Assembly: GCA_965204375.1 (NCBI GenBank) | Contig: OZ241986.1 | Location: 3,488,001-3,552,000 of the forward strand | Reading direction: 5' to 3' | Length of the DNA: 64,000 bases | DNA from: Candidatus Latescibacterota bacterium | GTDB lineage: Bacteria; Latescibacterota; UBA2968 | Part shown: piece after piece, positions 1 through 64,000 of the stretch | Position numbering within the stretch: the first letter of the stretch is position 1 | How the letters are laid out: each line of letters opens with the position of its first letter | The notes under the pieces: generated by a model | What the model was told of the DNA's origin: nothing | The model's input: only the letters and a program-made list of their open reading frames with translations | The model's database searches: none | Translations under genes and position numbers: made by a program

Positions 1-82
1 CAGACAGGCGGCTAAAACCAGGCCGCTATGACGCATGCCTCGCCCCTACATCCGTGTTCATCCGTGGCTATTTTTGTTTTCA

Positions 83-119
83 CACAGGCGCCTGACGGAG
101 TACACTTATCCGTCGGCGC
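83..119 (+). repeat. 37-nt hairpin motif, copy 1 (candidate cis-regulatory element)
   Basis: CACAGGCGCCTGACGGAGTACACTTATCCGTCGGCGC; 33/37 identical to 2202-2238; stem GACGGA/TCCGTC. Confidence 0.75.
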
Positions 120-164
120 CTATTTTTTATCCAAAAATGTAAATGGGAAGATCCCCTTTTATTT

Positions 165-2147
165 ATGGCCCAATTACAAAGCGTTGAAACTTTAGAGACA
201 GAGAGCCGGGTGCGTAAAACCGCTGTATTGGCTATGGTTGGCACGCTGGTATTCACATGTGCGATGTCAACCTATGTGGAACTGAGCACGCGATCCGGTC
301 TCCTGGCAATGTCCAATCTGCCAATGACCGTATTATTGCCCTTTGTATTCTGGCTCCTGGGCAATTCCGTATTGAAGCGTTTTTGGCCCCGACTGTCCCT
401 GTCCGCAACAGAGATGCGGATACTATTTTGCCTCTTGTGGGTCGGCGGCTTATTTGCCGGTTTTAACTGGGCAACGCAGTGGGCTGGCATGATGGCCGCA
501 CCGCGTTATTTTGCATCGCCAGAGAACCGCTGGGAAGAACTGTACTTTGACGACTTGCCCAATTGGATGCTGCCGTTAAACACTCCGGGTGTGGTCGATG
601 GCTTCTATCAAGGAATATGGTCCGGCGTACCCTGGGGCGCGTGGTTGGGACCGATCTTCTGGGCGGGATCCATCGCCCTTGCAATCACGGCAGTCGGATT
701 GGGATTAACCGCATTATTCCAAAAACAATGGGCGCAACACGAGCGATTGGTCTATCCCCTCGCCGAAGTCTCCCTGGAACTCACCGAAGGATTTGACCGA
801 AAACCGGGTTGGCCTGCCTTTATGCAAAACAAAGCATTTTGGGCGGGATTTTTTATCGCAGCACTCCCCCTCTTGTGGAACATCGCAGAATACTTCATCC
901 CCGATTTTCCCCGCATTGCAATTTTTGACCCCATGTTCGGGCGAACCGGACGCAGAGGGGCACCCCTATCCCGATATTTGCCGCCATTTGCCTTCTCCTA
1001 TCGCATCCTGCCCACGCTGATGGGATTTACTTTTCTGTGCGATCTGAACATCCTGTTCAGCATCTGGTCGGTTTATCTCGTAGGGCTGGGGGCACAATAC
1101 GCCATGAACCGCGTGGGGTTCACAGTGGGAATGAGCGGGCAAGAAGCCGATGCGGGCGTCATAGTAAACCTTTTCTCGAACGGGGCGATGCTGGGACTGG
1201 CTCTCTGGGCAATATGGGCAGCACGCGGGCATCTGAAACGCGTCTGGAGACAGGTTCGCAGTCCAGTTGCAGGAGAAGCCCCCGAAACAATGATCCTGTC
1301 TCCGCGTAGCACTTTGCTGGTGCTTGCAAGTGGATTGCTCTATATGGCATTCTGGCTCTATCAGTCGGGCAACAGCCCATCAACGCTGATATTGTGGATG
1401 GCGGCATTCTGGATCGGCCTTTTTGTATCCATGAAGCTCGTGGCTGCCACTGGCTTCGCCTATTTATTTCCCTTTTGGGCAGGAGGAACAACCATACTGG
1501 GCGATATGTTTGTGGGCACGCGCAATATGTCCACACCCACGCTGGTAAGCACACACATGGTCAATCACCGTTTGCTGGCAGGCTGGCGCGTACCAACGGC
1601 ACTGCCCAATATAGAACGGACCATGGCGAGATCCACTAAGACAAACCGATTGATCTGGATCGGCGTCCTCCTCGGCGTGATCATCGGCGCTTCTTATACA
1701 GTCTGGCTGTGTTATACCTGGGGCGGAGCCAGCTTTCATTCCTGGGCACTGGAAGGTTCTGCACGCGAACGGTACAATATTATTGCCGGAGCGGTTGGCG
1801 ATACAGACCGATCTGTTCCAGACCTGGAAAAAACAGGCGTGTATTTATTGGGCACCCTGGGCGCGCTAATATTTGCCGTACTTCAGGCGAGAATCCCCTG
1901 GTGGCCCCTCCATCCCATGGGATTGATGGTGATGTATAGCTGGTACATGCGCATTTATATTCTGGACATTTTCCTGGTATGGCTGGCCAAATTGCTGGTT
2001 TTGAAATTCGGCGGGATCTTGCTCTACCGGCGGGTGCTCCCGTGTTGTTATGGGTTAATCGTGGGATTTGTATTTGCGATAGGAATCTCATTTCTCGTAG
2101 ATGTGATCTGGTTTCCCGATCAAGGACACGGGGTTCACGGGTGGTAA
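165..2147 (+). CDS. Polytopic inner-membrane protein, DUF6785/DUF6784-like (putative transporter)
   Basis: 660 aa with many hydrophobic helices; motifs YFASPENRW, QWxxHERLxYPL, WWPLHPMG; C-terminal WFPxxGHxVHGW; paralog of 8827-10791. Confidence 0.8.
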   Translation: MAQLQSVETLETESRVRKTAVLAMVGTLVFTCAMSTYVELSTRSGLLAMSNLPMTVLLPFVFWLLGNSVLKRFWPRLSLSATEMRILFCLLWVGGLFAGFNWATQWAGMMAAPRYFASPENRWEELYFDDLPNWMLPLNTPGVVDGFYQGIWSGVPWGAWLGPIFWAGSIALAITAVGLGLTALFQKQWAQHERLVYPLAEVSLELTEGFDRKPGWPAFMQNKAFWAGFFIAALPLLWNIAEYFIPDFPRIAIFDPMFGRTGRRGAPLSRYLPPFAFSYRILPTLMGFTFLCDLNILFSIWSVYLVGLGAQYAMNRVGFTVGMSGQEADAGVIVNLFSNGAMLGLALWAIWAARGHLKRVWRQVRSPVAGEAPETMILSPRSTLLVLASGLLYMAFWLYQSGNSPSTLILWMAAFWIGLFVSMKLVAATGFAYLFPFWAGGTTILGDMFVGTRNMSTPTLVSTHMVNHRLLAGWRVPTALPNIERTMARSTKTNRLIWIGVLLGVIIGASYTVWLCYTWGGASFHSWALEGSARERYNIIAGAVGDTDRSVPDLEKTGVYLLGTLGALIFAVLQARIPWWPLHPMGLMVMYSWYMRIYILDIFLVWLAKLLVLKFGGILLYRRVLPCCYGLIVGFVFAIGISFLVDVIWFPDQGHGVHGW

Positions 2148-2157
2148 TTAAATTTTT

Positions 2158-2188
2158 AAGGGGACCGGATGATCGGTTCCCTTTTTTT
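2158..2188 (+). terminator. Intrinsic terminator
   Basis: AAGGGGACCG...CGGTTCCCTT hairpin followed by a T-run, just after the stop codon. Confidence 0.8.
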
Positions 2189-2201
2189 ATTCAAAAGAAT
2201 C

Positions 2202-2238
2202 CACAGGCGTCTGGCGGAGTACACTCATCCGTCGGCAC
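2202..2238 (+). repeat. 37-nt hairpin motif, copy 2
   Basis: CACAGGCGTCTGGCGGAGTACACTCATCCGTCGGCAC, upstream of the TBDR operon. Confidence 0.75.
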
Positions 2239-2386
2239 ACAACTCGCCCTGGACGTACGGACGCGCTATAACGTCATTTTCGGTTACCTGAGGCCGCATC
2301 TGGCCTGGGGAATTGCTCAGACCTCGTTCTTTCAAATGCTGGACCTGGGCGTGGGTCTGAAATACTATTTTTAAGAGGAGGTTGCA

Positions 2387-5359
2387 ATGAGAAGACTTTC
2401 CTTATTAAGTCCTTTTCTGCTACTCCTGATCTGTCTATGTGCGGGAAATGCCTGGAGCGGTACAACGGGCAAGCTCACCGGCGTGGTATTAGATCAACGT
2501 GGGGAGCCACTTCCCGGCGCCAACGTCGTGATCAAAGAAATGCGGCGGGGCGCGAGCACAGATTCGGAAGGCAGATATTTTATTTTATCCGTAGATCCGG
2601 GCACATACCGGGTAGAAGCATCTCTGGTGGGCTATCAGTCCATCGCACAAGAAGATGTGAAGATGATTGTGGATTTTACCACAACGGTGGATTTTCGCCT
2701 GGAGGAAATGGTACTTGAAGGGGCAGAAATCGTAGTTGTGGCCGAGCGGCCCCTTGTTGAGCCGGACAAGACATCGACCAAATACGTGGTGACCTCCGAG
2801 GAGATCGAGGCATTGCCAATGGTGCGCAGTGCATCCGATTTTGCCGAGTTGCAAGGCGGTGTATCCGTAGATGGCAACTGGACGATCCGCGGTGGAGACG
2901 CGCCGGATGCCGCGGTGATTATCGACGGCGTCCGCCTGGTGAACAACGACCTCAGGGGATTTAACCGGTTTATGGGCGTGAACACCAACGCCATTGAGGA
3001 GTTGCAAGTCATCACCGGTGGGATGGAGGCGGAATACGGCAACGCACAGGCCGGGATTATCCGGATCGTGACGCGAGACGGCAGCAGCACATTGAGGGGC
3101 CTGGTAGAATACCGCAACACGCCGCCTTCTAAAAAGCACTGGGGGCCAAATATCTATGAGCACCCGACCGTACTCCAACAGGACCTGCCGGACAACGCCA
3201 CAAAGCTGGACTACACCAGCACCTTAGGGCATGAAGTAGATTTGAGCCTGTCGGGACCGCTGGTGGGTGGTCTGCAATTTTTTGCCAGCACCAAGTGGGA
3301 CGGCAGGGCACCGCGGTTTCCCGGGCCAACAACGCGGGTGCCGTGGAATACGCAGAACCACATGAAGTTAATCCAGCAGGTCAACCCCAATTTGAAGGTG
3401 CGCGTGGGGGGTCTGTTTGAGCGACACAAAGGCTACAACGGCGATTCCCGCGGCATTGGAAGCAGCTTCCGCAATTTGTACCTGCCCGACGATTTTGCCA
3501 CAGCCGGTCACCGGTGGAACCAGGAAGACATGATTTATTTATCAGCCACGCACACGATCACTTCTCGTACGTTTTACGAAATGCGTCTTTCGCGTTCTCA
3601 CAGCAGCATAGAAACGCAGAATGGCCCGACAGCTACTACAAAGTGGACCAGAAACGGTTATTTCAATATGGACCGCGCCTTTTTCCGCCCAGAGGACTCG
3701 GAGCGGATCCGGTGGAATCTGAAGGCGGACCTGTCCAGCCAGATAACGCGCTCCAACCTGATTAAAACGGGTCTGGATATTACGTATTACAACGTGTGGT
3801 GGACCTGGATTCAGCACGCCACTGAAGCGAACCGCACCATAAGGTTTATCGGCCGGGATCACAACATCGGCGAAGGGGTAAAACCCCTGGAAATAGCCCT
3901 GTACCTGCAGGACCGGATCGAATTTGAAGGCATTGTGCTCAATGCCGGCATCCGGTTGGACCGCTTCGACTTCCGCAGGAACGAACCGCATCCCTACCTG
4001 TGGGGCACCACGCCGATGTACGTGGGCCTGTTGCGCTTCCGCAATGCGCCGACCGAACCGGCCGAGCCGATGATTCGATGGAGCCCGCGCCTGGGCATCT
4101 CCCACCCGATTACCGCAAAGTCAACGCTTCGGTTTTTCTACGGCAAGTTCACCCAGCCGTTGCGATTTGACCACTGGTATCAGGAAGAGTGGGATTCCGG
4201 CACCACAGATGACCGCAATGGAGACGGCGTGGTGCAGGACTACGAATGGGGCAGTGGATATGTCAAGACACAGGGCCTGCTCCACGGGCACTCGGCATTC
4301 GCGCCTTATGAGCAGACCACGAGCTTTGAAGTCGGATTGGACTGGAACTTCGTGAGCGACTACGTGTTGAATCTGACCACGTATTACAAGAGCGCGATTG
4401 ACCAGTCGCGCGCGGGCAGCCAGACCAATTATCGCGATCCATTGAAGAACGGAAAAAACATCGTGGGACCTTCCCACAGGATGGCCGGGTATTCAGAGGA
4501 TAGTCGCGGGTTTGAGGTGAGCCTGAAAAAGCGGTTCTCCCACCACTTCGCCTTCCAGGTGGCATATAACGTGCAGTGGGCCACCGAAGACCAGTCGGGC
4601 TGGCGCGGTGCTTCCGCCTTCCCGGACTCGCTATTTATGGTCAGCGGTCTGTTCTGGCGACAACATACCTACGATCCGAATACCGGTATGGAGACACCCG
4701 TGCCAATGTCCGAATCCGAGATCGCGAAATTCGGCGCTCAGGCGAACAAAACCCTGCGCTCCTGGCAAGCTGGCGAAATCAGCCTCGCACCTTTCCGAAA
4801 GTCCTTCCCCGACCTGATGTACGAAGCGCCCAACGGGGGCAAGATGTGGCTCTTCATGACGCTTTCGGGTGGTCGTGAATCCAGGCCGCGCATCAACGCG
4901 GACCAGCGCGCTTTCGGCAGCATCCAGGTACTGGTATCCACCCCTGCGGACTTCGGCCCGACGCTCGGGAAGATAAAACCCCTGGGCAACTGGCGCTCCA
5001 ATGTCATCTATCGCCTGGATACGGGTACGCCGTTCCAGTATTCGCCCCCCGACGGGCCTACAGTGTGGGCAAATTCCCCGCTGCGGACCCGCACGGACAT
5101 GAGTCTGGAACGCAGTTTCTACATCAACCGCTATGAGGCGGTCTTTTACACGGAAATCAGCAATTTGTTCAACACCCAGGACTTGCGCAACAACAACCTG
5201 TTCGACAACAACCAGCCGCCGTTCGACTGGATGCAGTGGGGTTTGACCACACCGCGTCCGGGCAATGCGAAATTTGAGCAGTACGGAGACGAACTTGTGT
5301 TGAACCGGTATATGGGCGCCCCACGACATGTGGTGCTGGGTTTGAGGGTAAAATTCTAA
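2387..5359 (+). CDS. TonB-dependent receptor with N-terminal carboxypeptidase-regulatory-like domain
   Basis: Signal peptide; GTTGKLTGVV..GEPLPGANVVI; plug motif IRGG..IIDG..AIEELQVITGGMEAEYGNA; WSPRLGISHPIT; terminal Phe; RBS GAGGAGG. Confidence 0.93.
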   Translation: MRRLSLLSPFLLLLICLCAGNAWSGTTGKLTGVVLDQRGEPLPGANVVIKEMRRGASTDSEGRYFILSVDPGTYRVEASLVGYQSIAQEDVKMIVDFTTTVDFRLEEMVLEGAEIVVVAERPLVEPDKTSTKYVVTSEEIEALPMVRSASDFAELQGGVSVDGNWTIRGGDAPDAAVIIDGVRLVNNDLRGFNRFMGVNTNAIEELQVITGGMEAEYGNAQAGIIRIVTRDGSSTLRGLVEYRNTPPSKKHWGPNIYEHPTVLQQDLPDNATKLDYTSTLGHEVDLSLSGPLVGGLQFFASTKWDGRAPRFPGPTTRVPWNTQNHMKLIQQVNPNLKVRVGGLFERHKGYNGDSRGIGSSFRNLYLPDDFATAGHRWNQEDMIYLSATHTITSRTFYEMRLSRSHSSIETQNGPTATTKWTRNGYFNMDRAFFRPEDSERIRWNLKADLSSQITRSNLIKTGLDITYYNVWWTWIQHATEANRTIRFIGRDHNIGEGVKPLEIALYLQDRIEFEGIVLNAGIRLDRFDFRRNEPHPYLWGTTPMYVGLLRFRNAPTEPAEPMIRWSPRLGISHPITAKSTLRFFYGKFTQPLRFDHWYQEEWDSGTTDDRNGDGVVQDYEWGSGYVKTQGLLHGHSAFAPYEQTTSFEVGLDWNFVSDYVLNLTTYYKSAIDQSRAGSQTNYRDPLKNGKNIVGPSHRMAGYSEDSRGFEVSLKKRFSHHFAFQVAYNVQWATEDQSGWRGASAFPDSLFMVSGLFWRQHTYDPNTGMETPVPMSESEIAKFGAQANKTLRSWQAGEISLAPFRKSFPDLMYEAPNGGKMWLFMTLSGGRESRPRINADQRAFGSIQVLVSTPADFGPTLGKIKPLGNWRSNVIYRLDTGTPFQYSPPDGPTVWANSPLRTRTDMSLERSFYINRYEAVFYTEISNLFNTQDLRNNNLFDNNQPPFDWMQWGLTTPRPGNAKFEQYGDELVLNRYMGAPRHVVLGLRVKF

Positions 5360-5398
5360 CGGCGACAATTTGTTGTCTCAATTAAAGGAGGTAGGACA

Positions 5399-7717
5399 AT
5401 GCGATTCAACGCACGTCCAATATTGTGGGGCCTTGCGGTAATGCTCGCGCTAATGCTGTGCGCGCCGAGCATTGTGCAGGCCCAGAGCATGGAATATCTC
5501 AACCGGGGCAAGCTGTGGGATGGCGTGGTTGAGAACGGTGGATCCGGAATGATCTTCAACTACCAGAAGATCTACGAGCGGATCGGCCTGGCCTATCCGG
5601 GCATGCTGCAGTTGAGCGGTTCGTATGGGTCGCGGAGTACCAAATGGTACCAGTCCTCTGGTCAGGGCGTCTGGATTCTCCTGAAAGATGGGGGAACCTA
5701 CGAGGTGTATTCCAGCGGCGGTCCGCGCTACAACAGCGATGGCGTTTTCCAGGTAGATTATCCCGCAGACCAGAAAGAAGAGCAGCATCAGGGCTATGAC
5801 AACCAACCCCTTAGCGACGACGCCTCGCTTTTGGAAACGCACGGCTTGCCGAGTTTTGTACAGCCCAACTACTGGGTAGGCGTGGCGCCGCCGAGTGCGC
5901 GTCCCGTGAATATCCACAACTGGACCTATGGGGAATACGCGACCCCGGATAAGGACAGCTATGGCGAGCAGGTCGTAATCGCCCATTGGCGGGCAGGCGA
6001 TATTCTGGGCACGCGCAAAGGCCGCGTGTGGAGCCATCCGGATTACGACGACTTCATCATATACGAGTTGACATTCGAGAACGTGGGTGACAAACCTTTG
6101 AACGACACGTACTTTGCGATGAACAACATCTTTCGGCCTGCACAGCCCGGACATATCTTCACGGGTGGCTATCCGCTCTGGTATGCCGGAACCAATACGG
6201 CTGCTTATGACGACCACTACAAATACACGGGATCGCCGGGCTATGTGGGGCCTTCAGGCGTATCTGCCGAGGCCATCGCAAAGGCTCGAATGAGCTATAG
6301 CTATGACGGGGATTATCCCCTCAGTCCACACGATGACAGGGGAGAGCCACTGGTCAAATCGCGTGAAGACCCGCGTTATCCACCGCAGATTGACCGCCCC
6401 GAAGGCACCCTGCTGTCGGCCGCGTACATTGGCTTTGCCACCATCGATGCAGATCCCACCGACGGATTTGCCCACGAGCCAGATGCAGCGTCTAAGTACG
6501 TAGCACCCAAAGTGGCAGAACAGCCCGTTTCGGTCAATTGGTACCAGGTGCGCAACCGGTCGGACTACGACGACCCGCACGAAGCGCAGCACTCAGACGA
6601 GCAGATGTACGACATGATCACGTCTCCAACGCCTTCTGACCCCACAGAAGTATCCGCATACGCCCACACCCAGGCCTGGGGACCTTATGACCTGGCACCG
6701 GGCGAGAAAGCCAAGGTGGTGACGGCTTATGTGGCTGCTCAGGCGTCTGGTCACGATAAGTACAAAGGCCAAGTCCAGCCCTACGACTGGTACTGGATGT
6801 TCGAAGGCAAAAAGGACGAAATCGATCTGGGCGAAGAAGTGCTCTTCAAACACCTGGAAAGGGCGCAAAATGCCTACGAACTGGACTACAACGTGCCCAA
6901 TCAGCCGCCAGATGTGTACTTCGAGATCCGCAGCAATGCCGACGGCAACTTTACCGTTAGCTGGTCTGGCGACGTGATGGACGCGCGCGATCCCGACTAC
7001 ACGGGCGCTGAGGCTCAGGACATAGCTGGTTTTCGCGTCTATGTGTCGCGTCAGGCTTTCTTCGGTCCATGGGAACTCGCCGTTGAGGTAAAGACCGATC
7101 CCGTCTCGGGGCCTGTCAACCTGCCCGATGGCGTGACCTATGACAGCGCGACCAACTTCTTCTCCTGGACGGATACCGGGTCCCTGCCCGGCTTTGCCTA
7201 TTGGTACATTGTGCGGGCCTTTGACAAGGGCCACGACCACTGGACAGGCGCCAATGGCAAAACCATGGCCGATCTGCCTCCCGATGTGCAGGACAATGTG
7301 CGCATGGGATTGGAAGGCGGACACAGTTCGCAAAACCAGATCAGCTATCACAACGGCGTCCGCCCCGTGGTGATTTCCAGTTCGGCATTCGACCGCATGG
7401 AAGTGCCAATTCAAGTGGTGCCCAATCCGTTCCATCTGACGGACAAGGCCGGCCACTACAAGGCATCGAAAAATATGCGGTTCACGGGGTTGCCGCGCCA
7501 TGCCCGCATCAGCATCTACTCTATATCGGGCAACTTGATCGTCACCAAAATCCACAACAACGCATCGCAAGGTGAGGCTGTGTGGAACCAGAACACGATG
7601 CATTCGGGCAACGTAACCGAGCGGCTCGGCAGCGGCGTGTATTTCTGGGTGGTGGAGTCCTTAGTTCCGGGCAGTGAAGGCAAAACGCAGACCGGTACAT
7701 TGATGATTATTCGATAA
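5399..7717 (+). CDS. Secreted protein with Fn3-like domain and T9SS-type C-terminal sorting domain
   Basis: Signal peptide; VSWS..GFRVY..YWYIVRAFD; C-terminal VVPNPF..FTGLP..ISIYSISGNLI..GSGVYFWVV..MIIR; RBS AAAGGAGG. Confidence 0.75.
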   Translation: MRFNARPILWGLAVMLALMLCAPSIVQAQSMEYLNRGKLWDGVVENGGSGMIFNYQKIYERIGLAYPGMLQLSGSYGSRSTKWYQSSGQGVWILLKDGGTYEVYSSGGPRYNSDGVFQVDYPADQKEEQHQGYDNQPLSDDASLLETHGLPSFVQPNYWVGVAPPSARPVNIHNWTYGEYATPDKDSYGEQVVIAHWRAGDILGTRKGRVWSHPDYDDFIIYELTFENVGDKPLNDTYFAMNNIFRPAQPGHIFTGGYPLWYAGTNTAAYDDHYKYTGSPGYVGPSGVSAEAIAKARMSYSYDGDYPLSPHDDRGEPLVKSREDPRYPPQIDRPEGTLLSAAYIGFATIDADPTDGFAHEPDAASKYVAPKVAEQPVSVNWYQVRNRSDYDDPHEAQHSDEQMYDMITSPTPSDPTEVSAYAHTQAWGPYDLAPGEKAKVVTAYVAAQASGHDKYKGQVQPYDWYWMFEGKKDEIDLGEEVLFKHLERAQNAYELDYNVPNQPPDVYFEIRSNADGNFTVSWSGDVMDARDPDYTGAEAQDIAGFRVYVSRQAFFGPWELAVEVKTDPVSGPVNLPDGVTYDSATNFFSWTDTGSLPGFAYWYIVRAFDKGHDHWTGANGKTMADLPPDVQDNVRMGLEGGHSSQNQISYHNGVRPVVISSSAFDRMEVPIQVVPNPFHLTDKAGHYKASKNMRFTGLPRHARISIYSISGNLIVTKIHNNASQGEAVWNQNTMHSGNVTERLGSGVYFWVVESLVPGSEGKTQTGTLMIIR

Positions 7718-7735
7718 TGAGGAGGAGGCCAGGAC

Positions 7736-8725
7736 ATGAAAAGAAATACCCTCTTAATCGGACTGATTGTGGCCCTTATGGCTGGGCTTTCGGCCCCTCC
7801 TGTATTGGCCGAAGAAGTCAAGTCCGGTTTTCGGCGCACGGCATCTACCGGCTTTGGATTCCTGCTGGTGGGGCAAAGCGCGCGAGCCACGGCGATGGGC
7901 GAAGCCTATATACCTATCGCCAACGATATCAACGCGATTTTCTGGAATCCCGCGGGGCTGGTCGCCATCGAGCGCGGGGCTTTTTCCGCTACGTACACGC
8001 GCTGGCTGGTCAACTCGAAGCTGTATTCGGGTGCCGTGTCTTACAATATTCCATTCGGGACATTGGGCGTCAGCGTCATTTCGTTTGCACCTGAGCAATT
8101 TGAAGAGACCACGATCTTTGAGCCACAGGGCACGGGAGAGATGGTCAACGGCAATGGCACGGCGCTGGGGCTCGTATTTGCCAAGCGCCTGACCAATAAA
8201 TTGTCGTTTGGGCTGGAGGTGCGCTACTTGCAGCAGAACCTGCACAGAGAACAGATTACCCACATCGACTTCGGGGTATCCAGCATGTTTGCCACGGGCT
8301 TTGCCAGCAGCCGCATCGGCATGTCGCTGAAAAACTTCGGAGCAGACAAAGCCGTCGTGACCGATGACCCATTTCGGATGCCAATGGTGTTCAATTTTGG
8401 CGCTGCCATGGAAATTATCGGCAATTTGGGCGATCCGGTCTCATTGACATTATCGCTGGTAAATGCCTATAATCTGGAGGTAGAAAAAGAGCAATTCAGA
8501 ATAGGCACAGAATTGTGGTTACAAAATATGCTGGCTCTGCGCGCGGGCTATAAGTTCGACAAAGGTCTCTTTGGGTTCAACAGAGATATCTATAGCTGGT
8601 CTATCGGCGCGGGAGTCAAGCAGAGCTTCGCAGGGCGAAGTCTCGCAGTTGACTTCTCGTATGCGGCCGTGGAGGAAGTCGCGTTTTCCGCGCCGCTGCG
8701 ATTGACCCTTAGTGGAACATTCTGA
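7736..8725 (+). CDS. PorV/PorQ-family outer-membrane beta-barrel
   Basis: GFGFLLVGQSARATAMGEAY..NAIFWNPAGL signature; ALRAGYKF; terminal Phe. Confidence 0.88.
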   Translation: MKRNTLLIGLIVALMAGLSAPPVLAEEVKSGFRRTASTGFGFLLVGQSARATAMGEAYIPIANDINAIFWNPAGLVAIERGAFSATYTRWLVNSKLYSGAVSYNIPFGTLGVSVISFAPEQFEETTIFEPQGTGEMVNGNGTALGLVFAKRLTNKLSFGLEVRYLQQNLHREQITHIDFGVSSMFATGFASSRIGMSLKNFGADKAVVTDDPFRMPMVFNFGAAMEIIGNLGDPVSLTLSLVNAYNLEVEKEQFRIGTELWLQNMLALRAGYKFDKGLFGFNRDIYSWSIGAGVKQSFAGRSLAVDFSYAAVEEVAFSAPLRLTLSGTF

Positions 8726-8757
8726 TGCGCTCATTGGCATAAAGCCCACGCATTTCT

Positions 8758-8795
8758 GGCGGCGGTCCAGCGAGGATAGGGCCGCCGCCTTTTTT
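8758..8795 (+). terminator. Intrinsic terminator
   Basis: GGCGGCGGTCC...GGGCCGCCGCC followed by TTTTTT. Confidence 0.85.
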
Positions 8796-8826
8796 ATTAA
8801 GTCGGCTCGATATTAAAGGATCTGCC

Positions 8827-10791
8827 GTGGCGATTTCCGAACGCACAACTGAGGCACCAGAAACAGTTGTAGAACCCCAGGGAGTGACGCTCAGAGCCTT
8901 TATTCTGGCGATGATCACAATTGCAGGGGTGTGTATTTTCGCGACTTATTACGGGCGAAATTTGATGAAAAGTTTTTTGCCCGTAACCGCATTACTGCCC
9001 CTCGTGGTGTGGATCGGGATAAACACCGCGTTAAAACTAACAGCGCCCCGATTCGCCCTATCGCGCAGCGAAGTAGTGACCATTTTTGGGATCGTGTGGA
9101 TGGTATCTACGGTACCCGCAATCGGATGGGTGGGGTATTTAATCACGGATATTTCGGCACCCGCGGCCTTTTCATCACCCGAAAACCGATTCTGGGAAGT
9201 AGCGGGTCAGTACCTGCCTCGATGGTTATTTATGGATCGGGGAAGCGAAGTGGTAGAGCGGCTATACGTGGGATTGGGGCACAGAGATGAGATTCCCTGG
9301 GCGCACTGGGTCGTCCCGCTGTTCTGGTGGTTTGTGGGGAGTCTATCTCTGGTACTGGCCGGATTTTTTGCCAGCGTACTATTCTACAAACAGTGGCTGA
9401 TGCACGAGCGCCTGTCCTTTCCCCTCGCTGCCGTACCTCTGGCGCTTTTGGAAGAATCCGAGGGAAGCCGGGTTCCCGATGTATTCAAAGACTGGGTTTT
9501 CTGGGCCGGGTTTGCGTGTACAGCCGGCGTGATTTTCTGGAATATCACCGGCTATTTTGTCCTGACATTGCCCCGCATCACGATCTACGACCACTGGCTG
9601 ACCACAGCGGTAGATACGGGACAGTATATTCCCACCATCTATTTGCGCATTCACCCCCTGATGATGGGTCTGGCCTATTTGTGCCCGCTGAATATATTGA
9701 TGAGTTTCTGGTTTTTTTTCCTCGTCAATGCGTTTAAGATGACAGTGATGAACCGCACGGGCTTTACCATCGGGTTGCAGGGCCAGACAGCCGCGCCCGA
9801 AGAGATTTTGATGCTGGAGGCGCACGGCGCACTGGTTTTTCTCGTTCTCTGGTCAGTATGGGTGGCCCGAGATCACTTGAAAGAGACGCTACACAAGGCT
9901 TTCGGAGACCTGCGCTCACAAGACGACGGGGTGCCCGTATCCTATCGCACAGCCTGGCTGGGATTTTTAAGTGCCACAATTTTTTTCACCGGTTTTTTGC
10001 TCTCAATGGGCATCAGCCTACCCTCGGCAATGGTGCAGATGGGCCTGCTATTCGTCATCTACCTCGGCGTAACCAAATTTGCGGCAGCCACGGGCTACGT
10101 GTTCCTCGCGCCCCAGGGAGAAAAAGGGTGGCAGATTATGAAGGCCCTCTACGGGACATTAAATATTTCGAGCCGGGATTTGACGGGTTTGATAGTGGTG
10201 AGCCGAAACGCGCTCGCCGGAGCGCCAGCCCGAATGCTATCTGTGCCAGCAATTCCCCATTTTTTTAAGCTCCTGGGCAATGGGCTGCAGCGTTCCTGGG
10301 CTATCGTGGGTGTGTTGCCCGTTGCCCTCCTGGGGGCATTTGCAGTGGCCTGTGCCGCACAGCTCTATCTGTGTTACATGGAAGGCGGATTGAATCATGC
10401 CTATATGCCCGACTGGCGACACATGGTCAGGCAAGTGTCGCTGATTGAAGGGACACAGCCAGCGTATTTCGACCTGGACAAAACCATAGTGTGGTTTTTG
10501 GGTATTGCCGAGGCGGGATTATTGACGCTCTTGGGCATGCGGTACGCGGCCTGGCCAATTCACCCGTTCGGTCTGGCTTTTCCAGACAACCGATTTCGCT
10601 ATGGATTTGGGATATTCATCGTATGGCTGGCCAAGTCATTGACATTGCGCTTTGGCGGGGTGAGCCTCTACCGGCGATCACTGCCATTTTGGTATGGTAT
10701 TGTGGTGGGATATCTGGTGGGAGTGGGAGCTTCGACAGTAGTAGATGCGATCTGGTTTCCATTGAACCGACATTTTGTACACGGATGGTAA
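8827..10791 (+). CDS. Polytopic inner-membrane protein, DUF6785/DUF6784-like (paralog 2)
   Basis: 654 aa; FSSPENRFW, KQWLMHERLSFPL, WPIHPFG, WFPLNRHFVHGW; GTG start with AAAGGA RBS. Confidence 0.8.
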   Translation: MAISERTTEAPETVVEPQGVTLRAFILAMITIAGVCIFATYYGRNLMKSFLPVTALLPLVVWIGINTALKLTAPRFALSRSEVVTIFGIVWMVSTVPAIGWVGYLITDISAPAAFSSPENRFWEVAGQYLPRWLFMDRGSEVVERLYVGLGHRDEIPWAHWVVPLFWWFVGSLSLVLAGFFASVLFYKQWLMHERLSFPLAAVPLALLEESEGSRVPDVFKDWVFWAGFACTAGVIFWNITGYFVLTLPRITIYDHWLTTAVDTGQYIPTIYLRIHPLMMGLAYLCPLNILMSFWFFFLVNAFKMTVMNRTGFTIGLQGQTAAPEEILMLEAHGALVFLVLWSVWVARDHLKETLHKAFGDLRSQDDGVPVSYRTAWLGFLSATIFFTGFLLSMGISLPSAMVQMGLLFVIYLGVTKFAAATGYVFLAPQGEKGWQIMKALYGTLNISSRDLTGLIVVSRNALAGAPARMLSVPAIPHFFKLLGNGLQRSWAIVGVLPVALLGAFAVACAAQLYLCYMEGGLNHAYMPDWRHMVRQVSLIEGTQPAYFDLDKTIVWFLGIAEAGLLTLLGMRYAAWPIHPFGLAFPDNRFRYGFGIFIVWLAKSLTLRFGGVSLYRRSLPFWYGIVVGYLVGVGASTVVDAIWFPLNRHFVHGW

Positions 10792-10803
10792 TGGAGGTGT
10801 GTC

Positions 10804-13293
10804 ATGGTGCGTTTTGTGTTTCTGATGATACTGATATTCTCTTCAGCAACGGCCTTTGCCACGACCGAAACAGATTCTCTAACCGCCCTGGGTGAACAGC
10901 AGATGGCGACTGGCTTATTCGAGGCAGCAGTCGAGACATTTGTCCAATTGGCCAGAGCCAAACCCGAAGATGTCGAGGTGCAAACGCAACTGGGGTATGC
11001 GTATTTGAAGGCGAAAAATTACGAAGCTGCCGAAAAGGCTTTTAAGGCAGCCAAGAAACTGGACAAGACCTTTGTCCCCGCCTATGTCGGGCTGGGGATG
11101 GCCTATGTGGAAGGACCGGCAAAGGGTTTGGAAGCCGTGTATCACTTTCGACGCGCAGTGGGCGAGGCCAAACGGGCGACCAAACTCGATCCGAATTACG
11201 CGCCAGCCTATCGACTTCTGAGCGAACTCTACGAACGGTTTCGAGAGGACCGCGAAAAGGCGATCACATACTATTTGCAATACCTCAAACTGGAGCCAGA
11301 CAACCCGACGGGACTTTATCCTTTCGGGCTGGTCTGCATTCAGGCTGGGCAATACGACAAAATCGAGCGGTATATCATCCCCTATCTGAAGACCCATCCC
11401 GACGCCATCCAACTTTTACCTCTGGCTGCTCAGAGCTACTTTTTTCTCGAACATTACGAAGCAGCACTGGAACATTTTGAGCGTTATTTGCAGCACCAGG
11501 ACGAGGAGGAGCGGGCGCATTATACCGATATTTTTCTCGTGGCCTCTGGAAAAGAGCGACAGGCATATCAGGCTCTGTCCGACGAAGGCGAGCGCCAGGC
11601 TTATCTAAAAGGGTTCTGGAGGCGGCGGGACCCCGATATTTTGACCGGAATCAACGAGCGGATCATTGAACACTATCGCCGTGTGTGGTACGCGCGGACG
11701 TTTTTCTCCAAATACGAGCAACCCTGGGACAAGCGTGGGGAGGTCTATATCCGCTATGGAGAACCCGATCACCGCGCCCGGTCTCTCGAGCGGCAGGTGC
11801 GTGTAAGCCCAGAGGTCGAGGCAGTGCGCACACAGATGGCGGTAGATATGTACGGCCCAGAAGCCGCGTACCTGACGTTTAGCGGTCCGGTTTTTCCGGT
11901 AAAGGTGCAGCGCGATCCCTATAGCATCAGCGTGACATTCAACGCGCCAGACGAATTGCTCGAAGCCACGCTGGCCCGTCCAGGAGGGCAAACGCCCGAA
12001 TCAAATATGGACGAAGAGGACGATGTGCTGGTGACGCAGGCAGAACAGGGGGGTCTGGAGAGTCTCGAAGCCCAGGTATTTCAGGACGTACCCGGCGAAT
12101 CGGAATTTGTGAACCAGCGCAACGACGCATGGCGGGTGAATCCCCGGTTCGGGTTTGAAGATTACGCGCCCGTAACACTCGACTCAGAATTTCAGGCAGT
12201 ACCCTGGGAAGCATGGACCTATACCCAACTCGGACGCGGTGTGGAATTCACCTTTACCGACGAACTGTCCAGCGGCCGATTTGAATTTGCCCCAATGCCA
12301 ACCACACCCACAGGAGAACGGGTCATCAGCAAAGTCGGGCGCCTGACCGAACACGCCCCAGCAGTGATGTTCGAACGGGTCCAGGACGAGACGCCCGATT
12401 ATTACCGCCCGGGAATAGGCAAAGCTCCGCTGCACTTTTTTTACGACCTGGCCTCTTTTCGGGGCCCCGGCGAGCAGACCACGCTGGAAGTCTATTACGG
12501 CGTACCGCCAGGAGAAGTGAAAATCGGACAGGCGGAAGAACAGGACTATATCCGGGTACAGGCGGCATTGGCACTGGCCGACGCGGGCCATACCCATATT
12601 TACAGAGAAGCCGAGGTCTTTTTGTACGAACGCCCCCAAAACGAGGGGTTCAGCCGGGCAAAAGGCGTATTTGTGCCCGATGTATTGACCCTGAATATTC
12701 CGCCGGGAGAATACGAACTTCAGGTACAACTCAAAGATATGAATTCTGGACGGGTGGGGCTTTATAAACAGGCCGTAGATGTACGGGATTATACGTCGCA
12801 GGCACTTCAAATTAGCGATATTGAACTGGCTTATGACATCGGCGAGAAGCCGTCGAATACCCGGTTTTTGAAGGAGGACATCTGGGTCGTGCCAATGCCT
12901 TCTCGAGCGTATGCCGGATCGCAAAAGGTTTACGTCTATTTTGAACTCTACAATTTGAAACAGGACGCATTTGGGCAGACCCGCTATAAAGTGCAATATC
13001 TGGTTCGATACAACCCCAGGGCCATATCTGGCATTCTGGGTTCGGTCGCCACGGGACTGAGCGCGTTTATCAAATACCGCAAACCGCAGGTATCCGTCAG
13101 TTATGAACAGGTGGGCACAGATACGCGCACGCGCGAATACGTCGAACTGGATTTGCAGAAGGTCAAGCGCGGGGTGAATGTGCTGGAGATACAGATTACG
13201 GATCTCGTGAGCGGTGAACAAACCAGCAGAGCGGTGAGTTTTCAATATGGAAAACAGAGCGAGGAGGATAAACAGAAAATTGCACAGGAGTGA
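10804..13293 (+). CDS. TPR-repeat / GWxTD-domain secreted protein
   Basis: Signal peptide; N-terminal TPRs; FWRRRDP..NERIIEHYRRVWYA..PWDKRGEVYIRYGEPD (variant of the GWxTDRG motif). Confidence 0.85.
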   Translation: MVRFVFLMILIFSSATAFATTETDSLTALGEQQMATGLFEAAVETFVQLARAKPEDVEVQTQLGYAYLKAKNYEAAEKAFKAAKKLDKTFVPAYVGLGMAYVEGPAKGLEAVYHFRRAVGEAKRATKLDPNYAPAYRLLSELYERFREDREKAITYYLQYLKLEPDNPTGLYPFGLVCIQAGQYDKIERYIIPYLKTHPDAIQLLPLAAQSYFFLEHYEAALEHFERYLQHQDEEERAHYTDIFLVASGKERQAYQALSDEGERQAYLKGFWRRRDPDILTGINERIIEHYRRVWYARTFFSKYEQPWDKRGEVYIRYGEPDHRARSLERQVRVSPEVEAVRTQMAVDMYGPEAAYLTFSGPVFPVKVQRDPYSISVTFNAPDELLEATLARPGGQTPESNMDEEDDVLVTQAEQGGLESLEAQVFQDVPGESEFVNQRNDAWRVNPRFGFEDYAPVTLDSEFQAVPWEAWTYTQLGRGVEFTFTDELSSGRFEFAPMPTTPTGERVISKVGRLTEHAPAVMFERVQDETPDYYRPGIGKAPLHFFYDLASFRGPGEQTTLEVYYGVPPGEVKIGQAEEQDYIRVQAALALADAGHTHIYREAEVFLYERPQNEGFSRAKGVFVPDVLTLNIPPGEYELQVQLKDMNSGRVGLYKQAVDVRDYTSQALQISDIELAYDIGEKPSNTRFLKEDIWVVPMPSRAYAGSQKVYVYFELYNLKQDAFGQTRYKVQYLVRYNPRAISGILGSVATGLSAFIKYRKPQVSVSYEQVGTDTRTREYVELDLQKVKRGVNVLEIQITDLVSGEQTSRAVSFQYGKQSEEDKQKIAQE

Positions 13294-13304
13294 TTGTACT
13301 GAGG

Positions 13305-13343
13305 TGGTTGGGCACCCAAGGGCACGGGATTCACGGGTGGTAA
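13305..13343 (+). pseudogene. 3-prime remnant of a third DUF6785-like gene
   Basis: Encodes WLGTQGHGIHGW* versus WFPDQGHGVHGW* at the end of 165-2147; CAAGGGCACGGGATTCACGGGTGGTAA closely matches 2121-2147. Confidence 0.8.
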
Positions 13344-13351
13344 TTGCTGTA

Positions 13352-13678
13352 CTACAGCTTGACACAATCTAACCTCAGCCGAAACCCCAAGGCGGAAATA
13401 ATAGCCATCAGATTGTCGAGCTTTGGTTTGCTGCGACTTGAAAGCACGCGATAGAGATGTTCGCGGTTCAATCCGGCGCGTTCTGCCAACGCACCAACCC
13501 CACCTTGTGCCTGGGCGACATCGCGCAAGGCCAATAACAGCCCATCCGTCTCCCCACTTGCTTCACACTCATCCAGTGCCACTTCCAGATAAGCCCGAGC
13601 ATCTTCGGGATCTTTAAGAGCTTCTATCAGCCCTTCTTCATAACTGACCGTGTGTTTCAAAACCTGTTTTTTAGTCAT
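13352..13678 (-). CDS. Addiction-module antidote protein, HI1420 family (orphan)
   Basis: ARAYLEVAL..LLLALRDVAQAQGGVGALAERAGLNREHLYRVLS HTH signature. Confidence 0.88.
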   Translation of the reverse strand: MTKKQVLKHTVSYEEGLIEALKDPEDARAYLEVALDECEASGETDGLLLALRDVAQAQGGVGALAERAGLNREHLYRVLSSRSKPKLDNLMAIISALGFRLRLDCVKL

Positions 13679-13686
13679 TTTTAGAA

Positions 13687-13704
13687 TGTAGCGTACACGC
13701 TACA
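13687..13704. promoter_or_regulatory. Palindromic operator upstream of the antidote gene
   Basis: TGTAGCGT-AC-ACGCTACA perfect inverted repeat 8 nt from the ATG. Confidence 0.7.
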
Positions 13705-13715
13705 AAAAATAAACG

Positions 13716-13754
13716 AAAAAAATGAACGGGACTCAATGGTTCAAGCCCCGTTCA
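13716..13754 (-). terminator. Intrinsic terminator after the ECF sigma gene
   Basis: Minus strand TGAACGGGGCTT...GAGTCCCGTTCA followed by T-run. Confidence 0.8.
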
Positions 13755-13772
13755 CACTGACTGGATCCTATT

Positions 13773-14930
13773 TTAATGCAAGTGACGGAAACGAAGATCC
13801 CTGAAAGCTGTTTTGCATTCCCATACATTCAGCGCAATCGGTCCCGATTGATAGCTGAAATCCGTCACCTGATTGATCAGCTTGCCATCAATATATGAAG
13901 TAAGAGATGCGCCTCGGGCGGCGATTTGCACATCGTATTCCTGTCCATGCTCAATGGGATAGTTGACCACACTGAGCTTGGTTAGCCCCTCAGGCGTAAC
14001 TTTGCTAATGGCGACAGCCTGCCAGCCCAATAAGAAATCCAACAAATACCAGCACCGTTCGTCTTCGGACATCCGGAAGAAAACCTGAGCATTGCCGCCT
14101 GAAATGGGCGTGATGAGAAGAGACAGTTCATAACTTCCCCAGGAAGAGTCACCTATAATAAGCGGAGAACTGTAATCACTTGAGGGGTCTGCTTCACCCA
14201 CGATACCATCATCCGTACGCGTCCAAACGCGATGCAAAGACGCTTCGGTATGTCCCTTTGCGGGTCGCCAATCTGCCAATCCATCGCCCTGGATCAATTT
14301 CTCCCAGTGGATAACCCCTCTCATTCCACCAATGACTCTGCGCCCGTAATCTTCCTGATTTTCCTGATCTACAAGTGTTCCATTTCCCATGACTAAAAGC
14401 CTCCTTTTTAGTTGTTTCCGCGATCTATGTAACCGACTTTTGACAGTACCCACTGGAATACCAAGGATACTGGCAATCTGATCCTGACGTAATCCGACCA
14501 GATAAAACAGCGTAGTAACCATCCGATCCGCTGGGGCGAGCAATGCAAAAGCCCGCTTCAGAGCAGATGCGTACTGCGGCTCCACCGTTTTTTCAGGATG
14601 CACAAACTCGAGCTGTTGATATTCCTGCACCCTTGATAATCCCCGCGCCTCAAGGGTTCGCTTTCTCACCCATTTGAGAGCCACATTGCGCGCAATGGTA
14701 TAAAGCCAGGATGAGAATTTGCCAACATCATCGAGTTGGTTGAGATTCCGATAGGCAAGAATAAATGTCTCTTGCGTGGCATCTTCGGTATCATCAGCAT
14801 CTTGCAGCACAGCCCATATAACTCCAAACACCAGAGATCGGTGCTGGTTAATCAGATCGGCAAATGCCCGCTCATCGCCACCACAGGCTTTATCAACCAG
14901 GGTCTTATCGCCTGATAATGAATCATTCAT
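13773..14930 (-). CDS. ECF sigma-70 factor with C-terminal DUF1080-like (beta-jelly-roll) extension
   Basis: Region 2 DTEDATQETFI..FSSWLY; region 4 IASILGIPVGTVKSRLHR; C-terminal GLADW..W....GIVG..GPIAL..FRDLR; start moved to ATG 14930 (GGAG RBS). Confidence 0.85.
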   Translation of the reverse strand: MNDSLSGDKTLVDKACGGDERAFADLINQHRSLVFGVIWAVLQDADDTEDATQETFILAYRNLNQLDDVGKFSSWLYTIARNVALKWVRKRTLEARGLSRVQEYQQLEFVHPEKTVEPQYASALKRAFALLAPADRMVTTLFYLVGLRQDQIASILGIPVGTVKSRLHRSRKQLKRRLLVMGNGTLVDQENQEDYGRRVIGGMRGVIHWEKLIQGDGLADWRPAKGHTEASLHRVWTRTDDGIVGEADPSSDYSSPLIIGDSSWGSYELSLLITPISGGNAQVFFRMSEDERCWYLLDFLLGWQAVAISKVTPEGLTKLSVVNYPIEHGQEYDVQIAARGASLTSYIDGKLINQVTDFSYQSGPIALNVWECKTAFRDLRFRHLH

Positions 14931-14960
14931 CAGAGTACTCCGATACGCGCGTTCATACAA

Positions 14961-14986
14961 TAGATTCAGTTTTTGACAGAAGGTTC
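14961..14986 (-). promoter_or_regulatory. ECF-type (probably autoregulatory) promoter
   Basis: Minus strand GAACCT-N16-TCTA, resembling the sigmaE consensus GAACTT-N16-TCTRA. Confidence 0.65.
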
Positions 14987-15022
14987 ACGAATTTTTCACA
15001 ACTAACGTTTCTCTACGATCAA

Positions 15023-15140
15023 GTGTTCATTTTCGGACACCACTGTATCAAAATCGGACACTTTATAAGACCCTAATTTCAGGTAATTTTCGTAACCTAT
15101 TGTTATATCAATATTTGACTTTTCTGGCATAATTTTTGCT
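15023..15140 (+). promoter_or_regulatory. sigma54 promoter module, copy 1: two enhancer-like dyads, IHF-like site, -24/-12 box
   Basis: GTGTTCATTTTCGGACAC (15023-15040), TGTATCAAAATCGGACA (15044-15060), TAACCTATTGTTA, TGGCATA-ATTT-TTGCT (15125-15140); repeated at 47382-47499. Confidence 0.85.
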
Positions 15141-15193
15141 TCATAATTGTATAACCCATAGTACTTACCTCTCAATAGAGACGGAGGCCCGAT

Positions 15194-17629
15194 ATGCTCT
15201 GGAATTACCTCACCGTTGGATTCAGAAATCTGCGTCGGCACGCCTTCTATTCAACCCTGAATATCCTGGGATTGGCTGTGGGTATTGCGTGCATGTTATT
15301 GGCGGTATTGTATGTGGGTTATCAGTTTCGCTTTGACCAGCACCACGAAAAGAGCGACCGCATTTACAGAGTCATCCGAAAAATCAAGGATGTCAGCGGC
15401 GAGCGCTACGACCTGGGGACAAAGCCCGTCGCCCCTCATCTGCGCGGTAAATTTCCCGAAGTTGAGGCAGTGACCCGAATGCTCGTCAGGGGTATGTGGG
15501 CATCGAACGAAGACCGCGGTTTCAATACGCGCGTGTGCATAACCGATGCGGAAATGTTCGATATCTTTACACTACCGATGGTAGTCGGCGATCCCAAAAC
15601 CGGACTAAACGATCCCCATACCGCGTTTCTCTCTCAGACATTGGCTCACAAGCTATTCGGCGATGAAGCCCCGATAGGCAAAACCGTCAACATTCACTAC
15701 AAATGGTTTAAGGGCGACTTCACAGTTACCGGTATCCTGCAAGATCAACCCAGGACATCAAATGACAAGCTACAGTTCGATTTTCTCACCACCACATATC
15801 CACAACCATCGGAACAATATCCGGAAAACGGATGGCGACGACTCGTATGGGACGAATGGCCTTCAAATTGGTTCATCGGACCGTTGCGGACTTATGTGCT
15901 GTTGCGTCAGGGAGCCGATATTGCTGAACTGGAGAAAAAACTACACGCTTTTGCTGCCGACCACCAGATTGACGGTCCTGAACGCTATGACTTCTACTTG
16001 CAACCGTTCGACCGCATCCACCTGTACTCAATGCAAGATTACGGCACAGCAGAGATCAACGCCGGGGACATCACGCGCTGCTATACGCTGCTATTCATTG
16101 GACTACTCGTACTGTTGATCGCCTGCATCAATTATATCAACCTGATAACGGCGCGGTCAGCCAGTCGGCTGCGCGAAGTTGGCATGCGCAAGGTCGTGGG
16201 TGCAACGCGGTTGCAGTTGATGGGTCAATTTTTGGGCGAGTCCCTGTTCATCGTCTTATTGGCAGGTGTGCTGGCCGTGTTATTTGCCTCCGATGCACTG
16301 CCCTTTTTCAATGAATTCATGGACGTTGATCTGCATTTGATTGACGCGGGTACAGTATTCGTCCTGGCGCTCTCGTTATGCGTATTACTGGGCACAGGCC
16401 TGCTCGCCGGGAGCTATCCGGCATTTGTCTTATCGGCATTCGAGCCTGTTCGCGCGTTAAAAGGCACGCTACAATCTCGACACATGAGGTTGAATCAACT
16501 GATGGTTGTGCTGCAGTTCGGCATATCTGTGGTCTTGATCATCACGACGCTGGTGGTGTATAGTCAGCTTACATTCGTGCGTACCAAAGAACTGGGATTT
16601 GAAAAGGAACACATTGTCATGATGCCGTTCTTTTTGAAAGACCGCGGACTGCGGCCAAAGGCGGGAGCCATCGTCAATGAATTTCGCGCACAACCGGGTG
16701 TGTTGAAAGCATCGGCATTTCACACACCGCCTGGGCGAATCGCTGTGGATAGACGCATTCTGCGCGCCGAAGGGCATGGCGATGCGACATTCAAGCTGTA
16801 CTGGAACGGCATTGATGACAACTATCTCGATCTGTTCGGATTGTCCATTGTATCGGGCAGGAGCCTGATTGGTATGCCTAACTTTCGCAGAATCGACGAA
16901 AACAAATGGGAAGGTTCTGCATTGATCAATGAGACAGCCGCACGGGAACTCGGATGGGACAATCCCGTGGGCAAGTCTTTTTTTTCTTCTGGTGGTCGGA
17001 TTCAGACCCGGGTAATCGGCTTAGTCAAGGATTACCACAACCAGTCGCTGCACCACGGCATTGCACCCCTGATATTGGAAAACTCCCCCAGTTTGCATTG
17101 GGTCGCCGTGCGCCTGGCACCCGGCGATCTGAAGGCGCAACTCACCGCGCTGGAAAGCGTGTGGAAGCAGTTTTTGCCGGGCCGACCTTTTGAGTATCAA
17201 TTCTTCGACGAAGTACTCGACGGGTATTACCGATCAGAGATAACACTGCAAAAAGTGTGCAGCGTTTTTGCCGCGCTGTCCATCTTCATCAGTTGTTTGG
17301 GAATGCTCGGATTGATCGCATTTGCCACACAACAGCGCACCAAAGAGATCGGCATTCGCAAGGTACTCGGTGCTTCGGAGGGCAAAATCATTCTGTTGCT
17401 GACCCGCAATTTTCTGTGGCTAACTGTCATAGCCAACGTAATCGGATGGCCGGTGGCGTATTTTCTCATGTCCTCCTGGCTCAATGATTTCGCCTACCGC
17501 ATCGAACTGGGGCCACTCATGTTCATTGCAACAGGGCTATTGACGCTGGGGATTGTACTTGTAACCGTATGCGGACAAGCCTGGCGTGCGGCCTGTGCCA
17601 ATCCGGTTGACGCGCTGCGGGATGAGTAA
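15194..17629 (+). CDS. ABC transporter permease, duplicated MacB-PCD/FtsX type
   Basis: RNL..INILGLAVG; IACINYINL..REVGMRKVVGA; RTKEIGIRKVLGAS; NPVDALRDE. Confidence 0.93.
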   Translation: MLWNYLTVGFRNLRRHAFYSTLNILGLAVGIACMLLAVLYVGYQFRFDQHHEKSDRIYRVIRKIKDVSGERYDLGTKPVAPHLRGKFPEVEAVTRMLVRGMWASNEDRGFNTRVCITDAEMFDIFTLPMVVGDPKTGLNDPHTAFLSQTLAHKLFGDEAPIGKTVNIHYKWFKGDFTVTGILQDQPRTSNDKLQFDFLTTTYPQPSEQYPENGWRRLVWDEWPSNWFIGPLRTYVLLRQGADIAELEKKLHAFAADHQIDGPERYDFYLQPFDRIHLYSMQDYGTAEINAGDITRCYTLLFIGLLVLLIACINYINLITARSASRLREVGMRKVVGATRLQLMGQFLGESLFIVLLAGVLAVLFASDALPFFNEFMDVDLHLIDAGTVFVLALSLCVLLGTGLLAGSYPAFVLSAFEPVRALKGTLQSRHMRLNQLMVVLQFGISVVLIITTLVVYSQLTFVRTKELGFEKEHIVMMPFFLKDRGLRPKAGAIVNEFRAQPGVLKASAFHTPPGRIAVDRRILRAEGHGDATFKLYWNGIDDNYLDLFGLSIVSGRSLIGMPNFRRIDENKWEGSALINETAARELGWDNPVGKSFFSSGGRIQTRVIGLVKDYHNQSLHHGIAPLILENSPSLHWVAVRLAPGDLKAQLTALESVWKQFLPGRPFEYQFFDEVLDGYYRSEITLQKVCSVFAALSIFISCLGMLGLIAFATQQRTKEIGIRKVLGASEGKIILLLTRNFLWLTVIANVIGWPVAYFLMSSWLNDFAYRIELGPLMFIATGLLTLGIVLVTVCGQAWRAACANPVDALRDE

Positions 17630-17704
17630 ACGACTCAGGAATTCGCTTAAAAAAAAGAATGAACACCAATGAACAGTACTGAGTCCTCCAAAGGAGACAT
17701 TACG

Positions 17705-20134
17705 ATGTTTCGCAATTATATCCTCATAGCAGTTCGAAACTTGCTCAAGTATAAATTTTATTCCGCTATAAACATCATTGGACTTGGAATAGGTATCGCC
17801 TCTGTAATCTTGATCATGCTATTTATTAAGGATCAATATAGCTATGATGTCCAACATGAGGATCGGGACCGAATTTATCGTGTGATTCGAGCATATAAGT
17901 CTGAAAATGGGGAAAAAGTATATGATTGGAGATTGTCTGGTGCGGCAGGCCCTGCACTGGTTCAAGATCTTCCCGAAGTTGAGGCAGCCGTTCGCATTAT
18001 GATACGTCGTGAATGGATTCAACACGAGGATAAGATTTTTAATCAAGCCTTTTGCCTCGCCGATCCCAATTTCCTGGATATTTTCACGTTTCCTCTTATT
18101 CGCGGAGATAAAACAGCGTTATTACAACCGAACTCGGTTTTGATAACCGAATCAGCCGCAAAAAAGTTTTTTGGCGAAAAAGACCCAATCGGAAAAGTGA
18201 TCAATGTAGGAGAAGGTTACGTCAAGGGGGATTACACGATTGCTGGTATCATGCGCGATGTCTCAAGCACATTGCAATTTGATTTTCTTTCAGCCTCAGT
18301 TCATCCAGAATTTACCACCTGGCATGAATGGCGGCCCAGAGCCAGATGGCGTGCATTTTCCATTTATGTGCTATTGAAAAAGAACATTTCTCCAGCCTCT
18401 CTCGAATCTAAATTTCCCGCATTTATTGAACGCTATATGGGGCGAGAGATTGCCGTAAACATGGCGTATTTTTTACAACCTTTAGAGGAAGTTTATCTTT
18501 ATTCCAAACGGGATTACGATCTCAGGCATACGTATGCATCGGAGGGTAAGATACCCCAGGGTAACATCACACAGGTCAACACGGTATTTTTTGCAGCAAT
18601 TTTTATTTTGCTTATTGCCTGTATCAACTTCACAAATTTGGCAACTGCACGATCTGCAAATAGAGCCAGGGAAGTTGGCCTTCGGAAAGTCGTTGGTGCC
18701 AGTCGAAAAAATTTGATATGTCAGTTCATAGGAGAATCATCCTTATTGGCAGTTATAAGTTTAGTGATCGGCATTAGCATCGTAGAACTCGCACTGCCAA
18801 TATTGAATACCTATGCGGGAACCAATCTCTCCCTGGATTTCAGCAGCGGTTTAATACTGGAATTTCTGGGATTGGCGCTATTGGTCAGCCTTATAGGAGG
18901 ATTCTATCCGGCGTTTTATTTATCACACTTTCGACCTATAGAAACACTGAGGGGAAGGCTTAATACAGGATCTCGAGGTAAGGTGCTACGGCAAGGCCTC
19001 ATCATATTTCAATTTGGGATATCAATCGTCTTGATTGTTGTGACATTTATTGTGCTCGAACAGGTACGCTATATCCAAAATAAGAACCTTGGCTTCGTCA
19101 AAGATCAGGTAATCGCAATGCCGATCTTCTGGGAACATCGCAAATCACCAGATGGAATGAGCGATTCCCTGAATACAAGATATAATGTTGTAAAACAAGC
19201 ATTTTTACAACATCCGAACATTACCAGAGCCACCATATCGCGTTTTAAGCACGGAATAGATGCGCCTCTTAATTCCTTCAATGCTTATCAGGGTGAACAA
19301 AACGAGCGGTGGATGCAAATAAACGAGGTTGATGAAGACTTTATTCCGTTTTTTGACATTGAATTGATTGCTGGCCGAAATTTTTCAAAAAATGCTGTAA
19401 GTAACTTTTTTACAGGGGAACAGGAATATATCCTCAATGAGGCAGCTATTAAGGCACTGGGATGGACAGAGCCGATAGGCAAAAGATTTGGATTTAAAGG
19501 GCAGGAATCAGGCGTCGTTGTAGGCGTTGTAAAAAACTATCACACGCAATCTTTGTATGAATCTATTGAACCTGTGGTATTATGTCCCAGTAATTATGTG
19601 GCTAAAATACTCTACCTTAGAGTCTCACCTGAATACTTCGACGAAACAGTAGCATTTATGAAGCAAACTTGGGAACAATTTCTACCTTCTCGTCCCTTCA
19701 GCTATACTTTCTTGGATGATGATTTAATGCAGCAATATGAAAATGAACGCCAATTGGGCAAAGCTATTGGTGTGTTCTCTATGCTGTCTATCTTTATAGC
19801 TTGCCTGGGGCTTTTGGGCCTTGTTTCATTTATGACCGAACAGAGGAGAAAGGAAGTAGGGATCCGGAAGGTACTGGGTGCGTCAGAAACCAATATCATC
19901 ACGTTAATGCTTACAGAGTCTTTTAAGCTTTTTCTAATTGCCTACCTGTTGGCAGGACCTATCTCTTATATGGCTATCACGAACTGGCTACAGGGATTCG
20001 CATATCGCATTGACATGACAATATTTCCTTTCTTAGTAGGCGGAATATGTGCATTTACCATATCTATATTTTCTGTGATACCCCAGGTATTGAAAGCGGC
20101 TCATATTAATCCTGTGGAGGCATTAAAACATTAA
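17705..20134 (+). CDS. ABC transporter permease, MacB/FtsX type
   Basis: Same signatures; start MFRNY with AAAGGAG RBS. Confidence 0.93.
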   Translation: MFRNYILIAVRNLLKYKFYSAINIIGLGIGIASVILIMLFIKDQYSYDVQHEDRDRIYRVIRAYKSENGEKVYDWRLSGAAGPALVQDLPEVEAAVRIMIRREWIQHEDKIFNQAFCLADPNFLDIFTFPLIRGDKTALLQPNSVLITESAAKKFFGEKDPIGKVINVGEGYVKGDYTIAGIMRDVSSTLQFDFLSASVHPEFTTWHEWRPRARWRAFSIYVLLKKNISPASLESKFPAFIERYMGREIAVNMAYFLQPLEEVYLYSKRDYDLRHTYASEGKIPQGNITQVNTVFFAAIFILLIACINFTNLATARSANRAREVGLRKVVGASRKNLICQFIGESSLLAVISLVIGISIVELALPILNTYAGTNLSLDFSSGLILEFLGLALLVSLIGGFYPAFYLSHFRPIETLRGRLNTGSRGKVLRQGLIIFQFGISIVLIVVTFIVLEQVRYIQNKNLGFVKDQVIAMPIFWEHRKSPDGMSDSLNTRYNVVKQAFLQHPNITRATISRFKHGIDAPLNSFNAYQGEQNERWMQINEVDEDFIPFFDIELIAGRNFSKNAVSNFFTGEQEYILNEAAIKALGWTEPIGKRFGFKGQESGVVVGVVKNYHTQSLYESIEPVVLCPSNYVAKILYLRVSPEYFDETVAFMKQTWEQFLPSRPFSYTFLDDDLMQQYENERQLGKAIGVFSMLSIFIACLGLLGLVSFMTEQRRKEVGIRKVLGASETNIITLMLTESFKLFLIAYLLAGPISYMAITNWLQGFAYRIDMTIFPFLVGGICAFTISIFSVIPQVLKAAHINPVEALKH

Positions 20135-20163
20135 ATAACCAACGCTTCAAGATGGGGGGCAAA

Positions 20164-22575
20164 ATGGTTTTGAGTTATCTCCGCACATCTTTCCGCAATC
20201 TTTTTCGGCACCGCCTTTACACGCTCGTCAACATCTTTGGCCTTGCCGTGGGAATGGCGGCTTGTATCCTCGTCGGTCTGTTCTTGCAGCACGAGTTCAG
20301 CTATGACGCTTATCATCGGGACATAGACCGCATTCATCGCGTAATGCGACTTGTACACCCATCAGGTGGCGGCCTTCCATACTATCCACTCGGCACTCAG
20401 GACCAGGCTGGTCCCACACTGATCGATGAATTACCCGAAATTGAGGATATGACCCACTTCATCACGCGCCCCATGTGGGCTGGCCTTGAAGACCGCGGCT
20501 TTGATGTGCGCGGTACTGTGGCCGATCCCAATTTCCTGCGCTTTTTCACCTTTCCATTAATTGACGGAAGCCAGCCACCCGAATTAAAACCTGGCTCCGT
20601 CTATATTACCGAAAGTTTTGCACAAAAGCTCTTTGGCACCACAGACGTTATTGGTCAAACGCTCAAAATTTACTACAAGTGGGTGGAAGGCGACTTCTAC
20701 ATCGGCGGTATTCTCCGCGACCAGCCGGCTGCCACATCGGGTGAGTTTGTGTTTGACCTGTTAATCACTTATGAAGGAACCTCTAGCCCCGCAAGTCCAC
20801 CATGGAGAAGGCAGTGGAATCCCGGAACAAGATTGCTCGTTCTGAAAACCTTTGTTCGGCTCGCGCCTGATGCTTCCCTATCATCTATTCGCCCCAAGCT
20901 CCATGATTTTGCACGCCGTCATCTGGGCAATGGCGCAGACCCGCGTGACACCTATGACCTTCTGCCTTTGCGTCGTCAGCATTTGCATGCCCGACGCGAT
21001 TTTCAATTGCAGATGAGTGGATTGGACCGGCAGGCTGGTCTTGTTTTGGGAGACATCAACCGCTGCTATACTTTTGGCCTTGTAGGAGCAATCATTTTGG
21101 CACTGGCATGTGTCAACTTCATAAACCTCTCCACAGCACGGGGAGCGAACCGCGCTCTGGAAGTTGGTGTGCGCAAGGCCGTGGGATCCACACGCGCCCA
21201 GCTTGTCGTCCAGTTTCTCGGAGAGACAATTCTCCTTGCTGGGATATCGGCTATTTTGGCACTCGCCATTGTCGAGCTCACCCTTCCCACAGTCAACAAC
21301 CTGCTAATTTCTTCTTTACAAATAAACACCTGGTCCGTCGTCGGTACTGCATTGCTCGCACTTTTTGTCGGTCTAACTGCGGGTGTCTATCCAGCAATGT
21401 TCTTATCATCTTTTGCTGCAGTGCAAGTTCTAAAAGGATCAGGACAGAAGATCGGCGGGCGATCCCAACTCCGGCGAAGTCTGGTAACTTTCCAATTTGC
21501 CATTTCGGTAGCCCTCGTCATTGGTACGCTCGTTGCCTGGCAGCAAACAAACTATATCCGCACACGCGACCTCGGGTTTGCAAAAGAGGGCTTAATTACA
21601 ATGCCTCTATTTAAAGAAGATCGACGCTTGCGCGAGCACTTTGAAAGTATTCGAGACCGTTTTGAGACAGGTCCCGATGTTCTGGACGCAACTGTTTCCC
21701 TGTTTCCGCCCGGTTCTGAAAATAATACTGATCTCTCGTTGATCAGACGGCTGGACTACGCAGATTCCGTGAATGTTCACTACCTGCCGGTGGATCACAA
21801 ATTTACCGAAGTCTATGACATCTCCATCCTCGAAGGTAGGCCGTTGGCCCTAACTGACAAAGACCAATTAAACTTACTCCTGAACGAAACAGCCGCTCAG
21901 GCACTGGGTGACGCAAAACCGGGTACCATCCTGCGCGTTTGGGGTAGGGATTGCACTGTCGTCGGTATTTTCAAAGACTTTCACAACAGCAGTCTGCACA
22001 ATCCCGTGCGCCCCCTGATGCTTGTATATCGACCCTGGTACGATTATGTCACCGTCAAAGTGCGTATGGACAACCTGCCCAAAACACTGGATTTTCTCGC
22101 ATCAGTCTGGAAGGATTTTGTACCAGCTCACGCCTTCAAATTCCTCTTTGTCGATGATTTCTTAAACAACTTCTACCGCGGCGAGATGCGTACTCAGAAA
22201 GCCTTCACCTATCTTTCGGGCCTGGCCATTTTTGTCGCCTGTCTGGGTCTTTTGGGCCTGATTGCCTATACCACAGAAGTTCGCACCAAAGAAATCGGCG
22301 TTCGCAAAGTCCTTGGAGCATCGTCTGGCAATATTCTAATTCTTCTATTGAAGGAATTTGCAGTACTCATCATCATCGCAAGTTTGCTGGCCTGGCCTGC
22401 CGCATATCTCTTCACCCGTTCCTATCTCGACCGCTTTGCCTACCGAATCGATCTGGATCCGAGCGTATTTCTCGCTGGCAGCCTGCTGGTGCTGTTGATC
22501 GCATTCTGCACCATCAGCTTGCAGGCCATCCGCGCTGCACGCGCCAATCCAGTTGATGCGCTACGCTATGAGTGA
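20164..22575 (+). CDS. ABC transporter permease, MacB/FtsX type
   Basis: Same signatures; ends NPVDALRYE; start could be 20152. Confidence 0.93.
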   Translation: MVLSYLRTSFRNLFRHRLYTLVNIFGLAVGMAACILVGLFLQHEFSYDAYHRDIDRIHRVMRLVHPSGGGLPYYPLGTQDQAGPTLIDELPEIEDMTHFITRPMWAGLEDRGFDVRGTVADPNFLRFFTFPLIDGSQPPELKPGSVYITESFAQKLFGTTDVIGQTLKIYYKWVEGDFYIGGILRDQPAATSGEFVFDLLITYEGTSSPASPPWRRQWNPGTRLLVLKTFVRLAPDASLSSIRPKLHDFARRHLGNGADPRDTYDLLPLRRQHLHARRDFQLQMSGLDRQAGLVLGDINRCYTFGLVGAIILALACVNFINLSTARGANRALEVGVRKAVGSTRAQLVVQFLGETILLAGISAILALAIVELTLPTVNNLLISSLQINTWSVVGTALLALFVGLTAGVYPAMFLSSFAAVQVLKGSGQKIGGRSQLRRSLVTFQFAISVALVIGTLVAWQQTNYIRTRDLGFAKEGLITMPLFKEDRRLREHFESIRDRFETGPDVLDATVSLFPPGSENNTDLSLIRRLDYADSVNVHYLPVDHKFTEVYDISILEGRPLALTDKDQLNLLLNETAAQALGDAKPGTILRVWGRDCTVVGIFKDFHNSSLHNPVRPLMLVYRPWYDYVTVKVRMDNLPKTLDFLASVWKDFVPAHAFKFLFVDDFLNNFYRGEMRTQKAFTYLSGLAIFVACLGLLGLIAYTTEVRTKEIGVRKVLGASSGNILILLLKEFAVLIIIASLLAWPAAYLFTRSYLDRFAYRIDLDPSVFLAGSLLVLLIAFCTISLQAIRAARANPVDALRYE

Positions 22576-22587
22576 AAGGAGGATGTG

Positions 22588-24948
22588 ATGTTCAAGAACT
22601 ATTTCACAACTGCGTTACGTAATTTCTTGCGACAGAAAACATATTCGTTTATCAACGTGGCGGGACTTTCTGTAGGGCTGGCCTGTAGTTTTTTGATCTT
22701 TATGTGGGCAAAGCATGAGATTACGTATGACCGATTTCATGAACAGGGCACGCAGATTTATCGGGTGATGCGCAATTATTCTGCAAATGACAAAATCTAT
22801 ACGTGGTCTGCTATTCCCATGCCACTGGCCAAAGTGTTAGTAGAAGAATACCCAGAGATTACCCACAATATTTTAATAACTCGGCAAAGACATCTCTTAT
22901 CTAAAGGCGATGAATTATTTCGAGAATCTGGTATATATGCCAGTCCTTCTTTTTTTAATGTTTTTACATTTCCACTTTTACAAGGTGATGCTCGAACGAT
23001 ATTGACAGAACCCAATGCCATTGCGATTTCAGAAAAATTGGCTGGTAAATATTTTGGACCAGATTGGGCGCGTCAATCGATTCTCGGACAAAGTTTGACG
23101 GTTGATCATCGCAAAAAATTTACCATTAAAGCGGTGTTTAGAGATGTACCGGGCAATTCCTCTCTGCGTTTTGAATTCGTGCTTCCAATAGAAGATTATA
23201 TCGCCGAAAACAAGTGGCTTGAGCATTGGGGCAATAGCAGTTTGCGACTTTATGTGAAACTGCGAGAGGATGCTGTCCTGGAAGATGTAAACGCAAAGAT
23301 CGAGCGTGTTCTCTTAGATCATTACAAAGGGACAACTGCCACGATTTTTTTGCAGCCCTTGTTGAATATGCACCTGTATTCTGAGTTTAAAAATGGCAAG
23401 TCAGTTGGAGGGCGTATTGAGTATGTGCAGATGTTTACATTTATTGCGCTGTTTATTTTGTGCATTGCCTGTATTAATTTTATGAATTTGGCTACGGCGA
23501 GATCTACTCAGCGCGCACGAGAGATTGGCGTTCGTAAAACCGTAGGAGCCAGTAAGCGAGAACTCATAGGTCAATTTATGGGCGAGTCGATGTTGATAAC
23601 GGTTTTTGCCTCAATTTTGGCTTTGGGTTTGGTTGAAATTTTCTTGCCCACATTTAATAGTCTGACAGACCAAGAACTTGTACTTGATTGGTTGGATATA
23701 CACATTTTGCCAGTTTTTTCAGGTATTACATTAGTAACAGGTCTAATCTCAGGGAGCTATCCGGCGTTTTATTTGTCGGGTTTTAACCCAATCGGCGTAT
23801 TGCGAGGTTCGTCGAAATCGGGATCGGGTGCTGTTTTTCTACGCCGAAGCCTTGTGATTTTTCAGTTTGTATTGGCAACTTTGATGATTATTGGCACACT
23901 GACGATTTATGAGCAAATAAATTATATCCTCAGCAAAAATCTGGGACTGGACCGTAAGAATGTGGTGTCTGTTGGTTTGGAAGGGCCAATAAAGCAACAA
24001 TTGGAAACCGTTAAGCAAGAACTTCTGCGCCAACCCGGCATTCAAAGCGTGGCGGCATCCAGTCAAAATCCACTATCCGTTAGCCATTCAACGAGCGATC
24101 CCAAATGGAATGGGAAAGACCCAGATTCTCAAATTGTATTTCACATTATCAACGCCGATTTTGATTTTGTTGAAACTATGAAAATGAAAGTGGTACACGG
24201 CAGAGCGTTTTCTGAGGCGATTGCAACCGATTCCTCAAATTATGTTGTAAACGAACAAATGGCACATGTGATGGGAATAGACAATCCGATTGGCGAAACG
24301 CTAAAATTTTGGGGAGATGAAGGTGAGATAATTGGCGTGGTTGAAGATTTTCATTTTCGTCCGATACATACGTCAATTGAGCCGCTGATTATTCGTATTG
24401 ATCCAACCTCTTGCAACAAGTTTTATATACGCACCAGGGCAGGGCAAACAGCCGAGGCATTGTCAAATTTGGAAAGGGTTTTCAAAAAATTCAATCCCAA
24501 CTATCCACTTGCATATCGATTTATGGATGAGGACTTTGAGCGAATGTATCGCAGAGAAAAGATGCTGGGACAATTGACCACCACTTTTGCTGCTTTGGCA
24601 ATTTTTATCTCCTGTTTGGGGTTGTTTGGTTTGGCGTCTTTTACCGCGGAACAGCGCACCAAAGAGATTGGAATTAGAAAGATATTGGGTGCTTCCGTTA
24701 CCAACTTGATTTTATTGCTTTCCAGAGAGTTTATCAAGTTGGTGGTGATTGCGTTTGTATTGGCCATACCTTTAGCCTATTACTTTATGACAGTGTGGTT
24801 GAACGCATTTGCCTATCGCATCAATATAGGGTTAGAAGTCTTTGTTTTCGCAGGTGGGGCATCATTTATTATTGCCTGGTTGACTGTGAGTTATCAAGCA
24901 CTCAAAGTGGCCTCTGCCAATCCTGTCGATGCCCTACGCAATGAATGA
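22588..24948 (+). CDS. ABC transporter permease, MacB/FtsX type
   Basis: MFKNY start with AAAGGAGG RBS; ends NPVDALRNE. Confidence 0.93.
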   Translation: MFKNYFTTALRNFLRQKTYSFINVAGLSVGLACSFLIFMWAKHEITYDRFHEQGTQIYRVMRNYSANDKIYTWSAIPMPLAKVLVEEYPEITHNILITRQRHLLSKGDELFRESGIYASPSFFNVFTFPLLQGDARTILTEPNAIAISEKLAGKYFGPDWARQSILGQSLTVDHRKKFTIKAVFRDVPGNSSLRFEFVLPIEDYIAENKWLEHWGNSSLRLYVKLREDAVLEDVNAKIERVLLDHYKGTTATIFLQPLLNMHLYSEFKNGKSVGGRIEYVQMFTFIALFILCIACINFMNLATARSTQRAREIGVRKTVGASKRELIGQFMGESMLITVFASILALGLVEIFLPTFNSLTDQELVLDWLDIHILPVFSGITLVTGLISGSYPAFYLSGFNPIGVLRGSSKSGSGAVFLRRSLVIFQFVLATLMIIGTLTIYEQINYILSKNLGLDRKNVVSVGLEGPIKQQLETVKQELLRQPGIQSVAASSQNPLSVSHSTSDPKWNGKDPDSQIVFHIINADFDFVETMKMKVVHGRAFSEAIATDSSNYVVNEQMAHVMGIDNPIGETLKFWGDEGEIIGVVEDFHFRPIHTSIEPLIIRIDPTSCNKFYIRTRAGQTAEALSNLERVFKKFNPNYPLAYRFMDEDFERMYRREKMLGQLTTTFAALAIFISCLGLFGLASFTAEQRTKEIGIRKILGASVTNLILLLSREFIKLVVIAFVLAIPLAYYFMTVWLNAFAYRINIGLEVFVFAGGASFIIAWLTVSYQALKVASANPVDALRNE

Positions 24949-24996
24949 AATCTGCCTCTGTTCAACCGCTGTCGCGGATTAAACTGGCCTCTTCTC

Positions 24997-25407
24997 AAAA
25001 CGCAAAAGGTTTGGAGGAGAGGCCAAAAATTTGAGTCATTGGGCAATTTCAGGTGTATGGACAGATATAAAATTCGAAAATGTTAAAGGAGAAAAACCAG
25101 TGCCAAATTTTGGAGCCAGTGCAGTAGTTGTCTCAGATGGGCAAGTTCTGCTCATTAAGCGGAGGGATGTCGAGGTCTGGGCATTGCCCGGTGGTGCAAT
25201 TGATTCAGGGGAATCGACAGCACAAGCAGCAGTACGCGAAGTCAAAGAGGAGACGGGAATCGACATCGACCTTGTGCGCCTGGTTGGTATATACTCAAGT
25301 CCAAACTGGCGCTCAGGCGGCGATCATGCGATCGTTTATGCGGCCATTCCGAAGAATGACAAGCCATTAGCTCAAGCGAACGAGGTTTTAGATGTTGGCT
25401 ATTTCAG
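24997..25407 (+). repeat. ~410-bp direct repeat, copy 1 (leader plus 5-prime part of NUDIX gene)
   Basis: Aligns by eye with 29576-29989 from AAAACGCAAAAGGTT to GGCTATTTCAG. Confidence 0.9.
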
Positions 25408-25657
25408 TCCGGATCAGTTGCCCGAACCGTTTACATGGTGGCATCATCGAAGAATCGCCGATGCCATGCGTGGGGTCACAGGCGTTTCTTGCGTACAGGA
25501 CAGAGTATGGACACTGGATCCAAACCTGAGTCGTCGAGAGATATACGACATGTTGACCCGTTCAGGTTTATCGCCCAGTGACTTCTATGAACAGTATTTC
25601 ACTGAAATAGGACAGATCGGTGAGAGAATCGACGTTGATGGCGTTTCAATTGGGTAA
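25100..25657 (+). CDS. NUDIX hydrolase
   Basis: Nudix box PGGAIDSGESTAQAAVREVKEETG; GTG start with AAAGGAG RBS. Confidence 0.92.
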   Translation: MPNFGASAVVVSDGQVLLIKRRDVEVWALPGGAIDSGESTAQAAVREVKEETGIDIDLVRLVGIYSSPNWRSGGDHAIVYAAIPKNDKPLAQANEVLDVGYFSPDQLPEPFTWWHHRRIADAMRGVTGVSCVQDRVWTLDPNLSRREIYDMLTRSGLSPSDFYEQYFTEIGQIGERIDVDGVSIG

Positions 25658-25906
25658 TCAGACATGTTCGAGGAAGGAAGAAATAAAACAAATGGCTTCG
25701 AGATCTGACCAATACGCTCCCGATCCAAATATCCTTATCTGGTAAGTCCATAAGCCCCAACAGCTTTAGCGTTGGGAAGCAGACGCGAGTTAGTGAGCGT
25801 TGTTTTGCAAGGGCTTCCGATTCTATGGGGTGGTGCTTTTTACTGGTGGTATATCGCACAAGGCAATATGGGCGGTGTATCACAAAGACTCATCCGACAG
25901 TATTAC

Positions 25907-25935
25907 TTGACTAAGATATTGTTTTTATGTATATT
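25907..25935 (+). promoter_or_regulatory. sigma70 promoter for tnpB
   Basis: TTGACT-N17-TATATT. Confidence 0.7.
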
Positions 25936-26057
25936 TATAGTGTCATACAGATTAAGCATAATGCCTTTTTTGGGCTATTTCTCAAGCCTCAGAGGACAGA
26001 GAGCTTTATGCATCTGTGTGACAACCGCTGGGGCTTTCTTTACTGCGTGGTTAGCCA

Positions 26058-27182
26058 ATGTATGTGACCTACAAATATAAACTGTATAGCCGATGTGACC
26101 GCAATAAGTATCTCCATCGCGAGATTGACGCCTTTGCTGGTGTGTATAATCATTTCATCGCCTTGCACAAGCGATACTATCGGCGATTTAAGAAGTATCC
26201 AGGCAAGTACACACTGATAAAGCACCTGACAAAGCTGAAAAAGACCGTGCGATATTCTGCCTGGTGTCTCTTGCCATCCCAGGCATTGCAGAATGTGATC
26301 GAGCGCATAGACTTTGGGTATCAAAAATTCTTTGCCAAACAGAATAAGCGACCCCCCAAGTTCCGCTCTCAATACAGGTATCAGTCCTATACCTTGAAGC
26401 AAGCAGGTTATGAATTTCTTGATGGTAACAAAATCCGAATCAACTTTGGCATACGTGGCAAAACCAAGCGCGTCTTCAGATATCACAAAAGCAGAACATT
26501 TGATGTCGAAAGTGTCCAGACCGTTACGATCATTCGTGACCGTGTAGGCGATTTGTGGCTGTGTGTTGCTGTTAGGGCAGAACGTTTCAAGCTGGACATT
26601 GCCCAGACTGGTCAAACCGCAGGCTTTGACTTTGGCTTGAAAACATACTTGACAGCAAGTGACGGGACACAGATACAATCGCCATTGTTCTTCAATCGCA
26701 ATTTAAGAAGGGTCAAAAAGGCCAATCGCAATCTTTCCGGCAAGAAGAAGGGGAGCAACAACCGTCATAGAGCAAGAGTAAATCTTGCCAGAGTGCATAG
26801 GCGCGTGGCTAATCAGCGCAGGGACTATCACTGGCAACTTGCCTATCAACTGTGCAAAGAATATGACGTAATGTGCTTTGAAAAACTCAATATCAAAGCC
26901 ATGAAACAGTTGTGGGGAAGAAAAATTAGTGATCTGGGATTCTCAGACTTTTTGACTATTCTCAAGTATGTCGCAAAAAAGACAGGCAAGCATGTTATTC
27001 AAATCAAACAGGGGTTGCCATCGTCAAAGACTTGCTCTGCTTGCAACAATGTAAAAGAGAATCTTGAATTGCGAGAAAGAACATTCGTGTGTTGCGAATG
27101 TGGTCATAAAATAGATAGAGACCTCAACGCAGCGATAAATATTCACAGGTGGGGACGTCCACCTTTGGAGGAGGCAGCCTAA
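26058..27182 (+). CDS. tnpB: RNA-guided endonuclease TnpB
   Basis: TYKYKLY N-terminus; RuvC-I GFDFGLK, RuvC-II FEKLNI, Zn finger CSAC..CECG, RuvC-III DRDLNAAINI; D-E-D triad intact. Confidence 0.95.
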   Translation: MYVTYKYKLYSRCDRNKYLHREIDAFAGVYNHFIALHKRYYRRFKKYPGKYTLIKHLTKLKKTVRYSAWCLLPSQALQNVIERIDFGYQKFFAKQNKRPPKFRSQYRYQSYTLKQAGYEFLDGNKIRINFGIRGKTKRVFRYHKSRTFDVESVQTVTIIRDRVGDLWLCVAVRAERFKLDIAQTGQTAGFDFGLKTYLTASDGTQIQSPLFFNRNLRRVKKANRNLSGKKKGSNNRHRARVNLARVHRRVANQRRDYHWQLAYQLCKEYDVMCFEKLNIKAMKQLWGRKISDLGFSDFLTILKYVAKKTGKHVIQIKQGLPSSKTCSACNNVKENLELRERTFVCCECGHKIDRDLNAAINIHRWGRPPLEEAA

Positions 27183-27278
27183 GACGTGGCTTGCACAGCA
27201 CGCAACTGCCGTTGATACCACAATCCTTTGCTGAACAGGGGGTAGAATCCATAAGCTTCAGCTTTGGGAGTACGTCAA
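27130..27278 (+). ncRNA. Predicted TnpB reRNA/omegaRNA scaffold (guide = flank starting TATTGACTATTTTATG)
   Basis: Position overlapping the tnpB 3-prime end and the right end follows established TnpB biology; 5-prime boundary approximate. Confidence 0.55.
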
Positions 27279-27335
27279 TATTGACTATTTTATGGGAAAT
27301 AGCCGTATTGCGCCGCAAACATCAAGAGGTCTATC

Positions 27336-27686
27336 ATGAAAATCACGATGGATATTCCCGATGATCTGGCCGCGCGGTTGCGCGATAGAGAAGATCACGC
27401 CGAAATTATAGAACTTGGACTTCGCAAAATTGATGCAAATACGCATTCGACCTTTGAAGATGCTTCGGAGATATTAGAAAAGCTGATCGCCTTTCCTTCT
27501 GCCGAAGAAATTATAAAGCTTCGACCATCAGATAGATTACAAAAACGGATTGATGATCTCCTTGAAAAAAATCGCACTGAAGGATTGCAACCAGAAGAAG
27601 AAAGAGAGTGGGCGCAATATGAATACCTGGAACATCTGGTTCGCTTAGCCAAAGCCAATGCTGCCTTAAAGCTCAAATCCAAATGA
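27336..27686 (+). CDS. Antitoxin-like small protein paired with HNH nuclease
   Basis: MKITMDIPDDLA RHH-like start; PSAEEIIKLRPS..LLEKN; ATGA overlap with the next gene. Confidence 0.7.
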   Translation: MKITMDIPDDLAARLRDREDHAEIIELGLRKIDANTHSTFEDASEILEKLIAFPSAEEIIKLRPSDRLQKRIDDLLEKNRTEGLQPEEEREWAQYEYLEHLVRLAKANAALKLKSK

Positions 27687-28090
27687 GTTCTTATATTTCT
27701 ACCAACTTGCGTAGCCAAGTCATTGAACGCGCGAACGAACTGTGCGAATACTGTCGCATTCCACAATCATTTTCATTTTCCACACACGAAATTGATCACA
27801 TCATTGCCCAGAAACACGGTGGGCAAACCATCTCGGAAAACCTTGCGCTTTCATGTTCATTATGCAATAAATACAAGGGAAGCGACATAGCGTCTATTGA
27901 TCCACAAACAGAGATTATCACCTCGCTGTTCAATCCTCGCCAGGATGTTTGGGATGATCATTTCGAATTACAGGTATCTGGAAATATTCATCCGCTAACA
28001 CCAAAAGGTCGCGCAACAGCTCGCCTGCTCCAATTCAATCAATCCTTTCGCATTGCAGAACGAAGACTCCTCATTCTATCAAGGGTTTAA
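27683..28090 (+). CDS. HNH endonuclease
   Basis: CEYC..HEIDHIIAQKHGG..NLALSCSLCNKYKG. Confidence 0.9.
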   Translation: MSSYISTNLRSQVIERANELCEYCRIPQSFSFSTHEIDHIIAQKHGGQTISENLALSCSLCNKYKGSDIASIDPQTEIITSLFNPRQDVWDDHFELQVSGNIHPLTPKGRATARLLQFNQSFRIAERRLLILSRV

Positions 28091-28143
28091 TAACCTTTTC
28101 TGCGGTGGCCAGGAAACCCTGAGTACTTTCCCCCTTAAAAATT

Positions 28144-28758
28144 ATGCGTGATATACATCCCAACACAAGAGTAATTCTCATCGGAGGTTCATCCCATAGC
28201 GGGAAGTCGGCACTATCCGAGTCGATAGCTACAAACCTGGGATGGAACCGAATCTCCACAGACACACTTGCCCGGCATCCTGGCCGACCGTGGAGACCTG
28301 AGCCAGAAAAAGTACCCGACCATGTGGCGGAACACTATCTCTCTCTATCAGTTGACGAACTGATCGTGGATGTGCTCCATCACTACAGGGTCAATGTATG
28401 GCCAAAAGTTGAAGAAATTGTCGCATCTCACATCCACGATCCTTCAAGCAATGGACTAATCATAGAAGGATCAGCACTATGGCCCGAACTTATAGCGACC
28501 CTGAACTTCGACAATATTGCTGCATTATGGCTTACAGCGAGTGAAGAAGTTTTTCGGCAGAGGATCCGCGATGAAAGCCTGTATCATTCGAAGTCTCTTC
28601 GGGAACGAAGGATGATCGATAAGTTTCTGGAACGCACGCTCGTCTATAACGCACAGATGATTGAGGTTGCCAACCAGCATGGGTTCATTCTCGTAGATGT
28701 TCAACAATCTAATGTAGAGAAACTCACCAAAAGGTGTCTATCGATACTCAGAAGGTAG
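28144..28758 (+). CDS. P-loop kinase (2-phosphoglycerate kinase-like)
   Basis: VILIGGSSHSGKS Walker A; ISTD; LIIEG. Confidence 0.75.
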   Translation: MRDIHPNTRVILIGGSSHSGKSALSESIATNLGWNRISTDTLARHPGRPWRPEPEKVPDHVAEHYLSLSVDELIVDVLHHYRVNVWPKVEEIVASHIHDPSSNGLIIEGSALWPELIATLNFDNIAALWLTASEEVFRQRIRDESLYHSKSLRERRMIDKFLERTLVYNAQMIEVANQHGFILVDVQQSNVEKLTKRCLSILRR

Positions 28759-28817
28759 GTCTAAGCGAAAGTAAACGACTATCCGCTTTGTAGTTTGGGC
28801 ATTGGACGTTACGCTTA

Positions 28818-29267
28818 TTATTCTTCTACGAGACGCAAAGCTTCTGCTTTTAATGCAGCACTGATATAGAACCCTGTATCATCCAGATTTTGAAGTACAG
28901 GCTTGACGGTGGACAGGATGCCTCGTTGCTTGGCGAGAATCAAAATACCTACTGTTCCTATAACCCTGAGTCCCATATCTTGACCCACACGACGCGCCTG
29001 TCGATCATCCAGGATAATTCGACACTTCTGCTCTTGGGACAGGGCAATAGCCTCTGCTTCGCCATCATCAATCATCATTTTTAGTGCAGCAGCCAACGCC
29101 CGGTCAGAAAGTCTTTCTACCTTCAGCCATGGTAAGGAGATTCCAAATTCTTGTGCCACAGCCGGTGGTATTAATACAGGCTCAAAAAGGGCTGGCAGAA
29201 TCTCGATTTGACCGATGCGTTCAAGCGCAATTAAGCAGGTACTATCCGCTACGACGCGTTCACTCAC
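28818..29267 (-). CDS. DUF3368 PIN-like protein (toxin-like)
   Basis: VVADSTCLIAL..DDGEAEAIAL..ILDDRQAR..GTVGIL. Confidence 0.88.
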   Translation of the reverse strand: MSERVVADSTCLIALERIGQIEILPALFEPVLIPPAVAQEFGISLPWLKVERLSDRALAAALKMMIDDGEAEAIALSQEQKCRIILDDRQARRVGQDMGLRVIGTVGILILAKQRGILSTVKPVLQNLDDTGFYISAALKAEALRLVEE

Positions 29268-29488
29268 TGATTGATCTCTTGCTGCAACTCTTCAGGAGGA
29301 TAATCAAAGACAGGAACCTCGTAGTGCCCAAGAATCTCCATAAAGGCGCGTTTGGAGTGTCCAGCAATTTTCGCTGCCTGACCAAGCGACACTTTGCCAA
29401 CTTCGTAGAGTTTTATGGCAAGAAAAGTTTTTGCCTCATCTCCGGAAAGACTCGAAGGAAGCTCGACTTTTAGATTAACTGCACCCAT
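29264..29488 (-). CDS. UPF0175-family protein (antitoxin-like)
   Basis: LAIKLYEVGKVSLGQAAKIAG..FMEIL; overlaps the DUF3368 start. Confidence 0.88.
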   Translation of the reverse strand: MGAVNLKVELPSSLSGDEAKTFLAIKLYEVGKVSLGQAAKIAGHSKRAFMEILGHYEVPVFDYPPEELQQEINQ

Positions 29489-29575
29489 GAAAAATATCCT
29501 CAGGTTTTATGGAAGTTACAAAACATAATACGGCCCATATCTATCGCTGATTGGAAATATAAGAGACTTTTTATT

Positions 29576-29989
29576 AAAACGCAAAAGGTTCGGGGGAGAG
29601 GCCAAAAAATTTGAATCATTGGACAATTTCAGGTGTATGCAATAGATAGAAGACTCGAAAATATTAAAGGAGAAAAAATCAGTGCCAAATTTTGGAGCCA
29701 GTGCAGTCATTGTCTCAGACGGACAGATCCTGCTCATTAAGCGGAGGGATGTCGAGGTCTGGGCATTACCTGGTGGTGCAATCGATTCGGGTGAATCGAC
29801 AGCGCAAGCGGCGATACGCGAAGTCAAAGAAGAGACGGGAATCGACATCGACCTTGTGCGCATGGTTGGTATATACTCAAGCCCAAACTGGCGATCAGGC
29901 GGTGATCATGCGATCGTTTACGCGGCCATTCCGAAGAATGACAAACCAGTAGCTCAAGCGAAAGAGGTTTTAGATGTCGGCTATTTCAG
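29576..29989 (+). repeat. ~410-bp direct repeat, copy 2
   Basis: Matches 24997-25407. Confidence 0.9.
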
Positions 29990-30080
29990 CTACAATCAGG
30001 TCAAGCACCTTTCAAAATTGATCCTCTTCAATGAAGGAGACCGACATGTCTCATCCCATATATCGCGTGGTATTTTTTGA
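29682..30080 (+). pseudogene. 3-prime truncated duplicate NUDIX gene
   Basis: Near-identical to the 25100 protein up to DVGYFS, then unrelated read-through sequence. Confidence 0.8.
29990..30034 (+). pseudogene. C-terminal remnant of a DUF4160-like gene
   Basis: Reads LQSGQAPFKIDPLQ* directly before DUF2442, the usual partner of DUF4160. Confidence 0.65.
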
Positions 30081-30348
30081 AATACGGTCACCCTATACGC
30101 TTCGCATTTGCTTTGACGATAATACGGAACAGATTATTGATTTCCAAGCCATATTGGAAGGTGAATTATTTGGGCCTCTTCGGGATTTATCCTTATTCAA
30201 TCAAGTTCGGATCGATCCAGAGGTCCATACTCTGGTGTGGCCAAATGGGGCTGATTTTGATCCAGCCACTTTACATGATTGGCCTGAGCATCTTCCTGAA
30301 CTTAAGCGCATGAGCGAGCGCTGGTCTCTCGTTGAGACGGAGGACTAA
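30046..30348 (+). CDS. DUF2442-family protein
   Basis: YTLRICFDD..GELFGPLRD..FNQVRID..TLVWPNGADFDPATL. Confidence 0.9.
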   Translation: MSHPIYRVVFFEIRSPYTLRICFDDNTEQIIDFQAILEGELFGPLRDLSLFNQVRIDPEVHTLVWPNGADFDPATLHDWPEHLPELKRMSERWSLVETED

Positions 30349-30389
30349 CGCAGAGGTAACTCCAATGTGCTTATGAATAAAAATACGAG

Positions 30390-30424
30390 TTCCCGCTGAA
30401 TAGACTATTTAGCGGGAATCTTTT
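30390..30424 (+). terminator. Intrinsic terminator
   Basis: TTCCCGCTGAATAG-A-CTATTTAGCGGGAA hairpin followed by CTTTT. Confidence 0.7.
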
Positions 30425-30475
30425 ATTATTGAGAGACTTATCTACTAACATCTCAACAAACAAAAGGAACAGAAA

Positions 30476-30560
30476 ATGATTTTAGAAGTTGCAATATTGG
30501 GTGAAGCCAGGGCGTGAGCAGGAATTTGAAACTGCTTTTGGCAAGGCGCAAAAAATTATA
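30476..30560 (+). pseudogene. Frameshifted 5-prime remnant of an antibiotic-biosynthesis-monooxygenase (ABM) gene
   Basis: MILEVAIL / VKPGREQEFETAFGKAQKII across a frameshift; AAAGGA RBS. Confidence 0.7.
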
Positions 30561-30579
30561 TGGCGTAAGGAGAAAGATC

Positions 30580-31824
30580 ATGTATTCAAGATTCATTATG
30601 AGAACTCTGGGGAGTTTTTCAATTCTCTTTTTTTGTAATACACAAAATATAATGGGGAGTGAGTTGAATATCGCGGCGCAGATGGGAGATAGCACGAAAG
30701 TAAAAAACTTACTAAAAAAAGGCGTAGATATAAATGAACGAGATAACTTCGGACGAACAGCCCTCATCTATGCGGCTCTGAATGGCCATAATCGCATCAT
30801 AAACATTCTACTTGAATCTCATGCTGATATTCATGCCAAAGATCATTTCGAGCAAACAGCATTCATTGCAGCAGTCAATAGAGGACATGTGAACACCGCT
30901 GAAATTTTGCTCAAAAATGGGGCTAATTCATCGGCTCCCAATGGTGAGGGTGTACCTCCTGTACTTATAGCCCTGGGACGGGAAGACTTCGAAATGGTAG
31001 ATTTATTATTAAAGCATGGAATCGAAATCAATAGCATAGACGAAAGAGGAAGGACAGTTCTTCAGAGAATTATTGAATCAAATGACACAGAACTCGTGCA
31101 AACAGTTTTGAGACGCGGTGTAGATGAGAGATATATCGTACATCTGGCTGCTGGCGTGGGCGACACAACATTGTTAAAGACATTGTTAAAAAATAAAATA
31201 AATATCAATCAAAGGGATGCATTGAGAAGAACGCCTCTGCTATTCGCGCTATTATATGACCGCACGCAATGTGCTAAAATGCTATTGGACCAGGGTGCAG
31301 ACTTTTCGCTTAGCGAAATCAATATTATATACGAAAATGAAAGAACAGTTCTTCAGAAGATTATTGAATCAAATGATGCAGAACTCGTGCGAACAATCTT
31401 GAGACGTGGTGTAGATGAGAGATATATCTTACATTTGGCGGCTGGCGTGGGTGACACAACATTATTAAAGACACTGTTAAAAAACAAAATCGATATCAAT
31501 CAAAGGGATGCATTGAGAAGAACGCCTCTGCTATTTGCGCTATTATATGACCACACCCAATGTGCTGAAATGCTATTGGACCAGGGCGCAGACTACTTTT
31601 CGCTTGCCAATGATCAGGGCAAAACCCTACTCATGGTAGCTGCCGAACGAAGAAATATCGAAGGCTTGAAACTCCTTCTGGGTGCAGGAGCAAATATATT
31701 CGCACAAGACAATCGGGGTTGGACTGCTTTAACATACGCAGCATTTGGTAATCGTAACAGACAGAACCGGGATAAGTGCATAGAACTACTCAAATCCGTT
31801 ATGGAGGATAGAAGGATCAGGTAG
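30580..31824 (+). CDS. Ankyrin-repeat protein
   Basis: GRTALIYAA, HLAAGVGD..LL, GWTALTYAA repeats; start moved to ATG 30580 (AAGGAG RBS). Confidence 0.92.
   Translation: MYSRFIMRTLGSFSILFFCNTQNIMGSELNIAAQMGDSTKVKNLLKKGVDINERDNFGRTALIYAALNGHNRIINILLESHADIHAKDHFEQTAFIAAVNRGHVNTAEILLKNGANSSAPNGEGVPPVLIALGREDFEMVDLLLKHGIEINSIDERGRTVLQRIIESNDTELVQTVLRRGVDERYIVHLAAGVGDTTLLKTLLKNKININQRDALRRTPLLFALLYDRTQCAKMLLDQGADFSLSEINIIYENERTVLQKIIESNDAELVRTILRRGVDERYILHLAAGVGDTTLLKTLLKNKIDINQRDALRRTPLLFALLYDHTQCAEMLLDQGADYFSLANDQGKTLLMVAAERRNIEGLKLLLGAGANIFAQDNRGWTALTYAAFGNRNRQNRDKCIELLKSVMEDRRIR
31024..31605 (+). repeat. Intragenic tandem duplication, period 291 bp (97 aa)
   Basis: GAAATCAAT.. at 31024 and 31315; near-identical RTVLQ..LLDQGAD blocks. 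Confidence 0.9.
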
Positions 31825-31935
31825 GTGAACTCACTCAGATATGTGCAATGGTGGTGATCAATGACTGACATATCAAACCAGATAATGATAAGAACCATCA
31901 AAGCAGAAGGTCTGGAAGATTGTGCGCGTCTATAC

Positions 31936-32077
31936 GTCAACGACCACCGCCCGAGGCGGTGGCTTGTCCCTGACACCTCTCCTTGTGCAATACCCACTTG
32001 TTGGAGAGAAACGCAAATATCCGAGCAAGGGCATAGAAAGCCACTCTTGCGTATGTCGGGACTTCAGGGCAGTTGAC
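31936..32077 (-). ncRNA. Candidate OMEGA/reRNA scaffold
   Basis: Closed by a long-range GTCAAC/GTTGAC pair; internal stems CTCTCC/GGAGAG, ACGCAA/TTGCGT, CCCTGA/TCAGGG; strand uncertain. Confidence 0.55.
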
Positions 32078-32385
32078 AGCAGCGGGTTGCGACCGCAGGT
32101 TTGGGTGGTATGCCCCCTAACTGTGCCCCTCGAATCTGTCCAGTGCAAGACAGCAACCCATTGCACCGCACACCAGATAGACCCGCCTCTCCACTAACGT
32201 CACCAGAGAGGAGAAAAGACCTGTGTCCCACCGCCGAAACCGTTTGCTCCTCTACGAGAGTGCCTTTGGATGGACTATGACAAAAGTCTCTGAAATAATA
32301 CTCATACATCAGTAATGCTACAACCAAAAAACGGCACAGCCGATTGCCTCTTACCACGCCCAAAGGATGTGGCTTCCACTAACGA
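31936..32385 (-). mobile_element. Non-autonomous IS200/IS605 element (PATE-like) with no protein gene, retaining a probable guide-RNA scaffold
   Basis: Minus strand: target TCAC | left end with GAAG + hairpin CCACATCCTTTGGGCGTGG ... right end CAAG + hairpin CCACCGCCTCGGGCGGTGG + TTGAC; no TSD; exact excision restores the GNAT frame. Confidence 0.88.
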
Positions 32386-32838
32386 GTGAAGGTCTTCTTC
32401 GAATGGCCGTACGAGGAATCGTGGAATATTACCCAGGCTCACCACTACCTCAGCCGATTCTGTGAGTTTGATCCCGAGCATTGCCTCCTCGCCCTCGACA
32501 AAAATAAGGTAATTGGCGCGATGTTCGGATACTGCTATCCCTGGCAAGACCGAATCAACTACTACATGCAAGAACTTTTTGTCGATCCCGATCAAAGGCG
32601 GTCAGGCCACGGACGAAGACTGGTGCGTCATCTGCTCGACAAACTCGGAGAATCGGACGTATCCATGTCCCTGATCGCCAATGAGGCAACGCCAGCAGCC
32701 GCATTCTACGAGGAACTTGGACTGCGGCAGCACAGATACTACAAATTTTATTGCGGTACCATAAAACCGGGGGATTATGTAGTTGAGTAGCATGATCGCT
32801 CCTCCTTTCAGTTTCAATTTAGAAAATATGAATATTCA

Positions 32839-32867
32839 TTGACATTGTAAAAGGGATTCGATAGATT
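32839..32867 (+). promoter_or_regulatory. sigma70 promoter for the first IS passenger gene
   Basis: TTGACA-N17-TAGATT. Confidence 0.7.
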
Positions 32868-32975
32868 ATCAGCATCTGTCAAATTACTGATATTTTTGTC
32901 TTACATTACGAATATACGTTTTAGCCCTGACGGACAAACTCACGGAAGCCCTGACGGCATCCAAAGGAGAGTTCC

Positions 32976-33431
32976 ATGGATATACAGAGACTCATTAAAG
33001 AAGAGTACAAGGAGCATGAACCTTTCTATTGCAAGGAACACGCTTTGGCAATATCGAAAAGGAACGTACTCGAAAGAATTGTGCGCGAGCGTTCTGGAGA
33101 GCCTGAGGTAGTCCCCTCGATCTGGGATAACAAGCGGGCACCTACTCCGATTGTGGTGCCAGGGGGATCTGGTGGCGAAGCCATAGGTGTTGCTTTAGTC
33201 GCTTTGCTCATCGGCGGCGGCTATGCGCTATACAAATGGCTATCCAGTGACGATGCCCAAACGTCGTCCAATGACACTTCTGGCAACTCTGGTGCCCCTT
33301 CTGTGAATGAGCAACTCAACCGCATCGAGGAAAGGCTCGACGGACTCGACGCGAAACACGCCGACATTGAAAGGGCGCAAGATAGAGCGAAAGCCATCCT
33401 GGACCGCCTTAAAGTTCCCGAAGCGGCTTAA
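32976..33431 (+). CDS. Hypothetical single-TM, coiled-coil protein (IS passenger)
   Basis: AAAGGAG RBS; TM segment IGVALVALLIGGGYALYKWL; heptad-like C-terminus. Confidence 0.7.
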   Translation: MDIQRLIKEEYKEHEPFYCKEHALAISKRNVLERIVRERSGEPEVVPSIWDNKRAPTPIVVPGGSGGEAIGVALVALLIGGGYALYKWLSSDDAQTSSNDTSGNSGAPSVNEQLNRIEERLDGLDAKHADIERAQDRAKAILDRLKVPEAA

Positions 33432-33600
33432 CCATATTACATGAAAAAAGCCCTGGCGGTATCGAGTCAAACTGCTGATAGCATTAGAGCATTCAAGTTT
33501 GTCCGTCAGGGCCATGAGAGCTAATTTCCTGTCATAATTTTATGCCAGAAAAAGGGAGATTTCGCAACTAAAATACTGCCCACTTGGGCAGTAAAAACAC

Positions 33601-33785
33601 TTGCATTTCAGAGGTTACGATGTTATCTTTATATCAAATCGTAACCCCTTATTTTTTGGGTAGATATAAAAAGGGCGAGACCTATGTTCGCGCATAGGTC
33701 TCGCCCGACTGCCCTCCATCAAGCTAAACAAAGTGACATTGCCTTAGCTTGAACAAAAAATAACGGGTAGCCACACAAATTGCAA
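33601..33785. promoter_or_regulatory. Transposase leader with sense promoter, dyad, hairpins and antisense promoter
   Basis: Plus strand TTGCAT-N17-TATCTT at 33601; dyad GGTTACGAT..ATCGTAACC; 14-bp stem 33673-33706; minus strand TTGCAA-N17-TATTTT at 33785-33757. Confidence 0.6.
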
Positions 33786-33804
33786 GAGAAAAGTGAGGTG
33801 TGCT

Positions 33805-34770
33805 ATGGCTACCAATGCCCCTGGCATGCATTTCCGTGAGGGCATGTCTCTGATTCAGTTGTTCCAGATGTTTCCTGATGATGAGGCTGCCGAGAAGTGG
33901 TTTGTTCACACGCGCTGGCCGGATGGGATGGCCTGTCCGCACTGTGGGAGTACGAATGTCAACGAAAAGGCCACACACCCTACGATGTCCTTCAGATGCC
34001 GAGAATGTGTCAAATACTTCTCGCCAAAGACGGGCACCATCATGGCACGATCTAAGCTCGGATACCAGATATGGCTTATTGCCATCTATCTCTACACCAC
34101 ACACCTTAAAGGCGTGTCCTCTATGAAGCTACACAGAGACCTCGACATCACACAGAGAACCGCCTGGTTCTTACTCCATCGCATCAGGCACGCCATGTCT
34201 GAGGAGGAACAGACCCTCTTTGAGGGCACAGTAGAAGTCGATGAGACGTATATCGGTGGGAAGGAAGGGAACAAACACGCCAAAGACAAACTGCGTACTG
34301 GCAGAGGCACAGCAGGCAAAGTCCCTGTGGCCGGTGTCAAGAACAGAGACACAAAGCAAGTGCAGGCAATCGTGATCGACGAGGCCGATGAGGACACGTT
34401 GAAAGTGTTTATTGAGGATACTGTGGCGCGTGGGGCCACTGTCTATACGGACGGCTCACACGTCTATAACAGTCTGGAGGGGTATGAACACGAAAAGGTG
34501 ATTCACTCGCGGGGCGAATACGTCCGGGGGGATGTGTGGACAAACGGCATCGAATCATTCTGGTCAGGGATCAAACGCGGCATTATGGGCGTGTACCACA
34601 AGATCAGCCCAAAGCACCTGTGGCGATATGTCACAGAGTTTGTGGCACGCCAGAACATGCGGATGCGAGACACCATCGACCAGATGACGCTCATTGTGCG
34701 GAGGTTCGAGGGAAAACGGCTAAGGTATGCAGACTTGACGGCACTGTATCCATCGCTGGAATTACGTTGA
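33805..34770 (+). CDS. IS1595-family DDE transposase
   Basis: RWPDG.CPHCGS..CREC zinc ribbon; VEVDETYIGG, VYTDG, TNGIESFW; GAGGTG RBS. Confidence 0.95.
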   Translation: MATNAPGMHFREGMSLIQLFQMFPDDEAAEKWFVHTRWPDGMACPHCGSTNVNEKATHPTMSFRCRECVKYFSPKTGTIMARSKLGYQIWLIAIYLYTTHLKGVSSMKLHRDLDITQRTAWFLLHRIRHAMSEEEQTLFEGTVEVDETYIGGKEGNKHAKDKLRTGRGTAGKVPVAGVKNRDTKQVQAIVIDEADEDTLKVFIEDTVARGATVYTDGSHVYNSLEGYEHEKVIHSRGEYVRGDVWTNGIESFWSGIKRGIMGVYHKISPKHLWRYVTEFVARQNMRMRDTIDQMTLIVRRFEGKRLRYADLTALYPSLELR

Positions 34771-34917
34771 CAGGCACGGCGATATGATGTATAACTAAAC
34801 TGTGCAGAACGCACAAATGGAAATGACTCACCCCGTAGAAGGTGAGCCATTCCAAACACTAAAATTCATCGCCGACAGATGATGCCTAAACTTACATCAC
34901 TTGGGGGCATCTGTCAA
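34767..34917. promoter_or_regulatory. Convergent promoters around a hairpin in the leader of small passenger ORFs
   Basis: Plus strand TTGACA-N17-TATAAC (34767-34795); hairpin 34818-34854; minus strand TTGACA-N17-TAAGTT (34917-34889). Confidence 0.6.
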
Positions 34918-34936
34918 GGCGGAAAGGAAGCATGCT

Positions 34937-35110
34937 ATGCCCTTCAATAAAGAAGAAGCCTTGCAGGAGATGGAGGCAGAGCGGGTAGCATTAGAGGTCT
35001 ATCTGCGCCGGAACGGAGAGACGCCACAATCCATCCAACGGCGCATACCGAAGGCGCCACCACCCATAGAATCAAAGCCGATCATGCCGACAGTGCCACC
35101 ACCCATTTGA
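34937..35110 (+). CDS. Small Pro-rich hypothetical protein (IS passenger)
   Basis: 57 aa; AAAGGAAG RBS; downstream of a strong promoter match. Confidence 0.55.
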   Translation: MPFNKEEALQEMEAERVALEVYLRRNGETPQSIQRRIPKAPPPIESKPIMPTVPPPI

Positions 35111-35123
35111 ACGGAGGGTAGTC

Positions 35124-35333
35124 ATGAATCAGCCAGTACTTATTGAACCTGAGAGTGTAGTAGTGGACCGTAGCCCTATGCCAATTCCTCGTCCGGTGAC
35201 ACTTGCTATTCATTATCGCACCTCAGATGGTGCATTGTCTGTCATAGTGTTCGGATTGACCGTACCACAGGCAGATAAATTGGAGTCGGATTTACGTCTA
35301 AAGAGGGGAGAAGCCTCAACATCAGGAATATGA
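35124..35333 (+). CDS. Small hypothetical protein (IS passenger)
   Basis: 69 aa; GGAGG RBS; in tandem with the previous ORF. Confidence 0.55.
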   Translation: MNQPVLIEPESVVVDRSPMPIPRPVTLAIHYRTSDGALSVIVFGLTVPQADKLESDLRLKRGEASTSGI

Positions 35334-35440
35334 AGCATAAACATACATCCATCTGGTATCTCTAACGACGCCTGAAACTTCGCCATTTCTTCCCAGTTTA
35401 TTTCGTAATCGCTGGCTTTTTGCTGTTCTGAAGTAGCCAT
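35213..35440 (-). CDS. Small hypothetical protein (IS passenger), overlapping 35124-35333 in antisense
   Basis: Strong RBS AAGGAGGTG before the ATG; no recognisable motif. Confidence 0.4.
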   Translation of the reverse strand: MATSEQQKASDYEINWEEMAKFQASLEIPDGCMFMLHIPDVEASPLFRRKSDSNLSACGTVNPNTMTDNAPSEVR

Positions 35441-35486
35441 CTCTCTCACCTCCTTCTGAGATTAAAATATCAGGTTGGAAAATCAC

Positions 35487-36104
35487 ATGCAAATATACAC
35501 CCCAGGTGGATTGACAATCAAGTTACATGCAGACCGGGTTGAGCGTGTATTAAAACCTGTCCGTCATCTCATAAACATCGAAGATGCTTTCGTTGATATT
35601 CAATTATGGGCAAACTTCCCCGGTAATATGTTGTCAATTTTAGCTATTATTACTGCTCTAACCACACAGTCATGGACTTCGGTATTGATTGTGGGTGTTC
35701 TTGGCTTTGTTTTGGTCGATCTCTACCAACAATTTTTTTACTCACGTTTTCTCAAGGTGTTATTTCCTTTTGTATTAGGGGCGTTCTACGTCACACTGCC
35801 AGCCTCATTGATCACCATTTATATTTTATATCAAGAAGGTGCTATTATAGCTGGAATCACTCAGTTTGTTATGGTTCTTATGGACATTACAGGCATTGCC
35901 GATTTGATTTTATTTTTTTCTACGCCTATTAGGTTTTCTGTCCGATGCCTCTTTGGCAAAAGAGCAAAGGAAGGTGCGATTGAAGAGGCCTTTATTAAAA
36001 TCTTGAATCACAAAGCAAGACAAGTTGGCGTAATTCTCGATTGGCAAAGCTACAATCGCCGAGAAACTGATACCTCTTTCTTTTTTGGGGATCATGTGAG
36101 ATAA
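35487..36104 (+). CDS. Hypothetical multi-TM membrane protein (IS passenger)
   Basis: About 205 aa with several hydrophobic segments; AT-rich. Confidence 0.7.
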   Translation: MQIYTPGGLTIKLHADRVERVLKPVRHLINIEDAFVDIQLWANFPGNMLSILAIITALTTQSWTSVLIVGVLGFVLVDLYQQFFYSRFLKVLFPFVLGAFYVTLPASLITIYILYQEGAIIAGITQFVMVLMDITGIADLILFFSTPIRFSVRCLFGKRAKEGAIEEAFIKILNHKARQVGVILDWQSYNRRETDTSFFFGDHVR

Positions 36105-36199
36105 TGCTGCCAGCACACGCATCACTTGCCTCCTTTCGCTCTGCTACTCAGCTACATAATCCCCTAAAACCGGACGTGGAATAGTCTATCTTACAAGCC

Positions 36200-36676
36200 A
36201 TGCAAATCGAGAATATCAAGCACCACCTCGACGCCATTGACACGCTATCACAGGCGCAATTTGAACTGTGGGGACCTCTTACAGGTCGAAACACACTAAA
36301 AGAATATCGCGAGTTACTCCACTTCGCCGCCGAATCCGAGAGCCTGCCAACCACGCTCGTTGCCGTAGAAAACGCAACCGTCCTCGGCTCTGTAAACGTA
36401 CTCGAAAACGATCTGCTACTCCGTCCTGATATTGCGCCCTGGTTAGCGCAATTATTTGTATTTCCAAATTTCCGACGCCGGGGTGCAGGTGCATTGCTAA
36501 TTGCGGGTGCGATTGCAGAGGCGCGAAAGCTGAACAGACCAATACTCTATCTGTACACGTCTGGAACGCTACCGAGTTATTACGAAAAACTCGGATGGTC
36601 TCGCATGGGAGAGATCGCGTACCTGGGCAAGCGCAGAGTGATAATGGCCTACGAAATCGATTTAAAAATAAAATAG
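36200..36676 (+). CDS. GNAT N-acetyltransferase
   Basis: PWLAQLFVFPNFRRRGAG..LYLYT..YYEKLGW. Confidence 0.9.
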   Translation: MQIENIKHHLDAIDTLSQAQFELWGPLTGRNTLKEYRELLHFAAESESLPTTLVAVENATVLGSVNVLENDLLLRPDIAPWLAQLFVFPNFRRRGAGALLIAGAIAEARKLNRPILYLYTSGTLPSYYEKLGWSRMGEIAYLGKRRVIMAYEIDLKIK

Positions 36677-36808
36677 GCGCGATTACTGTGAAATAGATGA
36701 AGGGATGGCTTCTTCTTGATTTATGCACACCCCTCAGTTATATGATTGTTTTTTAACAAATTTAATCTATATTTCTTTATACAAACAATGGGATCCTGGA
36801 GAAAGCAC

Positions 36809-36991
36809 ATGATAGAAAAAGTCGTTCGAAAGCGAAACCTGACAACGCATTCCCAGGCAAAAGAAGATCTGGCCTACTGGCTGAGTCGGCCCGCAGAAGA
36901 GCGGGTTTTAGCCGTAGAATATCTCAGGCGACAACACCATGGAAGTACAGGAAGACTTCAAAGAGTTGCTCGCGTTATTAAACGCGCATGA
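36809..36991 (+). CDS. Small protein partnered with nucleotidyltransferase
   Basis: DLAYWLSRPAEERVLAVEYLR..RLQRV; overlaps the next gene. Confidence 0.7.
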   Translation: MIEKVVRKRNLTTHSQAKEDLAYWLSRPAEERVLAVEYLRRQHHGSTGRLQRVARVIKRA

Positions 36992-37388
36992 TGTCGAATA
37001 TGTGATCGTGGGTGCGTATGCGCTTTCACATCATGGTGTACCGCGATACACTGGGGATCTGGACATTTTGATTCGGGCAGAAACCGAAAATGCGCGACGA
37101 ATTTTAGATGCTCTATTAGAATTTGGATTCGGAAATCTGGAATTGACATTGACAGACTTTACCATGCCCAATCATGTCATTCAACTTGGATATCCTCCCG
37201 TGCGTGTTGATCTAATTACGTCAATTACAGGTGTTTCATGGGAAGAAGTAGCAAAAAATAAGGAAACGGGAATATATGGCGGCATTGAGGTCTTTTATAT
37301 TGGACGACCTCAACTGGTGAAAAACAAACGTCTTACTGGTCGCCAAAAGGATTTGGCCGATCTGGAGGCATTGGAAGAAAACGAGTAA
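36939..37388 (+). CDS. Nucleotidyltransferase (DUF6036/MNT-like)
   Basis: YVIVGAYAL.HHG.PRYTGDLDI; NKRLTGRQKDLADLEAL. Confidence 0.85.
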   Translation: MEVQEDFKELLALLNAHDVEYVIVGAYALSHHGVPRYTGDLDILIRAETENARRILDALLEFGFGNLELTLTDFTMPNHVIQLGYPPVRVDLITSITGVSWEEVAKNKETGIYGGIEVFYIGRPQLVKNKRLTGRQKDLADLEALEENE

Positions 37389-37418
37389 AAATCGCCGATA
37401 TATTGTTCCTATTATATG

Positions 37419-37453
37419 AAAAAGCCTTACAGATCATTCTGTAAGGCTTTTTT
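37419..37453. terminator. Bidirectional intrinsic terminator
   Basis: AAAAAGCCTTACAGA..TCTGTAAGGCTTTTTT. Confidence 0.85.
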
Positions 37454-37563
37454 GCGGCATTAATCTTTACCCACCCCTCCCGTGTAATACAGAAACCCTT
37501 TGGTAGATAGAACTGTCAAATGATAAATCTCCGTTGTAAGACGCTATCTATCAGGGAGTATTC

Positions 37564-37908
37564 ATGACCATCATACGATACCCGGGAAAAGCGGTTGGTC
37601 GCAGTGAATCCGTCGAACACAATGGCATCCTCTATACAGCCGTCATTGCGCCGGACTTATCTGCAGACTTCAAGAGCCAGACCCGGCAAGCGCTCGAACA
37701 GTTAGACACAAACCTCGCTGAGGCAGAAACCGATAGAACCTGTCTCCTCTCCGTCACAATCTATATCACAGATATGTCAAAGAAACCCATCCTGAACGAA
37801 ATTTGGGACGCCTGGATCGGTCCCTACAATTGGCCCCAGCGCGCCTGTATAGAAGCCAGGCTCGAAGGAAATACACTTGTAGAGATAGTCGCAATTGCTG
37901 CGAAATAA
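37564..37908 (+). CDS. RidA/YjgF/UK114-family protein
   Basis: QTRQAL..LLSVTIYITDM..NEIWDAW..PQRACIEA..LVEI. Confidence 0.9.
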   Translation: MTIIRYPGKAVGRSESVEHNGILYTAVIAPDLSADFKSQTRQALEQLDTNLAEAETDRTCLLSVTIYITDMSKKPILNEIWDAWIGPYNWPQRACIEARLEGNTLVEIVAIAAK

Positions 37909-37923
37909 CATCAAACAGAAGGA

Positions 37924-38424
37924 ATGATCATAATGGACACACACATCAGAGTCAGCACAAAAGCTCTCATACTTCGAGACGACGCCATTCTGCTCGTGGA
38001 ATACGATGACGAATCGGGACTTCACTACAACATGCCGGGAGGCGGTGTTGAACCGGATGAGACTCTGGAAGAGGCACTTAAAAGAGAGATAAAAGAAGAG
38101 ACCTGCGCTGAAGCCGAAGTAGGTCGGCCGCTCATCATTACGGAATACGAGCCAAAAAGAAATGCATTCTGGGGAGGAACGCGTCACTCACTTACAGTGA
38201 TCTTCGAGTGCAAGCTCACAGGTGATACAGAACCCCGGATGCCACAAAAACCAGACCCCAATCAGACAGCGGTCAAATGGATTCCCCTCGTTGATCTGGA
38301 AAAAGTGGAATTGCTCCCACACGTCACAGATCACATTCTGGCCTACGCGAACAAACAGGAAAACCACTACCCAATCTATCTCTGCGAACCCATAAACCCC
38401 GATAAAGTGCAGAAGTATCTTTGA
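37924..38424 (+). CDS. NUDIX hydrolase
   Basis: PGGGVEPDETLEEALKREIKEET. Confidence 0.9.
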   Translation: MIIMDTHIRVSTKALILRDDAILLVEYDDESGLHYNMPGGGVEPDETLEEALKREIKEETCAEAEVGRPLIITEYEPKRNAFWGGTRHSLTVIFECKLTGDTEPRMPQKPDPNQTAVKWIPLVDLEKVELLPHVTDHILAYANKQENHYPIYLCEPINPDKVQKYL

Positions 38425-38456
38425 TGCACTCGGAAAACAAAAGAACGGTTTAGACC

Positions 38457-39170
38457 ATGGCAAAATTTGAAGAATCCAGGTGGGGCGAAACAGAATACGC
38501 CCAGGAATATCAAGACCATTCGCAACACTTTTTACCCGAACGAAATACGCATTTCGAGATACTTGCTTCATTCTACCAGCATTTTGTTCAGAAAAAGCGC
38601 GTTCTCGATCTCGGATGTGGAGATGGAATTATAAGCGAGAGACTACTCCTTATAGACCCTCATATCCAATTGGTAGCAGTTGATGGCTCTGAAGAAATGC
38701 TTTCAGCCGCTAAAAAGAGACTTGCTGTATATGACGTAGAAAATTTCATCAAAATGCCTTTCGAAGATATAATCGAAGGTAAAGTAAACCTGGATACCTT
38801 CGACTTCATTGTCTCTTGCTTCGCCATTCACCACCTGGAGAAATTACAAAGACGAGGGCTATTTGAAAAAATTCTGAATATGTTAGCACCAAACTCGTAT
38901 TTTCTGAATATCGATATTGTTTTACCAACAACAGAACCCCTCGAAAACTGGTATTTCGACCTCTGGAGAGAATGGATTCAAAAGCATGAAGAGCAAGAAA
39001 ATCTCTCTGAATCCTTTTCACATATTCCCGATGAAGCGCGTGTTCGTCCTGAGAACTTTTATGATACGTTAGAGAGCCAACTTGAGGATTTGCAGATAGT
39101 CGGCTTTGAGGAAATCACCTGCCATTACCGATATGGGCTTTTTGGAATATATAGCGGGAGAAAGCCATAA
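38457..39170 (+). CDS. Class I SAM-dependent methyltransferase
   Basis: VLDLGCGDG; VDGSEEML; FDFIVSCFAIHHL. Confidence 0.9.
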   Translation: MAKFEESRWGETEYAQEYQDHSQHFLPERNTHFEILASFYQHFVQKKRVLDLGCGDGIISERLLLIDPHIQLVAVDGSEEMLSAAKKRLAVYDVENFIKMPFEDIIEGKVNLDTFDFIVSCFAIHHLEKLQRRGLFEKILNMLAPNSYFLNIDIVLPTTEPLENWYFDLWREWIQKHEEQENLSESFSHIPDEARVRPENFYDTLESQLEDLQIVGFEEITCHYRYGLFGIYSGRKP

Positions 39171-39208
39171 AAAATAACGAGAATCCGTTTTCATTTTAAC
39201 CGGAGATA

Positions 39209-40024
39209 TTGTCAAATATGGACCCATCCATCCTCAATTACTACGGAAACTATTATAATGAAATTGACCGATTCAATGACGGCACCGGTCGCCTGGAGTA
39301 CATACGCTCGAAACAGATTCTGGATCGGTACTTACCCCAGGCCCCTATCAACGTCCTCGACGTCGGTGGCGGTCCAGGCGCGTACTCGTCTTGGCTCGCA
39401 GAGAAAGGACACAAAGTCCATCTGGTGGATCCCGTCCCTCGACATCTCAAGGAGGCGGAAGAACGCGCCAGAAAGCACCCTCTAAAAAGCATCCAGAAGG
39501 GCGATGCTCGTAGCTTGAGATGGTCAGACGAAACCATGGACATCGTCTTGCTCATGGGGCCACTATATCACCTGACGAAGGCCGAAGATCGAAAAAAGGC
39601 GCTTCGTGAGGCCAGAAGAGTTCTGAAAACTGGAGGACTCTTATTTGCAGCCGCAATTACGCGATTTGCATCTCTACTTGACGGACTAAGATCCGGGGCG
39701 ATCCTCGATCCAGCCTTCCGAGCAATTGTAGAGCGTGACCTGAAAGACGGCCAACATCGCAATCCTGAAGAAAACAAAGATTACTTTACCACTGCCTACT
39801 TCCATCGCCCGGAGGAACTGGCTATCGAAATCACTGAATGCGGATTCGCCCAGTGCCAGACATTGGCCGTAGAAGGTGCCGCCTGGTTGCTCGGAGATAT
39901 AAAAGATCAATTGGAAGATTCTGAACGCCGCGAAATACTTCTCGATGCAATACAGAAACTTGAGGCAGAGCCATCTCTACTTGGCGCTTCTCCGCACATT
40001 ATGGCAGTGGCTCAGAAACCTTGA
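39209..40024 (+). CDS. Class I SAM-dependent methyltransferase
   Basis: VLDVGGGPG; GDAR; VLLMGPLYHL; start may be ATG 39218. Confidence 0.9.
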   Translation: MSNMDPSILNYYGNYYNEIDRFNDGTGRLEYIRSKQILDRYLPQAPINVLDVGGGPGAYSSWLAEKGHKVHLVDPVPRHLKEAEERARKHPLKSIQKGDARSLRWSDETMDIVLLMGPLYHLTKAEDRKKALREARRVLKTGGLLFAAAITRFASLLDGLRSGAILDPAFRAIVERDLKDGQHRNPEENKDYFTTAYFHRPEELAIEITECGFAQCQTLAVEGAAWLLGDIKDQLEDSERREILLDAIQKLEAEPSLLGASPHIMAVAQKP

Positions 40025-40093
40025 TTACTTTCCCTCGATACACCATCATTTTTCAAGAAGACCATCCCTAACATTCTTTAGGAATCAACAAAA

Positions 40094-41110
40094 ATGTCTT
40101 CAAACAAAAGAAATGGCGATATGGACCCTCGGCTTGCATTGGCTTTATCCGAGATAGACACTATCGTGCAAGCAACGCCCAATCTAACACTTGATAAAGA
40201 CTACTTACCCGGGTTTCCAGGCGGAACGAATACAGCTCTATTTGGTCACTTAGACGGCAAACCCATCGTCTTTAAATATTTCCATAACAAAGACAGAAAG
40301 AACCAGGAAGAAAAAGTATTAGAACTCTTTCAGAAAACTGGATATGTCCCTCAACTTTATCCGATCAAAAACGACTCTGTCCTCATAATCGAACGATTGC
40401 CTGGACTGCCATTTTTCATGGTTGAAGAGAATGTAAGTTTGGAGGAATGGGAAGGACTTTTTAATCAATTGGGACAGGCGCTCGCGAGCATTGTCAAAAT
40501 TGCTCCAGGATCTGATTTAGCAATTTCAGGAAGACAAGATCTACCGCGTGAACCTGGTTTTGACTACAAATTTTACTGCACTGCAAATTTAGAAACCTTC
40601 TTTGACACAGTCATAGAAATATCCGCTGGCGTCTTAGAAACGAGTGATTTACCACATCATTCCCTCTTAGAGAATTCTCTCAACGATCTACGAGCAAATA
40701 GAGATGCGATTCTGGCATATCGCAGTTTTATTTTTTTAGATGATTTTCATTATAGCAATATCATCGCCCAGGGTCCTACTCTACAAGGATTCATAGATCT
40801 GGAGATGTCGCGCTACAGCAATGAAGTCCTGGTTCTGGGATCTGTTATGGCGTCAGTTATACCCAGCCAATTAGAACGCTGGTCCTGGATTAAAAAAGGC
40901 TATGAAGCTATTCGCGGAAATAGACTCGATCCCGAAACAATCTACCTATCAGAAATTGTTGCGCCATTTAACCGTTGGATTCGGTTTATGTGGTATTGGG
41001 GCTGTGACGAAGTACCAGACTGGGCAAAAGAAAAAAATCTCCGAATGTCAGTCATTCAAGATATCAAGAGCGTCGTGGACATCATTGAATCGTTGAGAGC
41101 TATATCCTGA
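40094..41110 (+). CDS. Aminoglycoside-phosphotransferase-like kinase
   Basis: GGTN..IVFK; DDFHYSNI; FIDLE. Confidence 0.75.
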   Translation: MSSNKRNGDMDPRLALALSEIDTIVQATPNLTLDKDYLPGFPGGTNTALFGHLDGKPIVFKYFHNKDRKNQEEKVLELFQKTGYVPQLYPIKNDSVLIIERLPGLPFFMVEENVSLEEWEGLFNQLGQALASIVKIAPGSDLAISGRQDLPREPGFDYKFYCTANLETFFDTVIEISAGVLETSDLPHHSLLENSLNDLRANRDAILAYRSFIFLDDFHYSNIIAQGPTLQGFIDLEMSRYSNEVLVLGSVMASVIPSQLERWSWIKKGYEAIRGNRLDPETIYLSEIVAPFNRWIRFMWYWGCDEVPDWAKEKNLRMSVIQDIKSVVDIIESLRAIS

Positions 41111-41111
41111 T

Positions 41112-42050
41112 ATGCTACTGGATCGCAATCCAACATGGCACGGCTTGACAGACGGGAAAATGCCCCCTTTCCCTGCGGCAGTTGTGCGAGATGTTCTCGC
41201 TCGTTTTGAGATTGAGAATCCAGCCAGGTTAAAAGCATGGCCCTTCGGCCCATTTGATATTATAGCTGCCTTTGAATATCGCAACACTCCCTATCTCTTA
41301 AAGGGTCGCCATGTCGAACAACGAGGCGTCAAATCACTGTATCAAACACAAGACATGCAAAAGCAACTCCTGCAACTGGGCTTTCCCGTATCAGACTTTA
41401 TAGCCAATTCTTTTGGCGAAACACTGGTAGAAGGTCCCGACTGGCAGGACGAAGGAAATATCTTCTATGAAATTCAGACCATTCTACCCGGCGTGCCATT
41501 TTCTTCTGATACGCACACAGCTTCCTTATCTGGAAAACTGCTCGGACAACTCCATCTCCTCGGACAGGAAATTCAATCGGATCTCCTGAGTAAGTTTTAC
41601 TACATTGATACGTTCGTGAGCAGATTTCCCAATCAGTTACAGGTAGTCCTTCAAAATAATAGGGATTTACAACGCGGAGAAAGCCTGGAAATCAAAGACG
41701 CTATAACACGATTATCGGATGCTTCGACACGTTCTTCACTTACACATCGCCTGACACACGGCGACTTCACACCCGATAATCTCCTGATGAACCAGGATGA
41801 ACTTTTCTTGATTGATAATGATGAACTTGGATTTGGCGCTGCGGCGATCGATGTCGCGTGGGGCCTAACCTATCTATTTGGTCTGAACATCAAATTGGGA
41901 CAGATCTTCCTGAGCGAATACAAAAAGCACATTCCCGAATTTGCCGAAAGCGATCTTTTGGCTGTTAAGGACTACTTGCTCGCTTTAAATATACACGCGT
42001 ATAATGTGTCGGAATTGTTAGATATTCTGCATACATTGTGCTCTATTTAA
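41112..42050 (+). CDS. Phosphotransferase (APH / type II homoserine kinase-like)
   Basis: YLLK; LGQLH; THGDFTPDNLL; LIDND. Confidence 0.8.
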   Translation: MLLDRNPTWHGLTDGKMPPFPAAVVRDVLARFEIENPARLKAWPFGPFDIIAAFEYRNTPYLLKGRHVEQRGVKSLYQTQDMQKQLLQLGFPVSDFIANSFGETLVEGPDWQDEGNIFYEIQTILPGVPFSSDTHTASLSGKLLGQLHLLGQEIQSDLLSKFYYIDTFVSRFPNQLQVVLQNNRDLQRGESLEIKDAITRLSDASTRSSLTHRLTHGDFTPDNLLMNQDELFLIDNDELGFGAAAIDVAWGLTYLFGLNIKLGQIFLSEYKKHIPEFAESDLLAVKDYLLALNIHAYNVSELLDILHTLCSI

Positions 42051-42105
42051 AGGTTACATCACCTGAGAACGTATCCGGCTGACCAATGCAGACTGAGGAC
42101 ATACC

Positions 42106-42303
42106 ATGCCTAACTTAGACCGCATTGAAATCAATCCCAAAGTGATGATGGGAAAACCTGTGGTGAAGGGGACGCGCATTCCAGTCGATCTAATTTTGAG
42201 AAAACTGGGGGAAGGAGCATCAGAAGACGATTTGCTTGACGCTTATCCCCGGCTCACATTAGAAGATATACGCGCTTGTTTGGGGCTATTCAATGGGAGG
42301 TGA
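42106..42303 (+). CDS. DUF433-family antitoxin-like protein, probably C-terminally clipped; partner absent
   Basis: IEINPKVMMGKPVVKGTRIPV..DAYPRLTLEDIRAC. Confidence 0.85.
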   Translation: MPNLDRIEINPKVMMGKPVVKGTRIPVDLILRKLGEGASEDDLLDAYPRLTLEDIRACLGLFNGR

Positions 42304-42353
42304 AATTTGCTTTGGCCTGGCCCAATTCCATGCAGAATGACTGTGAGAATATC

Positions 42354-42812
42354 ATGTTAATCACTGTCCGTGCTGCACAATTGAGTGACTTACCTCAGTT
42401 GGCCAGAATGAATAGCTGTCTCGTGGATGATCAGGGCAGCGAGAATCCGTTTTCATTGAAAGAATACGAGGACCGGTTTCGCGAGTGGTTAGATACCAAT
42501 ATATGGACGGTAGATGTATTTCTACATGATAGACAGGTAATAGGCTATTCTGTCTATCAAGAGCGTGCTGACTACTATGACCCAAATGAAGCGGTAATTT
42601 ATATCCGACAGTATTACATTAAACGCTCTCATCGTCGGCTTGGCCTGGGTAAAGCAGCCTTCCAGATTCTGATAGATACGCGTTTTCCAAAGCATGTTCA
42701 ATCTATAGCCCTCGATGTCATGGCAACCAACTCAGCGGGCCAGAATTTTTGGAAAAAAATGAGCTTTAACGAATATTTTATTGCGATGAAAAAGGAACTG
42801 AAACAAGAGTAA
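42354..42812 (+). CDS. GNAT N-acetyltransferase
   Basis: YIRQYYIKRSHRRLGLG..LDV..N..GQNFWKKMSF; start uncertain. Confidence 0.85.
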   Translation: MLITVRAAQLSDLPQLARMNSCLVDDQGSENPFSLKEYEDRFREWLDTNIWTVDVFLHDRQVIGYSVYQERADYYDPNEAVIYIRQYYIKRSHRRLGLGKAAFQILIDTRFPKHVQSIALDVMATNSAGQNFWKKMSFNEYFIAMKKELKQE

Positions 42813-42864
42813 TTCACAAGCCGCGTCAGAAGGCAATCTACCGAAAGTACCCTACCGAGAAATC

Positions 42865-43899
42865 ATGGACACGATACCCCGCATAATCAGAATAGAAGCC
42901 GATAATTCTTACTCTGCCGGTGTCCGTCTTGGCGAGAGCCTCGGCCGTAGTTTTGGTGCCTACCTTGAAGATTATATTGCTGCCCGAAGTCTGTCAGCGA
43001 AGAACTGCGCTAAGCCTTCGGAAACGCATGCTGTAGCGTGGATCAATGCTCTACCCCAGCATATATGTGACAGGTTTCGGGGCCTCTCTGAAGGGAGCGG
43101 GATACCGTTCGAGCGCATAGCACATTGGGGTTATCTGGAGGTGGCACTCAGTCAGGGCTGTAGCAGTATCATCTGCCGGTCCAAAGGCAAAGTCTGGATT
43201 GGTCATAACAACGATACCTTTGTACCCAAGCTATGGGGATATATCACTGTCCTGGAGATCAAGGGGCGCATCCCAACCATGTACTTCGGGCTTGCGGGAG
43301 ATATCTGGGCGACCGCTGGAATCAATAAGGCGAAGCTCTGGCTACACGTTGATCACTTGCCAGCAACTGATAAGCCAGACAGTAAAAAAGCCGTCCTACC
43401 GACGTATGGCTTCATCGTTGAAGCTCTGGAGACGTGTGAAAACATTGATGATGTACGGGATCTCCTGAATAAAATTGACAGAACAGAAGGTATGATCCTG
43501 ATAGTTGCGGATGGCAAAACAGATGAAGCAGCCGTCTTTGAATGCTCATGTTCGAGATGGAGACTGGAGAGAGTCAAAACGGATTGGGCTGTGCGAACAA
43601 ACCACGCCGTGATGGGACGAGGAAACAGAAAAACTGGAAAGCGACCACTCGATACATGGAGCAGATACAATCGTCTGGCGCAACTTCTCGAAAACAGCTA
43701 CAACAGCGGAATATCCCCAACACCATCGGACTTGAAAACATATCTCGCCGACGACGGCGTGGAGCGAAGAGGCGATGAGTTCGCGACAGCGTATTCAGTC
43801 GTCGTGTGCCCCGCTACCAGCCGGACTGAATTCACACTGGGTGGACAACCAGCGGCCAGTTGTGGGAACTGGTCTCATATTGAGTGGCCCTGGCACTAA
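42865..43899 (+). CDS. C45-family Ntn hydrolase (acyl-CoA:6-APA acyltransferase-like)
   Basis: QG|CSSI nucleophile Cys; GHNND; AGIN; RTNH; SRYNRL. Confidence 0.8.
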   Translation: MDTIPRIIRIEADNSYSAGVRLGESLGRSFGAYLEDYIAARSLSAKNCAKPSETHAVAWINALPQHICDRFRGLSEGSGIPFERIAHWGYLEVALSQGCSSIICRSKGKVWIGHNNDTFVPKLWGYITVLEIKGRIPTMYFGLAGDIWATAGINKAKLWLHVDHLPATDKPDSKKAVLPTYGFIVEALETCENIDDVRDLLNKIDRTEGMILIVADGKTDEAAVFECSCSRWRLERVKTDWAVRTNHAVMGRGNRKTGKRPLDTWSRYNRLAQLLENSYNSGISPTPSDLKTYLADDGVERRGDEFATAYSVVVCPATSRTEFTLGGQPAASCGNWSHIEWPWH

Positions 43900-43920
43900 A
43901 AAAAAAAGAAAGGTTACATA

Positions 43921-46320
43921 ATGATCGGTAAATACTTTGTCATTGCATTAAGGCGCACATTCAGCGATAAGACCTTCTCTTTGATCAATCTAATCGGGCT
44001 TTCTATTAGCATGGCAAGCGTAATACTCATTATGGTATTTGTGTCTAATGAGTTGACCTTCGACACCTTTCATAAAAACTCCGATCGCATATTCAGAGTA
44101 TTGAGAGAAACTGAATCTTTAGCAGGAGCACCCCAGATTTCACCAGGGACCTCCGGTATGTTGGGGCAGAGTTTGGTGGCAGACATTCCTGAAATTGAGA
44201 AAGTTACTCGTTTTTTTAGAATGAGCCAAAACTGGGCAACCAATGAAGAGAAGGGATTTTTTGTAGCAGTTTGTGCTGTTGATCAAGAATTTTTGCAGAT
44301 GTTTTCTTTTCCTCTCAAAATTGGAGATCCAAAAACCGTTTTGAAAGACAAATTCGCTGTCGTTATAACAGAAGAAACTGCAGAAAAATTTTTCGCCAAT
44401 GAAAATCCCATTGGCAAAACAATCTCTGTTGACGGCAGGTATTTTGGTGGAGATTATTTTGTCTCTGGCGTAGTAAAAGATATACCTCGAAACTCCTCTT
44501 TGCATTTTGACATATTGACATCTACGGTTCACAATGAAATACCATTGACTGCCTGGGAGAGATGGCAACCAAATACATCCTGGCGACCAATCCAGACATT
44601 TGTCCTGTTGTCTGATGCTGCGTCTCCCAAAAACATAGATACCAAACTTCAGGACCTTTTAAATCGTTATATGGGACCCGATGTAAGTGAACGCAATCGA
44701 TATATCCTCCAACCTCTGGAAAGAATGTATTTATACTCTAACCTTGAATATGGAATCAGTAGCGGCGGGGACATTACATACGTCTATATTTTTTCGGCAA
44801 TCGCAATATTTATTGTACTTATTGCCAGCTTTAACTTTGTAAATCTATCTATAGCGCGATCTGCTACCAGACTAAAAGAAATTGGCGTAAGAAAAACCGT
44901 CGGAGCCCATAAGAGCAGCCTCATCTTCCAGTTTATAGCCGAAGCTGTTTTTATGGCATTTTGTTCTTCACTCCTCGCCTTTTGTATTGTAGAAATCTCG
45001 CTTCCTTATCTGGATAACTACATAAATCAAGAAGGCAAATTGGAATTCAGTGGACATCTGTTATTTGTTATAACATTTCTTACAGCCCTCGTTATAGGCA
45101 CTCTATCTGGACTTTATCCCGCGCTTTTCCTGGCATCTTTTCATCCCGTCCAAATATTAAGGCGTGAACTCCAGTTTAATAACTCTGGAAAATGGCTGAG
45201 AAATGGCTCTCTAATTTTTCAATTTGCGGCTTCTGTCGTGCTTATCATCAGTACGATTATTGTTTATGAACAAATGGCGTTTATTCAAAACAAAGCGTTG
45301 GGATTTGATAAAGAGCATATCGTCGTATTACCTCTTTTTACGACTGATCGCTCCCTAAATGAGCGATATCGCGTTATTAAGCAGGAATTTTTGAAACACC
45401 CCAATGTGATCTCTGCATCTGCATCCAATTCTACTATCGCCTGGTTTGGTGGCGCATTCCATACAGTCTATCCCGAAGGTTTTCAGGGTAGCGAATGGCA
45501 GATGAGAATACTGGGCGTTGACGAAGACTTTATAGATCTGTATGGGATAACACTGTCAAAAGGTCGAAACTTTTCTGTAGAGATTCCGGGTGATGCAACC
45601 GATGCTTATATCTTAAATGAAACAGCAGTTGAGCAACTCGGGTGGCAAAATCCAATAGGAAAACAGTTCGAATGGGCATATTGGAAGCGCAAGGGCATTG
45701 TGGTTGGTATTGTTGAGGATTTTCATAACCGATCTCTCAAAGAACCCATCAGGCCAATTGCTTTATGTATGTGGCAGCCCAAGTATAATCTTCTTTCTCT
45801 AAAAATTAGAGGTGAAAATATCAAAGATACAATGGCTTTTTTGGAGGATCAATGGAGGCGATTTATTCCCGACAAACCATTCAAAGCCGCCTTTTTAGAT
45901 GAACACCTGAACCAGCTATATCAAAATGATATTAATTTCGGGCGTATATTTGGTGTATTTGCATTGCTCGCCATTTTTATAGCCTGTTTGGGCATGTTGG
46001 GCATGGTATCTTATGCTTTAGAAAGAAGAACAAAAGAGATTGGAATTCGAAAAATTTTGGGCGCTTCAGCCTGGCACATTATTGTCCTGATTTTCTCCGA
46101 GTTTTTCGGAATCCTTGTTGTCGCTAATTTATTTGCGTGGTTAATTGCATTTCTTTTGATGGATAATTGGTTGCTTTCATTTGCTTACAGGATCGAACTG
46201 TCACCTCATACTTTTGCCCTGGGAACGCTATTTGCAATTGCAATTACTTTTGCAACGGTAGCCTCGCATTTGATACAAGCCACCTCAAAAAATCCCATTG
46301 ACGAAATAAGGTATGAATAG
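43921..46320 (+). CDS. ABC transporter permease, MacB/FtsX type
   Basis: KEIGVRKTVGA; RTKEIGIRKILGAS; NPIDEIRYE. Confidence 0.93.
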   Translation: MIGKYFVIALRRTFSDKTFSLINLIGLSISMASVILIMVFVSNELTFDTFHKNSDRIFRVLRETESLAGAPQISPGTSGMLGQSLVADIPEIEKVTRFFRMSQNWATNEEKGFFVAVCAVDQEFLQMFSFPLKIGDPKTVLKDKFAVVITEETAEKFFANENPIGKTISVDGRYFGGDYFVSGVVKDIPRNSSLHFDILTSTVHNEIPLTAWERWQPNTSWRPIQTFVLLSDAASPKNIDTKLQDLLNRYMGPDVSERNRYILQPLERMYLYSNLEYGISSGGDITYVYIFSAIAIFIVLIASFNFVNLSIARSATRLKEIGVRKTVGAHKSSLIFQFIAEAVFMAFCSSLLAFCIVEISLPYLDNYINQEGKLEFSGHLLFVITFLTALVIGTLSGLYPALFLASFHPVQILRRELQFNNSGKWLRNGSLIFQFAASVVLIISTIIVYEQMAFIQNKALGFDKEHIVVLPLFTTDRSLNERYRVIKQEFLKHPNVISASASNSTIAWFGGAFHTVYPEGFQGSEWQMRILGVDEDFIDLYGITLSKGRNFSVEIPGDATDAYILNETAVEQLGWQNPIGKQFEWAYWKRKGIVVGIVEDFHNRSLKEPIRPIALCMWQPKYNLLSLKIRGENIKDTMAFLEDQWRRFIPDKPFKAAFLDEHLNQLYQNDINFGRIFGVFALLAIFIACLGMLGMVSYALERRTKEIGIRKILGASAWHIIVLIFSEFFGILVVANLFAWLIAFLLMDNWLLSFAYRIELSPHTFALGTLFAIAITFATVASHLIQATSKNPIDEIRYE

Positions 46321-46420
46321 ACCGGGAATCAGAGAAAACGACATAATGGGGTTGGTTTGTATGATTCGGATTCCCTCTTCTATCCCTGGATCTCACCCCT
46401 ATTCTATTCGATGATCTCAA

Positions 46421-46621
46421 ATGCCGCTCATTAAAAATCAGGATATTCGCATCTGTTATGAAGTTGTTGGAGAGGCCGATTCATTTATGTTCGACGCTGT
46501 GAAACGCGGGGCCGGTCAAATCCCCGAAGCAAAATTGGTCATTATTCCAGGTCTTGATCACGGACAAGCATACGCTGATAGTCGCCTGATTTTACCTCAT
46601 GTGAGGGACTTTCTGCGTTAA
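46421..46621 (+). pseudogene. Alpha/beta hydrolase with large internal deletion
   Basis: N-terminus MPLIKNQDIRICYEVVGE fused to C-terminus ..IPEAKLVIIPGLDH..HVRDFL; no nucleophile motif. Confidence 0.7.
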
Positions 46622-46667
46622 ATATGTGAAATTAGGATGGCGCATGTTGGTATATGGCGAAATACCT

Positions 46668-47366
46668 TCAGTTGCGACCTACCCCTAATATTTCGGGCAG
46701 GTCAGTCAATGAACTGATTTCGTAATCGGCCTTGATCCCCGTGTCATTTGTCAGACCTTCGCGATTTAGCCAAACCGTATGTGCTCCGGCTGCACCTGCA
46801 CCTGCAACATCCTGTTCCAGAGAATCTCCGACGTGTAAGAGCTGCGCCAGCGGACAACACGCCCTCTGTGCGGTAATCTGAAAAATTCTTTGATCAGGCT
46901 TCGCAACACGCACATCCTGAGCAAGAACAACAAAGCCAAAACGACCTGCAAGGCCACAGCGTTCCGGGTAACTATTCCCATTTGACAAAAGCCCGATCTT
47001 GAAATGAGGAGCCAAAGTATCAAGCGCAGGTATAACATCCTCATACAACTCAATATCTTCGAACCGATGCTTTAGATATATCGTATTGAGATGCATGGCC
47101 AGATCACTATCCGGATATCCAACATATTCAAGCGTCTTCTCAAATGCCAGCCGTCTGATCTCCTCGAGATTCCAGACCTCGCCTTTCACCTCCTCAGCAA
47201 GCCGATTGCGAATCGCAATCATATCCTCAACCGCAAGGTCTAAAGCGCGTCGTGTCGGAACATGCCCGCGCAATTCCCTCAATGTATGCGTTAGCGAATG
47301 TCGCATGACCTTGTAGAAGTCCCACAAGGTCATATCACCATCAAAAGAAATAGCTGAAATTCGCAA
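46668..47366 (-). CDS. HAD-family hydrolase
   Basis: FDGDMTL; LSNG; KPD; HVGDSLEQDVAGA; TTG start with GAGGAGG RBS. Confidence 0.92.
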   Translation of the reverse strand: MRISAISFDGDMTLWDFYKVMRHSLTHTLRELRGHVPTRRALDLAVEDMIAIRNRLAEEVKGEVWNLEEIRRLAFEKTLEYVGYPDSDLAMHLNTIYLKHRFEDIELYEDVIPALDTLAPHFKIGLLSNGNSYPERCGLAGRFGFVVLAQDVRVAKPDQRIFQITAQRACCPLAQLLHVGDSLEQDVAGAGAAGAHTVWLNREGLTNDTGIKADYEISSLTDLPEILGVGRN

Positions 47367-47381
47367 GATCCCCTCCTCTTA

Positions 47382-47499
47382 GTGTTCATTTTCGGACACC
47401 ACTGTACCAAAATCGGACACTTATTAAGACATCAATCCTAAGCAATTTTCATAACCTATTGTTATTTCATTATTTGACTTTTCCGGCACAGTTTTTGCT
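47382..47499 (+). promoter_or_regulatory. sigma54 promoter module, copy 2
   Basis: GTGTTCATTTTCGGACAC, TGTACCAAAATCGGACA, TAACCTATTGTTA, CGGCACA-GTTT-TTGCT (47484-47499); spacing identical to copy 1. Confidence 0.85.
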
Positions 47500-47688
47500 T
47501 TAAAAATAGGTAATCCTGAGACTACTCTGGTTGTCTATAAGGAAATAGAAATGCAAAACCGCCATCTTCTTCCATTTGTGGCGTATGCAGGTCGGAGGTT
47601 TTTTGCCGGGAGAATCGAACAATGGTGAAAATTCAATAGTGTGACACACCGTTTCTGATCAATTTGATAGAATAAGAAGGGATTCGCA

Positions 47689-50100
47689 ATGTTTGAAAAC
47701 TATCTAAAAGTTGCAGTTCGAAACCTGATTAAATTTAAGATGTTTTCATTTCTGAATATCAGTGGTTTAGCTATTGGGATGGCCTGTTGTATTTTGGTTG
47801 TTTTATATATACAGGATGAAATAGGGTACGACCAGTTCCACGAAAAAAGCAATCACATTTACCGGGTGCTAAGAGAAAGGAAAGCCCATAGCGGTGAATC
47901 CCATACGCAGCCGGGCACTTCAGGGGCGCTTGCACCTTCTCTGCTGAAAGATTTTTCAGAAATACAAAGTGCTGTCCGTACCTGGGACATTGATACGTGG
48001 ATAAACTACAAAGAAAAATGGTTTCAACAAAAATTTATGATGACCGATTCTAAAATCTTTGAAATCTTCTCTTTTCCTTTCTTAAAAGGCGATCCGAGGA
48101 CAGCTCTGGTGGAACCTTATACCATTGTTCTCACCCAGGAAATGGCAAATAAATTCTTCCCTGAAGAAGATCCCATAGGCCGAACAATCACCGTTGAACA
48201 CCGATATTTTAGAGGGGATTACAAAATCACAGGTGTCCTGGAAGATATACCAATAAATTCGACAATTCAATTCGACTGTCTCGCTTCGTCTGCATCATCG
48301 GAATGGAGACAAAAAGAATTTGCTGGCATTGTGTGGGAAAGGTGGCAGCGCGAGAGTGGTTGGCTACCAATAGAAACTTTTATTTTGCTACAAGAAGGGG
48401 ACCCACCTTCCAAATTGGAACAGAAATTGAGCGACTTTATGGCCCGCTATATGGGAGAGGAAGTCCGATCACATAATGTCTATCACCTTCAGCCGCTCAA
48501 CCGCATTCACCTCTATTCTAACGTAGATTACGGTATGACCATGTATAGTGACATCTCGTATATCTACTTACTCTCTACACTTGCCTTTTTTATTCTACTC
48601 ATTGCCTGTATCAATTTTATGAATCTCGCTACGGCACGCGCCACCACCAGGGCAATGGAAGTAGGTATGCGTAAGGTGGTGGGTGCCAATCGGCGGGTAT
48701 TAATTGTACAATTTTTGGGAGAATCCCTTCTGCTATCATTGCTCGCCCTCTTGTTGGCATTGAGTTTGGTTGAGCTTTTCCTACCTACCTTTAATGCCTT
48801 TACACTTAAGGCATTGTCGCTAAGTATCCAGAACGGATCTCTATTGGTCGGATTATCCGGTATTACGGTATTGGTCGGCCTATTTTCCGGAATTTATCCT
48901 GCTTTTATTTTATCTGCCTTTGAACCCATGGATATTCTCAAAGGAGGCAAGTTAGTTTCCACTAAAAACAGCACTCGATTCCGAAAGGGATTGGTTATTT
49001 TTCAATCCTCAATTTCTGTTATATGTATCATCGGCACGATAACCGTCTTCAATCAAATGAATTATATGAGGAATAAAGACCTGGGTTTCGATAAAGATCA
49101 GGTCCTGATCATGGAGTTATACATGACAGATCGGTCATTGACGAGCAATTATCGTGCAATACATCAGGAATTTCTAAAACATCCAGATATATTGGCGGCA
49201 ACGGCTTCTCATACATTGCCCAATATTGGGTGGGGAGAGCGCTGGGTAGTTTATCCAGAAGGAAGTAATTCGGATGATTGGGAGATGAATATATTGGCAG
49301 CTGATGAGAACTTTATGGACTTATTTCAGATCGAAATTAAAGAAGGCCGAAATTTCTCAAGCGACATTGCACGCGATACCACAAATGCCTATATCCTGAA
49401 TGAAACGGCGGTCAAACAACTGGGTTGGGAGAAGCCAATTGGCAAACGATTTGAGTGGAATGATAGGCCTGGAAAAGTGATTGGCGTCGTCGAGGATTTT
49501 CATCTGCTATCTCTGCACGAAAAAATAGGACCTGTTTTCGTCTGCATGTGGGTTCCCAAATGGAATTATCTCTCCCTCAAAATTAAAAAAGATAATGTTG
49601 CCAACACGATCCAATTCGTGGAGAACCAGTGGAAACGACTAATCCCAAATTTCCCCTTCAATTTTTATTTTTTAGATGAAAACATAGATAAATGGAATTA
49701 TGAGGCTGAGATAAAATTAGAAAAAATGCTCCGATTAGTATCATTGATTACAATTATGGTATCCTGTCTGGGCTTATTTGGGCTAACTGCCTTTACCGTG
49801 CAGTATCGCAACCACGAAATGAGTATCCGAAAGGTACTGGGTGCTTCTAAGTCCAATATCTGGTGGTTGCTCGTGAGGGATTTTTTAGGACTCATTTTAT
49901 TGACCAATATCATTGCATGGCCCATAGCTTTTTTCGTCATGGAGGCCTGGCTGCAGGATTTTCATTATCGCGTTCAGGTGGATCTTATCACGCTGATCCT
50001 GAGCAGTGGTATATTCCTGATGATTGCCCTGCTTACCATAGTCTATCATACCCTGAAAACTGCTCTACTAAATCCCATTCATCATTTGCGTTACAAGTGA
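47689..50100 (+). CDS. ABC transporter permease, MacB/FtsX type
   Basis: MFENYLKVAVRNL; IACINFMNLATAR; IRKVLGAS. Confidence 0.93.
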   Translation: MFENYLKVAVRNLIKFKMFSFLNISGLAIGMACCILVVLYIQDEIGYDQFHEKSNHIYRVLRERKAHSGESHTQPGTSGALAPSLLKDFSEIQSAVRTWDIDTWINYKEKWFQQKFMMTDSKIFEIFSFPFLKGDPRTALVEPYTIVLTQEMANKFFPEEDPIGRTITVEHRYFRGDYKITGVLEDIPINSTIQFDCLASSASSEWRQKEFAGIVWERWQRESGWLPIETFILLQEGDPPSKLEQKLSDFMARYMGEEVRSHNVYHLQPLNRIHLYSNVDYGMTMYSDISYIYLLSTLAFFILLIACINFMNLATARATTRAMEVGMRKVVGANRRVLIVQFLGESLLLSLLALLLALSLVELFLPTFNAFTLKALSLSIQNGSLLVGLSGITVLVGLFSGIYPAFILSAFEPMDILKGGKLVSTKNSTRFRKGLVIFQSSISVICIIGTITVFNQMNYMRNKDLGFDKDQVLIMELYMTDRSLTSNYRAIHQEFLKHPDILAATASHTLPNIGWGERWVVYPEGSNSDDWEMNILAADENFMDLFQIEIKEGRNFSSDIARDTTNAYILNETAVKQLGWEKPIGKRFEWNDRPGKVIGVVEDFHLLSLHEKIGPVFVCMWVPKWNYLSLKIKKDNVANTIQFVENQWKRLIPNFPFNFYFLDENIDKWNYEAEIKLEKMLRLVSLITIMVSCLGLFGLTAFTVQYRNHEMSIRKVLGASKSNIWWLLVRDFLGLILLTNIIAWPIAFFVMEAWLQDFHYRVQVDLITLILSSGIFLMIALLTIVYHTLKTALLNPIHHLRYK

Positions 50101-50185
50101 TTGTTCTTGGGCTGCATCGGTGGGCATATCCTCCTCGGACAGACACACTGAATCACCTGCGCCCAACACTCAGTGAGAGGCACCA

Positions 50186-52552
50186 ATGTTCAAAAATTAT
50201 GTCTTAGTAATGATCAGAAATCTCAGACGAAATACGATCTATGCCACAATTAACGTCCTGGGGCTTGCCATAGGTCTGGCCTGTTGTATTGACATTGGTT
50301 TCTTTATTCACCGCGAAATGAGCTTTGATTTCATGCACGCGAAGTTGGATAAGATCTACCGCGTTTTGAGAGAAACGGGCGATATGGACAACCGCCGTTT
50401 CACAGCATCTTGTCCGCCTCCTCTGGGTCCAGCTATCCAGCAAACCCTCCCAGAAATTTCAAAGGTTGTACGCCTCCTGAATCCGGACAATCCCCCGCCT
50501 GTTATATCTTATGACGATAAGAAATTCTATGAAAAAAATTTCTACTTCGCTGACACAAACTTTCTGAATGTATTTAGCTTTCAACTGCTTGCGGGTGACA
50601 AGCAATCTGTCCTGAATGAACCATTTTCCGTAGTGATTACAGAATCTATTTCAAAGAAATATTTCGGTAGCCAGAACCCTATAGGAAAAATTCTAAAATT
50701 TAAAAACCATCTCGACTTAAAGGTCACAGGTATCATACAGGACATGCCTATCACATCCAGTCTCCAATGTGAATTTATAGCGTCATTTTCAACAATTCAA
50801 CGTTGGCTTGGCAAAGCGCATTTAGATAATTGGGACATATCGATGTACTCCACGTACGTTCTCCTTGAAGATGGTGCTGCGATTCAACCTGTTTATGAAG
50901 GAAACTTTTTGGGCATACCCGCAACACAAGATGAACGGATACATTTTCAGCCAATGCGAAGAATTCACCTGTATTCTCAAAAAGACTATGGAATAGGAAG
51001 CACTGGCAACATCAATGAAGTTTATAGCTATTCATTGATCGCAATTCTGGTATTGTTTGTCGCCTGTATAAACTTCACCAATCTGGCGACAGCACAATCA
51101 CTTCAGAGAGCCAGAGAAGTTGGCCTGCGTAAAGTTGTAGGAGCACAAAAGTGGCAGTTGATCACACAACATCTGGGAGAGGCTGTTTTTTTAGTATTTC
51201 TCGCACTTGTATTAGCAATAAGTCTATTGGAAAATTTTTCTTTGATGCAGAGCATTTTTGCGACGGGTATCATCTCGAATCTGAGCAATTGGAAAGTCAT
51301 ATCTCTGTTGTGCATATTGGGTTTGCTGATCGGCATAATGGCGGGTTTATATCCCGCTTTTGTCATATCGTCATATACACCCGATCAGATTTTAAAGGGC
51401 AAATCTTCGGGCAAATCAAAATCCAATTTTAGAAATTCTCTCGTTATTACACAGTTCGCTGTATCGGCTACCTTACTCGTAGGCACTTTTGTTACAAGCG
51501 ATCAAATCTCCTTTTTGAGAAACCAAAATCCCGGTTTTGATGCCGAACAAATAATGGTTGTTCCACTTCGCTCCGATGCCTTGAGAAAAAATCCAGAACC
51601 AGTGAAAAGTATATTACAAAAACATCCCAACATAATCCAAGCCAGTGCGGTGGGTTTGTTGCCTGCTGGCCCTATGGGATCGAGCATGTTTCGTGTGGAT
51701 CAGAATGCAGAACTCCGAATGGATATATTATGGATAGATTATGACTTCATTAAAACTCTTGGCGTGAATTTGATGGCAGGACGTGATTTTTCACGCGCGT
51801 TTGCCGGTGATCAAAATGAATCTTTTATTCTAAACGAAACAGCGATCCGCTATGCTGGATATAAAGACGCGCAAACCGCAATTGATCAGCCATTTCATAA
51901 GGTATCAGAGGGCAAGACCATAGACCGCGGATCAATAATTGGTGTTGTCGAGGATTTCAACTTCAAATCCTTTAAGCAACACATCTCACCGCTTGTCATT
52001 CGGATCAAATCCTGGCCAACATATTTGCTGATAAGATGTGCTCCCAATGACCTGTCACATACCGTTGAATCAATACAAGCCATTATGCAGAGTTTTGATA
52101 TGGAGAATCCTTTTGAATACAGTTTTTTAGATCAAAAATTTGATGCGTTTTATCACCGTGAAGAAAAACGCAAGCGGTTATTCAGTTCATTTTCAATACT
52201 GGCGATATTTGTTAGTGCCATCGGTATGTTCGGCCTCTCATTTTACACCGCCAATATCCGAAAACGAGAAATCGGGATTCGAAAGGTTCTCGGCGCATCT
52301 GAAATGAATCTTCTAATGATGGTCAGTAAAGAGACCCTTAGCCTCATTCTCATTGCGAACATCATAGCCTGGCCAATCGCGTATTTTATCATGCAATCCT
52401 GGCTTCAAAATTTCGCCTATCGTATTGACCTTGGTTTAAGTCCATTTATCCTGACAATTTGCACAACTATCGCTCTGGGTATAATGGCTATAAGCTACTA
52501 TGCGCTAAAGCTAATTCGCGAGAATCCGGTTGCCGTCTTTCGCGATAAATAA
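50186..52552 (+). CDS. ABC transporter permease, MacB/FtsX type
   Basis: MFKNY; REVGLRKVVGA; REIGIRKVLGAS. Confidence 0.93.
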   Translation: MFKNYVLVMIRNLRRNTIYATINVLGLAIGLACCIDIGFFIHREMSFDFMHAKLDKIYRVLRETGDMDNRRFTASCPPPLGPAIQQTLPEISKVVRLLNPDNPPPVISYDDKKFYEKNFYFADTNFLNVFSFQLLAGDKQSVLNEPFSVVITESISKKYFGSQNPIGKILKFKNHLDLKVTGIIQDMPITSSLQCEFIASFSTIQRWLGKAHLDNWDISMYSTYVLLEDGAAIQPVYEGNFLGIPATQDERIHFQPMRRIHLYSQKDYGIGSTGNINEVYSYSLIAILVLFVACINFTNLATAQSLQRAREVGLRKVVGAQKWQLITQHLGEAVFLVFLALVLAISLLENFSLMQSIFATGIISNLSNWKVISLLCILGLLIGIMAGLYPAFVISSYTPDQILKGKSSGKSKSNFRNSLVITQFAVSATLLVGTFVTSDQISFLRNQNPGFDAEQIMVVPLRSDALRKNPEPVKSILQKHPNIIQASAVGLLPAGPMGSSMFRVDQNAELRMDILWIDYDFIKTLGVNLMAGRDFSRAFAGDQNESFILNETAIRYAGYKDAQTAIDQPFHKVSEGKTIDRGSIIGVVEDFNFKSFKQHISPLVIRIKSWPTYLLIRCAPNDLSHTVESIQAIMQSFDMENPFEYSFLDQKFDAFYHREEKRKRLFSSFSILAIFVSAIGMFGLSFYTANIRKREIGIRKVLGASEMNLLMMVSKETLSLILIANIIAWPIAYFIMQSWLQNFAYRIDLGLSPFILTICTTIALGIMAISYYALKLIRENPVAVFRDK

Positions 52553-52573
52553 AAACGTGGAATAATCCGTCGT

Positions 52574-53389
52574 CTAATCGCCCGCCCCTGAAGGCCGCAC
52601 ATACAACGCCTCAAAGCGATCCTTCGCCTCCCATCCCAACAACCGCTTCGCTTTATCGGGCCGATACTTATCGTGCGGCAGCCGCGCGCAAATGAAAAAA
52701 TTCTCATAAAGCGACGGCATCTCGGGCGCTCGCAGTCCGCACAAAAACGCCGTACCCGTATCCTCCCACGACGTCGAATAGGGATGTGCGCCGCGCCCAT
52801 ATTCTTCGGGCAGCACCTCTCCCGGCCGAAACTGCGTATAGACAAACGCAAGCACCTCCAGGCCCTCGCGCTCGGCAAAAACGCGTGTCACATGCCCGCC
52901 CAGATACTTGGTCAGCGCGTAGAGATCATCGCCAGGATGCAGCGGAATATCGGCATCCAACTGAAAATCATTCCAATAATCGGCATTGTGGTCCAGCGAA
53001 GTGTGAAAAGGTCCCGTGTGGATCAGCCGCTTAATCCCACATGCCACGCAGGCCTTAGCCACATTGTACGCACCCACCATATTCACCTGAAAAGCCAGCA
53101 CCGGATGCGGCCGAATCACAGACACATTGATCGCCGCATCCATACCCTCACATGCGGCCAGCACCTGCTCGTAATCCGTAATATCCACAACCCGATTCTC
53201 GTGCGGCGGCCCCAACACCTCTGGAATCGGCGCCCGTGGACTTTGCGGCGGCGAAACCGCGATCTCTGTCATCAGACGAAGATCGGTCACTCGCAAAGTA
53301 TAGTGGTCTTTAAGCGCAGAAATCGCCGCTGCACCCACCGGACCACCCGCCCCAAACAACACCACATTGCCCTCATTTACAGTTGCCAT
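52574..53389 (-). CDS. NAD-dependent epimerase/dehydratase (extended SDR)
   Basis: VVLFGAGGPVG; VNMVGAYNV; YALTK; start moved to ATG 53389. Confidence 0.85.
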   Translation of the reverse strand: MATVNEGNVVLFGAGGPVGAAAISALKDHYTLRVTDLRLMTEIAVSPPQSPRAPIPEVLGPPHENRVVDITDYEQVLAACEGMDAAINVSVIRPHPVLAFQVNMVGAYNVAKACVACGIKRLIHTGPFHTSLDHNADYWNDFQLDADIPLHPGDDLYALTKYLGGHVTRVFAEREGLEVLAFVYTQFRPGEVLPEEYGRGAHPYSTSWEDTGTAFLCGLRAPEMPSLYENFFICARLPHDKYRPDKAKRLLGWEAKDRFEALYVRPSGAGD

Positions 53390-53399
53390 AATATCCCTC

Positions 53400-53969
53400 T
53401 CACGCAAAACGCCCACTCGACGCCACATGCGCCAGCGACCAGTGATGCCCTTCACGCTCGGCTGTAAGCGCATCGCGCACCGCCGCCACTACATCCTCTG
53501 CCACCGTCTCCACACCCAGCGCACCAAGACGCAAACAGCGCACTTCGATCTTGCCCGTACGCGCAATCTCTCGACCCACCAGCTCAGCCATAAACGGTGC
53601 TAACGACCCTGCCTCTGCTCGCGGTATCGCATTCCACCGGGGATCAACGATATATTCCTCCGGATAATCCCGCACCAAATCCAGACAACTCAACAGCACC
53701 ACCTTCTCAACACCGGCGGCACAGGCAGCCGTCAGAGCCACATAAGTACCCCGCGCCGCAGCATCGAGCAGAACCTGCTCACTATCCCCTATCGGATCAC
53801 TCGCCGCCGCGTACACAACAGCCTCTACGCCTTCCAGCACCGGATCTACCGACTCCCGCTCAAGCAAATCGACTTCCGAACCAATCGCCACCACCTCAAA
53901 ACCCGCACCCAACCCCGTCGCCAGCAGCGCACCCCAGGGACGATCCGCGCCAATCACTGCCACATTCAT
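53400..53969 (-). CDS. NAD(P)-binding Rossmann protein, degenerate SDR
   Basis: VAVIGAD..G; GTYVAL.AAC.AGVEKVVLLS; no YxxxK; GGAGGAG RBS. Confidence 0.7.
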   Translation of the reverse strand: MNVAVIGADRPWGALLATGLGAGFEVVAIGSEVDLLERESVDPVLEGVEAVVYAAASDPIGDSEQVLLDAAARGTYVALTAACAAGVEKVVLLSCLDLVRDYPEEYIVDPRWNAIPRAEAGSLAPFMAELVGREIARTGKIEVRCLRLGALGVETVAEDVVAAVRDALTAEREGHHWSLAHVASSGRFA

Positions 53970-54052
53970 AGTACTCCTCCTCAATTATCCCGCAATATAC
54001 GCGATACGCTCCGCGGAATGCAACCTTCAAAAAGCGCACATACCTATTTGTA

Positions 54053-54081
54053 TTGCACCTGTATCTCAAAGGCTATATTTT
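54053..54081 (+). promoter_or_regulatory. sigma70-like promoter (duplicated at 56036-56064)
   Basis: TTGCAC-CTGTATCTCAAAGGCTA-TATTTT. Confidence 0.6.
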
Positions 54082-54134
54082 GCCATCGATTAAACCGCAT
54101 CATCCACCATCTATTCCTTCAAGGAGAACCGGAC

Positions 54135-55880
54135 ATGGACCGCGAATCTATGACCAATGAAGAGAATTACTTCTTCGACACCAGAGGTTATATCATCATC
54201 CCCGGTGCCCTCACCTCGAAAGAAGTCGATTCCCTCAACAGCACCCTCGACGACGCCGGACCCACCGACAATCTCCTGACACTACCTGCCCCCCTGCGAG
54301 AACCCTTCCGCGATCTTCTTATCCATCCCGTCCTGGTCTGGTACCTCAACCAGATCTGTGGCCACGGCTTTCGCCTGGACAGAGCACCCCGCCTGATCGG
54401 AGAAGCTGCTGGCGACGATCCCAATGCCCCGCTACAGGGCAACAACGAACCCAGAGACACGGCCCGGGCCTACTACTTTCAGAACCAATACCGCGTCTGC
54501 CACGGCGTGCGCGTCATCTGGGCACTCTGCGATGTCAACCCGGACGACGACGGCGTAGTCCTGGTTCCTGCAAGCCACAAAAGCAATGTAGAAGCACCCG
54601 AAGACCTCCTCACAGGTGCAGACGACATGGACCTGGTCGAACAACCCGTGCTCAAAGCCGGCGACCTGCTCATCATTGCCGGAACCACCCTTCAGGGCCT
54701 CCGCCCCTGGAAAGGGCGCAATCCGCAACGCCTCATCGCCTGCGAATATGCCAACCGCGCTGTCCTGCAATCCAACGGATCAGGAGCAAAAATAGAACCC
54801 AGACCGGAATGGATGGCCAACCTCCCATCCGAACACCTGGCCGTCCTCTCCAACCCCGGATACAAAGACACCACCGACCCGCCGCCAACCCTCAATACCG
54901 ATGGCAAAAAGACCTGGCTGGAAAAATCGCCGGACATTCTCCACCCCTCGTTTTACAAACCCGACCCCGACGCTGGCATTGACCACAAAGAACTCTACTT
55001 CTGGGACCTCACCGGCTATCTCATCGTGCGCAATGTCATGGACGAAGAATGGCTGGCACGGGCCAACGAAGCCATCGACAAATTCTCCGATCGCATTGTC
55101 GTGGGCGAAGAACTCGCCCGGGGATCCAAAAGCCTCCGGGGCACCGGACGCCCCACGCTCAGCGGCCTTCTCCACCTGCCCGAACCCTATTGCGAACCCT
55201 TCCGCAAAATGCTCATCCACCCGGCCGTCATCGGCCGCCTCAACTGGATGATGGGCAGCGGATACCGGTGCAACGGGGCCACCGCCTTCTGTTCGGTCAA
55301 AGGCTCCACCGGGCACTCCCTCCACGGCGGTAACGAACCCCTCACACCCTCCCGAAGCTATGTCTTCCAGAACGGCCGCAGCCATGCCGAATTTGTCCGC
55401 GCTGTCTGGCAATTGCACGACACAACCCCTGGCGGAGGAGGATTCGTCTGCGTCCCGGGAAGCCACAAAGCCTATTATCGCATGCCCGAAGGCATCCGCA
55501 CCAGCGACGACGACATGGGCACCATCCGCCAACCCGTCCCGAAAGCCGGCGACATCCTCTTCTTTATGGACACCGTCCTCACCCACGGGGCCTGGCCCTG
55601 GAAATCCGACATCAGCCGCCGGTCCATCTTCTTCAGTTACTATTCCCGCCACCACTCCTATCGCGGCGGCGTCATCGAACCCGAAGACCGCTGGGGAGAA
55701 GACATAGTCGAAGGCATGACCGAAGCCCAATTTGCCGTCATGCGCGGTTCCACCCGCGATGCCAGGAGCAGAAACACGCCGCGCCTCGTTGTAGAAAACG
55801 GCCAGCTAAGTGTCTCCTACGACGCCATGGGAGACCGTTATGAATACCCGGTGCGAAGACCGGACGATAAGAGAAAATAA
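54135..55880 (+). CDS. Tandem two-domain phytanoyl-CoA dioxygenase (PhyH)-family Fe(II)/2OG enzyme
   Basis: Two repeats of YFxDxxGY..HP..W.L.D..GG..VP.SHK..KAGD; AAGGAG RBS before ATG 54135. Confidence 0.88.
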   Translation: MDRESMTNEENYFFDTRGYIIIPGALTSKEVDSLNSTLDDAGPTDNLLTLPAPLREPFRDLLIHPVLVWYLNQICGHGFRLDRAPRLIGEAAGDDPNAPLQGNNEPRDTARAYYFQNQYRVCHGVRVIWALCDVNPDDDGVVLVPASHKSNVEAPEDLLTGADDMDLVEQPVLKAGDLLIIAGTTLQGLRPWKGRNPQRLIACEYANRAVLQSNGSGAKIEPRPEWMANLPSEHLAVLSNPGYKDTTDPPPTLNTDGKKTWLEKSPDILHPSFYKPDPDAGIDHKELYFWDLTGYLIVRNVMDEEWLARANEAIDKFSDRIVVGEELARGSKSLRGTGRPTLSGLLHLPEPYCEPFRKMLIHPAVIGRLNWMMGSGYRCNGATAFCSVKGSTGHSLHGGNEPLTPSRSYVFQNGRSHAEFVRAVWQLHDTTPGGGGFVCVPGSHKAYYRMPEGIRTSDDDMGTIRQPVPKAGDILFFMDTVLTHGAWPWKSDISRRSIFFSYYSRHHSYRGGVIEPEDRWGEDIVEGMTEAQFAVMRGSTRDARSRNTPRLVVENGQLSVSYDAMGDRYEYPVRRPDDKRK

Positions 55881-55920
55881 AATACGTGACATACCAGAAT
55901 GGAGTCGCAAGTATGTTGGC

Positions 55921-56029
55921 AGACGCCGCGTCAGAAGATGGATTTGGCATTACAACGCGCGAAGGAGATCAGGAAATGAGTAAAGTAAGTGACTTGCACA
56001 AGAAATGGAGCCATGACCCAGAATACCGG
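55921..56029 (+). repeat. 109-bp direct repeat, copy 1 (higB 3-prime/higA 5-prime remnant)
   Basis: Matches 63101-63209; ATGAGTAAAGTAAGT...GAATACCGG portion identical. Confidence 0.92.
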
Positions 56030-56035
56030 TTTATC

Positions 56036-56064
56036 TTGTATCTATATCTCAAAGGCTATATTTT
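56036..56064 (+). promoter_or_regulatory. Copy of the PhyH promoter ahead of the defence operon
   Basis: TTGTAT-CTATATCTCAAAGGCTA-TATTTT; 26/29 identical to 54053-54081. Confidence 0.65.
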
Positions 56065-56159
56065 TCATTAACCTCTTTGCGATTGGGATAATCCATGCGA
56101 TACCTGGCCTGAAAATCGGGCGATAGACGCACAGTAAGTAGGGAGAAGGAGAAAGTAGA

Positions 56160-57260
56160 ATGCCAGTACTAAAAAGCATTAATATCAGTGGTTTTCGATC
56201 CATCAAAGAGATGTCATTGGAGCTTCGACCTCTCAATATTTTGATTGGTGCTAATGGAGCGGGTAAAAGCAATCTCATTGCTTTTTTTAAATTCGTGAAT
56301 GAATTGATGGGCGGACGACTTCAGCAACATATAGGAGCAACGGGACGGGCCACAGGCAATTTGCACTTCGGCCCTAATATAACCCCTCAATTGGAAGCGG
56401 AAATGGTATTTGAGGTGGAGAATGGTACAGATACCTACTACATGAGACTGTTCCACGCTGCCGGTGATTCTCTGATTTTTGCTGAAGAAACACTCGCATT
56501 TCATCAAAAAGGCTATCCGAAACCCTGGCCCGTATCGCTGGGGAGTGGTCATCAGGAAACACGAATTATTAATGAAGCGGAAGAAGGTGGACCTACTGCA
56601 AGAACACTCAGGCATTTGCTGAATCATTGTCGCGTCTATCACTTCCACGATACTTCGCCAACTGCGAGAGTCCGGCAGTATTGTTACGTCGGCGACGATC
56701 GCTGGCTCATGCCCGACGCAGCGAATCTGGCAGCGGTATTGTATGCACTCAAGTCCCATAAGGAAAAGGTATATCGCCGGATTGTGGCGACGATTCGACA
56801 GGTAGCACCATTCTTTGAGGACTTTGATCTCGAGCCGACCAATTCCAGAGACATCATTCTCAACTGGCGTCATCACAAGTCCGATCTCATTTTCGGCCCC
56901 CATCAACTCTCGGACGGTACGCTACGGGCAATCTGTCTGATTTCGCTGCTGCTACAGCCGGAAGAAAATCTTCCATACCTGATTGTGGTAGATGAACCAG
57001 AACTCGGACTACACCCGTATGCGCTCGATGTAATTGCGTCGCTATTTCAAGCAGCAAGTGACCAAACACAGGTCCTCGTCAGTACGCAGTCCAGCGCGTT
57101 TCTCAACGCTTTTGAACCAGAGGACATTGTGGTTGTCGAGCGCAGTGATGAGGCTACAGAGTTTATCAGGCCAGATGCCGAAAAACTCGACGCGTGGCTG
57201 GAAGACTATTCGCTTGGAGAGATCTGGGAAAAAAACGTCATCGGTGGGGGGCCGCACTAA
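56160..57260 (+). CDS. ABC-type AAA ATPase (AAA_21-like)
   Basis: GANGAGKSN Walker A; LSDGT signature; VVDEPELGLHP; STQS. Confidence 0.9.
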   Translation: MPVLKSINISGFRSIKEMSLELRPLNILIGANGAGKSNLIAFFKFVNELMGGRLQQHIGATGRATGNLHFGPNITPQLEAEMVFEVENGTDTYYMRLFHAAGDSLIFAEETLAFHQKGYPKPWPVSLGSGHQETRIINEAEEGGPTARTLRHLLNHCRVYHFHDTSPTARVRQYCYVGDDRWLMPDAANLAAVLYALKSHKEKVYRRIVATIRQVAPFFEDFDLEPTNSRDIILNWRHHKSDLIFGPHQLSDGTLRAICLISLLLQPEENLPYLIVVDEPELGLHPYALDVIASLFQAASDQTQVLVSTQSSAFLNAFEPEDIVVVERSDEATEFIRPDAEKLDAWLEDYSLGEIWEKNVIGGGPH

Positions 57261-57937
57261 TGTCTCGGCTCTATCTCTTTGCCGAAGGAACAACAGAGCA
57301 GACATTTGCCAATACGGTTTTGAAGTCGCATCTGGCAAATTTTGATGTTTACATGCACAAGCCGGTTTTAATTGCACACGCCCGAAAGAAAGGAAGAATT
57401 CATCGCGGGGGTGGAAGAAACTTTACAGCAATGCAGAATGACATCAACCGTTTTCTCAAGCAGGAGTCGGGACGTGATGTATTTTTTACCACCATGATTG
57501 ACCTTTATGCTCTGCATGCAAAATTTCCCGGCATGGAAGAAGCTGAAAAATTACGTCACGACCCGCACAAGCGAGTCGAAGCTCTCGAAAAATCTTGGCT
57601 TGAGGGAATCGGCGACAAACGATTTATCCCATTCATTCAGTTACATGAATTTGAAACTTATTTGTTTTGTGATGTATCCCTATTCGCTCACTTTTTTGAA
57701 AATGCAGATTCCCAAATCTCCGCTTTACAGGATGTCCAGCCTCCAGAACTGATTGACGACGGACAAGATACAGCCCCATCAAAACGCATCGCCGCCCAAT
57801 TTCCCAACTACTCAAAAGCAACAGTAAGCCCACAGATGGCCGAACTGATTGGTTTGGAAAACATCCGATCCAAATGCCCCCACTTTAATGCGTGGCTTGA
57901 ACAACTTGAAAAACTCGGAACACCTGAGAGGCACTGA
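57260..57937 (+). CDS. DUF4276-family protein (TOPRIM-like)
   Basis: AEGTTE; TTMIDLY; QLHEFE; PSKRI; CPHFNAWL; TAATG coupling to the ATPase. Confidence 0.85.
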   Translation: MSRLYLFAEGTTEQTFANTVLKSHLANFDVYMHKPVLIAHARKKGRIHRGGGRNFTAMQNDINRFLKQESGRDVFFTTMIDLYALHAKFPGMEEAEKLRHDPHKRVEALEKSWLEGIGDKRFIPFIQLHEFETYLFCDVSLFAHFFENADSQISALQDVQPPELIDDGQDTAPSKRIAAQFPNYSKATVSPQMAELIGLENIRSKCPHFNAWLEQLEKLGTPERH

Positions 57938-57943
57938 CGAATC

Positions 57944-60900
57944 ATGGCAAAAATGACGACGCAATTAACGAAAGCAGTTGAAATCTACTTCAATGACCTG
58001 CAACGGATTCGCGCATTAGGAGGGGGAACTGGAGAGCGGTCATTCTACGGACCGCTTGCCAACCTGCTGAACGCCATAGGGGACACGCTCAAGCCGAAGG
58101 TGTCTTGCGTGATCGAGTTAGCTGATCAAGGTGCAGGCCATCCCGATCTTGGTCTTTATGCGGCACGTCAGATGCAAAAGGGCCAACCACGCGAAGGGCA
58201 AGTACCAGAATGCGGTGTGATTGAGGTGAAACCCGCGGGCGATGACACATGGATGGTCGCAAAGGGCGATCAAGTGAGTCGTTATTGGGAACGCTATCGC
58301 CTCGTGCTGGTGACCAATACCCATGACTTTATACTCGTTGGCGAGGATTTGGAGGGACGTCCGGCCAAACTCGAAACGTTCCGACTGGCCGAAAACGCGG
58401 AGGAATTCGAACGCCTTCTGGAGACGCCGCACGGCTTTGCGGATAAAGTTGGCGCGCGTTTTGGCGAGTATCTGTGCCGAGCACTATCGCATCGCGCACG
58501 TCTGACCGAACCAAAGGATCTTGCATGGCTGCTCGCCTCGTATGCACGGGATGCCCTCAGTCGCGTTGAGGCGTCAAATGACACATCAGCATTGACCGTC
58601 GTGCGCCTGGAACTTGAGAATGCCCTTGGCGTCCGATTTGAGGGTGATCGCGGTACGCGCTTCTTCCACTCAACGCTGGTACAAACGCTGTTCTATGGTG
58701 TCTTCTCTGCCTGGGTACTGTGGACACGACAAACCCCGCCGCCAGATAAACCATTTAATTGGCACGAAGCGGTTTGGCATTTGCGCGTACCCGTCTTGAG
58801 GGTACTGTTTCAACAACTCTCTGACCCAGGACGCCTGCGACCACTCGGCCTTGTCGAGGTGCTCGACTGGACCGCAGATGCTCTTGACCGCGTGGATCAG
58901 GCCGCCTTCTTCGCTCACTTCAACGAGGGCGAAGCAGTGCCCTATTTCTACGAGCCGTTTTTGGAAGCCTTTGATCCCGCACTTCGAAAGCAATTGGGCG
59001 TTTGGTACACGCCAACCGAAGTGGTGCGCTACATGGTTGCCCGTGTCGATAAGGCACTTAAAGACGACCTCGGCATCGCAGATGGACTCGCTGCAGAAAA
59101 CGTCTATGTGCTCGATCCGTGTTGCGGCACCGGCGCATATCTGGCAGAAGTGCTACACCGCATTGCCAATAATATGGAAAGCCGAGGTCTGGGTGCGCTC
59201 ACTGGCGCAAGGATAAAACAGGCCGCGCTGGAACGGGTATTTGGTTTTGAGATCATGCCCGCGCCATTTGTCGTAGCGCATTTGCAGGTCGGGCTGACGA
59301 TGCAGGCACTTGACGCACCATTGGCTGATGATGAAACAGAACGCCCCAGTATCTTCCTCACTAACGCGCTAACCGGATGGGAACCTGAATGGGATCCAGA
59401 AAAGATAAGGCCACAGCTATTTCCAGAACTGAAAGAAGAACACGACCGCGCCGAGGAAGTGAAGCGAAAAACGCCTATCCTCGTAATCCTCGGCAATCCA
59501 CCCTATAACCGATATCCCGGTGTGGGCATGAGTGAGGAACGGGCACTAACGTTGGCTTACCGCGCTCCCAAACGAGTGGAATTATTAGAAAAGAAAGCCT
59601 TAAACGATCTCTACATTAGATTTTTTCGCATGGCTGAACGGCGCATCGCAGAGAACACAGGTCAAGGCATTGTCTGTTTCATCTCTAATTATTCCTGGCT
59701 CGATGGATTAGCGTTTGCCGGCATGAGAGAACGCTACTTAGAGGCATTCGACGCGGTCCGAATTGACTGTCTGAACGGCGATAAATACAAGACGGGTAAA
59801 GTGGCACCCGATGGCTCGCCGGACCCAAGCATCTTCTCAACGCCTAGCAATCCCGCGGGCATTCAGGTCGGAACCGCCATAACTACACTGGTTCGTAGAG
59901 TAGATCACACACCGTCGCGTGCAATCGGTTTTCGCCATCTATGGGGGCAAACGAAGCGCAAGAAACTATTGGATACAGCAGAATCGGAACCAGATGATCT
60001 ATACACCAACATCGTGCCAGTTCTTCCGCTTGGCTTACCTTTCGGATCAATGGCAGTCAGCGAAGAATGGTTCGACTGGCCTGCGTTACCCGATCTGTTT
60101 CCGGTTTTCTTTTCGGGAGCAAATACGAACCGAGACCCGTTTCTCGTTGATATCGATCTCGGCCAGCTTAAGCATCGCCTAATTGATTACTTCAATCCTG
60201 TCTTGAATCACGATGAGATTGCTAGACGCTACCCGGCGATTATGAAGCCCTTGAGTTATTTTGATGCGATAGCAACGCGAGAGACATTGCTTCGACGTGG
60301 AGGCCCGACCCCAACAGGCTTTATTCCTTATACTTATCGTCCCTTCGATACCCGCTGGCTCTACTGGGAGGCAGATACAAAGCTACTGAATGACAAACGC
60401 GCCGATTACTTGTCACAGGTATTCGAAGACAACTTATGGTTATCTGCCGCCAAGCATCTACGCAAACACCCAAAAGAGCCGCAAGCCTGTTTTGCACAAC
60501 ATCTATCTTCGCTTCACCTTATAGAACGAGGGGCAAACATGTTCCCCGCCTACCTCCGTTACGCTGAAAAAGGAAACGACAGCAACTCCGCACAACTCAG
60601 GCCCAATGTGACTATCGAGGCAGGGAACTATCTCAGATATCTTGACGCAAGTGTGGATGACTTGTTCTACCATGTTCTCGCTGTGCTCCACAATCCTACC
60701 TACCGTGAAGCCAATGCGGATGGATTACGCATGGGCTGGCCGCGCATTCCACTGCCTGGCTGGCCCGATGGCAAGGCTGAAGGTACGGCGGATGCCCTTG
60801 TCCAATCGGCAGCGCGAGGGCGCGAACTGGCTCGACTACTTGATCCTGAAGCACCGGTACGGGGCGTTACCCACGGTGGTTTGCGTCCAGAAATCGCCGC

Positions 60901-61309
60901 CATTGCCGTGCCTACGACCAGCGATGGACGCAATATGACTGGCGATGATTTTGCAGTAACAGCAGGGTGGGGACATTTCGGATCAGGCCAAGCCGTGATG
61001 CCGGGTAAGGGACGAGCTATTGAACGCGACTACACGCGAGACGAGCGCATTGCGCTGGGTGATGCCATACTCACGCTTGGCGAAACTACTTTCGATATCT
61101 ACCTGAATGACCGCGCCTACTGGCGCAACATCCCCGCCGCGATTTGGGACTATAAGCTCGGTGGGTATCAGGTGCTAAAAAAATGGCTATCGTATCGGGA
61201 ACATAAAGTTCTTGATCGGGCATTGACGCCGGAGGAAGTCCAGTACTTTGCGGATACGGCGAGAAGGATTGGAGCGATATTGCTGATGACAGCGCGAGAT
61301 ATTTCGTGA
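57944..61309 (+). CDS. Fused restriction-modification enzyme (type IIG / ISP-like, N6-adenine MTase, no helicase)
   Basis: N-terminal HPD..IEVK nuclease motif; GVWYTP; LDPCCGTG; NPPY; YRPFD; WDYKLGGYQVLKKWLSYR. Confidence 0.88.
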   Translation: MAKMTTQLTKAVEIYFNDLQRIRALGGGTGERSFYGPLANLLNAIGDTLKPKVSCVIELADQGAGHPDLGLYAARQMQKGQPREGQVPECGVIEVKPAGDDTWMVAKGDQVSRYWERYRLVLVTNTHDFILVGEDLEGRPAKLETFRLAENAEEFERLLETPHGFADKVGARFGEYLCRALSHRARLTEPKDLAWLLASYARDALSRVEASNDTSALTVVRLELENALGVRFEGDRGTRFFHSTLVQTLFYGVFSAWVLWTRQTPPPDKPFNWHEAVWHLRVPVLRVLFQQLSDPGRLRPLGLVEVLDWTADALDRVDQAAFFAHFNEGEAVPYFYEPFLEAFDPALRKQLGVWYTPTEVVRYMVARVDKALKDDLGIADGLAAENVYVLDPCCGTGAYLAEVLHRIANNMESRGLGALTGARIKQAALERVFGFEIMPAPFVVAHLQVGLTMQALDAPLADDETERPSIFLTNALTGWEPEWDPEKIRPQLFPELKEEHDRAEEVKRKTPILVILGNPPYNRYPGVGMSEERALTLAYRAPKRVELLEKKALNDLYIRFFRMAERRIAENTGQGIVCFISNYSWLDGLAFAGMRERYLEAFDAVRIDCLNGDKYKTGKVAPDGSPDPSIFSTPSNPAGIQVGTAITTLVRRVDHTPSRAIGFRHLWGQTKRKKLLDTAESEPDDLYTNIVPVLPLGLPFGSMAVSEEWFDWPALPDLFPVFFSGANTNRDPFLVDIDLGQLKHRLIDYFNPVLNHDEIARRYPAIMKPLSYFDAIATRETLLRRGGPTPTGFIPYTYRPFDTRWLYWEADTKLLNDKRADYLSQVFEDNLWLSAAKHLRKHPKEPQACFAQHLSSLHLIERGANMFPAYLRYAEKGNDSNSAQLRPNVTIEAGNYLRYLDASVDDLFYHVLAVLHNPTYREANADGLRMGWPRIPLPGWPDGKAEGTADALVQSAARGRELARLLDPEAPVRGVTHGGLRPEIAAIAVPTTSDGRNMTGDDFAVTAGWGHFGSGQAVMPGKGRAIERDYTRDERIALGDAILTLGETTFDIYLNDRAYWRNIPAAIWDYKLGGYQVLKKWLSYREHKVLDRALTPEEVQYFADTARRIGAILLMTARDIS

Positions 61310-61316
61310 GTCTTAG

Positions 61317-62783
61317 CTACACTGATCCCTCTGAGGGATTTTGATATTCAAATCCGAGATTATTGCGAAGGACGTCATTGTTATTTGCTATGGACTTAAT
61401 AAATTTGCTATCCATCCCAATTAAGTGCAGAAAATGCAACTGAAATAGAGCTTCAAGTTTTATGCACAATTTCCATAAGTCCTCTCCACTGGATGCTTTG
61501 TTCTCAAGACTGCTGTCGTAATGTGTCAAATAGTTTCTTGTATCAACCACCTTGCCAATGAAAGAATCACGCTTTCTTGCATTTCCAAACAAGTCTCTAA
61601 ATGGTTCAATCATTTGTTTTATTCGCTTTCGCAATGAAAGCTCATTGGCATATTTCAGTTTTTCATCTATCCATTGCCTTTGCCCATCATCTGGGATAGC
61701 AGTCAATATCGTGTCTATGAGATTGCGAAACTCATCCTCCGACATTTGAGTTTCTTGAGAATTTCTTCTGTGTAGCGTTTCTATACCCTGCGCGAGCGAT
61801 AAGAACTTTCCCTCCAGATATTTGTGACCACCAGACCTGGAAGCAAAATACAGGTTGAATGCAGGCTTTGAAGTCTCGTAGTTCTCAAACCATTTGATCA
61901 GAATTTCTTCGAGTTGATCAGCTACGTTACCATATCCAAAAAACATATTATGCGGATGGATCCTTAGTTTTGTCTCAGAATTTGGCTCGCTTTGATCATA
62001 AATTCTTATGGGGATTTCACGCGTCTTACCATATTCAATTTCTTGCGTGATTTCTTTTGAGTAGCCAGTGACAGAATCTATAGAAACGGTCTTATCAATT
62101 GCAAAACACAGGAAGTTATGGAGCTTGAAGACCAGGTCCAAAAAATATTCAAGAGACCGCATTTTTTTCGATTTCAAAGATATATACGCCTTCTGAGTAA
62201 TATGTCCTTCGGTAAAACCAAGAGAATGAGTCAATCTAAAAAAAAATTTTAATTCAATTCCATCTGGAAGATTAAGCGCGATTTCTTTAGGAAAACGAAA
62301 ATGTATCGAATGGCTCCCTTCCTCCCAATTGCGTTCTGTCTGAAACCCGGAAAACGAGAGCCACTCATCAAGCCCCTCCATAGAAAATTCAAGCGTTGAG
62401 AAAGCAATTTCCTCTCCTTCATCGTAATTGACTCCGATGAATGCACGAGTGGCATGGATAGTTGAGGTTGATACACCGACGGCTAACAAATCTAGTGGCC
62501 AATTGTCATAGAGGCATTTGTCTAACGTAATTAAGTCATTATCAGTTATCCCTACAATGCGATTTATCCTATTTTCCGATCTATTTAGGGTCACATTCAA
62601 TCTATCTGGTGCTCCCCCCAAGCGGCGTTTGTTGAATGCGTAAAACCGAGATTCACTAAATTGGCTGACCTCAACCGTTATCTCTCCTGACTCGGAAATG
62701 CGGAGAATCCCTGGTATTTTGTTTTCGGCATCATCTGGCAACCAGAAAAACCCATGTTTTTCTATTGGCTCAGGAAGTCGCAT
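61317..62783 (-). CDS. ApeA-like HEPN ribonuclease (anti-phage)
   Basis: GFFWLP..PGIL N-terminal motif; FLSLAQGIETLH; HEPN RNYLTH; AAGGAG RBS before ATG 62783. Confidence 0.85.
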   Translation of the reverse strand: MRLPEPIEKHGFFWLPDDAENKIPGILRISESGEITVEVSQFSESRFYAFNKRRLGGAPDRLNVTLNRSENRINRIVGITDNDLITLDKCLYDNWPLDLLAVGVSTSTIHATRAFIGVNYDEGEEIAFSTLEFSMEGLDEWLSFSGFQTERNWEEGSHSIHFRFPKEIALNLPDGIELKFFFRLTHSLGFTEGHITQKAYISLKSKKMRSLEYFLDLVFKLHNFLCFAIDKTVSIDSVTGYSKEITQEIEYGKTREIPIRIYDQSEPNSETKLRIHPHNMFFGYGNVADQLEEILIKWFENYETSKPAFNLYFASRSGGHKYLEGKFLSLAQGIETLHRRNSQETQMSEDEFRNLIDTILTAIPDDGQRQWIDEKLKYANELSLRKRIKQMIEPFRDLFGNARKRDSFIGKVVDTRNYLTHYDSSLENKASSGEDLWKLCIKLEALFQLHFLHLIGMDSKFIKSIANNNDVLRNNLGFEYQNPSEGSV

Positions 62784-62832
62784 AGTAAATTCTCCTTGTA
62801 ATAAATATACCTGATTTGCTATATTGTGTGTT

Positions 62833-63159
62833 ATGAGATGGACAGTAGAGACTCTAAATGCCACTGTAGATAAAGAGCTTGACGCCTTGCCCAATGATAT
62901 GCGTGCTCGTTTTGTACGCATCAGTGAGTTGATCGCTGCGGTCGGTTTGGAGCGCGTTGGCGCACCCTATGTCAAGCACTTGACCGGCCCGCTTTGGGAA
63001 ATGCGCATGAGAAGTAAAGATGGGATATCGCGTGCGCTATATGTTACTATTCGAGACAAAAGAGTCATAGTGGTACGGGTCTTTATCAAAAAGACACAGA
63101 AGACGCCGCGCCGGGAGATTGACCTGGCATTACAACGCGCAAAGGAGATCAGAGAATGA
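62833..63159 (+). CDS. higB: RelE/HigB (Gp49-like) toxin
   Basis: PYVKHL.GPLWEMR..SRALY..FIKKTQKTPRREIDLA. Confidence 0.88.
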   Translation: MRWTVETLNATVDKELDALPNDMRARFVRISELIAAVGLERVGAPYVKHLTGPLWEMRMRSKDGISRALYVTIRDKRVIVVRVFIKKTQKTPRREIDLALQRAKEIRE

Positions 63160-63209
63160 GTAAAGTAAGTGACTTGCACAAGAAATGGAGCCATGACCCA
63201 GAATACCGG
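63101..63209 (+). repeat. 109-bp direct repeat, copy 2 (within intact higBA)
   Basis: Matches 55921-56029. Confidence 0.92.
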
Positions 63210-63446
63210 GCGGCCTATGAAGAACTCGGCCTGGAGTTTGACCTGGCCCGTGTGCTGATTGAGGCCCGCATTGGTGCCAAGCTCACGCAAGCGCAACTTG
63301 CTGAGCGCATGAAGACAACGCAATCGGTCATTGCGCGGCTTGAGAGTGGGCGCGTTCACCCATCCACCAAAACATTGCAAAAAATCGCTCAGGCCACTGG
63401 TACCCGACTCAAAATTAGTTTTGAAACCACCGGCACCCCAAACTGA
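63156..63446 (+). CDS. higA: Xre-HTH antitoxin
   Basis: LTQAQLAERMKTTQSVIARLESG..PS..TL; ATGA overlap with the toxin. Confidence 0.88.
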   Translation: MSKVSDLHKKWSHDPEYRAAYEELGLEFDLARVLIEARIGAKLTQAQLAERMKTTQSVIARLESGRVHPSTKTLQKIAQATGTRLKISFETTGTPN

Positions 63447-63527
63447 GCCAAGCGTCTTCGGAATGTCTTTCCAGCCTTAAGTCCTCAATAATCGTGTTCA
63501 TATTCGGGTACGTGTCAATGCCTTCGA

Positions 63528-64000
63528 TCATGTCCTGGTACCAGAATAACTCATAAGCTCTTGAACTTTCTGCCGAAAATAGCGAAAACTGGGCGATTTG
63601 TTGTTCTTTACATTCATGAGTGGAGCGATGTTCGTTGCCCATATCGACTTTTCCCTACCAACCGCTCTCCATCCCTTCCTTGTCAGTCCCGTTGCACCGC
63701 CTTGAAATATGGCGTCCGCCAGGAGTTCCCAGGTACCGCAAACAGCGTCATTTTTATAACCGTTCAGGACATTGTCCCTAGCATTTGGGTAAGCGGTCTT
63801 GATCGCAGGAATATCGCCAAGTAACCAGGCTTCCCCTTCTTCTATGGCAATACAAAACCGGGTCTCTGGCCTGGGATTACACGCATTCAGAACTCTGAAA
63901 AGTTCCTGACGAAATATTTTCAGACACTTATCATCCAGATCGCAAACCACAATCACTGCTGCTGGGTAGTTATCGGGATAGCCTGCAAATGTCTTTCCAT
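63528..64000 (-). CDS. DUF4276-like protein, 5-prime end outside the window
   Basis: VIVVCDLDD; AIEEGEAWLLGD; NKSPSF; reading frame is open to the window edge. Confidence 0.75.
   Translation of the reverse strand, partial: GKTFAGYPDNYPAAVIVVCDLDDKCLKIFRQELFRVLNACNPRPETRFCIAIEEGEAWLLGDIPAIKTAYPNARDNVLNGYKNDAVCGTWELLADAIFQGGATGLTRKGWRAVGREKSIWATNIAPLMNVKNNKSPSFRYFRQKVQELMSYSGTRT

Follow-up and report, generated by a model that had tools for sequence, protein, structure and literature searches.

A recurrent outer-membrane gene module of Latescibacterota in which a TonB-dependent receptor, a secreted protein with a T9SS-like C-terminal domain and a PorV/PorQ-like barrel look like an alternative to SusC/SusD pairs

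Introduction

Polymer capture by Bacteroidota is explained by SusC/SusD pairs. Latescibacterota, Marinimicrobia, KSB1 and other FCB phyla abound in sediments, in soils and in the ocean; how FCB phyla other than Bacteroidota feed their many TonB-dependent receptors (TBDRs) has to our knowledge found little explanation. Outer-membrane barrels and dedicated surface proteins are associated also in type IX secretion (T9SS), where PorZ and PorU, which retain their C-terminal domains (CTDs), are attached to PorQ and PorV, respectively.

PMC10994853 describes the CTD as bound by the extracellular loops of PorV. PMC9143113 and PMC12618676 report CTD proteins and cognate barrels encoded side by side, the barrel presumably retaining its cargo at the cell surface. 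As for Latescibacteria, TonB-related uptake is only mentioned, for B12 and iron import, in the available portion of PMC4454575. Literature searches, with subscription journals outside their scope, retrieved no published description of a module made by a TBDR, a CTD protein and a PorV-like barrel, no article associating Latescibacter to type IX secretion or T9SS, and none dealing with DUF6785 or GWxTD proteins under either name.

Such a module is described here in a 64-kb stretch of DNA (the window) from a Candidatus Latescibacterota bacterium, and in related loci. It seems to be an alternative, so far undescribed, to the SusC/SusD pairs by which Bacteroidota capture nutrients.

Results

Gene organization of the locus

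Six genes, all on the + strand, occupy the 165-13343 interval of the window (Table 1). The first-pass annotation of this DNA had recognized a three-gene unit encoding a TBDR, a CTD protein and a PorV-family barrel and closed by a terminator, flanked by two paralogous membrane proteins of ~655 aa, with a TPR-GWxTD protein in the same locus. This picture is correct. The three genes, the second of which encodes the protein called X hereafter, are separated by spacers of 39 and 18 nt, and are followed by a hairpin, of which the terminator scan caught the inner 5 pairs only, the full 11-bp stem being obtained from the fold. The two membrane proteins contain DUF6785 and DUF6784 domains, and are 34% identical to each other.

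Table 1. Features of the window locus and evidence for their assignment
Feature	Position	Strand	Evidence
DUF6785+DUF6784 membrane protein, 660 aa	165-2147	+	DUF6785 253.6 bits, DUF6784 68.3 bits (Pfam)
Intrinsic terminator 3' of first DUF6785 gene	2158-2183	+	11-pair stem + T run
Small OMP beta-barrel gene stump, last ~54 codons	2210-2374	+	HMM match
TBDR, 990 aa	2387-5359	+	CarboxypepD_reg (PF13620) + Plug (PF07715)
Protein X, 772 aa, secreted	5399-7717	+	No Pfam family above cut-off
CTD of X, 105 aa, T9SS-CTD-like	7400-7714	+	Family-wide PF13585/PF18962/PorZ matches
PorV/PorQ-family outer-membrane barrel, 329 aa	7736-8725	+	NF033709 163.4 bits vs cut-off 90
Intrinsic terminator closing TBDR-X-PorV-like unit	8758-8797	+	11-bp G+C stem, then U run: UUUUUUAUU
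Second DUF6785+DUF6784 protein, 654 aa	8827-10791	+	274.7 and 49 bits (Pfam)
TPR + GWxTD protein, 829 aa	10804-13293	+	TIGR04514 55.9 bits vs cut-off 28
Footprint of first DUF6785 gene's 3' end	13317-13345	+	Sequence match to orthologues

The absence of recognizable SusD proteins and glycoside hydrolases had also been reported. In searches with Pfam and curated models, the SusD family is indeed absent from all 9 proteins of the 165-17629 interval, and no glycoside hydrolase was found in 1-17629. No catabolic enzyme is encoded by the window locus. Additional copies of the X, PorV-like, DUF6785 or small OMP genes were searched in the window by HMMs, and none was found.

Conservation and spreading of the module

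Of 132 relatives, 80 related loci were kept for comparison, which host 84 full-length X genes. In 77 of these the immediate neighbours of X, encoded on the same strand, are a TBDR gene on the 5' side and a PorV-like gene on the 3' side; because the TBDR-X-PorV-like arrangement recurs at this rate, the gene order is more than chance. The 77 triplets are followed within 10 kb by a DUF6785 gene (53 triplets), a GWxTD gene (29 triplets), or by neither of the two (24 triplets). Synteny is thus strongly conserved, as the first-pass annotation had anticipated.

In 69 of 72 related loci the TBDR gene is preceded by an intact gene encoding a small outer-membrane barrel (small OMP). The canonical module is made by small OMP barrel, TBDR, X and PorV/PorQ-like barrel, often followed by OPT-like DUF6785 and GWxTD proteins. 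The fourth outer-membrane gene had escaped the earlier annotation, and is lost in the window.

Chromosomes host multiple copies of the module, at least seven in OZ244960.1 and OZ253501.1, and at least eight in OX638317.1. At 80% identity, X, TBDR and PorV-like proteins fall into 20, 19 and 18 clusters, respectively. The same module was found in MAGs labelled Marinimicrobia and Gemmatimonadota.

Neighbouring genes were monitored by scanning with Pfam 145 of 146 selected ORFs from 20 related loci, an antisense ORF overlapping X in locus L079 being excluded. No member of the SusD family was found among the 145 ORFs. The neighbours vary from locus to locus, as in PULs, and include sulfatases, FGE-sulfatase, heparinase/alginate-lyase-like, GH38 and GxGYxYP proteins, S15 and M20 peptidases, gamma-glutamyltranspeptidase, and GFO/IDH/MocA and PhyH enzymes. 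A gene encoding an SSF symporter replaces the DUF6785 gene in Marinimicrobia-type loci, where proteins with a Por_Secre_tail (43.3 and 40.4 bits, cut-off 27) are encoded beside the module. At least those Marinimicrobia-type genomes, therefore, probably have an ordinary T9SS.

Distance matrices of 74 triplets correlate highly (Pearson 0.97-0.99, driven by groups of orthologues). Among divergent pairs, Spearman coefficients are 0.55 for X and PorV-like proteins, and 0.35 for X and TBDRs; the choice of the nearest paralogue agrees with that of X in 31 of 74 PorV-like proteins and in 33 of 74 TBDRs. These correlations are not taken as evidence of coevolution, because adjacent genes share their history anyway.

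The TonB-dependent receptor

The TBDR is made by a signal peptide, a carboxypeptidase-regulatory-like N-terminal domain (PF13620, 66.1 bits), a plug spanning residues 129-223 (PF07715, 38.1 bits, cut-off 23.9) and a putative barrel ending in ...RVKF. No Pfam barrel model matched the window protein at E <= 0.01; the ~770 aa following the plug and the terminal ...RVKF are compatible with a barrel. Homologues share this architecture, and several with 33-37% identity carry PF00593 or PF25183. The EIVVVAER motif, which follows the N-terminal domain and precedes the plug, is a candidate TonB box, read from the sequence only. The SusC/RagA model TIGR04056 aligned to residues 29-234 only, scoring 59.4 bits, below the cut-off of 368.25. 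No solved structure was matched by sequence at E <= 0.001.

The CTD of X and the PorV-like barrel

The CTD of the window X protein stays below every curated cut-off (TIGR04183, 16.7 bits vs 23; PF18962, 16.5 vs 27; PF13585, 21.2 vs 27). Across the family the assignment to T9SS-type CTDs, proposed by the first-pass annotation, is consistent. Of 19 X-family CTDs, 16 match the CHU_C model PF13585 at E <= 1 (best E 4.2e-7), and 11 match, sub-threshold, the Por_Secre_tail model PF18962. Searches with whole proteins revealed sub-threshold matches to type A CTD models in 5 of 30 X-family members, and matches to the C-terminus of the PorZ model in 9 of 30. A profile of the X CTDs found no solved CTD by sequence (E 1.7).

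The PorV/PorQ family model NF033709 covers residues 38-326 of the window barrel above its cut-off, and matches 18 of 18 family representatives. The profile of the PorV-like family hits F. johnsoniae PorV (6h3i_F) at E 5.7e-26. The window barrel is far below the equivalog cut-offs of both PorV (NF033710, 72.2 vs 250) and PorQ (NF033711, 54.2 vs 220).

The interface between CTD and PorV-like barrel, expected by the first-pass annotation, is predicted by modelling, with an ipSAE of 0.85, compared to 0.38 for the best of three controls. At least 78% of the contacts agree among prediction runs, and partner pLDDT is at least 70. Of 157 solved complexes, 116 reach the mark used to evaluate predicted complexes, and of 215 mismatched pairs 2 do so. 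These models support the binding of the X CTD to its PorV-like barrel; a pass at this mark shows likeness only, because a like PorV-CTD complex has already been solved, and the prediction may reproduce it.

Protein X

The signal peptide of X is followed by an N-terminal region of ~470 aa, mostly beta, which belongs to no known family; a long helix and an FN3-like domain precede the CTD. Since the signal peptide is present and no Cys is conserved in the alignment of the family, X is not a lipoprotein. Relatives of X form 579 clusters at E <= 1e-30, and 34 of 38 distant relatives match no Pfam family. In the N-terminal region N174, E190 and D217 are invariant, and D218, D271, D272, D303 and D313 are found in at least 90% of the sequences. 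Invariant acidic, aromatic and His residues of this region are kept across paralogues sharing ~30% identity.

The AF2 model of X, built from 14 sequences, is mediocre (pLDDT 62.9, pTM 0.62). Foldseek matches in the PDB are limited to FN3/Ig sandwiches and to the sandwich located at the N-terminus of GH94 phosphorylases (TMq <=0.17). No binding-protein or enzyme fold was found among the matches of this mediocre model, which point to no function. Comparison by sequence to solved structures gave nothing useful (best E 0.28 and 0.35). The N-terminal region matched in the ESM Atlas only clusters of 'hypothetical proteins' from Zixiibacteriota, Bacteroidota and Fidelibacterota (scores 0.93-0.94).

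DUF6785 and GWxTD proteins

Both DUF6785 proteins are above the Pfam cut-offs (25 for DUF6785, 26.4 for DUF6784). The AF2 model of the 8827-10791 product (pLDDT 90, pTM 0.90) has a single strong Foldseek match, the OPT-family Yellow Stripe 1 (E 5.5e-9, TM 0.60/0.65), the next match being at E 0.078. The model superposes full-length, over 687 columns, on barley Yellow Stripe 1, a member of the OPT/Yellow Stripe-like family (TC 2.A.67), but sequence identity is 11-12%, and the Pfam OPT model did not match the DUF6785 proteins at E <= 0.01, so that the likeness is by fold only. OPT proteins transport oligopeptides, glutathione and metal chelates. The transporter fold suggested by the earlier annotation is thus found, and DUF6785 proteins are regarded as putative, OPT-like inner-membrane importers.

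The GWxTD protein carries a signal peptide and TPR repeats, and is just below the cut-off of the Pfam model PF20094 (25 vs 26.9). Its profile matched in the PDB solved structures corresponding to the TPR part only, and GWxTD clusters only were retrieved from the ESM Atlas.

Comparison with known systems

Like SusC/SusD PULs, the module has a TBDR gene next to that of a secreted protein dedicated to the receptor, which carries a plug and an N-terminal domain of the carboxypeptidase-regulatory-like type; each genome hosts many paralogues, and variable catabolic enzymes and an inner-membrane transporter are encoded nearby. In contrast to PULs, the module lacks SusD, and the partner of the TBDR is not a lipoprotein and has a T9SS-like CTD. 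A PorV/PorQ-like barrel dedicated to this partner and, in most cases, a small OMP barrel are also part of the module. The TBDR is below the cut-off of the SusC/RagA model (59.4 vs 368 bits), and the inner-membrane transporter is OPT-like, and not MFS.

The module resembles also pairs formed by type B CTD cargo and PorP/SprF barrels, such as SprB-SprF and PG1035-PorP, in which the CTD protein adjoins a dedicated barrel; CHU_C, matched by most X CTDs, is a type B model. Barrels of the module belong however to the PorV/PorQ family, TIGR03519 being touched by 1 of 18 (E 3e-4), and the X/barrel pair lies within a TBDR operon, in an organism outside Bacteroidota. The barrel family is shared with PorV-CTD, PorU-PorV and PorZ-PorQ complexes, and there is a weak likeness between the X CTD and the CTD that PorZ retains. 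Unlike T9SS PorV and PorQ, the barrels of the module are multi-copy, each beside its own cargo; the window barrel is also shorter than T9SS PorV (329 aa vs 402 aa of the solved PorV chain).

Discussion

Proposed function of the module

We give about even chances to the hypothesis that this recurrent module serves Latescibacterota for nutrient capture at the outer membrane, with paralogues serving different substrates. X would be exported by Sec, and a T9SS-type route would deliver it to the surface. There the PorV/PorQ-like barrel dedicated to X would keep it attached, non-covalently, by holding the CTD with its extracellular loops. Parallels to this type of anchoring are found in PorZ-PorQ and PorU-PorV, and in the type B CTD proteins that pair with PorP/SprF. 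The substrate would be captured or processed by X next to the TBDR, which would import it using TonB energy. Transfer across the inner membrane would be up to DUF6785, whose OPT-like fold is that of a proton-coupled secondary transporter. Each paralogous module would deal with a different substrate, in a PUL-like fashion.

The interpretation given by the first-pass annotation is in part supported: synteny, the pairing of CTD and PorV-like barrel and the fold of DUF6785 proteins were all checked, and none of them spoke against it. Its central point was that X replaces SusD as lid on the TBDR, a role that X might play if it contacts the receptor.

If the hypothesis is correct, the module would represent a recognizable and countable 'PUL marker' for non-Bacteroidota FCB phyla, and the role of PorV/PorQ-type barrels would extend from secretion to nutrient uptake. 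A testable role could be assigned to the X family, to DUF6785/DUF6784 proteins as OPT-like importers, and to GWxTD proteins. The evolution of T9SS would plausibly be linked to TonB-dependent transport.

Alternatively, X could be a T9SS-secreted surface enzyme, or a glycan or peptide binder analogous to SusG or SusE/F, working near the TBDR but unbound to it, the PorV-like barrel acting as shuttle only. The residues of X that are invariant in ~30%-identical paralogues would fit a catalytic or metal site, and PMC12618676 reports type B cargo that have shuttles of their own. We deem this alternative doubtful, though worth keeping in mind. No enzyme fold was found for X in its mediocre model, and most of its distant relatives match no Pfam family; moreover, the same residues are kept in modules flanked by very different enzymes, which argues for a structural or partner-binding role, and not for substrate chemistry.

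Import versus export

Nutrient capture implies that the TBDR works inwards. The opposite might be imagined, the TBDR-like barrel serving as the private, TonB-energised translocon through which the neighbouring X is secreted before the PorV-like barrel takes over the CTD, in a one-cargo, T9SS-independent system. The TBDR, X and PorV-like genes occur strictly 1:1:1 in 77 of 84 cases, whereas classical T9SS cargo share one translocon and one PorV. T9SS core genes were found neither in the 64-kb window nor in the fetched flanks, where no real ORF of at least 1300 aa is present. Myxococcus Oar, a TBDR with the same type of N-terminal domain, is reportedly needed for protease secretion, and offers a precedent. 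Against export stand the plug domain and the overall architecture of the TBDR, which are importer-like, and the inner-membrane transporters (DUF6785, SSF) and catabolic enzymes linked to the module, which fit uptake; the Marinimicrobia-type genomes, as mentioned, probably have an ordinary T9SS. Export through the TBDR is on the whole unlikely. It would be equally unlikely that the module is a minimal, cargo-specific relative or forerunner of T9SS, working without SprA and present in many copies per genome.

Rearrangement of the window copy

Nutrient capture is proposed for the module as a family, and the window hosts a copy of it that appears to be rearranged. The closest related loci, all from Candidatus Latescibacterota, are 95-97% identical to the window. 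In four of four close relatives (L001-L004) the orthologue of the first DUF6785 gene sits 3' of the GWxTD gene, and the window gene appears to have been relocated from this site. Immediately downstream of the window GWxTD gene a stretch of 28-29 nt, reading ...GHGIHGW-stop, repeats with few or no mismatches the 3' end of the orthologues of this DUF6785 gene (100% in L004 and L002), and matches at 93% the window segment 2121-2149. The first-pass annotation had seen here the remnant of a third membrane paralogue. A remnant, though tiny, is there; the third paralogue is not, the stretch being the footprint of the first DUF6785 gene, because the orthologue occupies exactly that place in the four close relatives.

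On the other side of the unit, an HMM derived from 9 upstream OMPs matches the 1940-2371 frame at model positions 178-231 (E 2.3e-22), the stump of the small OMP gene. About 4 kb of L001 are missing from the window locus, and a strong terminator is now located 200 nt 5' of the TBDR gene. Because the small OMP gene is lost and the terminator is directly upstream, the window copy may be poorly expressed or defective. Judged from its sequence, it is possibly a crippled copy of the recurrent module.

One might go further, and regard the window locus as decaying or mis-assembled and devoid of present function, the family being real and this copy uninformative. The truncated small OMP gene, the ~4-kb loss relative to L001, the DUF6785 gene moved leaving a footprint, and the terminator preceding the TBDR would all fit. 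All six large reading frames are nevertheless intact and full length, and share 93-96% DNA identity with those of relatives, and the X protein clusters with proteins encoded on other contigs, at 96% identity. Decay to this extent is very unlikely.

Most improbable is that the PorV-like protein works as a channel of the FadL type, through which a hydrophobic or amphipathic substrate would pass, with the X CTD being only a generic Ig-like sandwich and the linkage having another reason, an idea prompted by a weak match of the window barrel to Toluene_X/FadL (E 5.2e-6, 25.6 bits vs cut-off 29.7), by 2 of 18 barrel representatives touching the FadL-type FilD model and by ceramidase-like and GDPD genes in some loci, and opposed by the PorV/PorQ family model, which scores best in 18 of 18 representatives, by the CTD/barrel prediction, which passes its controls, and by the CTD matches, which are specifically to T9SS signal models.

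Further support to the nutrient-capture scheme comes from a different cargo. In the second module of locus L070, the place between the TBDR and PorV-like genes is taken by a gene encoding an unrelated 1037-aa protein, which carries the same type of CTD, and follows the same principle.

Organization of the locus

The six long genes found at 165-13343 of the window all lie on the plus strand, and all six frames are intact. Genes 2-4 are separated by gaps of 39 and 18 nt and are followed by a terminator, which bears out the first-pass description of a terminator-closed operon of three genes.

Features of the window
Feature	Position	Strand	Description
Direct repeats	83-117, 2202-2236		35 nt, 91% identical
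Gene 1	165-2147	+	660 aa; Pfam DUF6785 and DUF6784, well over cut-offs
Strong terminator	2158-2183	+	3' of gene 1
Small OMP gene stump	2210-2374		last ~54 codons, E 2.3e-22
Gene 2 (TBDR)	2387-5359	+	990 aa; signal peptide, carboxypeptidase-regulatory-like domain, plug
Gene 3 (X)	5399-7717	+	772 aa; signal peptide; no family over a cut-off
Gene 4	7736-8725	+	329 aa; PorV/PorQ family NF033709, 163.4 vs cut-off 90
Sigma-70-type promoter match	8444-8473	+	12/12; TTGACA, 18 nt, TATAAT
Second terminator	8758-8797	+	3' of gene 4; 11-bp G+C stem and U run
Gene 5	8827-10791	+	654 aa; Pfam DUF6785 and DUF6784, well over cut-offs
Gene 6	10804-13293	+	829 aa; TPR repeats and GWxTD domain (TIGR04514, 55.9 vs 28)
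Gene 1 remnant	13317-13345		last 28-29 nt, reading ...GHGIHGW-stop
Antidote HTH protein	13352-13678	-	addiction module
ECF sigma factor fusion	13773-14960	-	3-keto-disaccharide-hydrolase-like (concanavalin-type) domain
ADOP-family permease arrays	15194-24948, 43921-52552		seven genes, ~800 aa each
TnpB	26058-27182		IS200/IS605-type
Ankyrin-repeat protein	30514-31824		436 aa
Transposase	33793-34770		IS1595
Defence ATPase	56160-57260		MADS3-like

The TonB-dependent receptor (TBDR) encoded by gene 2 scores 66.1 bits for its carboxypeptidase-regulatory-like domain and 38.1 bits for its plug (cut-off 23.9), and ends in ...RVKF. It falls short of the SusC/RagA model, which is matched by the N-terminus only (59.4 vs 368 bits). 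Gene 4 was rejected both as PorV proper (72 vs 250) and as PorQ proper (54 vs 220). The products of genes 1 and 5 are 34% identical. The promoter match, fitting a consensus that may not be that of Latescibacterota, is located inside the 3' part of gene 4, about 350 nt before gene 5, and could be an internal promoter of genes 5 and 6.

Conservation of gene order

Relatives were sought in the genome collection with the X family alignment. Of 132 found, 80 loci were kept, in all of which ORFs were called and assigned by phmmer, with the six proteins of the window as queries. Labels beginning with Latescibacter are carried by 72 loci; among the remaining eight, three bear the name Marinimicrobia or Neomarinimicrobiota, three Gemmatimonadota, one 'Cytophagia' and one 'uncultured bacterium'. 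The TBDR-X-PorV-like order of the window is widely kept: 77 of 84 full-length X genes have a TBDR immediately 5' and a PorV-like gene immediately 3', on the same strand. Seven X genes deviate: second copies in the Marinimicrobia-type loci L011, L025 and L028, those of three loci (L061, L062, L074) with a shorter TBDR 3' of X, and that of L070, which has a PorV-like gene only. A DUF6785 gene is found within 10 kb downstream of 53/77 triplets, and a GWxTD gene downstream of 29, always together with DUF6785; neither is present at that distance in 24. A fourth conserved gene, encoding a ~231-aa outer-membrane beta-barrel (PF13505; small OMP), immediately precedes the TBDR in 69/72 loci, the other three being all of Marinimicrobia type. 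At 80% identity the kept loci contain 20 clusters of X, 19 of TBDR and 18 of PorV-like proteins. Single chromosomes host seven to eight kept loci, numbers that are lower bounds because 52 of the 132 relatives were not kept.

In L061 (9881-16099), as in L062 and L074, X is followed rather than preceded by a TBDR, one of 865 aa with carboxypeptidase-regulatory and plug domains and by a DUF4249 protein, and no PorV-like gene is seen near X. In L025, L028, L055 and L011, all of Marinimicrobia type, the small OMP is replaced, upstream of the TBDR, by a ~330-aa protein bearing a canonical Por_Secre_tail (43.3 and 40.4 bits vs cut-off 27). Downstream of these triplets are an SSF symporter, a GDPD and a ceramidase-like gene, then the second X copy, which lacks both a TBDR and a PorV-like gene as its own partners.

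Protein X and its barrel

X is modelled, at modest confidence (pLDDT 62.9, pTM 0.62), as ~470 aa of mostly beta structure at the N-terminus, joined by a long helix, an FN3-like domain and a T9SS-like C-terminal domain (CTD); a PDB search with the model retrieved generic sandwiches only. Profile searching of 1.84 billion representatives detected 579 proteins at E <= 1e-30, rising to 3171 at the looser limit of 1e-10, and 34/38 sampled relatives lack any Pfam family; X thus represents a large uncharacterised family. No lipobox Cys is conserved in the family alignment, and X is therefore not a SusD-like lipoprotein.

Scanned alone, the CTD hits PF13585 (CHU_C, the signal of type B T9SS cargo; best E 4.2e-7) in 16/19 family members and PF18962 in 11/19 (best E 0.003). 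With whole X-family proteins, hits to the C-terminal part of the PorZ model were obtained for 9/30 (best 1.7e-5) and to TIGR04183 for 5/30. Window X scores under the curated cut-offs of all four models, and no solved CTD was found by sequence with the CTD profile. All 18 PorV-like representatives match NF033709, and their profile matches F. johnsoniae PorV (6h3i_F) at E 5.7e-26.

The CTD-PorV interface proposed in the first-pass annotation is supported by controlled complex prediction. Barrel residues 26-329 and the X CTD scored 0.85, 0.86 and 0.84, versus 0.38 for the best control, with at least 78% of contacts agreeing between runs and partner pLDDT of at least 70; the mark applied is reached by 116/157 solved complexes and 2/215 mismatched pairs. 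Since PorV-CTD complexes have already been solved (PMC10994853), this result denotes likeness and is no proof of binding. Among the best-supported predicted contacts are those at residues 91-94 and 117-127 of the barrel, which, by profile alignment to 6h3i_F, would roughly coincide with Asn87 and Phe115, CTD contacts on PorV reported in the same text (PMC10994853). L070 hosts a second module (291-7391), made of a TBDR whose barrel is recognised by PF00593, a 1037-aa protein and a PorV-like barrel. The 1037-aa protein belongs to no family and is unrelated to X, yet carries an X-type CTD; the CTD/barrel pairing hence seems to be the conserved principle.

DUF6785 proteins

A confident DUF6785 model built from 60 sequences (pLDDT 90, pTM 0.90) has one significant structural match, the OPT family member Yellow Stripe 1 of barley (E 5.5e-9, TM 0.60/0.65, 687 columns); the next is at E 0.078, TM 0.11. 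The predicted fold thus resembles a transporter, as was expected of an inner-membrane importer. OPT proteins carry out proton-coupled import of peptides or chelates, which suggests a similar putative role for DUF6785. In Marinimicrobia-type loci the corresponding place is taken by an SSF symporter. In L033, L079 and L053, the triplet and the OPT-like DUF6785 gene have gamma-glutamyltranspeptidase genes between or beside them. Glutathione is a cargo of some OPT transporters, so one class of substrates may be gamma-glutamyl peptides.

A proposed capture-and-import module

Among 145 further ORFs scanned in 20 representative loci, no SusD was found, nor was there one among the nine proteins of window 165-17629. 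Neighbours include sulfatases, FGE-sulfatase, heparinase II/III- and alginate-lyase-like proteins, GH38 and GxGYxYP; S15 and M20 peptidases and gamma-glutamyltranspeptidase; GFO/IDH/MocA and PhyH enzymes, ceramidase-like and GDPD proteins, and DUF1800/DUF1501. The set varies between modules, as in PULs. The best-supported reading, to which we give about an even chance, is a SusD-less, PUL-like capture-and-import module. X would be displayed at the surface, where its own PorV/PorQ-like barrel would grip the CTD, and would act together with the adjacent TBDR, perhaps as a SusD-like cap; passage of the substrate through the inner membrane would fall to the OPT-like DUF6785 protein. The boldest rival, by which the TBDR is a private translocon of X, is improbable. 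The capture-and-import module would join two known things, TBDR nutrient loci and T9SS-type cargo/anchor pairs; pairs of a type B CTD cargo and a cognate PorP/SprF barrel (PMC9143113, PMC12618676) are the published parallel. No description of the module, DUF6785 or GWxTD was found in literature outside subscription journals, and the single Latescibacteria genomics paper that came up with TonB terms deals, where it uses them, only with B12 and iron uptake (PMC4454575). The module is widespread, multi-copy and open to direct testing.

Rearrangement of the window copy

Four close relatives, L001-L004, all from Candidatus Latescibacterota MAGs or chromosomes, encode X proteins 95-97% identical to that of the window (DNA 93-96%), which places the window in Latescibacterota, a member of the FCB superphylum, and outside Bacteroidota. 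In these loci the gene 1 orthologue is downstream of the GWxTD gene. In the window, gene 1 lies upstream of the TBDR, between the direct repeats, and just its 3' end remains at the old site. The tract formerly described as the remnant of a third membrane paralogue is indeed a remnant, but of relocated gene 1. Relative to L001, the window lacks ~4 kb, in which L001 has an ORF of 515 aa, a sulfatase and all of the small OMP gene except the part kept as a stump (segments compared: window 83-117, 165-2236 and 13317-13345; L001 2736-2880, 6831-18021 and 18207-20195). As a result of relocation and loss, the TBDR unit is directly behind a terminator, without its usual first gene. The rearrangement reflects genuine recombination or else a chimeric assembly. 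The unit may be impaired, or the contig mis-assembled.

Flanking genes

The antidote and ECF sigma factor genes are convergent to the locus. No toxin partner of the former is visible; the latter, which adjoins the locus in L004 too, is a possible regulator. No ATPase partner was noticed for the arrays of duplicated FtsX/MacB-type permeases. G+C is lower (0.40-0.43) at 18-20 kb, and the central part of the window resembles an island of mobile or defence genes.

Follow-up and report, generated by a model that had tools for sequence, protein, structure and literature searches.

The window (the whole stretch of DNA analysed, 64,000 nucleotides of a Candidatus Latescibacterota genome) contains an acetyltransferase (GNAT) gene that is interrupted by a precise 450-bp insertion without target duplication. 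The junctions read ...GCGCGTCTATAC|GTCAACGACC...CTAACGA|GTGAAGGTC..., and the position of the cut is ambiguous by 2 nt, since a GT is present on either side. The original prediction held that removal of exactly this segment restores the reading CARLY|VKVFFEW. This was borne out by the orthologous loci retrieved with the GNAT C-terminus as the query: all nine (seven from the same genus and two from a sister family) were uninterrupted exactly at CARLY|VKVF, and the C-terminal part in the window shared 79-92% identity with its orthologs. The empty alleles at orthologous loci carried TTCAC followed by GTATAGACGCGCACAATC. A search for the excised or empty allele had also been proposed, and such alleles were found among assembled metagenome contigs placed at 90% likeness. 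A contig of run X5 links position 31,935 to position 32,386, skipping exactly 450 bases, and a contig of run X4 includes the empty site as well, although with a diverged left flank. The gene is split after codon 25, and its inactivation is probably the sole present effect of the insertion in this genome. The features of the locus are collected in Table 1.

Table 1. Features of the insertion and its surroundings, with positions numbered along the window.
Feature	Position	Strand	Basis
GNAT N-terminal part, 25 codons, ending in CARLY	31861-31935	+	Orthologue comparison
GNAT C-terminal part, 134 codons, frame resuming with VKVFFEW	32386-32790	+	Pfam Acetyltransf_1, E 1.7e-14
Whole miniature IS200/IS605-type element, subfamily A (left end 32385, right end 31936)	31936-32385	-	Empty orthologous sites, siblings, contig skip
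Target or transposon-adjacent motif TTCAC (plus-strand GTGAA), directly 5' of left end	32386-32390	-	Flanks of copies
Left guide tetranucleotide (DNA) GAAG, adjoining the left-hairpin foot on its 5' side; TCAC flanks the element	32373-32376	-	Sequence
Left-end subterminal hairpin CCACATCC-TTT-GGGCGTGG	32354-32372	-	Sequence, relatives
Weak sigma-70-like promoter match TTGTAG-17-TATTAT, 8/12	32295-32323	-	Consensus match only
Central hairpin, helix 10 of the consensus fold	32131-32185	-	Covariation
Most conserved block, near-identical in subfamilies A and B	32057-32129	-	Alignments
142-nt right-end RNA module closed by GTCAAC/GTTGAC, candidate omegaRNA 3' scaffold	31936-32077	-	Homology to F2 3' ends
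Stretch matching, in reverse complement and without mismatch, the final tnpB codons (IRARAL) of F elements; 14 nt in A, 16 nt in B	32019-32032	-	blastn-short
Right DNA guide tetranucleotide CAAG, directly 5' of right hairpin	31963-31966	-	Sequence
Right-end subterminal hairpin CCACCGCC-TCG-GGCGGTGG	31944-31962	-	Sequence, compensated forms
Final four bases of the element, TGAC	31936-31939	-	Sequence
Flank GTATAGACGCGCACAATC, candidate guide of an RNA that would continue past the right end	31918-31935	-	Position only

The ends of the insertion were read on the minus strand of the window, which would be the active (top) strand of the element and which, by GC skew, lies on the lagging-strand template in this single case (n=1). 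Subterminal hairpins were present on this strand at both ends as predicted, together with the tetranucleotide pairs GAAG/TCAC on the left and CAAG/TGAC on the right. The left hairpin of the window copy has one pair broken by a private G-to-A change. The right hairpin was found in a compensated form (CCACCTGC/GCAGGTGG) in subfamily B of the family described below, and in further compensated forms in the related tnpB elements of the F2 type. Inspection of the terminal bases (TCGTTAG... versus ...GTTGAC) revealed no terminal inverted repeats.

In IS608, the guide and cleavage tetramers are AAAG/TTAC and GAAT/TCAA. The ends described here are organised alike, with GAAG and CAAG at the feet of the hairpins and TCAC and TGAC at the cleavage sites, while the tetranucleotide sequences themselves differ. 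According to the available part of one report, the cleavage site is read by a guide tetranucleotide located 5' of the hairpin at each end (10.1101/279083). The tetramers are placed at the hairpin feet as predicted, and their co-variation followed the pairing logic unevenly. TTCAC occurred with GAAG, and TTCAT occurred with GAAA in two of the three F1 copies; the exceptions were the remaining F1 copy and the tnpA element, where ..AAC accompanies TTCAT. Judged from these sequences, the pairing rule does not appear to be clean in these elements.

The insertion belongs to a family of miniature elements with 13 copies at 10 sites, which were found in 8 of 41 related genomes and are confined to one Candidatus Latescibacterota genus. 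Copies at 10 different sites imply mobility. The family included two subfamilies, A and B, that are approximately 65-69% alike. Full-length siblings of the window copy shared 94-96% identity with it in two genomes (G012 and G014) and approximately 70% in five more. TTCAC was located 5' of the left end in 11 of the 12 copies that retain this end, and the twelfth had ATCAC. The TTCAC site in the GNAT gene was doubly occupied, as it holds subfamilies that differ by about a third in two species with flanks of 94% identity. A scan of genome contigs for a parent element with tnpB recovered eight stretches from four Candidatus Latescibacterota MAG records; all six that were read end to end were miniatures, four of which repeated known copies. 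The corresponding scan of metagenome contigs returned 0 matches. The window copy appeared well preserved, with only 10 private substitutions, one of which breaks a predicted pair.

No open frame was conserved among the eight copies compared, and the two longest minus-strand frames of the window copy had no Pfam match. The family, the ends, and the insertion sites thus support what had been proposed, a protein-less IS200/IS605 element with a minus-strand reading that entered 3' of (T)TCAC and that has GTATAGACGCGCACAATC at its flank as a possible guide. A further proposal, that the right-end domain reads like the tail of a tnpB gene (AAVNCPEV..QGQA), was not sustained: frames were not conserved between copies, and local alignments between the block upstream of GTCAAC and the tnpB 3' coding region were no better than those of shuffled sequences, of which 27, 12, 63, and 70 of 300 reached the score. 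A tblastn search of the F-family TnpB against the miniatures returned short matches only, the best of them on the reverse strand.

Full-length elements related to the miniatures were found in the same genus. The F1 elements, 1.25 kb in length, have approximately 60 nt at the left end and 32-45 nt at the right end in common with the miniatures. They encode a TnpB of 383 amino acids on the same (minus) strand, with matches to the Pfam families Cas12f1-like_TNB (E 2.6e-24) and OrfB_IS605 (E 2.8e-8). The left hairpin (CCACGTCC...) recurs in the F1 tnpB elements. It also brackets an IS200-like tnpA element of genome G006, the Y1 transposase gene of which (Y1_Tnp, E 2.3e-41) has this hairpin on either side. 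Upstream of the F2 tnpB elements, TTCAC or TCAC was found at all six loci read, and TTCAT preceded the F1 tnpB elements at three of three. The TTCAC target motif therefore appears, from element flanks and not from cleavage, to be common to the miniatures and the F2 TnpB elements.

An F-family TnpB was present in five of the eight genomes that carry miniatures. None was found in the genome of the window (G000), in G010, or in G007, which is a 280-contig draft. A parent element that combines a tnpB gene with the interior of the miniature was not found among the 41 relatives, and a right-end pattern search in 53 genomes of the order likewise yielded no parent, only new right-end variants (L037-L041) without a tnpB gene upstream. 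The expectation that sibling copies and cognate tnpA and tnpB genes could be traced through shared ends was thus realised in other genomes of the genus, and within the genome of the window it was not.

The 142-nt domain at the right end, closed by GTCAAC and GTTGAC as predicted, has arms that are invariant in all 12 aligned elements. It is homologous to the 3' untranslated end of the TTCAC-targeting F2 tnpB elements (nhmmer E 1.7e-7, blastn E 4e-11), relative to which the miniatures have an insert of 53-56 nt. In the helices of the module that are shared, compensatory changes across the miniatures and the tnpB-bearing elements were observed at 12 of 40 pairs. Taken together with the ends, these similarities suggest a mosaic, which would have its left hairpin from the IS200-like tnpA or F1 tnpB type, a TTCAC target as in F2, an RNA module like the F2 3' end, and a right hairpin like that of F1.

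A consensus fold of the miniatures paired 99.0% of 1,127 cells, as compared to 39-47% with the partners slid, a contrast that is inflated because the fold was derived from the alignment on which it was evaluated. Changes on both sides were observed at 17 of 113 pairs, as compared to 1-6 with slid partners, and this number was reached in 0 of 500 shuffles; the covariation comes from few independent lineages, namely subfamily A, the core of subfamily B, and two basal B copies. In the central hairpin (helix 10), 8 of 15 pairs were changed on both sides between the subfamilies and 98.6% of the cells were paired. Folds of the whole element as a single sequence were no more stable than those of shuffled sequences (z of -0.45 for the minus and -1.28 for the plus strand). 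Single-sequence energy was therefore uninformative, and the case for a structure comes solely from comparison among copies and relatives.

The fold also indicated the strand on which it operates. Because 144 of its paired cells are G.U, which would turn into C-A mismatches if the plus strand were folded and would reduce the pairing there to 86%, the fold is specific to the minus strand. The original prediction had offered, as an alternative, a plus-strand omegaRNA of the IscB/HEARO type with GTGA as its 3' motif. Apart from the formal symmetry of the ends, nothing speaks for this reading, and it is extremely improbable: besides the strand-specific fold, all full-length elements that share the ends carry tnpB on the minus strand, and no HEARO match was found on either strand at E<=10 in an Rfam scan of positions 31,000-33,500. 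HEARO is among the families included in Rfam. The same scan found neither a guide-RNA family nor a group I or group II intron, and its only two matches, to rpfG (20.6 bits) and to a cyanobacterial sRNA (17.3 bits), were at chance level and well short of the respective gathering scores. This also bears on the idea of a self-splicing intron or an IStron-like element that would leave the GNAT message functional, as its highly structured nature and its location within a coding sequence might suggest. The GNAT gene is encoded on the strand opposite to the fold, however, and the other copies lie at unrelated sites behind TTCAC, so that an intron can be considered wholly implausible.

The stretch of approximately 250 nt from the left end to the 142-nt module has no counterpart in the tnpB elements, and a forced alignment of this part with the portion of the scaffold located within the tnpB 3' end revealed no homology. 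The prediction of an orphan reRNA scaffold was thus supported for the right-end module, which is homologous to and co-varies with that of the tnpB elements, and it was left without such support for the upstream part of the scaffold. Because the upstream block lacks significant similarity to the tnpB-coded upstream scaffold, binding by an F-family TnpB is not assured.

A second feature of the interior was the inverted match to the tail of tnpB. It is exact over 14 of 14 nt in subfamily A and 16 of 16 nt in subfamily B (E of approximately 1e-4), and it extends to 95% over 21 nt against F2. It was invariant in subfamily B, and one A copy retained the complementarity through a G.U-compatible change. 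Together with the upstream 250 nt and the lack of an Rfam guide-RNA match, it lends some weight to the view that the conserved interior has a role other than guiding a nuclease, as a structured RNA or as single-stranded DNA that serves the element. It might regulate the F-family tnpB message in antisense or act as its decoy through the inverted match, or it might be a structure for mobilisation by TnpA. This is rather unlikely, as the module that makes up the last 142 nt has the same place by the right end in the TTCAC-targeting tnpB elements, and omegaRNA scaffolds end there. A rearrangement around the palindromic codons GCTCGGA.ACA.TCCGAGC could also have left the inverted match behind.

Promoter-like sequences on the minus strand were weak in the miniatures. 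In addition to the match listed in Table 1, consensus comparison alone identified TTGCCG-17-TATATT (9/12) in subfamily B and TTGACA-16-TATATT (11/12) in F1. A promoter and terminator scan of the window element listed no minus-strand promoter and no terminator, and the match in Table 1 was not among its results. In the one RNA run considered (X23), contigs covered the flanks of the element only, which says nothing on its transcription either way.

The genome of the window was searched for potential partners of the element. No second copy was found by blastn or nhmmer, the Y1 transposase family (PF01797) had 0 matches, and an F-family TnpB had 0 matches at E<=1e-30, the best tblastn match being 36% identical over approximately 200 amino acids. 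Marker genes put the completeness of this genome at 96%, so that these partners are to be regarded as not found and not as proven absent. The genome does encode approximately 12 TnpB homologues, and the right-end hairpins of some of their elements resemble those of F2. One of the corresponding elements, at 26 kb in the window, had been predicted to differ from the insertion in its ends, and indeed the two showed no DNA similarity by blastn.

These resident proteins raise the question of whether the RNA could function as a guide within this genome, loaded by a distant TnpB and directing cuts in the empty GNAT allele. The nearly intact state of the window copy, the number of homologues, and the F2-like hairpins would fit such an activity. 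It is very unlikely all the same: identity between the resident TnpBs and the F family does not exceed 36%, the resident elements have no sequence in common with the miniature by blastn and nhmmer, and their right ends finish differently. Without TnpA, moreover, no empty allele arises to be cut. Since neither a TnpA nor a matching TnpB was found, cutting of the empty allele and excision that restores the GNAT gene, both of which had been envisaged in the prediction, are not to be expected at present.

The insertion is a real, well-preserved, and orphaned copy, and gene-less IS605 relatives with guide RNAs have already been described. It is probably a non-autonomous, gene-less IS200/IS605 element of the PATE type, the interior of which is maintained by selection on the minus strand, as a folded RNA or as single-stranded DNA, and is most simply seen as a stand-alone omegaRNA that would need an F-family TnpB in trans and that is partnerless here. 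It would have entered the GNAT gene as single-stranded DNA 3' of TTCAC, by a Y1 TnpA acting in trans. With both partners missing from the genome, it would have become an immobile, nearly intact orphan. For the host genome the meaning is modest, as a dispensable GNAT gene appears to have been inactivated by a stranded element.

In the available part of Meers et al. (10.1101/2023.03.14.532601), gene-less IS605 relatives are stated to "often encode" omegaRNAs that need TnpB from another element. The PATE-like ISGst elements of Geobacillus stearothermophilus described there are alike in having no protein gene, in sharing both ends with tnpB or tnpA elements, and in their presumed mobilisation by TnpA in trans. 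As far as that part of the report describes them, the miniatures differ in that they come from another phylum with unrelated sequence, in that their RNA part is remodelled by the module insert and the upstream stretch without a tnpB-element counterpart, and in that their ends combine those of two kinds of element, with the window copy partnerless. The strand logic is also that of the IS1341-type, TnpB-only elements with an overlapping omegaRNA or reRNA, such as ISDra2 (Karvelis et al. 2021, PMC8612924): the motif is 5' of the left end, the scaffold ends at the right end, and the flank supplies the guide. Within the genus, F1, F2, and F3 are elements of this IS1341 type and have ends or the 3' module in common with the miniatures. 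In contrast to the ISDra2 type, where the upstream scaffold is tnpB coding sequence, tnpB has been wholly lost in the miniatures. A literature search found no TnpB work on Candidatus Latescibacterota, a little-studied uncultured phylum, and the available part of a review of OMEGA systems (PMC13565253) held nothing further on gene-less elements.

Beyond this most probable reading, the miniatures might be regarded as independently evolving parasites of TnpB elements that consist of a guide RNA only, as opposed to decaying deletion products. Such an origin is improbable. Were it true, their parts would have been assembled from different tnpA and tnpB elements and joined to a conserved structured domain of their own, and the 14-16-nt antisense match could serve to capture or dampen the nuclease of their hosts. 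The double occupation of the GNAT site would then reflect directed re-occupation, by homing or swapping at the donor joint, and not chance.

The family offers a clear natural case of the modular make-up that has been proposed for IS200/IS605 systems, in which the ends, the target motif, the guide-RNA module, and the nuclease can reside on separate elements. The A and B miniatures, the tnpB elements with TTCAC and TTCAT targets, and the tnpA element form matched sets in which the programming of TnpB in trans by a remodelled scaffold could be studied. Additionally, the doubly occupied GNAT site provides a case for studying target choice.

The GNAT gene of the window is divided by the 450-bp element, with junctions reading ...TGTGCGCGTCTATAC|GTCAACGACCACCGCC...CCACTAACGA|GTGAAGGTCTTC.... 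When the C-terminal part was used as the query, the gene was found at E<=1e-20 in 10 of 41 genomes, including the window's own. In each of the nine other loci, the left flank meets the right one exactly at ...CGTCTATAC|GTGAAGGTC..., giving a continuous frame with ...CARLY|VKVF... or a close variant of it. Hence, the insertion is exactly 450 bp long and lacks a target duplication, where the cut position is ambiguous by 2 nt because GT stands on both sides. Contigs of two public sequencing runs, which were matched at 90% likeness and represent related populations rather than minority reads of the source sample, also include the empty site: one X5 contig joins 31935 to 32386, and in an X4 contig the site is likewise empty, the left flank having diverged. 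The nine empty loci and the X5 contig thus bear out the precise insertion originally predicted. The tandem duplication upstream of the GNAT gene was found in the orthologous loci too.

Features of the window and of related loci outside it
Feature	Position	Strand	Description
Ankyrin-repeat tandem duplication	31023-31311 / 31314-31605	+	~290 bp, 88-90% identity; gene upstream of GNAT
GNAT N-terminal frame	31861-31935	+	encodes MTDISNQIMIRTIKAEGLEDCARLY, then enters foreign sequence
Miniature element	31936-32385	-	gene-less, IS200/IS605 type
Inverted match to tnpB tail	32019-32032	-	exact reverse complement of last tnpB codons (IRARAL; tnpB tail of locus L014)
Longest conserved block	32057-32129		among compensated stems
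Central hairpin	32131-32185		8 of 17 doubly changed pairs
GNAT C-terminal frame	starts 32386	+	VKVFFEW..., 134 residues; Pfam Acetyltransf_1 E 1.7e-14
IS1595-family (ISXO2-like) transposase gene	33793-34770	+	1 kb downstream of GNAT; DDE_Tnp_IS1595 E 1.6e-38
Resident tnpB gene	26058-27182	+	374 aa; OrfB_IS605 and Cas12f1-like_TNB
Bracketing frames	25031-25657 and 29682-30080	+	near-identical stretch ...PNFGASAV.VSDGQ.LLIKRRDVEVWALPGGAIDSGESTAQAA.REVKEETGIDIDLV...
Subfamily B copy in G016	L011:1501-1929		in the same GNAT TTCAC as the window's copy
Lone hairpins CCACGTCCTTTGGGCGTGG	G000:C1:1147197-1147237 and ~3585098-3585120		in the window's own genome, outside the window

The family of the element was identified from its ends. 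In three related genomes (G006, G014, and G005), the query matched only with its first 41 bases and, about 1.2 kb away, with its last 46. These 1.25-kb elements encode, on the strand corresponding to the window's minus strand, a 383-aa protein that is a TnpB by its matches to Cas12f1-like_TNB (E 2.6e-24) and OrfB_IS605 (E 2.8e-8). They share with the miniature its left ~60 nt (86-92% identity), its last 32-45 nt, and one short inverted stretch. Additionally, the miniature's left hairpin, CCACGTCCTTTGGGCGTGG, stands on both sides of a G006 gene for a Y1 transposase of 144 aa (Y1_Tnp E 2.3e-41). Given a fixed pentanucleotide target, no duplication, subterminal hairpins without terminal inverted repeats, and ends in common with tnpB and tnpA elements, the miniature is a gene-less IS200/IS605-family element of the PATE type, and the kind of element, strand, and target motif first proposed were correct. 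Gene-less PATE-like elements of this family have been described in Geobacillus stearothermophilus (Meers et al., 10.1101/2023.03.14.532601), and the window's element belongs to that kind, in the phylum Candidatus Latescibacterota. Compared with the Geobacillus elements, it differs in its mosaic ends, its remodelled scaffold, and its status as an orphan in its genome. A full-text literature search for TnpB work on the phylum (Latescibacter) found no paper.

On the minus strand, the left end reads TTCAC|TCGTTAGTG-GAAG-CCACATCC-TTT-GGGCGTGG and the right end (RE) ...GGGA-CAAG-CCACCGCC-TCG-GGCGGTGG-TCGT-TGAC|GTATAGACG. The original prediction paired the tetramers GAAG/TCAC and CAAG/TGAC by analogy with those of IS608. 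All four stand where the family rule puts them, under which a four-base guide at the foot of the hairpin recognises the four bases of the cleavage site (10.1101/279083). The rule is not clean among relatives: the F1 subtype of the end-sharing TnpB family, F, is preceded by TTCAT rather than TTCAC in three of three elements, two of which have GAAA in place of the miniatures' GAAG, and the third copy and the tnpA element carry ..AAC. A private G-to-A change in the window's copy unpairs one left-hairpin position. With the origin at about 5.24 Mb and the terminus at about 1.71 Mb by cumulative GC skew, the element's top strand lies, in this one case, on the lagging-strand template, the orientation the IS200/IS605 family is known to prefer.

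Full-length or near-full-length miniatures were found in eight of the 41 related genomes. Subfamily A included the window's copy and those of G012 (96% identity) and G014 (94%). Subfamily B, whose identity to the window's copy was ~70% in BLAST and 64-69% in the alignment, included four copies in G016, three in G018 (one without its left end), and one each in G005, G010, and G007. The 13 copies occupied 10 different sites, two of which were common to species pairs. TTCAC directly preceded 11 of the 12 copies with a left end in the minus-strand reading, ATCAC preceded the other, and all copies terminated in GGT(C/G/A)GTTGAC followed by unrelated flanks. A search of one genome per bacterial and archaeal species with the right-end-domain pattern returned eight stretches, all in Candidatus Latescibacterota MAG records; a metagenome scan with the core pattern returned no matches. 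Subfamily A copies with several different flanks were present in other metagenome assemblies (X4 and X5 contigs compared with window 31700-32650; labelled sponge metagenome or coded organisms), so the subfamily is multi-copy elsewhere and single-copy here.

Of the 10 sites, the GNAT site held copies of both subfamilies. In G016, the flanks of the shared GNAT site were 92-94% identical to the window's (93.8% over the 1.5-kb left flank, against 93.2% for the empty site of G015), while the elements themselves were ~65-71% alike, the G016 copy having 116 B-type and 13 A-type states at 136 diagnostic columns. Both copies have the left-hairpin variant CCACATCC; in G016 the GNAT gene moreover breaks off 37 nt past the element. 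Simple vertical inheritance does not account for this site, which calls for either a separate insertion into one TTCAC among thousands or the replacement of one element by another at the donor joint.

The F family was found at E<=1e-30 in 14 of the 21 genomes of the genus. F1 members (93-100% identical to the query TnpB) have the miniature's left and right hairpins, and F2 members (84-89%) have different hairpins, with TTCAC or TCAC before all six loci read. The F2 3' untranslated end, AGTCTCGCC...stem-loop...GGCAGGGACAAGCC-hairpin-GTTGAC, matched the last 142 nt of the miniature (nhmmer E 1.7e-7, blastn E 4e-11). Aligned over the GTCAAC-to-GTTGAC stretch, four F2 ends and eight miniatures revealed a shared closing helix, 10-pair stem, inner hairpin, and right hairpin, with both-side changes between the two kinds of element in 12 of 40 pairs and a 53-56-nt insert in the miniatures. 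This homology and the shared helices support the origin originally claimed for the 142-nt domain: it is the RE-proximal RNA module of a TnpB element, in the position at which an omegaRNA scaffold gives way to the guide. In F elements the upstream scaffold would lie within the tnpB coding sequence, to which the miniature's upstream 250 nt gave no alignment. The AAVNCPEV reading as a tnpB tail was an accident of frame, and CGCAAC..GCTGCT just before GTCAAC, considered as a tnpB relic, resembled tnpB no better than chance.

The folded interior was predicted by RNAalifold from ten copies, with 113 pairs. Standard pairs filled 99.0% of 1127 cells, against 39-47% with partners slid by 1-3 columns, and both-side changes occurred in 17 pairs, against 1-6, where the fold derives from the alignment used for counting and the sequences represent perhaps four independent lineages. 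None of 500 column shuffles reached the observed pairing values. The right hairpin varies between CCACCGCC/GGCGGTGG and CCACCTGC/GCAGGTGG, and conserved blocks are interspersed with variable, compensated stems. The GTCAAC/GTTGAC helix is invariant, so covariation neither supports nor contradicts it. Single-sequence folding energies of the element were unremarkable, and the copies share no open frame. Since the 144 G.U cells become C-A mismatches on the opposite strand, where pairing falls to 86%, the fold is that of the minus strand, which is antisense to GNAT. The alternative of an IscB-type RNA was wrong, and Rfam gave no match to the element. Promoter-like hexamers follow the left end at similar positions in F1 (TTGACA-16-TATATT, 11/12), subfamily B (TTGCCG-17-TATATT, 9/12), and the window's copy (TTGTAG-17-TATTAT, 8/12), as consensus matches only; a promoter scan listed none on the element's minus strand. 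A guide-RNA function of the element is inferred. The inverted tnpB-tail match, 14 of 14 nt in subfamily A and 16 of 16 in B, adjoins a palindromic stretch of tail codons; it may have been left behind by a rearrangement, or may pair in antisense with the tnpB message.

In the window's own 6.34-Mb single-contig genome, 96% complete by marker genes so that absence is not proven, no Y1 transposase (PF01797) and no F-family TnpB at E<=1e-30 were found; the genome's dozen or so TnpB homologues reached at best 36% identity to the F TnpB, over ~200 residues. PF01797 had matches in 24 of the 41 relatives; within the genus, 13 of the 20 other genomes had one. Among the eight miniature-bearing genomes, five had F-family TnpBs (G012, G014, G016, G005, and G018) and five PF01797 matches (G012 weakly, G014, G016, G005, and G010). 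An nhmmer profile found no second copy in the own genome, and blastn with 7-letter words added only two 22-23-nt hairpin matches. The anticipated sibling copies and end-sharing tnpA and tnpB elements exist in related genomes and were not found in this one, where the activity expected of the element was too optimistic. The window's copy has 10 private differences from other A copies, one of which breaks a predicted pair and none of which lies in the conserved 3' core. On the simplest reading, it is recently stranded: immobile, not excisable, and without a nuclease to arm, its present effect being that a GNAT enzyme, whose gene only those 10 of 41 genomes have, loses its N-terminal 25 residues.

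Of the lone hairpins elsewhere in this genome, one stands behind TTCATTGTAAAAAG, and a T run with AC/AG comes after each. They resemble the left and right ends of the G006 IS200-like tnpA element joined together, and may be solo remnants, REP-like units, or terminators. The tnpB elements of this genome, that at 26 kb among them, have no DNA in common with the miniature and terminate differently at the right end. The 26-kb TnpB has two further genome copies (78% protein identity). In a second resident TnpB family, with five copies, the right hairpin is nearly identical to that of F2b elements of other species, and the terminal sequence is different. Between the bracketing frames lie the 26-kb tnpB element, HNH-like and PIN-like frames, and others, an arrangement that is possibly a duplication around an inserted island.
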